A stretch of DNA of 32,000 nt from Candidatus Auribacterota bacterium (GTDB taxonomy: Bacteria; Auribacterota; UBA6266), in the NCBI GenBank assembly GCA_023136205.1, contig JAGLRQ010000040.1, positions 1 through 32,000 of the forward strand, given 5' to 3'. The notes beneath the pieces are model-generated. The model was not told where the DNA came from and ran no database searches. It saw only the letters and a program-made list of their open reading frames with translations. Positions 1 through 32,000 of this stretch are shown one piece after another (the first letter of the stretch is position 1; the number at the start of each line of letters is the position of its first letter). The position numbers and the translations under genes were made by a program.

Positions 1-120
1 GGGTTAGTAGTTTCTACTTTCTTAACTCTAATAATTGTTCCTACAGTTTACAGTATCTTGGATGATATTGCGCATAAAACCAGAAAAGAAGTAAGTAAGA
101 GATTGATTGGAGAAGAATAA
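1..120 (+). CDS. C-terminal end of an RND-type (AcrB-like) efflux transporter, 5'-truncated by the window edge
   Basis: The frame is open from base 1 to TAA at 118-120 and translates GLVVSTFLTLIIVPTVYSILDDIAHKTRKEVSKRLIGEE. A hydrophobic last helix (..TL.IVP.vYsil..) plus a short basic tail is typical of RND pump C-termini. Only 39 aa are visible. Confidence 0.5.
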   Translation, partial: GLVVSTFLTLIIVPTVYSILDDIAHKTRKEVSKRLIGEE

Positions 121-286
121 AAGAGATGAAGTTCGCCTTTCATATTGGGGAACCTTTTTTCCCTTTGACGGTTGTGGATCATATCTTTTTTTTTAATTTT
201 CTTTATGCTAAAATAAAACTAAGGAATAAGGTAAAAGCAAATAGTGAATAGGAACAAAGATCTAAGTAAAAAAGGAGGAGAGAAAA

Positions 287-586
287 ATGAGTGTATTAAA
301 AGATTTGGTTAATTTGGGTTTGGGAGCATTAGTTATAACAAAAGAGAAAGCGGAAGAGGTTGTGAATGAATTGGTTAAAAAAGGTGAAGTTGGCCAGGAG
401 GAAGGAAAAGAATTAATTAGTAAGTTGATTGAAAAAGGAGAAAAAAGCAAAAAGGAGATAGAGGATCGGATTGAAAAAACGGTTAAAGACGTTGTAGGAA
501 AATTAGATATATCGACTAAGAAGGAAATAGAAGAGCTTAAATTTGAAATTGAAGAGTTGAAAAAGAAATTAAATAAAGAAGAATAA
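287..586 (+). CDS. Small phasin-like coiled-coil protein (COG3937-like PHA granule/regulator phasin family)
   Basis: 99-aa ORF with a strong SD (AAAAAGGAGGAG) 7 nt upstream of the ATG. The sequence is highly charged and Lys/Glu-rich, and its N-terminus LKDLVNLGLGALVITKEKAEEVVNELVKKGEV resembles phasin-family proteins. The antisense ORF 262-594 is a shadow. Confidence 0.6.
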   Translation: MSVLKDLVNLGLGALVITKEKAEEVVNELVKKGEVGQEEGKELISKLIEKGEKSKKEIEDRIEKTVKDVVGKLDISTKKEIEELKFEIEELKKKLNKEE

Positions 587-724
587 AAGGTCATTTCAAT
601 TTATAGTATACAAAGCAGAAAGAACTAGTGGGTAAATATTTTCCTGTAACACAATTATTTAGGTTACTGAGCGTTATGAGCATTCTTCGCTTTCAATAGC
701 ATTTTTCTGGTTAGGAGTTTTTAA

Positions 725-2413
725 TTGGTTATTGGTAATGTTACTCAAAAAATACGCAATGTAAAAAGATTGCGGCAAATTTCGCATATCTTTGTCAAGT
801 ACGGTTTTGGTTATATCGTTGACCGCTTAAATATAGACCAAAATCTTGTCGGCAGGAAGATTATCAAAATTGCTTCAGCTAAGAAACTTGATGTATTTGA
901 TATCCCAATACCTGTCAGAATCCGTAAGATGATGGAAGAGTTGGGCCCTGCCTTTATAAAATTAGGCCAGGTTCTAAGTACACGCCCGGATTTGATCCCT
1001 TTAGAGTTTTGTCAGGAACTTGAAAAATTGCAGAATGAAGTTCCCGCGTTTGCGTATGAGAAAGCAAAAGAGCAGATCGAAAACGAATTAAAAGAGCCGA
1101 TAGATAAGCTATTCAGTAGTTTTTCTGTTGATTCCTTTGCCGCCGCTTCATTGTCACAGGTTTATATGGCCGAATCGAAATCAGGAGAGAAACTTGTGGT
1201 AAAAGTTCAAAGGCCGGACATCGAAAAGACAATACGGGCGGATTTAGATATTTTATATACGTTAGCTCAATTGGCAGAAAAATATATCGAAGAAATCAGG
1301 CTTTATAATCCCACGGTGGTTGTTGATGAGTTCAAAAAGACGATTTTGAGAGAAATAGATTTCAGTCTGGAGGCAAAAAATATTGACAGATTCCGGCGTA
1401 ATTTCAAGGATGATAATACCGTATATATTTTTAAGGTAATGCATCATTTATCAACGAAGAAAATTTTAACTATGGAGAGGCTGGAAGGGATAAAGGCGAG
1501 CAACGTAAATGAGATAGGACGCATTGGATTGGACAAAAGACAGATAGCGATAAATGGAGCCGATGCTATTTTGAAACAGATTTTTATGCATGGTTTTTTT
1601 CATGCGGATCCGCATCCCGGGAATATATTTGTTTTGAAAGATGGCCGTATTGCCTTTTTGGATTTTGGTATGGTTGGGCGTATCGATGCAGAAACAAGAG
1701 AACAGATTTCCGGTATCCTGGTTGCTATAATTCATCGGGATACGAAAGGGATTATCGAGACTTTTGTATCAATGGGGGCAGTTGAGAAAGACACCGGTGT
1801 TAAAAAACTGAATTTAGATTTGACAGACTTCGTAGAGAATTATTATGAAATTCCTTTAAAAGACCTTAGGATGGATCAGTTTTTGCCTGATTTAATTAAT
1901 ATAATTTCGCATAATCGGATCAAAGTACCTGCCGATTTTTTCCTTTTGAGCAAAGCCTTGATAACAATTGAAAGCGTAGGCAAAAAAATGTCTCCTGATT
2001 TTAATGCTGTTTCTCAAGCAAAGCCTTTTGTCGAACGGCTGGTAAAAGAAAGATATAGCACAAAGAATATAGTAAGGGGGGTAAAAGGATTTTTAAAGGG
2101 GCTCTACATCCTTACGAATTTATTACCTAGAGATTTAACGATAATTCTTAACAAAATAAAAAAAGGGACACTGCGGGTAGAATTTGAGCATAGAGGGTTG
2201 GAAAATTTAATCCATGTACTTGATAAAGTCAGCAATAGAGTTGCTTTTAGTCTGGTCATTGCGGCATTAATTGTAGGTTCATCTATTATAATGCAGGCTG
2301 ATAAAGGCCCTATATTGTTTGATTTTCCGGTGTTAGGTGTAATTGGGTTTGTTGCGGCCGGCATAATGGGGTTATGGTTAGCCATAGCAATATTGCGTTC
2401 AGGCAGGCTATAA
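725..2413 (+). CDS. ubiB: ABC1/UbiB-family atypical protein kinase
   Basis: 562 aa with a TTG start preceded by AGGAG 7 nt upstream. ABC1 hallmarks are present: GPAFIKLGQVLSTRPDL, FAAASLSQVY, catalytic HADPHPGNIF and LDFGMVG. The C-terminus has two hydrophobic helices (VAFSLVIAALIVGSSII; VLGVIGFVAAGIMGLWLAIAIL). Confidence 0.9.
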   Translation: MVIGNVTQKIRNVKRLRQISHIFVKYGFGYIVDRLNIDQNLVGRKIIKIASAKKLDVFDIPIPVRIRKMMEELGPAFIKLGQVLSTRPDLIPLEFCQELEKLQNEVPAFAYEKAKEQIENELKEPIDKLFSSFSVDSFAAASLSQVYMAESKSGEKLVVKVQRPDIEKTIRADLDILYTLAQLAEKYIEEIRLYNPTVVVDEFKKTILREIDFSLEAKNIDRFRRNFKDDNTVYIFKVMHHLSTKKILTMERLEGIKASNVNEIGRIGLDKRQIAINGADAILKQIFMHGFFHADPHPGNIFVLKDGRIAFLDFGMVGRIDAETREQISGILVAIIHRDTKGIIETFVSMGAVEKDTGVKKLNLDLTDFVENYYEIPLKDLRMDQFLPDLINIISHNRIKVPADFFLLSKALITIESVGKKMSPDFNAVSQAKPFVERLVKERYSTKNIVRGVKGFLKGLYILTNLLPRDLTIILNKIKKGTLRVEFEHRGLENLIHVLDKVSNRVAFSLVIAALIVGSSIIMQADKGPILFDFPVLGVIGFVAAGIMGLWLAIAILRSGRL

Positions 2414-3406
2414 ATGGGATTTTTAAAAAGGGAGAAATCTAAAACAGGATTAGTTCTGGGCAGCGGCGCAGCGCGGGGTTTAGCTCACATTGGAGTATTA
2501 AAGGCACTAAAAGAGCAAAATATATCTATTGATATGATAGCAGGCTCAAGTATGGGCGCGCTTGTTGGTGCCTGTTATGCAAGGCATGGAAAAATAATAG
2601 ATATTGAAGAAATAGCATTAAGGATGGATTGGAAACAGTTAGCTCAATTAGCGGATCCTAACTTAGCCCTGTTTTTCAAAGGAGTTATTCATGGTAAAAA
2701 GGTTAAAGACCTTCTAAAGACTTTAATAGGAGATGTAAATTTTAGGGACTTAAAGATTCCTTTGGCTGTTGTGGCTACTGATGTTAATACAGGTGAGGAG
2801 ATAGTCATAAAGACTGGTTCGGTAATTGACGCGGTAAGGGCGAGTATTTCTGTACCTGCTATATTTATGCCGGTTAAATTGAGAGATAGATTCCTGATAG
2901 ATGGCGGGATAGTAAATCCCGTTCCAGTAACTGTAGTTAAAAATATGGGTGCAACATTCATTATCGCTTGCAATGTAACCTATAAGCCCCAAAGAAGAAA
3001 ACTTCTCAGATCTGCGAAAGGACAAAAATCCCCTGTGCCAATACCAAAGGCACAGATTAAAAATGCAGCTTTAGTGACGTTAAATAACAAAATCGACAAA
3101 CTTTTTCAAAACAATAAAGATAAGATACAAAGTTTCCAAAGACTTACTGATTCTTTCAAAAAAAAGATTTATAAAGGAAAACAAAGAATAGATCCAAATA
3201 CGCCAAGCATATTTGATACTATATTAAAAGCAATTTATGCTATGGAATATGAGATAGCGAAGTCAAAAATGAAAGAGGCAGATGTTATAATAACCCCCGA
3301 TACTGGACACATTGCTGCATTAGAGTTCTATCGGGCAAAAGAGGCGATAGCGGAGGGATACAAAGCAGCAAAAGACACCCTTTCTGAAAAGGGCCCTTCA
3401 TTTTAA
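2414..3406 (+). CDS. Patatin-like phospholipase (RssA-like)
   Basis: 330 aa. The ATG starts on the base after the ubiB stop codon, suggesting translational coupling. It has the oxyanion motif GSGAARG, the nucleophile elbow GSSMG (GxSxG) and the catalytic IDGG (DGG). Confidence 0.9.
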   Translation: MGFLKREKSKTGLVLGSGAARGLAHIGVLKALKEQNISIDMIAGSSMGALVGACYARHGKIIDIEEIALRMDWKQLAQLADPNLALFFKGVIHGKKVKDLLKTLIGDVNFRDLKIPLAVVATDVNTGEEIVIKTGSVIDAVRASISVPAIFMPVKLRDRFLIDGGIVNPVPVTVVKNMGATFIIACNVTYKPQRRKLLRSAKGQKSPVPIPKAQIKNAALVTLNNKIDKLFQNNKDKIQSFQRLTDSFKKKIYKGKQRIDPNTPSIFDTILKAIYAMEYEIAKSKMKEADVIITPDTGHIAALEFYRAKEAIAEGYKAAKDTLSEKGPSF

Positions 3407-3603
3407 AAGAGTATAGTAAAATGGAGGATAAGAAATGGGAACAGCTGTCCCTATCTCTTATTTTATGTTGGCTCCACAGTGTTTACGTGCCGCGGCAAAC
3501 TACCCAAGATTGACTTCGATGGAATTTTCAGCTTTGCTACGATGGGCTCGATGGGATGACGGAAGAGCGGGATATTATTAAAAAAAAATTCTGTAAAAAA
3601 TTC

Positions 3604-3632
3604 TTGACAGATGCTTTTTTATAAGGTATAAA
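3604..3632 (+). promoter_or_regulatory. Sigma70-type promoter of the amt-glnK operon
   Basis: TTGACA (3604-3609), 17-nt spacer, TATAAA (3627-3632). It lies about 280 nt upstream of the amt start, implying a long leader. Confidence 0.5.
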
Positions 3633-3676
3633 GTACTTATTAAGTACAGAGATTGTGCTTGGAAGTTTTGCAATGG

Positions 3677-3701
3677 GGCGTTTGAGAGAGCGTCTTTTTT
3701 T
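3677..3701 (+). terminator. Leader terminator-like hairpin T1 upstream of amt
   Basis: GGCGUU-UGAGAG-AGCGUC (6 bp including 2 G-U pairs) followed by 7 U. A short hexaloop hairpin UGC-AAUGGG-GCG (3669-3680) overlaps its 5' arm. Confidence 0.45.
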
Positions 3702-3749
3702 GTGTTTAGGCCGTGTAGTTTTTCAGAGTAGAATATTTTTGGATGACGA

Positions 3750-3795
3750 AGTCCTTTTAAGCAGAGATATTTGCTGAAGAGGGCTATTTTGTTTT
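3750..3795 (+). terminator. Leader terminator-like hairpin T2 upstream of amt
   Basis: AGUCCUUUUAAGCAGA-GAUA-UUUGCUGAAGAGGGCU forms a 16-position stem with one mismatch and several G-U pairs, followed by AUUUUGUUUU. The hexaloop hairpin GGAU-GACGAA-GUCC (3741-3754) overlaps its 5' arm. Confidence 0.5.
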
Positions 3796-3825
3796 AAGCA
3801 CGTTGTTGGTGCTTTATTTGAGCTC

Positions 3826-3875
3826 AGGTGCTCAATTTAATGCCGTTGAAGGCATTATCTTGAGTGCCTTTTTTA
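3826..3875 (+). terminator. Leader terminator T4 immediately upstream of the amt RBS
   Basis: The outer stem is AGGUGCUCAA / UUGAGUGCCU and the inner hairpin is AUGCC-GUUGAA-GGCAU, followed by UUUUUU. An alternative hairpin GAGC-UCAGGU-GCUC (3820-3833) competes for the 5' arm. A further hairpin AAGCAC-GUUGUUG-GUGCUU lies at 3796-3814. Confidence 0.55.
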
Positions 3876-3913
3876 TTTAGATGAATAAAAAACAAAGTAA
3901 AAAGGAGGGAAGA

Positions 3914-5254
3914 ATGAAGAAACTGTTTAAATTGCCTAAAAGCCTATTATTCATACTGGTCTTTTTTACAGGAGGATATGTTTTCGCGGATGATACAGTC
4001 GCGTCTAACGCGACGGCGATAAATACCGTGTGGACATTGGTGGCGGCGTTCCTGGTATTTTTCATGCAGCCGGGTTTTGCAATGGTTGAAACCGGTTTTA
4101 CCAGAGCGAAGAACGCGGCGAATATCTTGATGAAAAATCTTATGGATTTTTCGATTGGCTCAATTGCCTTCTTTGTAATTGGGTTCGGGATAATGTTTGG
4201 AACGGATATGTTTGGCTTGTTTGGAACAGATGGTTTTTTCCTCAGTTCCGCGAACACGACAAGCGGAGAAGGGATGTGGCAGTACGCGTACTGGATTTTC
4301 CAGGCGGTTTTTGCGGCTACAGCGGCAACCATTGTTTCCGGTGCGATGGCAGAAAGGACAAAATTTCCAGCATATCTAATCTATTCAGTCTTTATATGTG
4401 CTTTAATCTATCCCGTGGTAGGCCATTGGATATGGGGAGGCGGTTGGCTTGCCGCTAAAGGAATGATTGACTTTGCGGGTTCTACAGTTGTCCATTCTGT
4501 TGGAGGCTGGGCGGCTCTTGCGGGAGCTATACTTGTAGGCCCCAGGCTTGGTAAATACAACAAAGACGGGTCTTCAAACGCGATACCCGGGCATAACATA
4601 CCGCTGGCAGCTCTTGGAGTGTTCATTCTCTGGTTTGGATGGTTTGGGTTTAACGCGGGCAGTACCACCGCGGGAACTGACTTGAGTATAGCTGTGATTG
4701 CCGTGACGACTAACCTTGCTGCCGCTGCCGGAGCGATAACAGCGATGATAACAGTCTGGATACAGTTTGGCAAACCTGATACCAGTATGGCTCTAAACGG
4801 GGCACTCGCCGGATTAGTCGCGATAACAGCTCCCTGCGCGAATGTTTCTCCGATCAGCGCGATTATAATAGGGGCTATTGCGGGCGTAATCGTTGTTTTG
4901 AGTGTGGAGTTTATTGACAAGGTTCTTCACATCGATGATCCCGTTGGCGCGATATCCGTGCACGGTGTGTGCGGCGCTTTCGGAACGCTGGCGGCAGGCC
5001 TTTTCGCGGAAGAAGCCTATGGTGGAGTAAACGGTTTGTTTTTTGGCGGCGGAATGGGCCAGTTTATTATCCAGGTCACAGGTGTTATTGCCGTATTTAT
5101 ATGGACATTTGGATCCGCGTGCGCTCTCTTTTATCTGGTAAAAAAGACTATGGGGCTTAGGGCTTCTGATCAAGAGCAGTTGAAAGGCCTGGATATCAGC
5201 GAGCATGGCATGGAATCTTACGCTGGGTTTCAGATATTCAGTACGGAAAATTAA
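3914..5254 (+). CDS. amt: Ammonium transporter (Amt family) with N-terminal signal peptide
   Basis: Amt signatures are present: FAMVETGF, AGSTVVHSVGGWAALAGAILVGPRLGKY, FGWFGFNAGS, and multiple TM helices. I place the start at ATG 3914 (MKKLFKL...) because AAAAGGAGGGA lies 5-6 nt upstream. The ORF-track start at 3881 has no SD. Confidence 0.95.
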   Translation: MKKLFKLPKSLLFILVFFTGGYVFADDTVASNATAINTVWTLVAAFLVFFMQPGFAMVETGFTRAKNAANILMKNLMDFSIGSIAFFVIGFGIMFGTDMFGLFGTDGFFLSSANTTSGEGMWQYAYWIFQAVFAATAATIVSGAMAERTKFPAYLIYSVFICALIYPVVGHWIWGGGWLAAKGMIDFAGSTVVHSVGGWAALAGAILVGPRLGKYNKDGSSNAIPGHNIPLAALGVFILWFGWFGFNAGSTTAGTDLSIAVIAVTTNLAAAAGAITAMITVWIQFGKPDTSMALNGALAGLVAITAPCANVSPISAIIIGAIAGVIVVLSVEFIDKVLHIDDPVGAISVHGVCGAFGTLAAGLFAEEAYGGVNGLFFGGGMGQFIIQVTGVIAVFIWTFGSACALFYLVKKTMGLRASDQEQLKGLDISEHGMESYAGFQIFSTEN

Positions 5255-5267
5255 ACGGATGTTTGGC

Positions 5268-5298
5268 GAGGCATGGGGCAGGTTTTTCCCCATGCCTC
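5268..5298 (+). other. Perfect 11-bp GC-rich intercistronic hairpin between amt and glnK
   Basis: GAGGCATGGGG-caggttttt-CCCCATGCCTC. No U-tract follows on either strand, so it is not a classical terminator. Confidence 0.6.
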
Positions 5299-5335
5299 AA
5301 AAATGGAAGATTAATAAAAAGAAGGAGACTTTAAA

Positions 5336-5677
5336 ATGAAATTAATAATTGCTATGATTCAGCCGCACAAACTTCCGGATGTAAAAAAAGCGCTTTTTGC
5401 TGCTGACGTACATAAAATGACTGTTACAAATGCTCTTGGATGCGGCCAGCAGAAAGGTTTCATGGAAGCTTACAGGGGGGTTATTCATGAAGTTAACCTT
5501 TTGAAAAAGGTAAAACTTGAAATCGCGGTGAACAAAGAATTTGTCCAGCCCACAGTTGATGCTATTATTAAAGGAGCCAGAACCGGCAAAATAGGGGACG
5601 GTAAGATATTTGTACTTGACTTGCCCACCTGCATAAGAATCAGGACAGGAGAAGAAGGGGGTATGGCTATTGGTTAA
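5336..5677 (+). CDS. glnK: P-II nitrogen regulatory protein (GlnK/GlnB family)
   Basis: 113 aa with SD AAGGAG upstream. The P-II fold sequence is [20 protein letters not shown]...T-loop [14 protein letters not shown]...[13 protein letters not shown]. Its position directly downstream of amt is the conserved amtB-glnK arrangement. Confidence 0.95.
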
Positions 5678-5858
5678 AAACCGGAAGGATTAACAGAATA
5701 TATGCCAAGCTGGTGAAAGATAAGTTAAACCTGTAATATTTTTTTTTATTTGAGTTAACATTTGTATAAACACTTAAGGTTCACACGAGCAGTAGAAAAC
5801 CGCGTTGGAAAGCATCAGGTAAGTGTGGAATTTTCGAAAGAAATAATATAGAATGAAC

Positions 5859-5887
5859 TTGACATATAGAAAAATGTATAGTAAAAA
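5859..5887 (+). promoter_or_regulatory. Candidate sigma70-type promoter of glnN
   Basis: TTGACA (5859-5864), 17-nt spacer, TAAAAA (5882-5887). The -10 is weak; an alternative TATAGT at 5877-5882 has too short a spacer. Confidence 0.35.
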
Positions 5888-5907
5888 GGACAACGATTTT
5901 GGAAATA

Positions 5908-5983
5908 GGTACAAAGTTGTACCGCCGGAAAAAAGATAACAAAGGCGTTCTTAAACCTGCAGGGTTTTTGAGTGCCTTTTTTT
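5908..5983 (+). promoter_or_regulatory. glnN leader: dual hexaloop hairpins (ANTAR-target-like) overlapping an intrinsic terminator
   Basis: P1 is GGUAC-AAAGUU-GUACC (5908-5923). P2 is AAC-AAAGGC-GUU (5938-5949). The terminator has 5' arm 5941-5957 and 3' arm 5963-5979 (17 positions with a 2-nt internal mismatch), followed by a U run to 5983. P2 sequesters the bottom of the terminator 5' arm. Both loops have A at position 1 and G at position 4. Confidence 0.55.
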
Positions 5984-6027
5984 GTTTGTGTTTATGGAGC
6001 AAATAGTAAAATAATAGGAGATAAAAT

Positions 6028-8136
6028 ATGAGCAGGAAATCTGAACTGGACCCAGCAAAAGCGATAACAGAGATTTATGGTGAAAACGTGTTTAGCTTTA
6101 AAACAATGCGCAATTATCTTTCGGATAAGGCGATTAACTCTTTGAGAGAAACTATGGAGAAGGGAAAGTCACTAAATCCGGCCATTGCTGATGAAGTTGC
6201 CGATGCCATGAAAAACTGGGCGGTTTCAAAAGGGGCAACCCATTTTACTCATTGGTTTCAGCCTCTGACCGGGACAACGGCAGAAAAGCATGATTCCTTT
6301 ATTGCCCCGGATTCTGAGGGAGGGGTAATACTTCAATTTTCAGGTAAAGAATTAATTCAGGGAGAGCCCGATGCTTCAAGTTTTCCGTCCGGAGGATTAA
6401 GGACTACTTTTGAAGCAAGGGGATACACTGCATGGGACCCGACCAGCCCCGCATTTATAAAAGAGGGAGAAAATGGGGCGACTCTCTGCATCCCGACCGT
6501 ATTTTGCGGGTACCACGGCGATTCTCTGGATAAAAAAACTCCTCTACTGAGGTCTATGGAAGCTTTATCAGAGCAGGTGTGCCGCTTAGGCAGGCTGTTT
6601 AAAATTAAAGATGGCGGAAGAAAAGCGTATGCGACTCTCGGAGCGGAACAGGAATATTTTCTTATAGATAAGGCCTTTTATGAAAGCCGGCTTGACCTTA
6701 TTCAAACGGGAAGAACAATATTTGGCAAAGCACCGGCAAAACACCAGCAAATGGAAGATCATTATTTTGGCGCCATTAAAGACAGGGTAATGTCTTTTAT
6801 GGATGACCTTGACAGAGAATTATGGAAACTCGGGATTCCGTCGAAAACCCGCCATAACGAGGTTTGTCCCGGCCAGTTTGAAGTCGCGGCTGTTTATGAA
6901 GGATTAAATTTGTCTGTTGACCATAACATGATGCTTATGGAAGTTCTGCGCAAGGTGGCTGAAGATCATGATTTTGTATGCCTTCTTCATGAAAAGCCGT
7001 TTGCCGGCGTTAATGGTTCGGGCAAACACAATAACTGGTCGATAAAAGGCCCGGATGGTAAAAACTGGCTGAGCCCGGGGGATAACCCGCATGATAACGC
7101 GAAGTTTCTGACGTTGATTTGCGCGCTTATCAAGGCGGTGGATACTCACGCGGAGATATTAAGAGCTTCGGTAGCTACCGCGGGTAATGATCACAGGCTT
7201 GGAGCTAACGAGGCGCCTCCCGCGATTTTATCAATTTTTCTTGGGGAACAATTAACGGGTGTGATCGGCCAGATAGAAAGAGGTGAGACCAAAACTTCCA
7301 AGAGCGGCGGTTTTATAAAAATCGGGGTTTCTTCGCTTCCAACCCTTCCGAGAGACGCGACCGACAGGAACAGGACATCGCCGTTTGCGTTTACCGGGAA
7401 TAAGTTTGAGTTCCGCGCGGTAGGCTCAAACCAGAACTGTGCCGGCCCAAACATAGTATTAAACACGATTGTCGCGGCGGCTATTGATGATATTTGCGCT
7501 TCACTTGAAAAAGATGTTTCCGCGAAAAAAGATTTTAACAAATCTTTACAGAAAATACTGCAGAAGATAGTTAAAGAACATAAACGTATTTTATTTAATG
7601 GGGATAATTATACTGACGCGTGGCACGCGGAAGCAAAGAAGAGAGGGCTTCCTAATCTAAAAACAACGCCTGAATCCTTAAAAATCCTCCTGGACGCGAA
7701 AACGGTTAAGCTTTTTGGAAAGTATAAGGTTTTATCAGAGAAAGAGCTTAAGTCCAGATTTGAGGTTTATCAAAAAGAGTATGATGAAATTATCCAGGTT
7801 GAATCGGAAGTAGCGGTAACAATAGCTAAGACACAGGTTATTAACGCGGCTTTGGAGTACCAGAGTGAATTGGCCGAAACCATCAATGCTGTTTCTAAGA
7901 TCGACAGGAAAAACGCGTTAAAATCAACAAGGGGCCTGCTTTCTGACGTATGCGCAAAAACAGAGGGCGCTCTTGTTTCAATAAGCAGGCTTGAGAAAGC
8001 CATAAAGAAAGGTTCATCAAAGGAGAAAATCGCGGCCCTGGCGAAACTTCGGGAATTTGTCGATGCTCTTGAAGGATTAGTTCCCGATGAAAAGTGGCCG
8101 CTCGCGACATATGCTGAAATGATGTTTATGATGTGA
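6028..8136 (+). CDS. glnN: Glutamine synthetase type III
   Basis: 702 aa, the length typical of GS-III (not the roughly 470-aa GS-I). SD AGGAG lies 7 nt upstream. Motifs include NEVCPGQFEVA, GSGKHNNWS and RLGANEAPPAI. Confidence 0.93.
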   Translation: MSRKSELDPAKAITEIYGENVFSFKTMRNYLSDKAINSLRETMEKGKSLNPAIADEVADAMKNWAVSKGATHFTHWFQPLTGTTAEKHDSFIAPDSEGGVILQFSGKELIQGEPDASSFPSGGLRTTFEARGYTAWDPTSPAFIKEGENGATLCIPTVFCGYHGDSLDKKTPLLRSMEALSEQVCRLGRLFKIKDGGRKAYATLGAEQEYFLIDKAFYESRLDLIQTGRTIFGKAPAKHQQMEDHYFGAIKDRVMSFMDDLDRELWKLGIPSKTRHNEVCPGQFEVAAVYEGLNLSVDHNMMLMEVLRKVAEDHDFVCLLHEKPFAGVNGSGKHNNWSIKGPDGKNWLSPGDNPHDNAKFLTLICALIKAVDTHAEILRASVATAGNDHRLGANEAPPAILSIFLGEQLTGVIGQIERGETKTSKSGGFIKIGVSSLPTLPRDATDRNRTSPFAFTGNKFEFRAVGSNQNCAGPNIVLNTIVAAAIDDICASLEKDVSAKKDFNKSLQKILQKIVKEHKRILFNGDNYTDAWHAEAKKRGLPNLKTTPESLKILLDAKTVKLFGKYKVLSEKELKSRFEVYQKEYDEIIQVESEVAVTIAKTQVINAALEYQSELAETINAVSKIDRKNALKSTRGLLSDVCAKTEGALVSISRLEKAIKKGSSKEKIAALAKLREFVDALEGLVPDEKWPLATYAEMMFMM

Positions 8137-8157
8137 TAAACGCAATAAAGCAGGCAA

Positions 8158-8192
8158 TTACGGCACCACGTTTAATGGTGCCGTAACTTTTG
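8158..8192 (+). terminator. Intrinsic terminator after glnN
   Basis: Perfect 10-bp stem TTACGGCACC-acgtttaat-GGTGCCGTAA followed by CTTTTGTG. It starts 22 nt after the glnN stop. Confidence 0.75.
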
Positions 8193-8219
8193 TGTAAACG
8201 CTAAATAAAAATATTGATC

Positions 8220-11200
8220 ATGGAAGAGAATCAGTTTTTCAAGAAACAGGGGCTTTACGATCCGCGGTTTGAGCATGACAGCTGCGGGGTCGGTTTTGTA
8301 TGCAATGTTAAAGGTGAAAAAACCCATGAAATTATAGTCCAGGGGTTAAAGGTTTTAAAGCGCCTGTCACACCGCGGCGCGACAGGTTCGGATCCGGAGA
8401 CCGGGGATGGCGCGGGAATTCTTATACAGATACCGCATGATTTTTTTGCCGGGGAGTGCGGTGAAATAAAAATAGATTTGCCTCCTCCCGGGAAATACGG
8501 GACAGGACTTATCTTTCTTCCTGTTGATAAAAAGGAACGTATTTTCTGCAAAAAGCTTTTCAGTAAAGCGGTTGAAGAATTGGGACAGAAAGTTCTTGGC
8601 TGGAGAGAAGTTCCTGTTAGTGAATCTGTTATAGGAAAAACCGCAAAGGAGATAAGGCCGGTAATAGAGCAAATATTTATTTCCCGTAACGAAAACATAA
8701 AAGATACGCTGGATTTTGAAAGAAAACTTTATTTAATAAGAAAACATGTTGAAAATGTTATAAGAAGTTCGAAACTGAAGCAGAAGGCTTTTTTTTATAT
8801 TACCAATATTTCCTGCCGTACCTTTATCTATAAAGGGCTTCTTATGCCTTCTCAGCTTGAAAGGTTCTTTCCTGATCTGGGAAATGAAAAGCTCGCAAGT
8901 TCGTTGTGTATTGTTCATTCAAGATACAGTACAAATACTTTTCCCTCCTGGGATTTATCCCAGCCTTTCAGATTTCTTGCCCACAATGGTGAAATAAATA
9001 CACTTCGCGGCAATGTTAATTGGATGCGGGCAAAGGAAGGGTTGTTAAACAGCAGTTATTTTGGGGAAGATGTTGAGAAAATAAAACCTGTAATTGTGCC
9101 CGGCGGCAGTGATTCCGCGGCTTTGGACAATGTTCTTGAACTGTTGGTCCTATCAGGCAGATCTTTGCCGCATGCCATGATGATGTTAATTCCTTCAGCC
9201 TGGGAACAGGACGCGTTTATGGACGAGAAGCTTAGGGCTTTTTATCAGTACCATGCATGCCTGATGGAGCCATGGGATGGCCCCGCGGCTATTGCTTTTA
9301 CAGATGGAACTTGTCTGGGCGCGTTTCTTGACAGGAACGGGCTCAGGCCCGCGAGGTATATTATCACGAAAAATGATTTATTAGTCATGGCTTCAGAGGT
9401 TGGTGTTCTTGATATAGATCCCGGTGACATTAAGGTTTCAGGGAGGCTTGAACCCGGCAAGATGCTTTATGTAGATACCGAAAAAAAGAAAGTAGTGGAT
9501 AATAAAGAGCTGAAAGAAGAAATTTCTTTAGGGAAACCCTATGATAGCTGGCTTAAAAAAAATATGGCCAGAATCGAAGATTTGCCTGAACCGATTTATA
9601 ACAAAAGCGGAAATAAAGATGTTATTCCTCTTCTCAAAGCATTTGGTTATACAAGAGAAGATTTGAAATTTATCATTAAGCCCATGGCCGAAAATGGGGG
9701 AGAAGCCATAGGCTCTATGGGTAATGATACTCCGCACGCGGTTCTGTCCAAGAGGCCGCAGCTTGTTTATAATTATTTTAAACAATTGTTTGCACAGGTG
9801 ACAAATCCGCCTATTGACCCTATACGGGAAGAACTTGTCATGAGCCTGGAATGCTATATGGGAACGAGAAGGAATCTTCTTGACGAAACACCATTACATT
9901 GCGGCAAACTGAAGCTTAAACATCCTATACTTTCAAACGCGGATTTGGAAAAGATCAGGAAAATTAATCAAAAAGGATTTTGTTCAAAAACAATTTCGAT
10001 TCTTTTTAAAGCTAAAGATGAAAGCTCTTTTCAAGAAGCTCTTGAGAGAATTTGTCTTGAAGCTGCCGCGGCTATAGAAGGAAACAATACTTTTATAATT
10101 TTAAGTGACAGAGGTGTGAATAAGGATTATGCCGCCATACCGGCATTAATAGCTGTGGGAGCTGTTCATCAGTACCTGGTCAAGCAAGGATCCCGATCCC
10201 AGATTGCCCTAATTGTAGAGAGTGGGGAGCCAAGGGATGTCCATCATTTTTCCCTCCTGTTCGCGTTTGGCGCGGGCTGTGTTAACCCATATATGGCGTT
10301 TGATTCTGTTGAATATATGATTAGGGAAGGTATGCTGGATACCGAAATAGAAATGGCAAATAAAAATTATATCAACGCGCTTAAGAAAGGTATATTAAAA
10401 ATTCTTTCAAAAATGGGTATCTCAACTTTACGAAGTTACAGGGGAGCGCAAATATTTGAAGCACTCGGTTTAAATAAAGAAATTATAGAGAAATGTTTTA
10501 CCGGGACAGTGTCTCGTATTGAGGGGGCAGGTATGGAGGTAATCGCGAAGGAAACCTTGATCCGGCACAGAGATGCTTATTGCGTAAGAGGCGAGAATTC
10601 TAACCTGCTGCCTGCTGGAGGCGTTTATCAATGGAAGAAAGACGGTGAATTCCACCTGTGGAATCCGGAAAGCATTGCTGCTCTCCAGGATGCGGCGAAA
10701 CATGATGATTACGATAAATATGAAGAGTTTTCTTGTTTGATCAATGATCAGTCAAACAACCCCGCGACTTTAAGAAGTTTATGGAAATTCAAAAAGGTTA
10801 ACCCTGTTGCGATAGATGAAGTTGAGTCAATACATAATATTTTTGGCCGGTTTGTTACGGGTGCTATGAGCTTTGGCTCAATAAGTAAGGATGCCCATGA
10901 AAGTATTGCCCTTGCGATGAACAGGATTGGGGGAAAATCCAACACCGGCGAAGGAGGGGAGGATCCGTCAAGATTTGTATCTCTGCGCAGCGGACATTCA
11001 AAAAGAAGCGCGATAAAACAGGTTGCCTCCGGCAGATTCGGTGTTTCAACAAACTATCTGGTTAATGCTGATGAAGTACAGATAAAAATCGCTCAGGGGG
11101 CTAAGCCGGGTGAAGGAGGCCAGCTTCCGGGCCATAAGGTTAGTGTGACAATAGCAAGCACGAGATATACTACTCCGGGTGTGACACTTATTTCACCACC

Positions 11201-12749
11201 GCCTCATCATGACATATATTCGATTGAAGATCTTGCACAGCTGATTTTTGATCTGAAAAATGTAAATCCGAGAGCCCGGATAAGTGTAAAACTTGTGTCT
11301 GAAATCGGAGTTGGAACTGTCGCGGCAGGCGTCGCGAAAGGACGCGCGGATATGATTCTGATCTCCGGCAGTGATGGCGGGACAGGAGCATCTCCGCGAA
11401 GCTCAATAATGCACGCGGGCCTTCCGTGGGAACTTGGCCTGTCAGAAACTCATCAAACCCTCGTTTTAAATAATCTTCGCAGCAGAGTAGTTTTGCAGAC
11501 TGACGGACAAATAAGAACCGGAAGGGATGTTGCTATAGCGGCTCTTCTTGGCGCGGAGGAGTATGGAATTTGTTCTGCCTGTCTGGTTATTCTTGGTTGT
11601 GTGATGTTAAGACATTGCCATTTAAATAACTGTTCTATGGGTGTAGCCACTCAAGATCCTATTTTACGGAGCAGGTTTCGCGGAAGGCCGGAATACATTG
11701 TTACCTATATGAACTTTGTTGCCCAGGAACTTCGCGAGATCATGGCTTCTCTTGGAATAAGAAACCTGGACGACATGATTGGCCGGACGGATTTATTGGA
11801 AGTAAACAAAGATATAATTCCATGGAAAGCTTCACAGATTGATTTTTCAAATATTCTGTATAAACCTGATATTAAAGAGGGAGTAGGTACGTTTTGTAAA
11901 AAAAGGCAAAATCATGGTATTGATAATGTTCTTGATCGCAGGCTTATCAAACTGGCGCGCAGAAGTTTGTTGAACAGGGAACAGATACGCGAAGAGATTA
12001 GCATTTGCAATACTGATAGATCTACCGGAGCAATGTTGAGTGGGGAAATTTGCAGGATTTACGGCGAAGAAGGTTTCCCGAACGACACTATTTATTTTAA
12101 ATTCACTGGTGTGGCAGGCCAGAGTTTCGGAGCCTGGCTTACAAAGGGTGTTACTTTTGAACTGGAAGGTATAACCAATGATTACGTAGGCAAAGGTATT
12201 TCAGGAGGGAAGATAATTATTTATCCGGATAGACGTTCTAAATACAAGGCTCACGAAAATATTATAGTAGGCAATACAAGTTTTTATGGAGCTATAAGCG
12301 GTGAGGCATACATAAGAGGTATCGCCGGTGAAAGATTTTGCGTTAGGAATTCGGGAGTTAATGCTGTTGTTGAGGGTGTTGGGGATCACGGCTGTGAATA
12401 CATGACGGGTGGGAGAATTGTGATATTGGGAAAAACCGGTAGAAATTTTGCCGCGGGCATGTCGGGGGGTATCGCGTATGTATTTGATGAAGACAACATG
12501 ATTGAAAGTAGATGCAATATAAATATGGTTAACATTGATGTGGTTGATGATGAGGATGAGGCAGCGATACATGAACTTGTTCATAATCATTATAAATATA
12601 CTCAAAGCGAAAAGGCAAAAATGATTTTGGGGGATTTTAAGAAGAGTTTGAAAAGTTTCGTTAAGGTAATTCCCGTTGAGTATAAGCGGATTTTGGAAAC
12701 TAAAAAAACAGATGAAAAATTGGGGTTAACAGAGATATCCGATGGGTGA
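8220..12749 (+). CDS. gltB: Glutamate synthase large subunit (GOGAT alpha)
   Basis: About 1510 aa. It has the N-terminal amidotransferase Cys (HDSCGVGF), an FMN/synthase domain (GEGGE, SPPPHHDIYSIEDLAQLI) and a C-terminal GXGXG domain (GDHGCEYMTGG). The start is ambiguous: ATG 8220 or TTG 8214, with no clear SD for either. Confidence 0.95.
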   Translation: MEENQFFKKQGLYDPRFEHDSCGVGFVCNVKGEKTHEIIVQGLKVLKRLSHRGATGSDPETGDGAGILIQIPHDFFAGECGEIKIDLPPPGKYGTGLIFLPVDKKERIFCKKLFSKAVEELGQKVLGWREVPVSESVIGKTAKEIRPVIEQIFISRNENIKDTLDFERKLYLIRKHVENVIRSSKLKQKAFFYITNISCRTFIYKGLLMPSQLERFFPDLGNEKLASSLCIVHSRYSTNTFPSWDLSQPFRFLAHNGEINTLRGNVNWMRAKEGLLNSSYFGEDVEKIKPVIVPGGSDSAALDNVLELLVLSGRSLPHAMMMLIPSAWEQDAFMDEKLRAFYQYHACLMEPWDGPAAIAFTDGTCLGAFLDRNGLRPARYIITKNDLLVMASEVGVLDIDPGDIKVSGRLEPGKMLYVDTEKKKVVDNKELKEEISLGKPYDSWLKKNMARIEDLPEPIYNKSGNKDVIPLLKAFGYTREDLKFIIKPMAENGGEAIGSMGNDTPHAVLSKRPQLVYNYFKQLFAQVTNPPIDPIREELVMSLECYMGTRRNLLDETPLHCGKLKLKHPILSNADLEKIRKINQKGFCSKTISILFKAKDESSFQEALERICLEAAAAIEGNNTFIILSDRGVNKDYAAIPALIAVGAVHQYLVKQGSRSQIALIVESGEPRDVHHFSLLFAFGAGCVNPYMAFDSVEYMIREGMLDTEIEMANKNYINALKKGILKILSKMGISTLRSYRGAQIFEALGLNKEIIEKCFTGTVSRIEGAGMEVIAKETLIRHRDAYCVRGENSNLLPAGGVYQWKKDGEFHLWNPESIAALQDAAKHDDYDKYEEFSCLINDQSNNPATLRSLWKFKKVNPVAIDEVESIHNIFGRFVTGAMSFGSISKDAHESIALAMNRIGGKSNTGEGGEDPSRFVSLRSGHSKRSAIKQVASGRFGVSTNYLVNADEVQIKIAQGAKPGEGGQLPGHKVSVTIASTRYTTPGVTLISPPPHHDIYSIEDLAQLIFDLKNVNPRARISVKLVSEIGVGTVAAGVAKGRADMILISGSDGGTGASPRSSIMHAGLPWELGLSETHQTLVLNNLRSRVVLQTDGQIRTGRDVAIAALLGAEEYGICSACLVILGCVMLRHCHLNNCSMGVATQDPILRSRFRGRPEYIVTYMNFVAQELREIMASLGIRNLDDMIGRTDLLEVNKDIIPWKASQIDFSNILYKPDIKEGVGTFCKKRQNHGIDNVLDRRLIKLARRSLLNREQIREEISICNTDRSTGAMLSGEICRIYGEEGFPNDTIYFKFTGVAGQSFGAWLTKGVTFELEGITNDYVGKGISGGKIIIYPDRRSKYKAHENIIVGNTSFYGAISGEAYIRGIAGERFCVRNSGVNAVVEGVGDHGCEYMTGGRIVILGKTGRNFAAGMSGGIAYVFDEDNMIESRCNINMVNIDVVDDEDEAAIHELVHNHYKYTQSEKAKMILGDFKKSLKSFVKVIPVEYKRILETKKTDEKLGLTEISDG

Positions 12750-14163
12750 TCCAAAAGGGTTTTTAAAAGTTAAACGGCAGGCTTCAGATTTCAGGCCTGT
12801 CTGTGAACGTGTTAAAGATTATAAGGAGGTATTTCAAATACCCTCCGATAAGAAATCGATGGAACAGGCATCCCGCTGTATGGATTGCGGGACCCCTTTT
12901 TGTAATTGGGGTTGTCCTGTCGGAAACTATATCCCGGAATGGAATGATTTTATGTTCCACGGACATTGGGAAAAGGCATATAGACTTCTTGACGCGATGA
13001 ACAATTTGCCGGAAATAACCGGGAGAGTTTGCCCGGCCGCGTGTGAATACGCGTGTGTGCTGGGAGCAAATGATGATCCGGTAACTGTAAGGGAAAACGA
13101 GCTTGCGATTATTGAGTATGCTTTTAAAAAAGGATTTGTAAAACATAGAGTATGCGGATCCAGAACCGGTAAAAGAATTGCTGTTGTGGGTTCAGGCCCG
13201 GCAGGAATCTCGAGCGCGGATCAACTTAACAGATATGGCCATAGTGTTGTCGTTTTTGAAAAAGCTGAAAAGATAGGGGGTATACTAAGATATGGAATTC
13301 CTGATTTTAAGCTTGAAAAGTGGATTTTAGACAGACGTATAAACATCTTAAAAAAAGAAGGAATTAAGTTTATTACCGGTGTTAATGTTGGAATTGATTA
13401 TGGAGTTCCTAAGCTGCTTAAAGAATTTGATGCTGTTTGTCTTGCCGGTGGTTCCCGGGTTCCCAGAGATTTAAAGATAGAAGGAAGGGGCCTAAAAGGC
13501 ATTCATTTCGCGATGGATTATTTGACACAGCAGAATAAAAGGGTTTCAGGGGAAAACTTTTCGGAAGATTTAATAGATGCAAAGGGTAGAAAGGTAGTTG
13601 TTATTGGCGGCGGGGATACCGGTTCGGATTGTGTTGGAACGGCACATAGGCAGGGAGCAAATTGTGTTGTTCAGATAGAGATTATGCCAAAGCCGGAGGG
13701 GTGCCGTACTGATGACTACCCCTGGCCGTCTTATCCAATGATATTAAAAACGTCCACCAGCCATGAAGAAGGGGGAGAAAGGTATTGGTCTCTATTAACT
13801 AAAAATTTTACAGGTAAAAATGGCAGGGTTAGCAAGATTATATGCAAGAAGGTTGAATTCTCTAAGGCCGATAAAAAAGGCTGTTCATTAATGAAAGAAA
13901 TACCGGACAGCGAGTTTGAAATTGATGCCGGCCTTGTAATAATTGCCGCGGGTTTCTTACATGCTTCTCATGGCGGGCTGGTTGATAATCTGGGTGTTGA
14001 AAAAGATGAGCGTGGAAATGTAAAAACCAATGAAAATTTTATGACTTCCATAAAAAATGTTTTTTCTGCCGGCGATATGAGAAGGGGCCAGTCTCTTGTT
14101 GTATGGGCTATTAATGAAGGCAGAAGATGCGCGGAAGCAATTGATAAATTTCTTTTAGGGTAA
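12742..14163 (+). CDS. gltD: Glutamate synthase small subunit (NAD(P)H-dependent)
   Basis: 473 aa. It has Fe-S Cys clusters (CMDCGTPFC..GCPV, CPAACEYAC), a dinucleotide fold VAVVGSGPAGIS, and VIGGGDTGSDC. It overlaps the gltB stop by 8 nt (ATGGGTGA), suggesting translational coupling. Confidence 0.95.
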   Translation: MGDPKGFLKVKRQASDFRPVCERVKDYKEVFQIPSDKKSMEQASRCMDCGTPFCNWGCPVGNYIPEWNDFMFHGHWEKAYRLLDAMNNLPEITGRVCPAACEYACVLGANDDPVTVRENELAIIEYAFKKGFVKHRVCGSRTGKRIAVVGSGPAGISSADQLNRYGHSVVVFEKAEKIGGILRYGIPDFKLEKWILDRRINILKKEGIKFITGVNVGIDYGVPKLLKEFDAVCLAGGSRVPRDLKIEGRGLKGIHFAMDYLTQQNKRVSGENFSEDLIDAKGRKVVVIGGGDTGSDCVGTAHRQGANCVVQIEIMPKPEGCRTDDYPWPSYPMILKTSTSHEEGGERYWSLLTKNFTGKNGRVSKIICKKVEFSKADKKGCSLMKEIPDSEFEIDAGLVIIAAGFLHASHGGLVDNLGVEKDERGNVKTNENFMTSIKNVFSAGDMRRGQSLVVWAINEGRRCAEAIDKFLLG

Positions 14164-14174
14164 GGTGTGTTTAT

Positions 14175-16790
14175 ATGGATGAGAACTTTAGTACAGGACT
14201 TCCGGATTTGGATAGTATTTTACGGGGGATATGTCCGGGTGATAATGTCGTTTTCCAGGTAGATACTGTAGGGGATTATATTCCATTTGTCCATCCTTTC
14301 TGCGAAAAGGCTCATATGCAGGGCCGGGATCTAATTTATTTTCGCTTTGCCGATCACGAGTATCTTATTCCTAAGGGTGTTTCTGCTCATGTTTATGAAA
14401 TTCATCCGGAGGCCGGCTTTGAAAAATTTATTGCCGAAATTTTTGATGTTATTGAAAAATTCGGTTATGGCGCCTGTTATGTTTTTGATTCTCTTTCCGA
14501 GCTTGCGGTTGACTGGTACAGTGACCGTATGCTGGGAAACTTCTTTATGCTTACGTGTCCTTATCTATATACCTTTGATACGGTCGCGTATTTCGGGCTT
14601 TTAAGGAATCATCATTCTTCATATGCCGTTGATGCCATACACAGCACCGCGCAGGTGGTTCTTGATATTTATCGTAGAAAAAGCGAATTTTATGTCTATC
14701 CTCTTAAAGTATATGAGCGGCATTCTAAAACAATGTATATGCCTCATAAGTGGGATGGTGACAGGTTTATTCCGGAAGTAAGGAGCGCGGCAATCGCGGA
14801 GATACTCGGGTCAGTTTCCCACCCGTGGCTTGATTTTACGATAAACCGTTATGATATCTGGGCCCGAAGCTTTACAGAAGCGCAGGAGATTGTTGACTCG
14901 GGCGCTAACGAAAAGCCGAAAGACTCGAGACAAAAAACCCTGTTTAGCCGCCTTATCCGAATGGTGGTTTCAAGAGACCCGCGGGTTCTGTCTCTTATAG
15001 AGAAATATTTTAACCTGAAAGATGTGGTTAATATAGGAAAACGGATGATAGGTACAGGCCTGATCGGCGGCAAATCTCTCGGGATGCTGCTTGCGCGGTC
15101 TATAGTGAAGAATCAAGATAAAGATTTACATGACAAACTTGAATATCACGATTCGTTTTTTATCGGGTCGGATGTATTTTATACGTATATTATTGAAAAC
15201 GGCTGCTGGTGGGCAAGGCGCGGAATAAAAAGAGAGGGTACATCCTTTAATGGGTTTATGGAAGTCAGACAACGTATGCTTTCCGGTAAGTTCCCGGACT
15301 ACATTAAAAATCAATTTATTGAGATGCTCGATTATTTTGGGCAGTCTCCCATTATAGTCAGGTCTTCAAGCCTTCTTGAGGATGCGTATGGAAACGCTTT
15401 TTCCGGAAAGTACGAGAGTGTTTTTTGCGCGAATCAGGGAACACCCGAAGAACGTCTGGAGAAATTTATAGAAGCTGTTAGAATAGTCTATACGAGCACA
15501 ATGAGCAAAGAGGCGATAGCTTACCGGGCGCGCTGGAACCTGCTGGATCGAGATGAACAAATGGCTATTTTAGTACAGAGGGTTTCTGGCTCTATATATG
15601 GGGATCAGTATTTTCCTCAGGTTGCGGGTGTTGGGTTTTCATTTAATCCCTATGTATGGAGCAATGAAATTAAACCGGAAGAAGGAATGATCCGTCTGGT
15701 TTTTGGTTTGGGGACCCGGGCTGTTGACAGAAGCGGCGATGATTATACACGGCTGGTGGCTTTAAATTCGCCGGACAGACGCCCGGAAGGAAGCCTTGCG
15801 GATGTTAGAAAATACTCTCAGCATCGTGTGGATGTTCTTGACTTACATGATAACCGTTATGTAACGAAAGATTTTGAGGAGGTAGTGCGGGGAGCTCCTG
15901 AATTTGACCCTAAGATGTTTGCTTCCCGCGATAAGGAAGTTGAAAGGAAAGCCAGAGAATACGGAACAAAAAATGTGTTCTCATGGGTTTTGACTTTTGA
16001 CGAGCTTTTATCAGGCACAGGGTTTGTCGGGGATATGGGGAAAATGCTTAAGATTCTTCAAAAAGCTTATAATCATCCCGTGGATGTGGAATTCACGGCG
16101 AATTTTCTGGACGGTTGGCAGGATTATAATATAAACCTGCTTCAATGCAGGCCGTTTCAGATAAAAGGAAATCTGCGGAAAGTCAAGGCCCCGGTATCTA
16201 TAAAGGACGAGCAGGTATTGCTGAAAACAAGAGGGCCGATTATCGGCAGCAGTATTTCTACGACAGTTGACAGAATTATTTATGTTGTTCCTGAAGTTTA
16301 TAGTAAAATGAAGATAACAGACAGATATTCCGTTGCTCGTTTAATCGGACGAATTACCCATCTCAAAGACAAGGGGAAAATACCCAAAATTATGCTTATC
16401 GGCCCGGGGAGGTGGGGAACCACCACGCCTTCTTTAGGTGTGCCCGTTTCATTTGCGGAGATAGATACCGTTTCTGTTATATGTGAAGTCGCGGCTATGG
16501 ATGAAAACCTGATTCCGGATATATCTCTGGGAACGCATTTTTTTAATGACCTTGTTGAGGTAGATATGTTATATCTTGCTGTTTTTCCGGATAAAAAAGA
16601 CAGCGCGATAAACAGATGTTTTTTTAATAACACTAAAAATAAGCTGGCTTCTTTGATACCTGTTGAAAAATTATTTTCTCAGGCTGTAAAAGTAATAGAT
16701 TCCGACAGTATTGAATCAGGCCGGCCGATGTGCCTGAACGCGGATGTCCTTGAACAAAAAGGAATCTGCTATCTAGATGTTAAAAAATAA
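14175..16790 (+). CDS. PEP/pyruvate-binding (PPDK_N / ATP-grasp) domain protein with a degenerate KaiC/RecA-like N-terminal domain
   Basis: 871 aa. The central region has PPDK/PEP-synthase N-domain motifs (IGTGLIGGKSLGMLLA; VRSSSLLEDAYGNAFSGKYESV). The N-terminus GLPDLDSILRGICPGDNVVFQVD resembles the KaiC/RadA GxPxLDxxLGGGxxxG lead-in but lacks a GxxGxGKT P-loop. No recognisable phospho-His swivel or PEP-utilising C-domain is present. Confidence 0.75.
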   Translation: MDENFSTGLPDLDSILRGICPGDNVVFQVDTVGDYIPFVHPFCEKAHMQGRDLIYFRFADHEYLIPKGVSAHVYEIHPEAGFEKFIAEIFDVIEKFGYGACYVFDSLSELAVDWYSDRMLGNFFMLTCPYLYTFDTVAYFGLLRNHHSSYAVDAIHSTAQVVLDIYRRKSEFYVYPLKVYERHSKTMYMPHKWDGDRFIPEVRSAAIAEILGSVSHPWLDFTINRYDIWARSFTEAQEIVDSGANEKPKDSRQKTLFSRLIRMVVSRDPRVLSLIEKYFNLKDVVNIGKRMIGTGLIGGKSLGMLLARSIVKNQDKDLHDKLEYHDSFFIGSDVFYTYIIENGCWWARRGIKREGTSFNGFMEVRQRMLSGKFPDYIKNQFIEMLDYFGQSPIIVRSSSLLEDAYGNAFSGKYESVFCANQGTPEERLEKFIEAVRIVYTSTMSKEAIAYRARWNLLDRDEQMAILVQRVSGSIYGDQYFPQVAGVGFSFNPYVWSNEIKPEEGMIRLVFGLGTRAVDRSGDDYTRLVALNSPDRRPEGSLADVRKYSQHRVDVLDLHDNRYVTKDFEEVVRGAPEFDPKMFASRDKEVERKAREYGTKNVFSWVLTFDELLSGTGFVGDMGKMLKILQKAYNHPVDVEFTANFLDGWQDYNINLLQCRPFQIKGNLRKVKAPVSIKDEQVLLKTRGPIIGSSISTTVDRIIYVVPEVYSKMKITDRYSVARLIGRITHLKDKGKIPKIMLIGPGRWGTTTPSLGVPVSFAEIDTVSVICEVAAMDENLIPDISLGTHFFNDLVEVDMLYLAVFPDKKDSAINRCFFNNTKNKLASLIPVEKLFSQAVKVIDSDSIESGRPMCLNADVLEQKGICYLDVKK

Positions 16791-16808
16791 TATTTTGGGG
16801 ATTTTGAT

Positions 16809-17516
16809 ATGAAAGAAAATGAGAAACAGCTTGAAGCCCTGTTTAAAATAAGCAAGGCGATTGCTTCAGATAATTATCTTGAAGACATTCTTAAACTTAT
16901 AGTCGCGGTTACCGCCCAGGTGATGAACTCAAATATATGTACTTTAATGCTTATTGACGAGCGAAAGAAAGAGCTTACAATACGGGCAACCCAGAGCGTA
17001 AGTGATGAATATAATAAAAAACCCCCAATTAAAATAGGCGAAGGGATTTCAGGCAAGGTCGCGAAAGAAAACAAGCCAATTTCAGTAAAAGATGTCGGTT
17101 TGGAAAAAGAATACAAATATCATGATATGGCTAAAAATGAGGGTTTAAAGTCTCTGCTTTGTGTGCCTCTTACGGTTAAGGGAAAGGTTATAGGCGTTAT
17201 AAATTGTTATACTCCGGTCCCTCATGAATTTTCTTACGGCGAAATCAATATCCTCAAGACTATAGCCCATCAGGCCGCTGTCGCGATTGAAAACACCGAA
17301 CTTATGGTAAAAACTAGGGTTATACAGGAAGAGCTTGAATCAAGAAAAAGAATCGAAAGAGCAAAGGGCATGTTGATGGAAGAAGAAAAATTGACAGAGC
17401 AGGAAGCCTATAACAAGATACAAAAGTTTGCCATGGATAACCGCAAAACCATGAAGGAAATAGCGGAAGCGATGATTCTGGCATATGATATGAGGCAGGG
17501 AAAAAAGAAAAAATAA
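16809..17516 (+). CDS. GAF-ANTAR one-component RNA-binding antitermination regulator
   Basis: 235 aa. The GAF-like region spans aa 20-160 (LEDILKLIVAVTAQVMNSNICTLMLID...GISGKVA...VIGVINCY). The C-terminal ANTAR helices span aa 172-227 (ELESRKRIERAKGMLMEEEKLTEQEAYNKIQKFAMDNRKTMKEIAEAMI). It is the last gene of the gltBD operon. Confidence 0.85.
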   Translation: MKENEKQLEALFKISKAIASDNYLEDILKLIVAVTAQVMNSNICTLMLIDERKKELTIRATQSVSDEYNKKPPIKIGEGISGKVAKENKPISVKDVGLEKEYKYHDMAKNEGLKSLLCVPLTVKGKVIGVINCYTPVPHEFSYGEINILKTIAHQAAVAIENTELMVKTRVIQEELESRKRIERAKGMLMEEEKLTEQEAYNKIQKFAMDNRKTMKEIAEAMILAYDMRQGKKKK

Positions 17517-17522
17517 AATTGG

Positions 17523-17540
17523 ACGCAGAGAACGCAGAGA
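17523..17540 (+). repeat. Perfect tandem 9-mer (ACGCAGAGA)x2
   Basis: Read directly from the sequence, immediately after the ANTAR gene stop. Confidence 0.8.
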
Positions 17541-17576
17541 AAAAACATAAAGTAGATTTTAAAAACCTCATTTTTT

Positions 17577-17606
17577 AACCACAAATGAACACAAATCGAC
17601 ACAAAT
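17577..17606 (+). repeat. Decamer-periodic element AACCACAAATGAACACAAATCGACACAAAT (left copy)
   Basis: It has 10-bp periodic ACAAAT units. It matches the reverse complement of 27453-27482 at 26 of 30 positions; three differences are A/G and one is C/T. Confidence 0.75.
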
Positions 17607-17626
17607 TAAAAACAATAGAGAAATAA

Positions 17627-17679
17627 GAAAAGGGAGTTGACCCCCTTTTCCACCCCCTTTTTCCAGACCCCCTTTTCCA
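17627..17679 (+). repeat. Hairpin repeat GAAAAGGGAGTTGACCCCCTTTTCC (left copy) followed by a CCCCCTTTT(T)CCA x3 tandem array
   Basis: 17627-17651 is identical to 19691-19714 apart from one extra C. It has an 8-bp stem GAAAAGGG/CCCTTTTC. The tandem pyrimidine array spans 17641-17679. Confidence 0.8.
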
Positions 17680-17921
17680 TCTGTATAGCTCCGTATTGAT
17701 TCATTGATAGTGTAGTTGTTCAACAAACAGTTGTGAAAAAGCCAAATAAAAGATAAGATAAATTTTATACTAATAGTTGGTTTGCACAAAATACAAAACT
17801 TTGCTAACGTAAGACAGGAAGGTCTTTAGATGTAGGCTTATTCCAGAGCTTTATTATGTATTTATTTTATTACTATCTTTAATGTACGTTATTTGGGGCG
17901 GCTCATTAAAAGGAGGTCTAT

Positions 17922-18200
17922 ATGGAAAAAAAACGGAAGTTCGATCTGAACGAAATTAAAGCTCTCTTGCAGGAAAACGGATATACTATTGCTAGTGGCC
18001 TTAACCTAAGCTATAACACGGCGACTGAAAGTTGTGGTTCTTATTGCACCGGAGGCTGTAGAGGAGGCTGCTATACATGTAGTACTGGAACTTCTAAGAA
18101 AACAACGCAAGTAGTTCAACCTGCTATTCAAATTAGTAGAGAAAACATACTTGATAATATCTTAACAATAACAAATGCACCAGCAGTTCGAAAGAAGTAG
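17922..18200 (+). CDS. Cys-rich 92-aa peptide, candidate RiPP precursor / radical-SAM substrate
   Basis: Strong SD AAAGGAGG 6 nt upstream of the ATG. The central block ESCGSYCTGGCRGGCYTCSTGTS has five Cys spaced x3,x3,x3,x2. It lies directly upstream of a radical-SAM/SPASM gene on the same strand. Confidence 0.6.
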   Translation: MEKKRKFDLNEIKALLQENGYTIASGLNLSYNTATESCGSYCTGGCRGGCYTCSTGTSKKTTQVVQPAIQISRENILDNILTITNAPAVRKK

Positions 18201-18262
18201 AGTTGCTTCTTACTGGTTAAAAGAGATCTGCCGCCCCGAAATTAAATATCAGGAGAATTATA

Positions 18263-19690
18263 ATGAGATATCAACTGCACCACGATATCGGCATGAGATG
18301 TGATGTTGATAGAAATATCATTTATGTAAAAAATCCTGTTGAATCTGAATTGAGTGATTTTCTGCAGACAATTAATTCTGAATTGGCTGTCTTCCTCGGA
18401 CTGATGGATGGTTCTATGGAGATAGACGATGTCGTCCGGAACTGGAGCGAACTATTTTTCGGTACTAAACCTGACCGTGAGATTGGGAAGGTGCTTCAAG
18501 CTATGTTGAAGAGTAAACTCGGCCCGGATCTTCAGGTTCACCAAATATTGAACAAGGTGGATTCAAAGACATTAGGAAGAAGAGACCTCCCCGAAATAAG
18601 CACTCTTATTGTTCCCAAAGAAATCGAAAATATTGACGACCCGAGGCTCAGAATACCTCTCCAGATGCTCTTTATGCCAACGTTGGATTGTACCCAGAAG
18701 TGTTCCTACTGCTATAGCACGGAATCATATTCGGATAATATAAAGGCCCTTGAATTCAAGAGAATACAGGAAATAATGGAAGAGGCGAAAAGGCTTGGTA
18801 TGCACACAATAGATCTTTCCGGAGGAGAACCCGTTAGCTATAGACATTTCTTTCCTCTTCTGGAGAAGCTGTTTGAACTGGGGTTGGAGGTTAATTTGCC
18901 TACCAAATATCCACTCTCGAGAGAGGATGTAAAAAGGCTTAAAGCTATTGGCTTGAAAACGATACAAATAAGCATAGATGCCCTAACCCCAAAGGTTATA
19001 GATAAAGTTGTAGGCCTAAAAGGCTATGGACTAAAGATACTTAAGACACTCGATTACTTAGAAGAAGCGGCGATAGGCGTAAGAACGAACACGGTCATAA
19101 CATCATATACACTCGAAGAAGTAGAGCCCCTTATGCGCTTTTTAGCAACAAAAAAGAATATATACCGTGTAACTCAGTCACCCTATTCTATTTCCAGGTT
19201 TAAACACAAAAGCAAATTTCCAATCAGTAATGAAGAGTATAAAGTTATACTCGAGGCATCAGAAAAGATATTTGAATCGAGGCCCGATATAAGTTTTAAT
19301 CCAGGAGATGTATTCGAACCCTACGAAAAAGTTTCCGTTATCGAACGGGAGAAGAGCTGGGACGAGAGGTCTTTTTGTAGTGGCGGCAGGCAAAATTTTG
19401 CTCTCCTGCCCGATGGCAAAGTTACCATGTGTGAAGAGCTGTACTATCAGCGTCACTATATTATGGGTGACCTTACGGAGCAGTCGATCATGGAGATGTG
19501 GAATTCTCCAGAGGCAAAAAGCATATCCTATCCGCCGAAAGAACTATTTCCCGATGGGCCATGCAGAGATTGTAAAGACCTTGCTGCATGTCACTATTCT
19601 CCCGGAAGGTGCGTTAGAGAGGCTATTAAGCACTTCGGAGAAGATAAACATTATTATCCAGATCCTAGGTGTCCTAAGGCTCCTGTTTAA
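18263..19690 (+). CDS. Radical SAM / SPASM-domain peptide maturase with N-terminal PqqD-like (RRE-like) extension
   Basis: 475 aa with SD GGAG upstream. It has CxxxCxxC at C143/C147/C150 (LDCTQKCSYCY), GGEP (LSGGEPVSY), and a C-terminal Cys constellation (FCSGGRQNFALLPDGKVTMC, GPCRDCKDLAACHYSPGRC, PDPRCP) typical of SPASM auxiliary Fe-S clusters. Confidence 0.9.
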   Translation: MRYQLHHDIGMRCDVDRNIIYVKNPVESELSDFLQTINSELAVFLGLMDGSMEIDDVVRNWSELFFGTKPDREIGKVLQAMLKSKLGPDLQVHQILNKVDSKTLGRRDLPEISTLIVPKEIENIDDPRLRIPLQMLFMPTLDCTQKCSYCYSTESYSDNIKALEFKRIQEIMEEAKRLGMHTIDLSGGEPVSYRHFFPLLEKLFELGLEVNLPTKYPLSREDVKRLKAIGLKTIQISIDALTPKVIDKVVGLKGYGLKILKTLDYLEEAAIGVRTNTVITSYTLEEVEPLMRFLATKKNIYRVTQSPYSISRFKHKSKFPISNEEYKVILEASEKIFESRPDISFNPGDVFEPYEKVSVIEREKSWDERSFCSGGRQNFALLPDGKVTMCEELYYQRHYIMGDLTEQSIMEMWNSPEAKSISYPPKELFPDGPCRDCKDLAACHYSPGRCVREAIKHFGEDKHYYPDPRCPKAPV

Positions 19691-19736
19691 GAAAAGGGAG
19701 TTGACCCCTTTTCCTTTCCTTTTCCTTTTCCTTTTC
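19691..19736 (+). repeat. Hairpin repeat GAAAAGGGAGTTGACCCCTTTTCC (right copy) plus a CCTTT(T) x5 microsatellite; probable terminator of the radical-SAM gene
   Basis: It starts on the base after the TAA stop at 19688-19690. It has the same 8-bp stem as the left copy, followed by a U/C-rich tract (19707-19736). Confidence 0.7.
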
Positions 19737-19933
19737 ATTAGAGAACCGGCAAAATACACCCCCCCAATTTATACTCCCCGGAACAACAAACCCGGAAATA
19801 GGAACGGCTTGAAAGGTTATATGGGAAACACAAGGTAGTTGTATGTTTTGTTCAAATATATTGCTTGTTCATTAATAATGAACATTAGAATAAATTGAAC
19901 AATTCTGGGATATGGTGAAATAATAACTATCAT

Positions 19934-19993
19934 TTGACTTTTGTTCAAAAATAAGATATGTTCACAATAGATGAACATATCAATTATTTGAAC
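19934..19993 (+). promoter_or_regulatory. Promoter with nested GTTCA/TGAAC palindromic operator upstream of the AbiEi-like gene
   Basis: TTGACT (19934-19939), 17-nt spacer, TATGTT (19957-19962). The inner inverted repeat is ATATGTTCA (19956-19964) / TGAACATAT (19972-19980). The outer one is GTTCAAAAATAA (19943-) / TTATTTGAAC (-19993). A further perfect palindrome GTTCATTA-A-TAATGAAC lies at 19867-19883. Confidence 0.55.
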
Positions 19994-20008
19994 AGATTGA
20001 GGTGATAT

Positions 20009-21055
20009 ATGATTGACAAATATACAGAAAATGAAGTTTTTCAAGCTGCCTTGGCTGCCTTTAGAAAAAATCTAGATAGGCCAGTTGACTTTATCGTTGA
20101 CAATGCTGCAGAGCAATATTTGGACCAAAATGTAAGAGTGGATAGAACACTGCAGATAAACCTCGATGGCAAAGAAATTCGCTTTTGTGTTGAGATAAAA
20201 ACAAACATCAATACAGCAACAATTGGTCAATTGTTGAATCTAAAAAATCAGCTTCCTTATCCACTTATGCTTGTTACAAATTATACTAGAGAACATATTG
20301 CAAATCAATTAAGGCAGAATGGAATAGAATTCATTGATACAGCTGGAAATGCTTATATTAATCGGCCTCCCGTTTATATTTTTGTAATAGGAAATAAACC
20401 TCCTGAAGCTTTTATACAGGTTCCGGTTAAACAAGCTTTTAGGCCCACAGGCCTTAGAGTGGTTTTCGCTTTCCTATGCGATCCAAATTTAGTAAATAAA
20501 ACATATCGTGAGATTGCTGATACTGCAGGTGTTGCTCTTGGAAATATTGGATGGATAATGCGTGATTTAAGAAATTTTGGTTTTCTCTTAGAGATGGGAA
20601 AACATAAGTTTAAATTGGTCCAAAAAGAACAACTTTTAAATCGATGGGTTGTTGGATATCAAGAAAAATTAAGGCCAAAACTGTTAATAGGCCGTTTTGA
20701 GGGTGTCTTAGGTTGGTGGAAACAAAAAAATCTTAATTATAAGCATGCTCAATGGGGCGGGGAAGTTGCTGCTGCTAGATTAACGAAATATTTAAAACCA
20801 CAGAATATTATTATCTATGTAAAACAAAATTATCTCAAAGATTTAGTAATAGCAAATAGATTAAAAAAAGATATCCATGGTGAAACAGAAATTTTCAAAT
20901 GTTTTTGGAAACAAATTGGGCAAAATGAATTTCAAGATATTGTACATCCAATTCTTGTTTACGCGGATCTTATGGCAACAGGTGACCGGAGAAACATTGA
21001 AACGGCAAGGATGATTTATGAACAACATATTTTCCGATATATCAAAGAAGATTGA
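20009..21055 (+). CDS. AbiEi-like type IV toxin-antitoxin antitoxin / transcriptional regulator (putative)
   Basis: 348 aa with SD GAGGTG upstream. It has a central wHTH-like segment (YREIADTAGVALGNIGWIMRDLRNFGFL). The C-terminus (AQWGGEVAAARL...ILVYADLMATGDRRNIETARMIYEQ) resembles AbiEi_3-type antitoxins as I remember them. It is paired with a downstream nucleotidyltransferase. Confidence 0.55.
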   Translation: MIDKYTENEVFQAALAAFRKNLDRPVDFIVDNAAEQYLDQNVRVDRTLQINLDGKEIRFCVEIKTNINTATIGQLLNLKNQLPYPLMLVTNYTREHIANQLRQNGIEFIDTAGNAYINRPPVYIFVIGNKPPEAFIQVPVKQAFRPTGLRVVFAFLCDPNLVNKTYREIADTAGVALGNIGWIMRDLRNFGFLLEMGKHKFKLVQKEQLLNRWVVGYQEKLRPKLLIGRFEGVLGWWKQKNLNYKHAQWGGEVAAARLTKYLKPQNIIIYVKQNYLKDLVIANRLKKDIHGETEIFKCFWKQIGQNEFQDIVHPILVYADLMATGDRRNIETARMIYEQHIFRYIKED

Positions 21056-21869
21056 GCCATCTTTTGCTGATGCCCTTTCTGAAGTAAAAAAGATTGCGGA
21101 TGATTTAAGCATTCCTTTTTTCCTTATTGGAGCAAAAGCAAGGGATTGTATACTTGAGTACCATTATGATATTAGATCCCCTCGAGTTACTGAAGACATA
21201 GATATAGCTGTGCTGGTACCAGATTGGGAGAAATACAAAACCTTAACAGATGCCTTGCTTGCCACCAGTAAATTTTCTAAAGAAAAGCAAAAACAAAGAT
21301 ATGCTTACAATGATACCCTTATTGACATAGTTCCCTTTGGCCCTATTTCCGGCAAGAATAAAGAAGTAAAATGGCCTCCGGAATGTGAAGTCATTATGAG
21401 TACTTTTGGCTTTGAGGAAATCTACAAACATGCTATTACCCTTAGACTTCGTGATAACCCGATACTTGATGTAAAAATGCCCACGATTCCAGGGCTGGCA
21501 ATAATGAAATTAATATCATGGAGTGAAAGAAATTCCCCCGAACGGCAAAAAGATGCAAAAGATTTATTATTCATTATGAAAAACTATGAAGATGCTGGAA
21601 TTGAATCTCGTTTATATGAAAAAGAGAGTTCGTTACTCGAGGAAGAAGGGTTTGATAACCAGCTGGCAGGAATTAGGCTTCTTGGGCGTGATATGGCAAA
21701 AATATCTAACGCTGATACTTTAGAAAAAATTAAAGAAATTTTATCTAATGAAACTGGCGATCAAACACAATACGAATTAATATCCAATATGCTTGGCATA
21801 TCGGGCAGTTTTGAAGAAACATTAATGCAATTAGAAAAATTGGAGCAGGGCGTTTCAGAGGTTTTATAA
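21018..21869 (+). CDS. Nucleotidyltransferase-fold protein, AbiEii/AbiGii-like toxin (putative)
   Basis: 283 aa. It overlaps the upstream gene by 38 nt, with AAGGA 6 nt upstream of the ATG. The minimal NTase motif is FFLIGAKARDCIL...RVTEDIDIAVLV (G-x-[SA] ... DxD). Confidence 0.6.
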   Translation: MNNIFSDISKKIEPSFADALSEVKKIADDLSIPFFLIGAKARDCILEYHYDIRSPRVTEDIDIAVLVPDWEKYKTLTDALLATSKFSKEKQKQRYAYNDTLIDIVPFGPISGKNKEVKWPPECEVIMSTFGFEEIYKHAITLRLRDNPILDVKMPTIPGLAIMKLISWSERNSPERQKDAKDLLFIMKNYEDAGIESRLYEKESSLLEEEGFDNQLAGIRLLGRDMAKISNADTLEKIKEILSNETGDQTQYELISNMLGISGSFEETLMQLEKLEQGVSEVL

Positions 21870-22150
21870 AAAGGCTATGGAAGTATGACTAGAAACGAAA
21901 CCCCAAGATGTTTCTATAAAATGAGTTATGTGTTATGAACAACAAAAACCCCGGACTCATAGAACGATTTTTCACCTGGTTATTCGCACCGGTGAATGAT
22001 ATTGTTGAAGATACAACTGATTTAATAGCTGAGAAAGTAAGTAAGAAAATTAAGGAAGATAAGTTGCAGGAAGAAGGGGATGTGGGAAGCGAATAGGAAA
22101 TAGGTGTCTGTCCCTAATTTTTTAATTTTTTCTACTAATTTTTTCTACTA

Positions 22151-22240
22151 CGCAAAAGAAAATCATGCGGTCATGTATGGCAGGGGAGGCCAAGTAAGAA
22201 AAGATAGAAACCGGCAGAAAAAGGCGCTGTCCCCTTTACC
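22151..22240 (+). repeat. 90-bp direct repeat, copy A
   Basis: CGCAAAAGAAAATCATGCGGTCATGTATGGCAGGGGAGGCCAAG...GGCGCTGTCCCCTTTACC. It matches 22532-22621 with a single mismatch (G/A). Confidence 0.85.
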
Positions 22241-22423
22241 CTTTCAAGAAAATACTGAAAGAGCAGGGTGAGATTTTCTTTCGTGCTATCACATCAAAAA
22301 AGGAGAAACAATTTTTAATCGGCGGAGGGTGGAAGTGGTTGTAGGGAAAAAGGGTAATTAAGTGTTGTGTCACCCGATTACCTGCGAAAAAATAAACCGG
22401 GACCTAGTCGGAAAGATAGTTAA

Positions 22424-22588
22424 GTGTTCTGTCCCCGGAATTGCGGAATTGCCCTTGGAACTCCAAACGATAAAGAATCTTTTTCAAAGGCATTCAATAT
22501 CCTTGCTATGAGGTACTCGCAGTATATAAACCGCAAAAGAAAATCATGCGGTCATGTATGGCAGGGGAGACCAAGTAAGAAAAGATAG
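22424..22588 (+). pseudogene. Fragment of an IS200/IS605-like Y1 (RAYT/COG1943-type) transposase gene
   Basis: The frame translates ...GTPNDKESFSKAFNILAMRYSQYINRKRKSCGHVWQGRPSKKR*. The stretch RYsQYiNRk.r..GHvWQGR matches the conserved Y..yfNrr..r.GHlWQGRyks block of this family. The HUH and Tyr regions are missing, so it is a truncated remnant. Confidence 0.5.
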
Positions 22589-22621
22589 AAACCGGCAGAA
22601 AAAGGCGCTGTCCCCTTTACC
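22532..22621 (+). repeat. 90-bp direct repeat, copy B (contains the 3' end of the transposase remnant)
   Basis: See copy A; the two copies are offset by 381 bp. Confidence 0.85.
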
Positions 22622-22643
22622 TTTACCTTTACCTTTACCTTTA
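22614..22643 (+). repeat. Hexanucleotide microsatellite (CCTTTA)x5
   Basis: Five perfect units, counted directly. It lies 65 nt upstream of the ATG of the 526-aa ORF. Copy A of the 90-bp repeat carries only one unit. Confidence 0.9.
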
Positions 22644-22707
22644 CCGGAATTTTTAAAAACGCGATTAATTTTATTGTAAGTTAATCGTCAAGATGATGTG
22701 AGTCGGT

Positions 22708-24288
22708 ATGTCAAATAAGAATAAAAAGCAAAAACGTTTTTCATCAATAAACAAGCATAAACGTGATGGGCGGATGCTTCGTTCTATGCCTGCCGATATG
22801 AAAGTTGACCTAATTGATTGGGAGCGAGATTTGATGCCGGAGCATATTTGGATAGATTTGCTCGCTGAGGAATATAAAGATAAGCCATGGCACAAAATTT
22901 ATGAACATTTTTTAGATGAATTGGATGCTGTTGGAAAAGGTATCCATTTGTTTGGATTGATTTCAGATTTTGGTCTAATCCCTGAAGATGCCCGCAAAAA
23001 ATTCGCATTATCAAAACAGGAGTTGATTTACGAGGCATTTTATAAACCCATCGGTGGCATTTTAAGCTTATATCCAGATAGCCCTGCAAGTTGGATGATT
23101 CTTGATGAGCACAAACAGGCTGATAATATAAACTTTGAGACTGAACTCGCAAGGTTGGCTAATTCCCTCAAAAGACTTATTAAGGCAAAAGATTTATATG
23201 CCGGACATATACGGATGATGCCATTTACAAGAGCAATAAAACATGGATTGGTTAAGATACCCCTTGACGAAAAGGAGATCGATATGCTTACACGATACCC
23301 TACCGGATGCAGTGAGGAGGAGCGGTATTCTATACAACAGCATGCAAGGGTAATAATGAATAGCCAGTATATGATAAACGACATATATCAGAAGAAGGTG
23401 TGGCCGAAATATTTTTGGAGACATAATTATAACTTAGTGCCTTGCCATCCCGTAAAAAAGTCATTGGATAGTGGTGATGATATTGATGTGGGGAAAATGA
23501 AATCTTTGCAAGAGCGAATTTGGACAAACTGTATAAGAATGATGAAATATCTTGATAAAATTGCTCAGCAGTATAAATACGATTTATTCGATCCGTTTAA
23601 GGATGAAATATTACTTGGACTTTTTTCAAGAGTTGTTCGCTTGTATATATCATTTGCCGCGAATCCGTTTTTATGGAATCGAGATCTCTCTGGGCTCATG
23701 TTGCGGTGCATCGGTGAAACAACTATATTGTTCTTTTATTTTGCGAATAAGGCCACTGATGAAGAATTTAGAAATTTTAAGAATTACTCTCAAGGGAAAG
23801 ATAAATTGTTGATGCTTCATTTACAAGATACGTTGTTATACGGCAAGTCTTTAGATGGTAAGAATATTGATCAGATCGCCCAAGATATTGGTGGAGGTTT
23901 GATAGCAGAAATGATGCCAATTGATTTAAAAGGATGGACTACAAAAAACATTCGTGATTTAGCATTGGAAACTGGATTAGAGCGAATTTATCGATGGGTT
24001 ATAGATCCATGTAGCTCTGAATTGCACGGATCATGGTCTAGTCTGCAGAAGTCTAATCTTGTTATTTGTGCCCAGATATTGCATCGTTTTCATAAGGTTC
24101 CGAAATTTTTCGAACCTCCTATAAGATTATTAACCCTATATGTTGCCAAAGAGATTTACTTACAGGCAAAGGAAAATGGCGTAAATAAACTTGGATTTCC
24201 AGAGCCTAATGAGACCTTGGATGAAATAGAGGAAATAAAAGCAGCCTATGACAAAGTGGTTAAAGATTATCAAGAGACAAATGTGTGA
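22708..24288 (+). CDS. Hypothetical 526-aa protein; C-terminal half resembles DUF5677-type helical domain (tentative)
   Basis: A long uninterrupted ORF in an AT-rich island. I recognise no catalytic motif. The segment MLRCIGETTILFFYFANKATDEEF...NIRDLALETGLERIYRWVIDPCSSELHGSWSSL resembles the pattern I associate with DUF5677 proteins found in defence islands. The SD is weak. Confidence 0.6.
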   Translation: MSNKNKKQKRFSSINKHKRDGRMLRSMPADMKVDLIDWERDLMPEHIWIDLLAEEYKDKPWHKIYEHFLDELDAVGKGIHLFGLISDFGLIPEDARKKFALSKQELIYEAFYKPIGGILSLYPDSPASWMILDEHKQADNINFETELARLANSLKRLIKAKDLYAGHIRMMPFTRAIKHGLVKIPLDEKEIDMLTRYPTGCSEEERYSIQQHARVIMNSQYMINDIYQKKVWPKYFWRHNYNLVPCHPVKKSLDSGDDIDVGKMKSLQERIWTNCIRMMKYLDKIAQQYKYDLFDPFKDEILLGLFSRVVRLYISFAANPFLWNRDLSGLMLRCIGETTILFFYFANKATDEEFRNFKNYSQGKDKLLMLHLQDTLLYGKSLDGKNIDQIAQDIGGGLIAEMMPIDLKGWTTKNIRDLALETGLERIYRWVIDPCSSELHGSWSSLQKSNLVICAQILHRFHKVPKFFEPPIRLLTLYVAKEIYLQAKENGVNKLGFPEPNETLDEIEEIKAAYDKVVKDYQETNV

Positions 24289-24427
24289 TCGCAGTTTCGG
24301 GGACACGATACTTAATTGCCCAATAGAGATTAGCCGGGATAATTAGTGACACTTTCCATATTATTGAAAGATTTCCTTACTCTCCTTCCTATTGTAACCA
24401 CTTTTCTTCCATGCTAAAATACCTATC

Positions 24428-25309
24428 ATGAATTTTGATTTTAATCCAAACACAAAAGAGTTTTCATTTAAAAATGCTTTGGTACTTGCTGAAGCATCAG
24501 AATTAGCCTACAAATCTCAGGCGGAATATGAAAAGATTCTTAAAGAAGAATGGGGATTCTCGGATGTTTACCCCTTAGATAAAAAAGAAACCCAGGGTTT
24601 TATTGCTAAAAAAGCTGATATGATATTAATTGCTTTTCGAGGCACGGAAGAAACAAAGAACGAAGATATATTCACAGATATATTAGCGTGCCAGACAAAA
24701 ACAGAACTGGGGAAAGTCCATTACGGATTTTTACGGGCGCTTAAAGCTGTCTGGAAGGATATTGTGACAGCAGTTAAAAATTATCAGGACAACAATCAAC
24801 CTGTATGGATTGCAGGGCATAGCCTGGGAGGGGCTCTAGCCGCCCTTGCCGCAGCTAAGCTTGTATCGATAGATGCATGTCAAAACATTGGTGGGGTATA
24901 TACATTTGGACAACCGATGATAGGAGATAAAGATTTTAAAGAAAAGTTTGAAAAGTTACTTCCAAGCGGAGCTTATAGAGTTACCAACTTTAAAGATCCA
25001 GTTACTTTAGTGCCATTGAATATTAATTTAAAGATATGGGGAAAGCGCATAATTTTCCAATACGATCATGCGGGTAAAATTATATTGTTTAATGAATCCG
25101 GGAAAATAGCTAAATCCGGAGATTTAATTACACGATGGGCGTTAATTTTAGTAGCTGTTTTAGGTTTTTTTGCTGCGTTTATTGTTAAAATGCTAAGAAA
25201 AGTGAAAACACCAGGCGAAATGTTAAAATGGGTTAAAAGTCTGGCAAAACCTCATGGATTAGATCAATATAAAGAAAATATTATTAAGAATTTGGGGTAC
25301 GAGAAGTAA
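24428..25309 (+). CDS. Class 3 lipase-family alpha/beta hydrolase with a C-proximal hydrophobic segment
   Basis: 293 aa. Lipase_3 motifs appear in order: ILIAFRGTE, VWIAGHSLGGALAALAA (nucleophile elbow), YTFGQPMIGD, TNFKDPVTLVP (Asp), PHGLDQY (candidate His). The hydrophobic stretch WALILVAVLGFFAAFIV sits between the Asp and His regions. No obvious SD. Confidence 0.85.
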   Translation: MNFDFNPNTKEFSFKNALVLAEASELAYKSQAEYEKILKEEWGFSDVYPLDKKETQGFIAKKADMILIAFRGTEETKNEDIFTDILACQTKTELGKVHYGFLRALKAVWKDIVTAVKNYQDNNQPVWIAGHSLGGALAALAAAKLVSIDACQNIGGVYTFGQPMIGDKDFKEKFEKLLPSGAYRVTNFKDPVTLVPLNINLKIWGKRIIFQYDHAGKIILFNESGKIAKSGDLITRWALILVAVLGFFAAFIVKMLRKVKTPGEMLKWVKSLAKPHGLDQYKENIIKNLGYEK

Positions 25310-25368
25310 AAAGATTGAAATGGAGGTTCAAATTATTTTTCTTATTGAGCGTGTCGTCAATAAATTAA

Positions 25369-26700
25369 TTAGGTGTCTGGCTCTGTTTTTTTCTTTTTGG
25401 GAAAAATGCGATCATAAAATTTTATCTCTCGATGTTCGTCACACAACAATTCAATAAATGCTAATGCCTTCTCAGACCCAATATTGTTTTCTAATAAAAT
25501 GTTCCCAAGAATTCTTAACCGACGTAGTTGCCCAGCCTCCTTGATTCTCCTTTTAAGCTGTGGATCATTCTGGATTGTATCAACGAATATCTCTGTGGCC
25601 TTTATGTCAAAATGATGAAACATTTTTTTTATGTAGGGTGCTGCACCATCAGAATAAAAGTCGGTGCGCGCAAAACGCATGCTTGTTCCTTTACAACCAA
25701 CAAATGTTTTTATAATAGCCTTAACATACATGCTCAAAGAAGAGTTAGGAATAAACTTAGAAAGAGGCTCCAACTCTTTTATATATTTCTCTTCTTCAGG
25801 CCAGTTATCGAGTGCCGCGTGTAAATTCTTAACAATAGGGTTTATCAGCATTTTACGACTCGCGACACTTACATACATCAAACCCTGTACTAGGTTTATG
25901 TAGGCAAGACCTCTATTAATTTTGTCTTTGTCTCCGTCGATAATTAGTTTATCAAATCTCTTGCCTATCTGCTTTTTGTCTTCCTTCGTTATAGTATACC
26001 ATAGTGTAGGAGCGCAGAATTCAATATTACCCCGCAATTCACTTGAAATTTTTGCACCCACATATGTGGTAAAAAAGCGATTAGATAATTCGGTTTTGTA
26101 AATTGAGGGGAGATCTGAAAATGCCTGCTCTATTGCAATTTCATTACGGTTATAAGAGCTGCTATCCATCTGAAACAAATAAGTAGAGATATCAATGATT
26201 GATGGAGGAAAGTCTTCAGATAAAACATATTTGTTGCAATCAGAAATTAAGTTAAGGACCTTTATAAGGTTAGGGTCGGAAGTTTTTGGGTGTCCGTAGA
26301 ACATGTTCCGTGTTTCCCTGGCTTGGTGCATTAATTTTCGCCCCTCCCAACCGAGAACCCCAATTTTATATGCACCCTCTATAAGGTCATGTTCTGTAAC
26401 ATGATCCTGGAAGTCCTCATATTTCTCGATTTTTTTCTTCGGGGTCATTTCTTTATTGAAAAGATCGATGCTTCGGTGGAGTATCTTTTGGCGTAAGTCA
26501 TCTACTACCGCATTCCAATATGCCCCGATAGCGCTCCTATAACCCTTAACAGGCAATACCTTTAATGCCTCTTTAAGATAAGGGCAATCTTTGACTTCCT
26601 CTCGTACATTCGCAAATTCCTTTGACAAAAGAGAGCTTTCCTCGCTGGTCAATAGTTTCTTCCTCGTATTGTCAGTTGTTACTAATTCACCTTTTTTCAT
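25369..26700 (-). CDS. Hypothetical 443-aa protein with N-terminal HEPN-like helical domain (tentative)
   Basis: SD AGAGGA lies 7 nt upstream of the ATG on the minus strand. The N-terminal helices YRSAIGAYWNAVVDDLRQKI ... LMHQARETRNMFYGHP contain an R-x5-H (RNxxxxH) motif compatible with HEPN Rx4-6H. The rest is helical and unassigned. Confidence 0.6.
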   Translation of the reverse strand: MKKGELVTTDNTRKKLLTSEESSLLSKEFANVREEVKDCPYLKEALKVLPVKGYRSAIGAYWNAVVDDLRQKILHRSIDLFNKEMTPKKKIEKYEDFQDHVTEHDLIEGAYKIGVLGWEGRKLMHQARETRNMFYGHPKTSDPNLIKVLNLISDCNKYVLSEDFPPSIIDISTYLFQMDSSSYNRNEIAIEQAFSDLPSIYKTELSNRFFTTYVGAKISSELRGNIEFCAPTLWYTITKEDKKQIGKRFDKLIIDGDKDKINRGLAYINLVQGLMYVSVASRKMLINPIVKNLHAALDNWPEEEKYIKELEPLSKFIPNSSLSMYVKAIIKTFVGCKGTSMRFARTDFYSDGAAPYIKKMFHHFDIKATEIFVDTIQNDPQLKRRIKEAGQLRRLRILGNILLENNIGSEKALAFIELLCDEHREIKFYDRIFPKKKKTEPDT

Positions 26701-26929
26701 GATCTATCCTCTCGTTCTGTTAAGCTGACCGCCTGCAACTAGCTTAACATTACTGATATATAAGAAATTTTCTCTAATATAACATTTTCCATCTATTTTT
26801 TTATATATGCTCAACTACCACATTTTAAGTGGGAGAGCATATGATCGTCAATATAAAATTCAAGCCTAGCCCTGAATTAAAGCTTCTGGATCAAGCACTA
26901 CTACAAAATTCCGATGACACAACACCCAA

Positions 26930-27130
26930 TCACCCAAACAACCCCTCCCTAACGTAAATCTCAAACACATTATTCCTTAACCTAATCTTTCGAATTTGGG
27001 ATTTCGGTATCCAGGTTTTCTCTACATTTTCAACAAGGACAGCCTTTTCAGTTTCATGAAGTATTCTAACTTGGGTCCAGACATATCTTGGTTTTGGATA
27101 TAAAAGTTTGTAGATGCTAAATGGCCACAT
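26930..27130 (-). CDS. Small hypothetical protein (66 aa)
   Basis: ORF only, with no SD before the ATG. The segment ETEKAVLV...WIPKSQI looks like small phage/plasmid-borne proteins I have seen, but I cannot name a family. Confidence 0.3.
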   Translation of the reverse strand: MWPFSIYKLLYPKPRYVWTQVRILHETEKAVLVENVEKTWIPKSQIRKIRLRNNVFEIYVREGLFG

Positions 27131-27452
27131 AGTGTTAGAAAAAAGGGACAGTCCACGCGCTCGCTTCGCTTGCTTGGGACTTTCCCCATTTTCTTTAGCT
27201 CCACCCCCCGCCGTTTTGGAAAGAAAAACGAAGACGCGGGGGTTTCCAACACATAATTTGAGGGAAAGGGGAACATTTACATGTGGTGATAACTGATATT
27301 AGCTGTAGCAAGGTGATGTTGTATGTGCTTGGGATGGGGCTTGGATGATTTGTGTGGGAATTTGATGATGTGTTTAAAAGGACTGGCGGAGAGGGAGGGA
27401 ATATTCACCGCGTCTTCTTAATAGTTATCTTTTTTATTTCTTTCTTATTTTT

Positions 27453-27482
27453 ATCTGTGTCAATCTGTGTTCATCTGTGGTT
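27453..27482 (-). repeat. Decamer-periodic element (right, inverted copy)
   Basis: The plus strand reads ATCTGTGTCAATCTGTGTTCATCTGTGGTT. Its reverse complement AACCACAGATGAACACAGATTGACACAGAT matches 17577-17606 at 26 of 30 positions. Confidence 0.75.
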
Positions 27483-27531
27483 ATTTTTTTTTAACTATTC
27501 ACTAGATACAAGATACTAGATACTGCTTTTA

Positions 27532-28167
27532 TTACTTAAAAACCGTTCCTGTTTCCATCGACCAGAAAAGTAAATCCAGCTCATCCATAGGGATGCCTGC
27601 TTTTTTTGAAAAGCGTTCTAAATTTTTCTCCATAGAGAGATATTCTTTTTTAGAAATAATTTTTGGGATTTTTTTGATAATTTTCAGTTTAAGCATGTTT
27701 CTTAAGATGTGAATATCAAGAATAGCGAGATTTTTTCCCTGTCCGATATTTCTTAGAAAGTGGCTTGCTTCTTTATAACCAAGGCCCTTTACATTTTTTA
27801 CCAGCCAGCCGCGTGTTTCATCAATATTTAAGGTGTTAATTTTATTTTTAATACACAGGCGGTTTTTCTTAGCAAACAGATTTCGGGCTTCAATAATATA
27901 TCTTGTTTTATTATTGTGAAATCTTACGCCGTTTATTTTGAGAGCGGGGCTTATTTGAGCAAAGCTTCCGTTGAAAAGAACCCCGGTTTCTTCAAGAGAG
28001 GAAATTGCTTTATCACACATTACGGCTTTTGACTGCGGCGTGCACAGGCAGAAACAAAGCTCCGCGAAGATTTTTTTATCCGCTTTTTTCCATGTGGACT
28101 GAAAATCAGCCAGCCTTTTTTTTATTGTGAGCTTTTTCGCCTTGTAACAGCTTAATAGTTCTCGCAT
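27532..28167 (-). CDS. ogg: 8-oxoguanine DNA glycosylase / N-glycosylase-DNA lyase (Ogg2-type HhH-GPD)
   Basis: It has [30 protein letters not shown] (HhH with catalytic Lys, then Asp). I chose the start at the second Met (MRELLSCYK..., ATG 28167), which gives a typical length of about 211 aa. The ORF-track start is 28209. Either start overlaps the rubrerythrin 3' end. Confidence 0.8.
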
Positions 28168-28745
28168 AGCACTTCGTAGTAAGCCTGTGGATGCAGGCAG
28201 GCCGGACATTCGTCAGGGGCCTCGGCGCCTTCGTGAATGTATCCGCAGTTTCTGCATTTCCAGAGTACTTTGCCGCTCTTCTTAAATACGGTACCGCTTT
28301 CGATGTTAGCGGCAAGTTTCAAATATCTTTTTTCATGCGCGACTTCGACTTCTGCTATTTCTCTGAATTGCTTTGCTATTTCCGGGAATCCTTCTTCATC
28401 GGCTGTTTTTGCCGCTTGGGGGTAAAGTTTAGTGTGCTCTTCGTTTTCACCGGCAGCCGCGGATTTAAGGTTCTGAAGCGTATTTCCAAGTGAAACAGGG
28501 TAGTCGGCTTCGACCTTAGATGCCGCAGGTTCCTGCGCGCCAAGTTCCTTAACTAAAATTTTAAAAAATCTTTTAGCATGTTCTTTTTCGTTATCCGCGG
28601 TTTCCTGCAATATCGCTTCGATTTGCATATAACCTTCTTTTTTCGCCGCTGAAGCGTAATAGGTGTACCTGTTTCTTGCCTGTGATTCACCCGCGAATGA
28701 CGCGATAAGATTTTTTTCTGTTTCTGTTCCTTTTAAATTAGCCAT
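28152..28745 (-). CDS. rbr: Rubrerythrin
   Basis: 197 aa. It has a diiron four-helix N-domain ([23 protein letters not shown]; E..H motifs) and a C-terminal rubredoxin-like CRNCGY...CPAC. Confidence 0.93.
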
Positions 28746-29091
28746 TTTTTACCTCCAGATTGTTTTCCCATATACCGTGTATATTACAGAAAGAAAGAGC
28801 GATGATATTTTTAAAGGCGCCTTTCTTAATATTTACTTTTCCCCGGGGAAGTGTGTTTTCTTCACCCAGTTCCATGGTGCTGATGTGGACAAACTTATTA
28901 TCGTTTTTTTCACCAAAAAGCTGTATATACTTAATATGGTGTTCGACTGTGCTTGGGTGCATTACTTCCTTTCCCACCTGAACAGTTACTATAAGCTCAT
29001 TACAGGAGGAACATTCTTTTACATCAATTGCCGGGACGTGTTTTTCTTTTCCCTCGGCTTCCTGTGTTTTGATGTAGTCCGCGAATTTCAT
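28738..29091 (-). CDS. Superoxide reductase (1Fe neelaredoxin/desulfoferrodoxin family)
   Basis: 117 aa with [14 protein letters not shown] and CNIHGIW (His/Cys iron ligands). Its stop region overlaps the rbr start by 8 nt. Confidence 0.88.
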
Positions 29092-29114
29092 TTTTCTCTC
29101 CTTTTTATTTAAAT

Positions 29115-29825
29115 CTATATTTCTTCAAACTGATCTTTTTGCGCGCCGCATACAGGGCATGTCCAGTTTTCAGGAATATCTTCAAAAGCTGTCCCTGGTT
29201 TTATGCTATGCTCCGGGTCTCCCTTTTCCGGATCATAAATGTAGCCGCAAACCATGCATTTAAATTTTTTCATTTTACCTGCCTTTGTTTTGTTATTTGT
29301 TTCTGTTGCTTCAATATATGTTGGAGCGTTTTTCGCGGTTTTACCGCCTTTGATATTATGGTAGTCCGCATAGGTTAAAGGTTTTGCGGCTGAAAGAATA
29401 TCCGCGTTTACTATACCGGCAACGAAGAATATATGGCTGTCTATTTCAATTTCATTTTCGACTTTGCCCTCGAGATAAGAGATACAATGTTCTGTAACTA
29501 CCGGAATATTTGTTTTTTCTGAGATGAAATACTTCGTGCCGGCAAATTTATTTATATCGCGGCCTGTTCTAAAACCAAATTTACCTATAAAGGGCAGGGG
29601 AGTATCATCAGCGAGAACAGATAAAGAAAACTTTTTGCTCTTTTGAAGCATTTCACACGTGAGATTCTTTTTGTTTAGGCAGATTCCGAATTTAAGAGAG
29701 GCAGAAGTAAGCTGACTGCAGACGTTCGCAATTTGCCCGCTTAATTTGCCGTCGAATTCGGTTGAAACGATATACATTCCATAAGATATGCCGCGAAGCG
29801 CTTCTTTTAATTTCATTTTATCCAC
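29115..29825 (-). CDS. Flavin reductase-like domain fused to C-terminal rubredoxin (high-molecular-weight rubredoxin type)
   Basis: 236 aa. It has an N-terminal flavin-reductase-like fold ([10 protein letters not shown]...) and a C-terminal [17 protein letters not shown]...[16 protein letters not shown] (rubredoxin CxxC...CxxC). Confidence 0.88.
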
Positions 29826-29852
29826 TTATTTTTTTTCGTTTGTTTATAATCT

Positions 29853-31505
29853 CTAAACGGAATATTTAGCAGCTATCGGCATCCGTCTGCCGGTTCCAAA
29901 TGCTTTTGAGGTAACTTTAAGCCCGGGAGCTGATTGCCTGCGCTTGTATTCACTCTTGTTTATCGCGTTAACCACCCATTTTACCGTTTTGAGCGGTATC
30001 CTCTTTGAAGAAATTTCTTTTATTGAGAGATGACGGTCTATGTAGAGTTCGATTATTTTGTCCAGGATCTCATAAGGAGGAAGTGTGTCCTGATCCTTTT
30101 GGTTTGGCCGCAGTTCTGCCGAAGGAACTTTCGTGATTGTCTTTTCAGGGATTATTATTTTATCTTTGTTTATATAATCTGCCAGCTTATACACAAGGGT
30201 TTTTGGGACATCCGAAAGAACGCTTAAACCACCGCTCATGTCGCCGTAAAGCGTGCAATAGCCAACGGCAGCCTCGCTTTTATTTCCCGTTGATAAAACC
30301 ATATAGCCGAATTTGTTCGAAAGTGCCATTAAGATGTTCCCGCGTATTCTTGCCTGTATATTTTCCTCCGCGATATTGGATTTTCTGCCGGCAAATTGTT
30401 TTTTTAGTGATCTCAGATAAGTTGAAAAGAGGTTTTTTATAGGAATTGTCTCAAATTTTATTCCAAGAGTTTTAGATAGCTTTTTTGAATCTTCGATGCT
30501 TCCCATAGAAGAATACCGGGAAGGCATTGTTATTCCAATAACATTTTCTTTTCCCAGGGCATCCTTCGCGATGCAGCAGGTTACTGCTGAGTCAATTCCC
30601 CCCGACAGCCCGAGTATTACCTTTTTAAATCCGCATTTATGAGTATAGTCTTTTAATCCGAGAACGAGCGCGTTATACAGGGATTCAATTTTTTTCTGCG
30701 GCGTATAATTTATTGATTCATTCGAAGCTGTATCAACCGTTTTAATCTTTTCTTCAAAAGAGGGGAGTATGGTGTTAAGATTTCCTCTTTTATCAAAAAA
30801 CATGCTTCTTCCGTCAAATACAAGTTCATCGTTTCCGCCTATCTGATTGACGAAAACAACAGGAATCTTGTACTTTTTAGCATGGTTTGTAAACAGTTTG
30901 CGGCGCAGGCTTTCTTTGCCGATATGAAATGGGGATGCCGATATATTGATTAATAAATCGATACCCTTAGCGGCAAGGAGTTTAACAGGGTCAATGTGGT
31001 ATCTTTCTTTTAACAGCGGGGTATGAATATTCCACGCGTCTTCACATATGGTAATTCCGATTTTGTTTCCTTTGAATTTTACAGGTTTTATTTCTTTGCC
31101 GTGCTGGAAATATCTGGTTTCGTCAAAAACATCGTAAGAGGGGAGCAGCGTTTTATAAGTTTTTGAAATGATTTTTCCCTTATAAAACAGAATGGCAGCA
31201 TTGTGAAGCTTTTTTCCTTTTTTATTATTCGCGGGCAATACGGTTCCTATAAGAATTCCCATGCCGGGATTTTTCCTTGAGATTTGTATTAGTTTTTTCT
31301 CGGCCTGGTTAACTTGTTCCAGGAACCATTTGCTATCAAGGAGGTCCCGTGGAGGATAACCTGTCAGATAAAGTTCAGGGAACACAATAAGGTCGGGATT
31401 TTTAGTTTTACTTATTGTGATTGCCTGTCTGGCTTTTTTTATATTGCCCTTGATATCTCCAACTGTAGGATTAAGCTGTGCAATGGTAATTCTCATAATG
31501 AGCAT
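29853..31505 (-). CDS. nadE: Glutamine-dependent NAD+ synthetase
   Basis: 550 aa. The N-terminal CN-hydrolase domain has VFPELYLTGYPPRD and ITICEDAW. The C-terminal PP-loop is GLSGGIDSAV. The start may instead be ATG 31496 (MRITIAQLNP). Confidence 0.93.
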   Translation of the reverse strand: MLIMRITIAQLNPTVGDIKGNIKKARQAITISKTKNPDLIVFPELYLTGYPPRDLLDSKWFLEQVNQAEKKLIQISRKNPGMGILIGTVLPANNKKGKKLHNAAILFYKGKIISKTYKTLLPSYDVFDETRYFQHGKEIKPVKFKGNKIGITICEDAWNIHTPLLKERYHIDPVKLLAAKGIDLLINISASPFHIGKESLRRKLFTNHAKKYKIPVVFVNQIGGNDELVFDGRSMFFDKRGNLNTILPSFEEKIKTVDTASNESINYTPQKKIESLYNALVLGLKDYTHKCGFKKVILGLSGGIDSAVTCCIAKDALGKENVIGITMPSRYSSMGSIEDSKKLSKTLGIKFETIPIKNLFSTYLRSLKKQFAGRKSNIAEENIQARIRGNILMALSNKFGYMVLSTGNKSEAAVGYCTLYGDMSGGLSVLSDVPKTLVYKLADYINKDKIIIPEKTITKVPSAELRPNQKDQDTLPPYEILDKIIELYIDRHLSIKEISSKRIPLKTVKWVVNAINKSEYKRRQSAPGLKVTSKAFGTGRRMPIAAKYSV

Positions 31506-31568
31506 TTTAAAAAGCGGCTGTGGTTAAGTCAAGCGATAAGATTGCCTTTTAAAAAATCTTGACAAAAG

Positions 31569-31598
31569 TTCTTATTTTTTTGTAACGTAATATCCCTA
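31569..31598 (+). promoter_or_regulatory. Candidate promoter of gdhA
   Basis: TTGACA (31569-31574), 18-nt spacer ending in TG, TAACGT (31593-31598). The -10 is weak. Confidence 0.35.
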
Positions 31599-31610
31599 AT
31601 CGCACAATGG

Positions 31611-31688
31611 TGTGCGGAAATATTTTTTTTATTGAGACAAAGGTGTCCCGGGCCGTAGGGATATCTTTGTCTTTTTTATTGGAAACTT
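31611..31688 (+). promoter_or_regulatory. gdhA leader: dual hexaloop hairpins (ANTAR-target-like) overlapping a strong intrinsic terminator
   Basis: P1 is CGCAC-AAUGGU-GUGCG (31611-31626). P2 is GAC-AAAGGU-GUC (31646-31657). The terminator has 15 consecutive pairs (31645-31659 with 31668-31682, including 2 G-U) and an 8-nt loop, followed by UUUUU. P2 lies entirely within the terminator 5' arm. Confidence 0.6.
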
Positions 31689-31741
31689 ATCCCATACTTA
31701 GCGGCGGGAAGCAGGTAAAAACTCAAAGAGGAGGAAGAGAA

Positions 31742-32000
31742 ATTGAGTTATATCAAAGATGTTTTAAACCTCGTAAAGAGTCGAAATCCCAGCGAGTTGG
31801 AATTTTACCAGGCGGTAGAAGAAGTACTGGAATCACTTGAACCGGTGCTGGAACAACATCCGGAATACCAAAAAGCGAGCATACTCGAGCGTATTGTGGA
31901 ACCTGAGAGGGTTGTAATGTTCCGTGTTCCATGGATGGGAGATAAAGGCCGGTATCATGTAAACAGAGGTTTCAGGATTGAAATGAACAGCGCTATTGGG
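31742..32000 (+). CDS. gdhA: Glutamate dehydrogenase, N-terminal part (3'-truncated by the window edge)
   Basis: TTG start with GAGGAGG 7 nt upstream. It translates LSYIKDVLNLVKSRNPSELEFYQAVEEVLESLEPVLEQHPEYQKASILERIVEPERVVMFRVPWMGDKGRYHVNRGFRIEMNSAIG, the typical GdhA N-terminus. It is absent from the ORF track because no stop falls in the window. Confidence 0.9.

Follow-up and report, generated by a model that had tools for sequence, protein, structure and literature searches.

The window, as the whole stretch of 32,000 nucleotides analysed here is called, encodes a 235-residue protein in which a GAF sensor domain is fused to an ANTAR RNA-binding domain. Judged from the sequence, this protein is likely a one-component sensor by which nitrogen assimilation is regulated, through antitermination at the leaders of glnN and gdhA. 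In both of these leaders two small hairpins with an A at loop position 1 and a G at position 4 were found, the second of which overlaps an intrinsic terminator.

The regulator and its gene block

The regulator, its domains and the nitrogen genes of the window are located as follows:

3881-5254, + strand, amt, ammonium transporter (Pfam; judging by database homologues, the start may lie about 11 codons further down)
5336-5677, + strand, PII (GlnB/GlnK)
6028-8136, + strand, glnN, type III glutamine synthetase, predicted target operon
8214-14163, + strand, gltB-gltD, large and small subunits of GOGAT (gltB 8214-12749, gltD 12742-14163)
14175-16790, + strand, gene of 871 aa with a PPDK_N domain, between gltD and the regulator
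16809-17516, + strand, GAF-ANTAR regulator gene (ORF call, 235 aa, ATG start)
16878-17291, + strand, GAF sensor domain, residues 24-161 (Pfam; the nearest solved relatives are PtsP/EI-Ntr GAF domains)
17235-17387, + strand, continuous long helix from GAF to ANTAR, residues 143-193 (AlphaFold model)
17322-17477, + strand, ANTAR RNA-binding domain, residues 172-223 (Pfam PF03861; EutV alignment)
17626-17651, strand not given, terminator-like hairpin closing the gene block
31744-32000, + strand, 5' end of gdhA, TTG start at 31744, running past the window's right edge, predicted target

The regulator closes a block of genes in one direction (gltB-gltD-PPDK_N gene-regulator) in which the gaps flanking the PPDK_N gene measure 11 and 18 nt, and is thus probably co-transcribed with gltB-gltD and the PPDK_N gene. 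The original prediction had described it as the last gene of the GOGAT operon, behind gltB-gltD; the last place in the block stands, with the correction that the PPDK_N gene intervenes after gltD. Upstream of its ATG lie a Shine-Dalgarno-like GGGGA at 8 nt and the stop codon of the preceding gene at 18 nt, and its sequence and length are identical to those of a database protein named 'GAF and ANTAR domain-containing protein [Candidatus Aureabacteria bacterium]'; the window belongs to a MAG of Candidatus Aureabacteria (Auribacterota). As for gdhA, an ORF of 443 aa on the - strand (25369-26700) was rejected as a candidate; it has no Pfam match, and the true gdhA starts at 31744.

The direct fusion of GAF to ANTAR, predicted beforehand for 16809-17516, was confirmed by profile searches with scores far beyond the cut-offs for both domains. 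ANTAR (PF03861) was matched with 67.8 bits against a cut-off of 27.3 bits (E=7e-19, profile positions 3-54 of 54), GAF_2 with E=1.1e-22 over residues 24-161 and GAF with E=6.9e-21. Pfam gave no Response_reg match in the regulator, whose N-terminus is a GAF domain and which is not a member of the two-component REC-ANTAR group (EutV, GnfR, PdtaR, NasT). Nor did it give a NIT or AmiR_N match, and only the ANTAR part aligns with the structures 4akk and 1qo0.

The AlphaFold model of the regulator (mean pLDDT 84.8) displays a GAF fold followed by a helix of 51 residues and a helical C-terminal bundle, the helices spanning residues 143-193, 197-210 and 215-234 with a pLDDT of about 90. In this model helix 143-193 is presumed to be a dimerising coiled coil. 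The ANTAR domain aligns with those of Rv1626, EutV, NasR and AmiR, and in the alignment to EutV (6wsh) its residues K180, Y201, M209 and R212 take the places of Lys143, Tyr164, Met172 and Arg175, the residues by which EutV contacts its hexaloop RNA (PMC8934654). All four are invariant among 29 aligned family members. At the positions of EutV Arg168, Asn173 and Arg177, on the other hand, the regulator has Q, D and T; Rv1626 matches it at the first two of these positions and probably also at the third.

The leaders of the nitrogen genes

The elements read in the glnN and gdhA leaders are listed here:

5860-5865, + strand, TTGACA -35-like box of the glnN leader (sequence reading), 43 nt ahead of P1
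5908-5923, + strand, glnN P1 hairpin GGUAC-AAAGUU-GUACC, loop with A1 and G4
5938-5949, + strand, glnN P2 hairpin AAC-AAAGGC-GUU, within the terminator 5' arm
5941-5982, + strand, glnN intrinsic terminator, stem and U7 run
31560-31565, + strand, TTGACA -35-like box of the gdhA leader
31601-31616, + strand, gdhA P1 hairpin CGCAC-AAUGGU-GUGCG
31636-31647, + strand, gdhA P2 hairpin GAC-AAAGGU-GUC, within the 5' arm of the terminator
31634-31679, + strand, gdhA intrinsic terminator, 16-bp stem and U6

Since the glnN P2 uses part of the terminator 5' arm, only one of the two structures can form at a time. The linker between the minimal stems of P1 and P2 is 14 nt long in the glnN leader and 19 nt in the gdhA leader, and the 83-nt leader segment that includes the gdhA terminator folds with -33.5 kcal/mol (z=-6.2). 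Nowhere in the window did an Rfam family reach its gathering score, and nothing relevant appeared at E<=5 in positions 3400-6100; as no curated Rfam model fits the leaders, covariance models of the two-hairpin RNA (P1 GCAC-A..G..-GUGC, P2 GAC-AAAGGC-GUU) were built. The 18 hand-picked sites initially aligned by MAFFT, whose linkers vary in length, were reduced to the 11 that have a P1 stem of 4 bp. The training set of model R3 comprised 129 sites from other phyla only, without any Aureabacteria sequence. On the window, R3 matched the glnN leader with 30.7 bits (E=6e-5) and the gdhA leader with 27.3 bits (E=3e-4), and besides these two nothing under E=1, the next match having E=1.9.

The motif is kept ahead of gdhA in two related loci (L001 and L094) and ahead of glnN in two others (L096 and L097). 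Compensatory changes in P1 were observed in both cases, A-U to G-C for gdhA in L001 and U-A to C-G for glnN in L097, and the gdhA P1 of L094 has a change at the stem end.

An action of the protein mainly on translation or on RNA stability, or as a repressor released by its ligand, would also begin with binding to these leaders. Such a mode has been proposed for mycobacterial ANTAR targets, and among actinobacteria, where GAF-ANTAR is the commonest architecture, there are reports of ANTAR targets that overlap ribosome-binding sites (bioRxiv 10.1101/660928); the polarity of a signal is unreadable from sequence. In the window's two leaders, however, the motif ends 79 and 97 nt ahead of the start codons, clear of the ribosome-binding site, and we consider such a mode of action quite improbable compared with antitermination.

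The original prediction had counted the amt leader with those of glnN and gdhA as carrying terminators that overlap hexaloop hairpins. The latter two are canonical; the amt leader shares their architecture, but its loops have diverged, and no significant match to it was obtained with three covariance models (best 10.7 bits, E=1.9, at 3644-3682). Its candidate elements, together with a hairpin ahead of gltB, are these:

3640-3702, + strand, amt leader attenuator A, diverged candidate; P1 AAGUAC-AGAGAUU-GUGCUU, P2 UGC-AAUGGG-GCG (3669-3680), terminator 3675-3696 and U7
3796-3875, + strand, amt leader attenuator B, candidate with non-canonical loops; P1-like AAGCAC-GUUGUUG-GUGCUU, competing hairpin UUGAGC-UCAGGU-GCUCAA (3818-3835), terminator 3826-3869 and U6
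8158-8186, + strand, conserved hairpin of 11 bp in the glnN-gltB spacer, U tract weak, no P1/P2

The amt leader is 85% conserved throughout in the sister locus L096, where it precedes an extra gene for a 250-aa protein with a signal peptide which is deleted in the window, and the homologous gene in the Omnitrophota locus L073 has the canonical motif in front. For these two reasons it was kept as a diverged candidate, despite the failure of the models to match it, and the amt-PII leader is a possible target of the regulator. A contig of Aureabacteria carrying amt-PII-glnN (L098) gave zero motif matches at E<=2.

In the gltB leader, here and in L001, this conserved hairpin and its weak U tract are the only such element, the P1/P2 motif being absent, and no motif lies ahead of gltB or the regulator in the window and in L094. 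Autoregulation of the regulator through its own leader was accordingly rejected for this window, although the idea does apply in Omnitrophota.

With regard to promoters, a search of the window for sigma54 -24/-12 boxes with at most 2 mismatches gave 11 matches against 19.6 expected, none of them in the leaders, and TTGACA boxes are present in the amt, glnN and gdhA leaders. These two observations are the basis on which control may be independent of sigma54. On a related contig of Aureabacteria there is a gene for a sigma54 activator resembling NifA.

The motif and the regulator across related loci

Relatives of the regulator were gathered by a contig scan with the single protein (8 loci) and a metagenome scan with an alignment (80 loci). 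The family is about 70-78% identical across Omnitrophota and Aureabacteria, and its neighbours in more than 90 related loci include gltBD, a gene with a Glu_synthase domain, glnA/glnN, amt, PII, carAB, purQL, pyrG and nadE; the order gltB-gltD-regulator is found in five of them (L004, L009, L010, L017 and L094).

Model R2 returned 129 matches at E<=0.05 in 873 kb of these loci, 128 of them on the gene strand. A terminator overlapping the motif, which is not part of the model, follows 123 of 133 motif instances (about 92%), as compared with 130 of 3000 random positions (4%). Pair cells are 99% paired, double changes occur in all four P1 pairs, and none of 500 shuffles reached the observed covariation score. 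The P1 loop, 6 nt long in the window, counts 7 nt (AAGGUUA) in most copies from Omnitrophota. The genes behind the sites are those of the regulator itself, glutamine synthetase (glnA), amt, PII, gdhA, gltB, the Glu_synthase-domain gene and an ECF-sigma-like gene.

It could be argued that the hairpins are chance or plain structure beside ordinary terminators and that the GAF-ANTAR gene is an unrelated passenger. A loose pattern, in which two stems of 3 bp each carry an A..G.. hexaloop, does match the window's + strand at 21 places, most of them within genes. This explanation is highly improbable in view of the significant scores that the independent covariance model gives to the two window leaders, the strand bias, the excess of terminators and the recurrence of sites ahead of nitrogen genes; covariation in P1 speaks against it as well, and the compensatory P1 changes argue against shared ancestry alone.

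The leaders could also be real attenuators that are read by another ANTAR or RNA-binding protein, such as a REC-ANTAR response regulator, whose gene lies beyond the window, the GAF-ANTAR protein having other targets or an accessory role. The view of this genome is limited to 32 kb and a second ANTAR protein elsewhere is possible; the A1/G4 hexaloop is a generic one recognised by ANTAR domains, any of which could bind in principle (PMC3369931, PMC8934654), and the window has no motif directly upstream of the regulator. Across the related loci, in contrast, 87 sites lie ahead of the regulator's own gene, and the motif directly precedes 57 of 86 related genes, 25 of these with tandem sites, a linkage partly built into the sampling, since all loci were gathered for containing the regulator. 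Similarity search and the four Pfam-annotated related loci showed no ANTAR genes other than GAF-ANTAR genes, and the protein and the RNA motif are both unusually conserved over the same loci. A different reader of the leaders is for these reasons unlikely.

Control by the GAF-ANTAR protein itself is thus the preferred reading, and the nitrogen regulon under antitermination that was originally proposed is computationally well supported by the independently trained model, by the sites in front of the regulator genes and by the terminators that accompany the motif.

Proposed mechanism, candidate ligands and known systems

In the mechanism proposed here, the N-terminal GAF domain would sense a small molecule reporting nitrogen/carbon status, and the long helix, probably a dimeric coiled coil, would relay the signal to the three-helix ANTAR bundle at the C-terminus. 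The active protein would then bind P1 and P2, whose loops begin with A and have G as their fourth base, in the nascent leader RNA and, as P2 is made from the 5' arm of the terminator, binding would block the terminator and allow RNA polymerase to read through. The direct targets in the window would be the glnN and gdhA leaders. It is from the sequence that we infer that the protein binds RNA, which way it responds and what its ligand may be.

Against this reading it may be said that the motif is common to the glutamine synthetase and Amt genes and to that of glutamate dehydrogenase, so that its physiological sense is not self-evident: glutamine synthetase and Amt are usually induced by nitrogen limitation, and glutamate dehydrogenase is usually favoured by nitrogen excess.

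The nearest relatives of the GAF domain are those of PtsP (EI-Ntr) by sequence and fold, followed by the NifA type by sequence. Searches with phmmer returned 3trc (E=2.4e-14), 3ci6 (E=8.6e-13) and Nlh1 (E=7e-13), and Foldseek returned 3trc (E=2e-13, TM 0.85). In NCBIfam, PtsP (PRK11061, E=1.5e-19) and NifA (E=7.7e-14) were matched far below their whole-protein cut-offs, as expected of a domain-only match. The outputs of these relatives differ from the ANTAR domain of the regulator, being a PTS phosphotransferase in PtsP and a sigma54 AAA+ activator in NifA. The EI-Ntr GAF domain responds to glutamine/2-oxoglutarate and that of NifA to 2-oxoglutarate; since identity to the regulator is only about 25%, a ligand is not transferable from them. 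2-Oxoglutarate is the co-substrate of GOGAT and glutamate dehydrogenase and signals nitrogen need for glutamine synthetase and Amt. On these grounds, and with GOGAT and glutamate dehydrogenase genes linked to the system, our best guess for the ligand would be 2-oxoglutarate as activator and/or glutamine as inhibitor. The nitrogen PTS has been linked to glutamine availability (e.g. PMC4848567).

Among known systems, EutV/EutW of Enterococcus faecalis (REC-ANTAR; PMC3369931, PMC8934654) resembles the present one in its ANTAR output with the same RNA-contact residues, in the coiled coil, presumed here, ahead of ANTAR, in the two small A1/G4-loop hairpins of which P2 overlaps an intrinsic terminator, and in a regulon of several attenuators. 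Unlike EutV, which serves ethanolamine utilisation, the regulator has its GAF sensor in the same polypeptide, without receiver, kinase partner or phosphorylation, and it is predicted to act on the central genes of nitrogen assimilation. NasR of Klebsiella oxytoca (NIT-ANTAR; PMC7496416) is likewise a one-component fusion of a ligand domain to ANTAR with a nitrogen target and leader antitermination, but it combines a NIT sensor for nitrate/nitrite with one nitrate-assimilation operon, as opposed to GAF with glutamine synthetase, glutamate dehydrogenase and Amt genes as predicted or candidate targets here. Nitrogen control by attenuation has also been predicted for ANTAR regulons of Firmicutes (Desulforudis Daud_2028, Carboxydothermus, Desulfotomaculum; Table S2 and Fig. 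9 of PMC3369931) and is a feature of Geobacter GnfK/GnfR (PMC2995071), where ANTAR motifs lie ahead of glutamine synthetase, glutamate synthase(-like), PII, ammonium-transporter and regulator genes (PMC3369931, PMC2995071). Those are described as receiver-type ANTAR response regulators and belong to other phyla, whereas a GAF fusion with its own tightly conserved P1/P2 consensus is found here. Actinobacterial GAF-ANTAR proteins such as SCO7423 (bioRxiv 10.1101/660928, PMC12838073) share the two-domain architecture and are uncharacterised; a nitrogen-gene context is not reported for them, and for actinobacterial ANTAR RNAs in general an effect on translation has been proposed.

ANTAR nitrogen regulons are already known, and the GAF-fused version with a predicted glutamine synthetase/glutamate dehydrogenase regulon is a new variant. 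Literature searches on GAF-ANTAR, on ANTAR in Omnitrophota/Auribacterota and on ANTAR in connection with 2-oxoglutarate turned up no earlier description. ANTAR proteins have been tied to nitrogen metabolism since 2012. To our knowledge, the members studied are only of receiver type (EutV, GnfR, NasT, AmiR), NIT type (NasR) and LOV type (PAL), and GAF-ANTAR, among the commonest architectures, is still of 'unknown function' in papers up to 2026.

The present results give this architecture a testable job, with a predicted RNA target (more than 130 instances with covariation), a predicted regulon (glutamine synthetase, glutamate dehydrogenase, Amt/PII, GOGAT-type genes and the regulator itself) and a few candidate ligands. 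The 235-aa regulator and an RNA element of about 40 nt plus terminator should be easy to reconstitute and are a possible metabolite-responsive RNA switch. More tentatively, the GAF-ANTAR protein with its P1/P2 RNA could be the master regulator of ammonium assimilation in Aureabacteria/Omnitrophota, binding 2-oxoglutarate and/or glutamine directly and antiterminating the genes for glutamine synthetase, GOGAT-like enzymes, glutamate dehydrogenase, Amt/PII, glutamine amidotransferases and ECF sigma factors as well as its own. If so, GAF-ANTAR would fill the role that NtrBC/sigma54, GlnR, TnrA or NrpR have in other lineages, and a ligand and a regulon would for the first time be assigned to a GAF-ANTAR protein. 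Taken together, these data offer a first view of how nitrogen assimilation may be controlled in two uncultured phyla.

The regulator and its gene neighbourhood

The original prediction of a GAF-ANTAR protein at 16809-17516 was exact in coordinates and domains: the 235-aa ORF carries a GAF domain at residues 24-161 (Pfam GAF_2, E=1.1e-22; GAF, E=6.9e-21) and an ANTAR domain spanning 172-223 (E=7e-19; score 67.8 bits, cut-off 27.3 bits), and the identical 235-aa database entry is named 'GAF and ANTAR domain-containing protein [Candidatus Aureabacteria bacterium]', which places the window in an Aureabacteria (Auribacterota) MAG. Receiver, NIT and AmiR_N domains were not detected by Pfam, and the protein is therefore a one-component ANTAR regulator. 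In an AlphaFold model built from a 29-sequence alignment (mean pLDDT 84.8), a GAF fold is joined to a single unbroken helix (143-193), and two more helices form the ANTAR bundle. The ANTAR part aligns by sequence with Rv1626 (E=1e-10), EutV (E=1e-7), NasR (E=1e-6) and AmiR (E=3e-3). RNA is contacted in the EutV-RNA structure by Lys143, Tyr164, Arg168, Met172, Asn173, Arg175 and Arg177 (PMC8934654); by alignment to 6wsh, Lys143, Tyr164, Met172 and Arg175 correspond to K180, Y201, M209 and R212 of the regulator, all unchanged in 29/29 family members.

Genes of the window around the regulator (+, regulator strand)
725-2413, +, ABC1 kinase
2414-3406, +, patatin
3881-5254, +, amt
5336-5677, +, PII
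6028-8136, +, glnN (type III GS)
8214-12749, +, gltB
12742-14163, +, gltD
14175-16790, +, PPDK_N-domain gene, 871 aa
16809-17516, +, GAF-ANTAR regulator, ATG start, 235 aa
17626-17651, terminator-like hairpin 3' of the regulator
31744 to beyond the right window end, gdhA, TTG start

The regulator is the final gene of the GOGAT block as predicted, but not immediately behind gltB-gltD, the PPDK_N gene intervening with flanking gaps of 11 and 18 nt that are consistent with co-transcription. The ATP-grasp domain of this 871-aa protein spans residues 296-675, its N-terminal ~290 aa match no family and a PEP-utilising His domain was not detected in it. The gene lies between gltD and the regulator in the window and in the sister locus L001, and beside nadE and gdhA in L094, a second Aureabacteria MAG; it is thus a neighbour of nitrogen genes in Aureabacteria that changes place but persists.

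At E<=1e-10, 6653 proteins match the regulator, the best 120 homologues (its own identical entry apart) with 71-78% identity. Of the 98 related loci collected, 8 came from species genomes, 80 from metagenomes and the rest from exact-protein look-up. Across them the regulator neighbours gltB, gltD, glnA or glnN, amt, PII, carAB, purQL, pyrG and nadE, a neighbourhood of ammonium assimilation and glutamine-amidotransferase enzymes, and in nearly all a ~525-aa Glu_synthase-domain gene follows it. Gene order glnN-gltB-gltD-PPDK_N-regulator is the same in L001 (95% identical) as in the window, and gltB-gltD-regulator are adjacent without break in L004, L009, L010, L017 and L094. Many Omnitrophota loci (L009, 2294-2626; L017, L020, L022-L024, L028, L029, L036 and others) hold a standalone 70-110-aa HTH_8 gene (Fis/NtrC C-terminal-like), placed either between glnA and gltB or beside the regulator. 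A second GAF-ANTAR paralogue (54-63% identity) and a 183-aa ECF-sigma-like gene behind the RNA motif described below also occur in some of them.

In the sister loci, ogg or a flavin reductase-rubredoxin gene comes almost straight after the regulator, and nadE and gdhA come next. The ~10 kb segment from regulator to ogg (17600-27500) is missing from L001 and L094 and is therefore an indel island.

Features of the island
17922-18200, 92-aa Cys-rich peptide
18263-19690, radical-SAM/SPASM maturase
20009-21869, AbiEi/AbiEii
22708-24288, DUF5677 gene
24428-25309, lipase_3 gene
25369-26700, -, 443-aa ORF, no Pfam match

The 443-aa minus-strand ORF was considered as gdhA and rejected, gdhA beginning at TTG 31744. 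A 25-nt direct repeat, TAAGAAAAGGGAGTTGACCCC[C/T]TTT (17624-17648 and 19688-19712, 96% identical), flanks the peptide and radical-SAM genes; its sequence is that of the terminator-like hairpin 3' of the regulator. The arrangement resembles an insertion with the terminator duplicated. Similarity of the peptide to the 'Cys-Xaa-Xaa-Xaa repeat radical SAM target' family is weak and below cut-off (E=5e-4). Upstream of the DUF5677 gene, an intergenic 93-nt direct repeat occurs twice (22151-22243 and 22532-22624, 98% identical, 381 nt apart).

Leader RNAs of glnN, gdhA and amt

The original prediction held that the amt, glnN and gdhA leaders all carry hexaloop hairpins overlapping terminators. This stands for glnN and gdhA, whose two small hairpins (P1 and P2) are canonical; the amt leader is a diverged candidate, so that two leaders and not three are canonical.

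Leader elements
5860-5865, glnN, TTGACA box
5908-5923, glnN, P1 GGUAC-AAAGUU-GUACC
5938-5949, glnN, P2 AAC-AAAGGC-GUU
31560-31565, gdhA, TTGACA box
31601-31616, gdhA, P1 CGCAC-AAUGGU-GUGCG
31636-31647, gdhA, P2 GAC-AAAGGU-GUC
3675-3696 and 3826-3869, amt, terminators, each followed by a U run

A1 and G4 are present in 4/4 loops of the glnN and gdhA leaders. In glnN a 14-nt linker separates P1 from P2, the 3' part of P2 belongs to the 5' arm of a terminator followed by U7, and the folding energy of the 81-nt leader segment with P1 and terminator is -24.4 kcal/mol (z=-3.0). In gdhA all of P2 falls within the 5' arm of the terminator, which has a 16-bp stem and a U6 run; the 83-nt leader segment has a folding energy of -33.5 kcal/mol (z=-6.2). 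P2 and terminator are thus mutually exclusive in both leaders, the architecture of the ANTAR target type defined for EutV, NasR and AmiR (PMC3369931).

Ahead of each amt terminator stand two hairpins, one of them competing. In attenuator A, P1 has a 7-nt A1/G4 loop and P2 reads UGC-AAUGGG-GCG; the loops of attenuator B (GUUGUUG and UCAGGU) keep G4 and lack A1. In the sister locus L096 a 250-aa signal-peptide, beta-barrel-like gene, deleted in the window (3406-3914 compared), lies between leader and amt, with homologues also ahead of amt in L097, L098 and L073; a 58-aa ORF after PII in L096 is truncated in the window (5679-5740 compared). The amt leader reaches 85% in alignment with that of L096, and in Omnitrophota L073 a canonical motif stands ahead of the 250-aa gene homologue; the amt attenuators may therefore be diverged descendants.

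TTGACA boxes lie 33-43 nt ahead of P1 in all three leaders and a -24/-12 element is absent from them (loose matches in the window number 11, below the 19.6 expected), consistent with sigma70-type initiation and post-initiation control there. For the regulon as a whole, sigma54 independence is a hypothesis, the promoter reading covering the leaders of the window. The Aureabacteria locus L098 (5143-7913) has nifH, two PII genes, nifDK-like genes and a NifA-like GAF-sigma54 activator directly upstream of amt-PII-glnN, and no P1/P2 match was found in this locus.

The leader RNA family and the genes behind it

A scripted pattern of two A1/G4 hexaloop hairpins with an overlapping terminator recovered recurring sequences, and a first covariance model (R1) was built from 11 of these sites. 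Searched in 937 kb, R1 gave 81 matches (E<=1), 80/81 on the gene strand, with the consensus P1 GCAC-AAGGUUA-GUGC (loop mostly 7 nt, at times 6), an A-rich linker and P2 GAC-AAAGGC-GUU. Paired cells amount to 99% in the 81-site alignment, which is model-fitted and so biased towards structure; in this same model-fitted alignment 4/4 P1 pairs show two-sided changes (41 cells), the observed covariation score is reached by 0/500 shuffles, and the two inner P2 pairs are invariant. A second model (R2), built from the 81 sites and searched in 873 kb of loci minus the window, L001 and L094, found 129 sites at E<=0.05, 128/129 on the gene strand. An overlapping terminator with U run, a feature outside the model, follows 123/133 sites against 130/3000 random positions.

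A third model (R3), built solely from the 129 non-Aureabacteria sites, recovered the glnN (30.7 bits, E=6e-5) and gdhA (27.3 bits, E=3e-4) leaders in a 65-kb search including the window, where the next-best match was amt attenuator A (10.7 bits, E=1.9). The gdhA motif is kept in L001, with a compensatory A-U to G-C change in P1 (GCGC/GCGC against GCAC/GUGC in the window), and in L094, with a stem-end change of G-C to U-A (UCAC/GUGA); the glnN motif is kept in L096 and L097, the second P1 pair changing from U-A to C-G in L097.

Upstream of GAF-ANTAR genes 87 sites were found, with at least one at 57/86 such genes having sufficient upstream sequence and at least two at 25. Seven sites precede glnA, five a Glu_synthase-domain gene, at least four amt or the porin-like gene preceding it, and one gltB; by Pfam, others precede a GDH gene, a PII gene, an ECF-sigma-like gene and an NfnA-like gene that precedes a gltD homologue. 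The motif recurs before nitrogen genes and the GAF-ANTAR gene across these phyla and is therefore the mark of a nitrogen-assimilation regulon to which the regulator itself belongs. The regulator has no leader motif of its own in the two Aureabacteria genomes examined, where it is probably carried on the gltBD transcript. Between glnN and gltB, P1/P2 are missing and only a conserved hairpin (11 bp, weak U tract) is present; transcription reading through the glnN leader may reach the gltB-gltD-PPDK_N-regulator unit, which would create positive feedback.

Taken together, the R3 matches, the terminators at 123/133 sites and the nitrogen genes behind the motif give good comparative support to the predicted antitermination regulon, and antitermination by the GAF-ANTAR protein is its probable mechanism.

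The GAF sensor and known ANTAR systems

The solved sequences closest to the GAF domain are a Geobacter GAF (3e0y), PtsP/EI-Ntr GAF domains (3trc and 3ci6) and Aquifex Nlh1, a NifA-like activator, while Foldseek ranks PtsP GAF domains first (E=2e-13, TM 0.85). NCBIfam has no model covering the whole protein, the best partial matches being PtsP (E=1.5e-19) and NifA (E=7.7e-14). Among these relatives, the GAF domain of PtsP is responsive to glutamine/2-oxoglutarate, that of NifA to 2-oxoglutarate. This kinship is a lead towards the ligand. Papers such as PMC4848567 connect the nitrogen PTS with glutamine availability; 2-oxoglutarate or glutamine as ligand of the regulator is a tentative, rather doubtful hypothesis.

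Ramesh et al., who defined the dual-hairpin target, predicted, for many bacteria, ANTAR regulons before PII, amt, GS and glutamate synthase genes (PMC3369931); in Desulforudis and Carboxydothermus the predictions include autoregulated clusters in which an ANTAR response regulator is grouped with GS and glutamate synthase (PMC3369931, Table S2). The Geobacter protein GnfR has been characterised as a REC-ANTAR nitrogen antiterminator (PMC2995071). ANTAR nitrogen control is therefore known in principle, and what is new here is the sensor and the lineage. A literature search found nothing on ANTAR control in Omnitrophota or Auribacterota. GAF-ANTAR proteins were uncharacterised according to papers of 2012 and 2020, are the commonest mycobacterial architecture with no function assigned (2019 preprint, bioRxiv 10.1101/660928), and SCO7423 is still labelled 'unknown function' in a 2026 paper (PMC12838073). 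This large unstudied class gains a first concrete RNA target, a regulon and a ligand shortlist, in a system compact enough for reconstitution.

What the first reader, a model, noticed from the sequence alone, without database searches (positions are those of the whole stretch)
17922..19690. Two-gene cassette: Cys-rich 92-aa peptide plus RRE/radical-SAM/SPASM maturase (candidate undescribed thioether-type RiPP or modified small protein)
- Peptide gene: ORF 17922-18200 has a strong SD. It encodes a charged helical N-terminal leader-like part (MEKKRKFDLNEIKALLQENGY...).
- Cys block: the central Gly/Ser/Thr/Tyr-rich block has five Cys, C38-x3-C42-x3-C46-x3-C50-x2-C53 (nt 18033-18080). It contains an internal 12-nt duplication that gives TGGC/RGGC.
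- Tail: the block is followed by a Cys-free tail of about 39 aa.
- Enzyme gene: it starts 62 nt downstream. It has a PqqD-like N-terminal extension (INSELAVFLGLMDGSMEIDDVVRNW), a canonical CxxxCxxC, GGEP, and a full SPASM-type Cys set.
- Comparison with known systems: precursor plus maturase is the logic of SCIFF/ranthipeptide, sactipeptide, CcpM and QhpD systems. This peptide differs: it is about twice SCIFF length, the Cys block is central rather than C-terminal, and I do not recognise it as a named precursor family.
- Missing partners: no protease, ABC exporter or immunity gene is adjacent. That hints at an intracellular modified peptide rather than an exported bacteriocin.
Basis: partly seen in the sequence, partly recalled or inferred. 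Interest (0 to 1): 0.8.

Follow-up and report, generated by a model that had tools for sequence, protein, structure and literature searches.

The report
Cysteine-rich peptide plus radical-SAM maturase
This is a real, self-contained two-gene unit in which a 92-residue cysteine-rich peptide is almost certainly modified by the radical-SAM enzyme encoded next to it; the enzyme family is widespread but has no curated model and no characterised member that I could find, so the chemistry it installs is unknown.

Summary
ORF 17922-18200 encodes a 92-aa peptide with C38x3C42x3C46x3C50x2C53. ORF 18263-19690 encodes a 475-aa radical-SAM/SPASM enzyme with an N-terminal domain that folds like a RiPP recognition element.

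- **The peptide gene is real.** dN/dS is 0.06-0.19 in leader, core and tail.
- **The unit is discrete.** DNA similarity to cassettes in Nitrospirota and Zixibacteria MAGs covers only 17865-19690; the flanks are unrelated.
- **The pairing is general.** About 95 full-length enzyme homologues exist. In 59 of 79 genome loci a small same-strand ORF with a Cys repeat (consensus CxxGCxxGCxx(x)CxxG) lies beside the enzyme. Peptide homologues found independently also sit upstream of this enzyme.
- **Bacteroidota relatives look exported.** They carry GG-type leaders and C39-ABC exporters.
- **No curated family fits.** No NCBIfam model reaches cutoff for enzyme or peptide. The peptide only weakly resembles TIGR04117, the "Cys-Xaa-Xaa-Xaa repeat radical SAM target".

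The chemistry is inferred, not shown: thioether crosslinks are most likely, and SbtM-like thiooxazole formation at Gly-Cys is the main rival.

The window's clade is rare (8 clusters among 1.84 billion representatives). It has a central core and a conserved ~35-aa C-terminal follower, with no protease or exporter nearby. I rate it a new variant of a known kind, of moderate interest.

The parts
17892..17902 (+). 5' arm (TTTGGGGCGGC) of a long-range RNA helix that brackets the precursor ORF
   Evidence: Pairs with 18230-18240. It is conserved with compensatory changes in 5 close cassettes. 93.8% of cells are paired, against 33-52% in slid controls.
17910..17916 (+). Shine-Dalgarno sequence AAGGAGG of the precursor gene
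   Evidence: Read directly from the sequence. Conserved in L001 and L002.
17922..18200 (+). Precursor gene, 92 aa. Leader is roughly residues 1-36 (helical, conserved L-x-E-I-K-x-L-L-Q-E-x-G-Y). Cys-rich core is roughly 37-58. The conserved follower is roughly 59-92 (Q-P-T-I-Q-L-x-R-E-N-I-L-D-D-I-L-T-I).
   Evidence: ORF and translation. Homologues P0002 and P0003. dN/dS 0.06-0.19 in all three parts. Eight related clusters, all with the same three-part layout except one (P0141, 70 aa, no follower).
18033..18080 (+). Cys block C38x3C42x3C46x3C50x2C53. C46, C50 and C53 are invariant and C42 is over 90% conserved across 36 precursors from many phyla.
   Evidence: Alignment A3. Position statistics: Gly at +3 of 59% of core Cys.
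18230..18240 (+). 3' arm (GCCGCCCCGAA) of the bracketing RNA helix, in the 62-nt intergenic spacer
18263..19690 (+). Maturase gene, 475 aa, with RRE-like domain, radical-SAM core and SPASM domain
   Evidence: Pfam. Family alignment A1. AlphaFold model with pLDDT 92.6. Foldseek best matches are SuiB, SkfB, CteB and PqqE.
18263..18562 (+). N-terminal RRE-like domain, residues about 1-100
   Evidence: Model of residues 1-126 has pLDDT 90.9. The 12 best PDB matches are all leader-binding proteins or RRE-bearing enzymes: TbiB1 with leader, ThcOx, lasso B1 and SuiB. The first 11 have prob 0.44-0.99; the 12th is a further SuiB chain with prob 0.15 and rmsd 13.5. E-values are only 0.03-0.3.
18689..18712 (+). 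CxxxCxxC motif (C143, C147, C150) for the SAM-cleaving [4Fe-4S] cluster
   Evidence: Invariant in 42 homologues.
19376..19672 (+). SPASM region with seven invariant Cys (372, 390, 434, 437, 443, 450, 470) for two auxiliary clusters
   Evidence: Pfam SPASM at 47.7 bits. Invariant columns.
19688..19713 (+). Terminator-like hairpin directly after the maturase stop codon. It is also the second copy of a 25-nt direct repeat.
17624..17648 (+). First copy of the 25-nt direct repeat TAAGAAAAGGGAGTTGACCCCCTTT, upstream of the cassette
   Evidence: 2 matches in the window against 0.00 expected.

Best explanation
This is a self-contained two-gene RiPP-type cassette.

**Proposed mechanism.**
- The 92-aa product is a precursor with an N-terminal helical leader, a central Cys-rich core and a conserved C-terminal follower.
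- The N-terminal RRE-like domain of the downstream enzyme docks the precursor.
- The radical-SAM centre (C143/C147/C150) cleaves SAM to a 5'-deoxyadenosyl radical, which abstracts a hydrogen from the core.
- The two SPASM auxiliary clusters handle substrate ligation and electron removal.
- The most likely outcome is several intramolecular Cys-sulfur-to-carbon thioether crosslinks (sactionine or ranthionine type) within the CxxG repeats.
- No protease or exporter is conserved beside it. The product of this clade is therefore most likely a crosslinked small protein or long peptide that is kept in the cell, or released by machinery encoded elsewhere.

**Shown:** gene reality, enzyme architecture, the conserved enzyme-precursor pairing, and cassette autonomy.

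**Inferred:** that the peptide is the substrate, the thioether chemistry, and the product's location.
For: **Enzyme.**
- It has radical-SAM and SPASM domains with all cluster Cys invariant.
- The confident model (pLDDT 92.6) best matches the RiPP maturases SuiB, SkfB and CteB over nearly its full length.
- Its N-terminal domain matches leader-bound RRE structures ahead of anything else.

**Pairing.**
- 59 of 79 genome loci carrying a homologue have a same-strand small ORF with C-x(2,3)-C-x(2,3)-C beside it. The density is 0.35 per kb, against 0.05 per kb in distal flanks.
- Most of the remaining loci carry variant Cys peptides or are cut by contig ends.
- The association holds in reverse. Peptide homologues P0136 and P0140, found by a peptide profile alone, lie upstream of 480-484-aa rSAM/SPASM genes.

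**Precursor features.**
- The precursors share an alignable core with invariant Cys, while leaders and inter-Cys residues vary.
- Tandem precursor paralogues occur.
- Bacteroidota members have GG leaders and C39-peptidase ABC exporters in 42 of 80 loci.

**Cassette autonomy.**
- DNA homology to L001 and L002 is limited to 17865-19690.
- No other conserved neighbour is found in the non-Bacteroidota loci.

**Purifying selection.** It acts on leader, core and follower.

**Thioether inference.**
- Cys are the only invariant side chains.
- Seven SPASM Cys leave Aux I with three protein ligands, as in CteB where the substrate Cys binds that cluster (own knowledge of the CteB structure; 5wgg is among the top fold hits).
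- The Ser/Thr/Gly-rich 4-residue Cys spacing resembles SCIFF cores (own knowledge).
Against: - No chemistry was tested.
- By sequence the enzyme is no closer to thioether synthases than to C-C-forming enzymes. CteB scores E 5e-7, SkfB 3e-19 and StsB 43 bits, against PqqE at 5e-25 and SuiB at 3e-19.
- No conserved acceptor side chain (such as Asp, Thr or Asn) accompanies the Cys. Only Gly at +3/-1 is enriched. That fits SbtM-type chemistry at Gly-Cys equally well (PMC9204691).
- RRE fold matches have weak E-values of 0.03-0.3.
- Taxonomic labels come from MAGs.
- A 35-aa conserved follower is unusual for known sacti- and ranthipeptides and is unexplained.
Confidence: 0.55

Rival explanations
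1. Same precursor-maturase pair, but the enzyme works like SbtM. It oxidises each Cys of a Gly-Cys unit and cyclises it onto the preceding carbonyl. This gives thiooxazole(s) with free thiols, so the product would be a multidentate metal-binding peptide.
For: - Gly is by far the commonest residue before core Cys (45% at -1, 59% at +3 of the previous Cys), while other positions vary.
- SbtM acts on a conserved Gly-Cys(Sec) motif with loss of 4 Da (PMC9204691).
- SbtM is among the NCBIfam hits of the enzyme (47 bits).
- Lack of an exporter or immunity gene fits a metal-handling role better than an antibiotic role.
Against: - The SbtM hit is far below its cutoff (47 against 350 bits) and weaker than hits to PqqE, MftC and others.
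- The last, invariant Cys pair in this clade is C-Y-T-C, not Gly-Cys.
- No metal transporter or regulator is conserved nearby.
Confidence: 0.17
2. Same pair, but the enzyme installs another radical-SAM modification. Examples are C-C or C-O crosslinks involving the conserved Tyr of C-Y-T-C, epimerisation, or a crosslink not yet described.
For: - The closest relatives by sequence and fold include the C-C crosslinkers PqqE and SuiB.
- The family matches no curated model, so function cannot be transferred.
- Tyr after the third conserved Cys recurs in the window clade.
Against: - Tyr is not conserved across the wider family (CTTC, CQTC, CHTC, CINC), whereas the Cys are invariant.
- Among the solved RiPP maturases matched here, the C-C crosslinkers PqqE and SuiB act on substrates without a Cys-repeat core (own knowledge), so an invariant Cys repeat would be unexpected for that chemistry.
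Confidence: 0.15
3. The peptide is not a substrate. It is a small Fe-S or metal-binding partner (C42/C46/C50/C53) that merely travels with the enzyme, for example as an electron donor.
For: - C46x3C50x2C53 has the spacing of the radical-SAM cluster motif. This produced weak spurious hits of the peptide to Cfr methyltransferases.
- Four conserved Cys could hold a cluster.
Against: - The enzyme carries a leader-binding RRE-type domain.
- Relatives have GG leaders with C39 exporters, and tandem hypervariable paralogues.
- Cys number varies from 3 to 10.
- In Bacteroidota the spacing is CxxxC throughout.
Confidence: 0.04
4. The enzyme is an anaerobic sulfatase maturase-like or cofactor-biosynthesis radical-SAM enzyme, and the small ORF is incidental.
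For: SPASM enzymes include anSME, PqqE, MftC and haem-related enzymes, which all appear as weak hits.
Against: - All such hits are at least 4-fold below their cutoffs.
- No sulfatase, pqq, mft or haem genes are nearby.
- The small ORF is conserved, selected and always adjacent.
Confidence: 0.02

Closest known systems
SCIFF / ranthipeptide systems (CteA-CteB, Tte1186a-Tte1186)
   Same: - Minimal two-gene cassette: a Cys-rich precursor followed by an RRE-rSAM-SPASM maturase.
- Often no adjacent protease or exporter.
- Cys spaced 3-4 residues apart among small polar residues.
- Seven-Cys SPASM.
- CteB is among the best fold matches.
   Different: - CteB is only a remote sequence relative (E 5e-7).
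- The peptide gives no SCIFF model hit at E<=1.
- The precursor is twice as long, its core is central, and a conserved ~35-aa follower is present.
- The phyla differ: Aureabacteria, Nitrospirota and Zixibacteria rather than Clostridia.
NCBIfam/TIGRFAM 'Cys-Xaa-Xaa-Xaa repeat radical SAM target' peptides (TIGR04117 Syntroph_Cxxx; TIGR04118 AC3_0185 family)
   Same: - Roughly 98-aa peptides with a central run of CxxxC repeats, predicted to be rSAM substrates.
- This is the only curated peptide model with any signal. 6 of 36 precursors of this family hit it weakly.
   Different: - Scores are 20 bits against a cutoff of 50. The match covers only the Cys block (residues 27-61).
- These families are themselves bioinformatic predictions. 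I found no paper on their chemistry.
SuiB / streptide
   Same: Best structural match over the whole length: E 2e-19, TMq 0.63, about 435 aligned columns. It has the same three-domain order of RRE, rSAM and SPASM.
   Different: SuiB makes a Lys-Trp C-C bond on a Cys-free core. Identity is 19%.
PqqE / PqqA
   Same: Best sequence match among solved structures (E 5.5e-25) and among NCBIfam models. It is a peptide-modifying SPASM enzyme.
   Different: - The score is 81 bits against a 381 cutoff.
- PqqE uses a separate PqqD.
- There is no Glu-x3-Tyr peptide and no pqqBCD genes here.
QhpD / QhpC
   Same: An rSAM-SPASM enzyme installs several Cys thioethers into a protein-sized substrate of about 80-110 aa that stays in the cell (own knowledge).
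   Different: No qhpA/B dehydrogenase genes are nearby. The enzyme is not detectably closer to QhpD than to other SPASM enzymes.
SbtM thio(seleno)oxazole maturase
   Same: An rSAM-SPASM enzyme acting on a conserved Gly-Cys motif (PMC9204691). Gly-Cys is the commonest dipeptide in this core.
   Different: The score is 47 bits against a 350 cutoff. There is no selenocysteine signal, and the N-terminal domain differs.

Membership tests
Radical SAM superfamily | PF04055 above the gathering score, with CxxxCxxC | tested here: met
   73.4 bits against 29.5. C143, C147 and C150 are invariant.
SPASM subfamily | C-terminal SPASM domain with 7-8 Cys for two auxiliary clusters | tested here: met
   PF13186 at 47.7 bits against 21.5. 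Seven Cys are invariant, including Gx4C and Cx2Cx5C.
RRE-dependent RiPP maturases | N-terminal PqqD-like winged-helix RiPP recognition element | tested here: inconclusive
   - No Pfam PqqD hit.
- The confident domain model (pLDDT 90.9) has RRE or leader-complex structures as all of its best 12 PDB matches; the first 11 have prob 0.44-0.99 and the 12th is a low-probability SuiB chain. E-values are only 0.03-0.3.
- The full-length model aligns with SuiB including its RRE.
RRE-dependent RiPP maturases | Enzyme gene consistently adjacent to a short precursor gene | tested here: met
   59 of 79 loci by a strict pattern, and more by eye. The reverse check also holds.
SCIFF / ranthipeptide | Precursor matches the SCIFF model (six Cys in about 45 aa, C-terminal core) | tested here: not met
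   No SCIFF hit at E<=1. The peptide is 92 aa with a central core.
SCIFF / ranthipeptide | Maturase belongs to the SCIFF maturase family | tested here: not met
   It is not among the 25 best NCBIfam hits, the 25th of which scores 42.5 bits. CteB scores E 5e-7.
SCIFF / ranthipeptide | Cys S to C-beta or C-gamma thioether in the product | not testable with these tools
   Needs MS/NMR of the modified peptide.
Sactipeptides | Maturase of an AlbA/SkfB/StsB-type family, and Cys S to C-alpha bonds | tested here: not met
   StsB scores 43 bits against a 625 cutoff. SkfB is a remote match at E 3e-19. Bond type is not testable.
Cys-Xaa-Xaa-Xaa repeat rSAM target (TIGR04117) | Peptide scores above the model's 50-bit cutoff | tested here: not met
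   20 bits, E 5e-4, Cys block only. The best E-value of any of the 36 relatives is 3.6e-5.
Anaerobic sulfatase maturase | Close similarity to anSME, eight auxiliary-cluster Cys, no RRE, and a sulfatase partner | tested here: not met
   Not among the top NCBIfam hits. 4k36 scores E 5.7e-7. Seven Cys and an N-terminal domain are present. No sulfatase is nearby.
PqqE | TIGR02109 above 381 bits, with pqqABCD context | tested here: not met
   81 bits. No pqq genes in the window.
Exported GG-leader bacteriocin-type RiPPs | Double-glycine leader with a C39 peptidase-ABC exporter in the locus | tested here: not met
   Absent from the window, L001 and L002. Present in 42 of 80 loci, mostly Bacteroidota relatives.

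The most novel reading that the evidence does not exclude
The family installs a modification not yet known for Cys-repeat peptides. One example is an array of thiooxazoles, or another Gly-Cys-centred crosslink. In this clade the result would be a roughly 90-aa intracellular crosslinked or metal-binding small protein whose conserved follower helix is part of the functional product. On this reading it is not a secreted antibiotic. The same chemistry would then also operate in the many gut Bacteroidota members, for example Segatella copri.
Probability: 0.25. Interest if true: 0.75.

Novelty: new variant of a known kind. Interest (0 to 1): 0.5.

Why it matters
Radical-SAM/SPASM peptide maturases have repeatedly yielded new bond-forming chemistry. 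This family looks large: about 95 full-length homologues in the protein search and 114 confirmed hits in species-representative genomes. It spans Bacteroidota (including Segatella copri and Parabacteroides), Paenibacillus, Methanothrix, Acidobacteriota and Desulfobacterota.

No NCBIfam model captures it, and I found no paper on it. The window carries its simplest form: one precursor and one enzyme, with homology boundaries defined to the nucleotide. That makes it a convenient unit for heterologous co-expression.

Solving its product would assign chemistry to the whole family. It would also test whether a conserved C-terminal follower, and the absence of export genes, mark an intracellular modified small protein.

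Tried and rejected
- **Curated families.** I scanned the window enzyme, ten diverse homologues and 36 precursors against NCBIfam. Nothing reached a cutoff.
- **Database names.** All precursor hits are 'hypothetical' or unnamed.
- **Literature.** Searches for CXXX repeat, the TIGR04115-04118 accessions, CxxxC + RiPP, and ranthipeptide + Bacteroid found no paper on this family. Haft & Basu 2011 and the Clark & Seyedsayamdost atlas are not held.
- **Conserved partner genes.** ORF clustering of the non-Bacteroidota loci found none beyond peptide and enzyme. An M16 peptidase follows the enzyme in one locus only (L082).
- **Mobile-element footprint.** The 25-nt direct repeat flanking the cassette is absent from L001 and L002. 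G+C of the cassette (~0.41) is close to the upstream core genes. No insertion mechanism could be assigned.
- **Core-motif HMM.** An HMM of the core was too insensitive for counting precursors (42 of 84 loci), so I used a pattern count with a distal-flank control.
- **Spurious hits.** The peptide's Pfam hit to GP88 (E 0.035) and its weak hits to Cfr methyltransferases are treated as noise or motif mimicry.
Full report
**1. What is in the sequence**

- The 92-aa ORF (17922-18200) sits behind an AAGGAGG. The 475-aa ORF (18263-19690) starts 62 nt downstream behind an AGGAG.
- The peptide has Cys at residues 38, 42, 46, 50 and 53.
- The enzyme has C143x3C147x2C150, SGGEP, and seven C-terminal Cys.
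- Pfam assigns Radical_SAM (73 bits) and SPASM (47.7 bits), both above threshold, and finds nothing in the first 130 residues.
- A terminator-like hairpin follows the enzyme stop codon.
- Both proteins match exactly proteins from a 64-kb contig labelled Candidatus Aureabacteria.

**2. The small ORF is a real gene**

- Three relatives share 60-73% identity over the full alignments (76/63% over local BLASTP alignments). They carry Nitrospirota and Zixibacteria labels, plus one unnamed.
- Pairwise dN/dS is 0.06-0.19, with synonymous sites near saturation. The excess of synonymous change is seen separately in leader (1-36), core (37-57) and tail (58-92).
- A profile of these peptides was searched against 1.84 billion representative proteins. 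It finds only eight related clusters of 70-108 aa, all but one (P0141, 70 aa, which ends just after the core) with the same three parts:
  - a leader L-x-E-A-E/K-x-L-R/Q-x-A/N-G-Y;
  - a core C-(S/T)-G-G-C-x-x-G-C-Y-(T/S)-C-S-(P/T)-G-x-S;
  - a follower (Q/H)-P-T-(I/F)-Q ... I-(L/V)-(D/E)-(D/E)-(L/I)-(V/L)-T-(I/V).
- This clade is therefore rare.

**3. The cassette is an autonomous unit**

- BLASTN of the whole window against the Nitrospirota and Zixibacteria loci aligns only 17865-19690. That span runs from 57 nt upstream of the peptide start to the enzyme stop.
- The flanking genes are unrelated:
  - The window has glutamate synthase, a PPDK_N protein and a GAF-ANTAR regulator upstream. Downstream it has an AbiEi/AbiEii pair and a DUF5677 protein.
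  - L001 has a di-haem peroxidase, an MBL-fold protein and DNA ligase.
- The enzymes are 78-85% identical across MAGs assigned to three phyla. This suggests horizontal spread, subject to the reliability of MAG binning.
- Clustering all flanking ORFs of 30 non-Bacteroidota loci finds nothing shared beyond peptide and enzyme.

**4. The enzyme family and its partners**

- About 95 proteins align over the full length at 30-84% identity.
- In a 42-sequence alignment, the three rSAM Cys, seven SPASM Cys, the GG of the GGEP motif (S186 nearly invariant), and D14/R17/G50 of the N-terminal domain are invariant.
- A scan of one genome per species confirmed 114 relatives and returned 79 loci.
- In 59 of the 79 loci, a same-strand ORF of 135 aa or less containing C-x(2,3)-C-x(2,3)-C lies within 2 kb upstream or 1.3 kb downstream. 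The density is 0.35 per kb, against 0.05 per kb in distal flanks.
- Most of the other 20 loci carry variant Cys peptides such as CxxCC or CKCHNNSSC, or are cut by contig ends.
- Thirty-six precursors from Paenibacillus, Methanothrix, Geothrix, Breoghania, Syntrophobacteraceae, Clostridia, Ignavibacteriales and many Bacteroidota align in the core. C46, C50 and C53 are invariant and C42 is over 90% conserved.
- Over 280 core Cys, the spacing is 3 residues in 169 of 258 consecutive pairs. Gly occupies +3 in 59% and -1 in 45%. All other positions vary.
- Non-Bacteroidota leaders share a helical motif (hydrophobic-x-x-hydrophobic-K-x-hydrophobic-hydrophobic-x-x-x-G-hydrophobic).
- Bacteroidota leaders are double-glycine type. 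Their loci hold C39-peptidase ABC exporters (42 of 80 loci) and a large outer-membrane protein (41 of 80).
- The reverse test also holds. Peptide homologues found without reference to the enzyme sit just upstream of 480-484-aa rSAM/SPASM genes, once as two tandem paralogues. New metagenome loci behave the same way.

**5. Structure**

- The AlphaFold model built from the family alignment is confident (pLDDT 92.6, pTM 0.90).
- Its best PDB matches are SuiB (E 2e-19, about 435 aligned columns), SkfB, CteB and PqqE. All are peptide-modifying SPASM enzymes, and three of them (SuiB, SkfB, CteB) carry an N-terminal extension ahead of the rSAM core, an RRE in SuiB and CteB.
- Residues 1-126 modelled alone reach pLDDT 90.9.
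- For that domain, the 12 best matches are all RRE-containing proteins or leader complexes: TbiB1 with leader, ThcOx, lasso B1 and SuiB. The first 11 have probabilities of 0.44-0.99; the 12th is a further SuiB chain at prob 0.15. E-values are weak at 0.03-0.3.
- I therefore treat the RRE assignment as probable rather than proven.

**6. Relation to known families**

- The best NCBIfam hit is PqqE, at 81 bits against a 381-bit cutoff.
- Every other hit is also several-fold below cutoff. These include MftC, GeoRSP, ScmE, the ACGX system, DynA, SbtM, WgkB and StsB.
- Ten diverse members of the family likewise reach no cutoff.
- By profile search of PDB sequences, PqqE (5e-25), SuiB and SkfB (3e-19) lead. 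CteB and anSME are at 5e-7.
- The peptide's only meaningful hit is TIGR04117, 'Cys-Xaa-Xaa-Xaa repeat radical SAM target protein'. It scores 20 bits against a cutoff of 50 and covers only the Cys block. Six of 36 relatives hit it weakly.
- The cassette therefore works like SCIFF/ranthipeptide and CXXX-repeat systems. It is not a member of any of them by their own criteria.
- I found no publication on this family.

**7. Mechanism**

- *Shown:* the architecture and the pairing.
- *Inferred:* the enzyme docks the precursor through the RRE-like domain and abstracts a hydrogen in the Cys-repeat core.
- *Thioether formation is the leading reading, for three reasons.*
  - Cys are the only invariant side chains.
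  - The seven-Cys SPASM leaves Aux I one ligand short, as in CteB where the substrate Cys binds it (own knowledge).
  - The core resembles SCIFF cores (own knowledge).
- *Weaknesses of the thioether reading.*
  - No conserved acceptor residue exists other than Gly.
  - The enzyme is no nearer to thioether synthases than to C-C crosslinkers.
- *Best alternative.* SbtM converts Gly-Cys to a thiooxazole (PMC9204691), and Gly-Cys dominates this core. An SbtM-like reaction giving a metal-binding product is therefore the strongest rival.
- *Follower.* Follower regions of similar pattern (hydrophobic-hydrophobic-x-P ... I-I/L-x-D/E-L/I) also occur in an 87-aa deltaproteobacterial clade and in L014 and L018. 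The follower is thus an old and selected part of some precursors. Its role is open: a second recognition element, or part of the product.

**8. Verdict**

- This is a new variant (a family without a curated model, a central core plus follower, and a minimal cassette) of a known kind, namely rSAM/SPASM-modified Cys-rich peptides.
- Interest is moderate. Many orphan rSAM-RiPP families exist, but this one is broad, reaches common gut bacteria, and has unknown chemistry.

Noticed in passing
window 17892-17902 and 18230-18240: An 11-13-bp long-range RNA helix brackets the whole precursor ORF, from the 5'UTR to the intergenic spacer. It is kept in five close cassettes with compensatory changes (G-C to A-U, C-G to U-A). 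93.8% of cells are paired, against 33-52% in slid controls. It may be a processing or stability element that uncouples precursor and enzyme expression.
   Followed up: yes
window 17624-17648 and 19688-19712: A 25-nt direct repeat, TAAGAAAAGGGAGTTGACCCC(C)TTT, flanks the cassette. Each copy forms a terminator-like hairpin followed by a pyrimidine-rich run. There are 2 matches in the window against 0 expected, and none in L001 or L002. It could be a duplicated terminator or an insertion footprint.
   Followed up: partly
window 22151-22243 and 22532-22624: A 93-nt direct repeat, 98% identical, lies in the intergenic region between the AbiE pair and the DUF5677 gene. Its nature is unknown.
   Followed up: no
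window 20009-21869, 22708-24288: Directly downstream lie an AbiEi antitoxin / AbiEii nucleotidyltransferase toxin pair with overlapping ORFs, and a DUF5677 protein. They sit in a lower-G+C stretch (0.34-0.39) that looks like an accessory or defence islet.
   Followed up: partly
window 19846-19994: Nested direct and inverted repeats of TGTTCA...TGAACA lie just upstream of the AbiEi gene (D2, I1, I4). They look operator-like.
   Followed up: no
L022-L079 (e.g. L071 Segatella copri 5726-7467; L070 4410-7434): The Bacteroidota branch of the enzyme family has one to four GG-leader CxxxC-repeat precursors. It also has a C39-ABC exporter and a large TonB-type outer-membrane protein. No curated family fits these enzymes either.
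   Followed up: partly
L011 5878-8903 (Geothrix alkalitolerans): Two tandem paralogous rSAM/SPASM genes of this family follow one precursor. They are flanked by HlyD-like and FtsX/MacB-like export genes.
   Followed up: no
L084 3459-5233: Both the precursor and the N-terminus of the enzyme are split by frame changes in this 433-kb contig. An intact version of the precursor (P0139) exists elsewhere. This is either a pseudogenised cassette or a long-read assembly error.
   Followed up: no
L082 2469-5162: An 897-aa M16 (insulinase-type) peptidase follows the enzyme on the same strand. This is the only locus of the window clade with a candidate leader protease.
   Followed up: no
window 18057-18080 (peptide residues 46-53): C46x3C50x2C53 has the spacing of the radical-SAM cluster-binding motif. 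As a result the peptide gives weak hits (E about 0.1) to the cluster loop of Cfr methyltransferases. This is probably coincidence.
   Followed up: no
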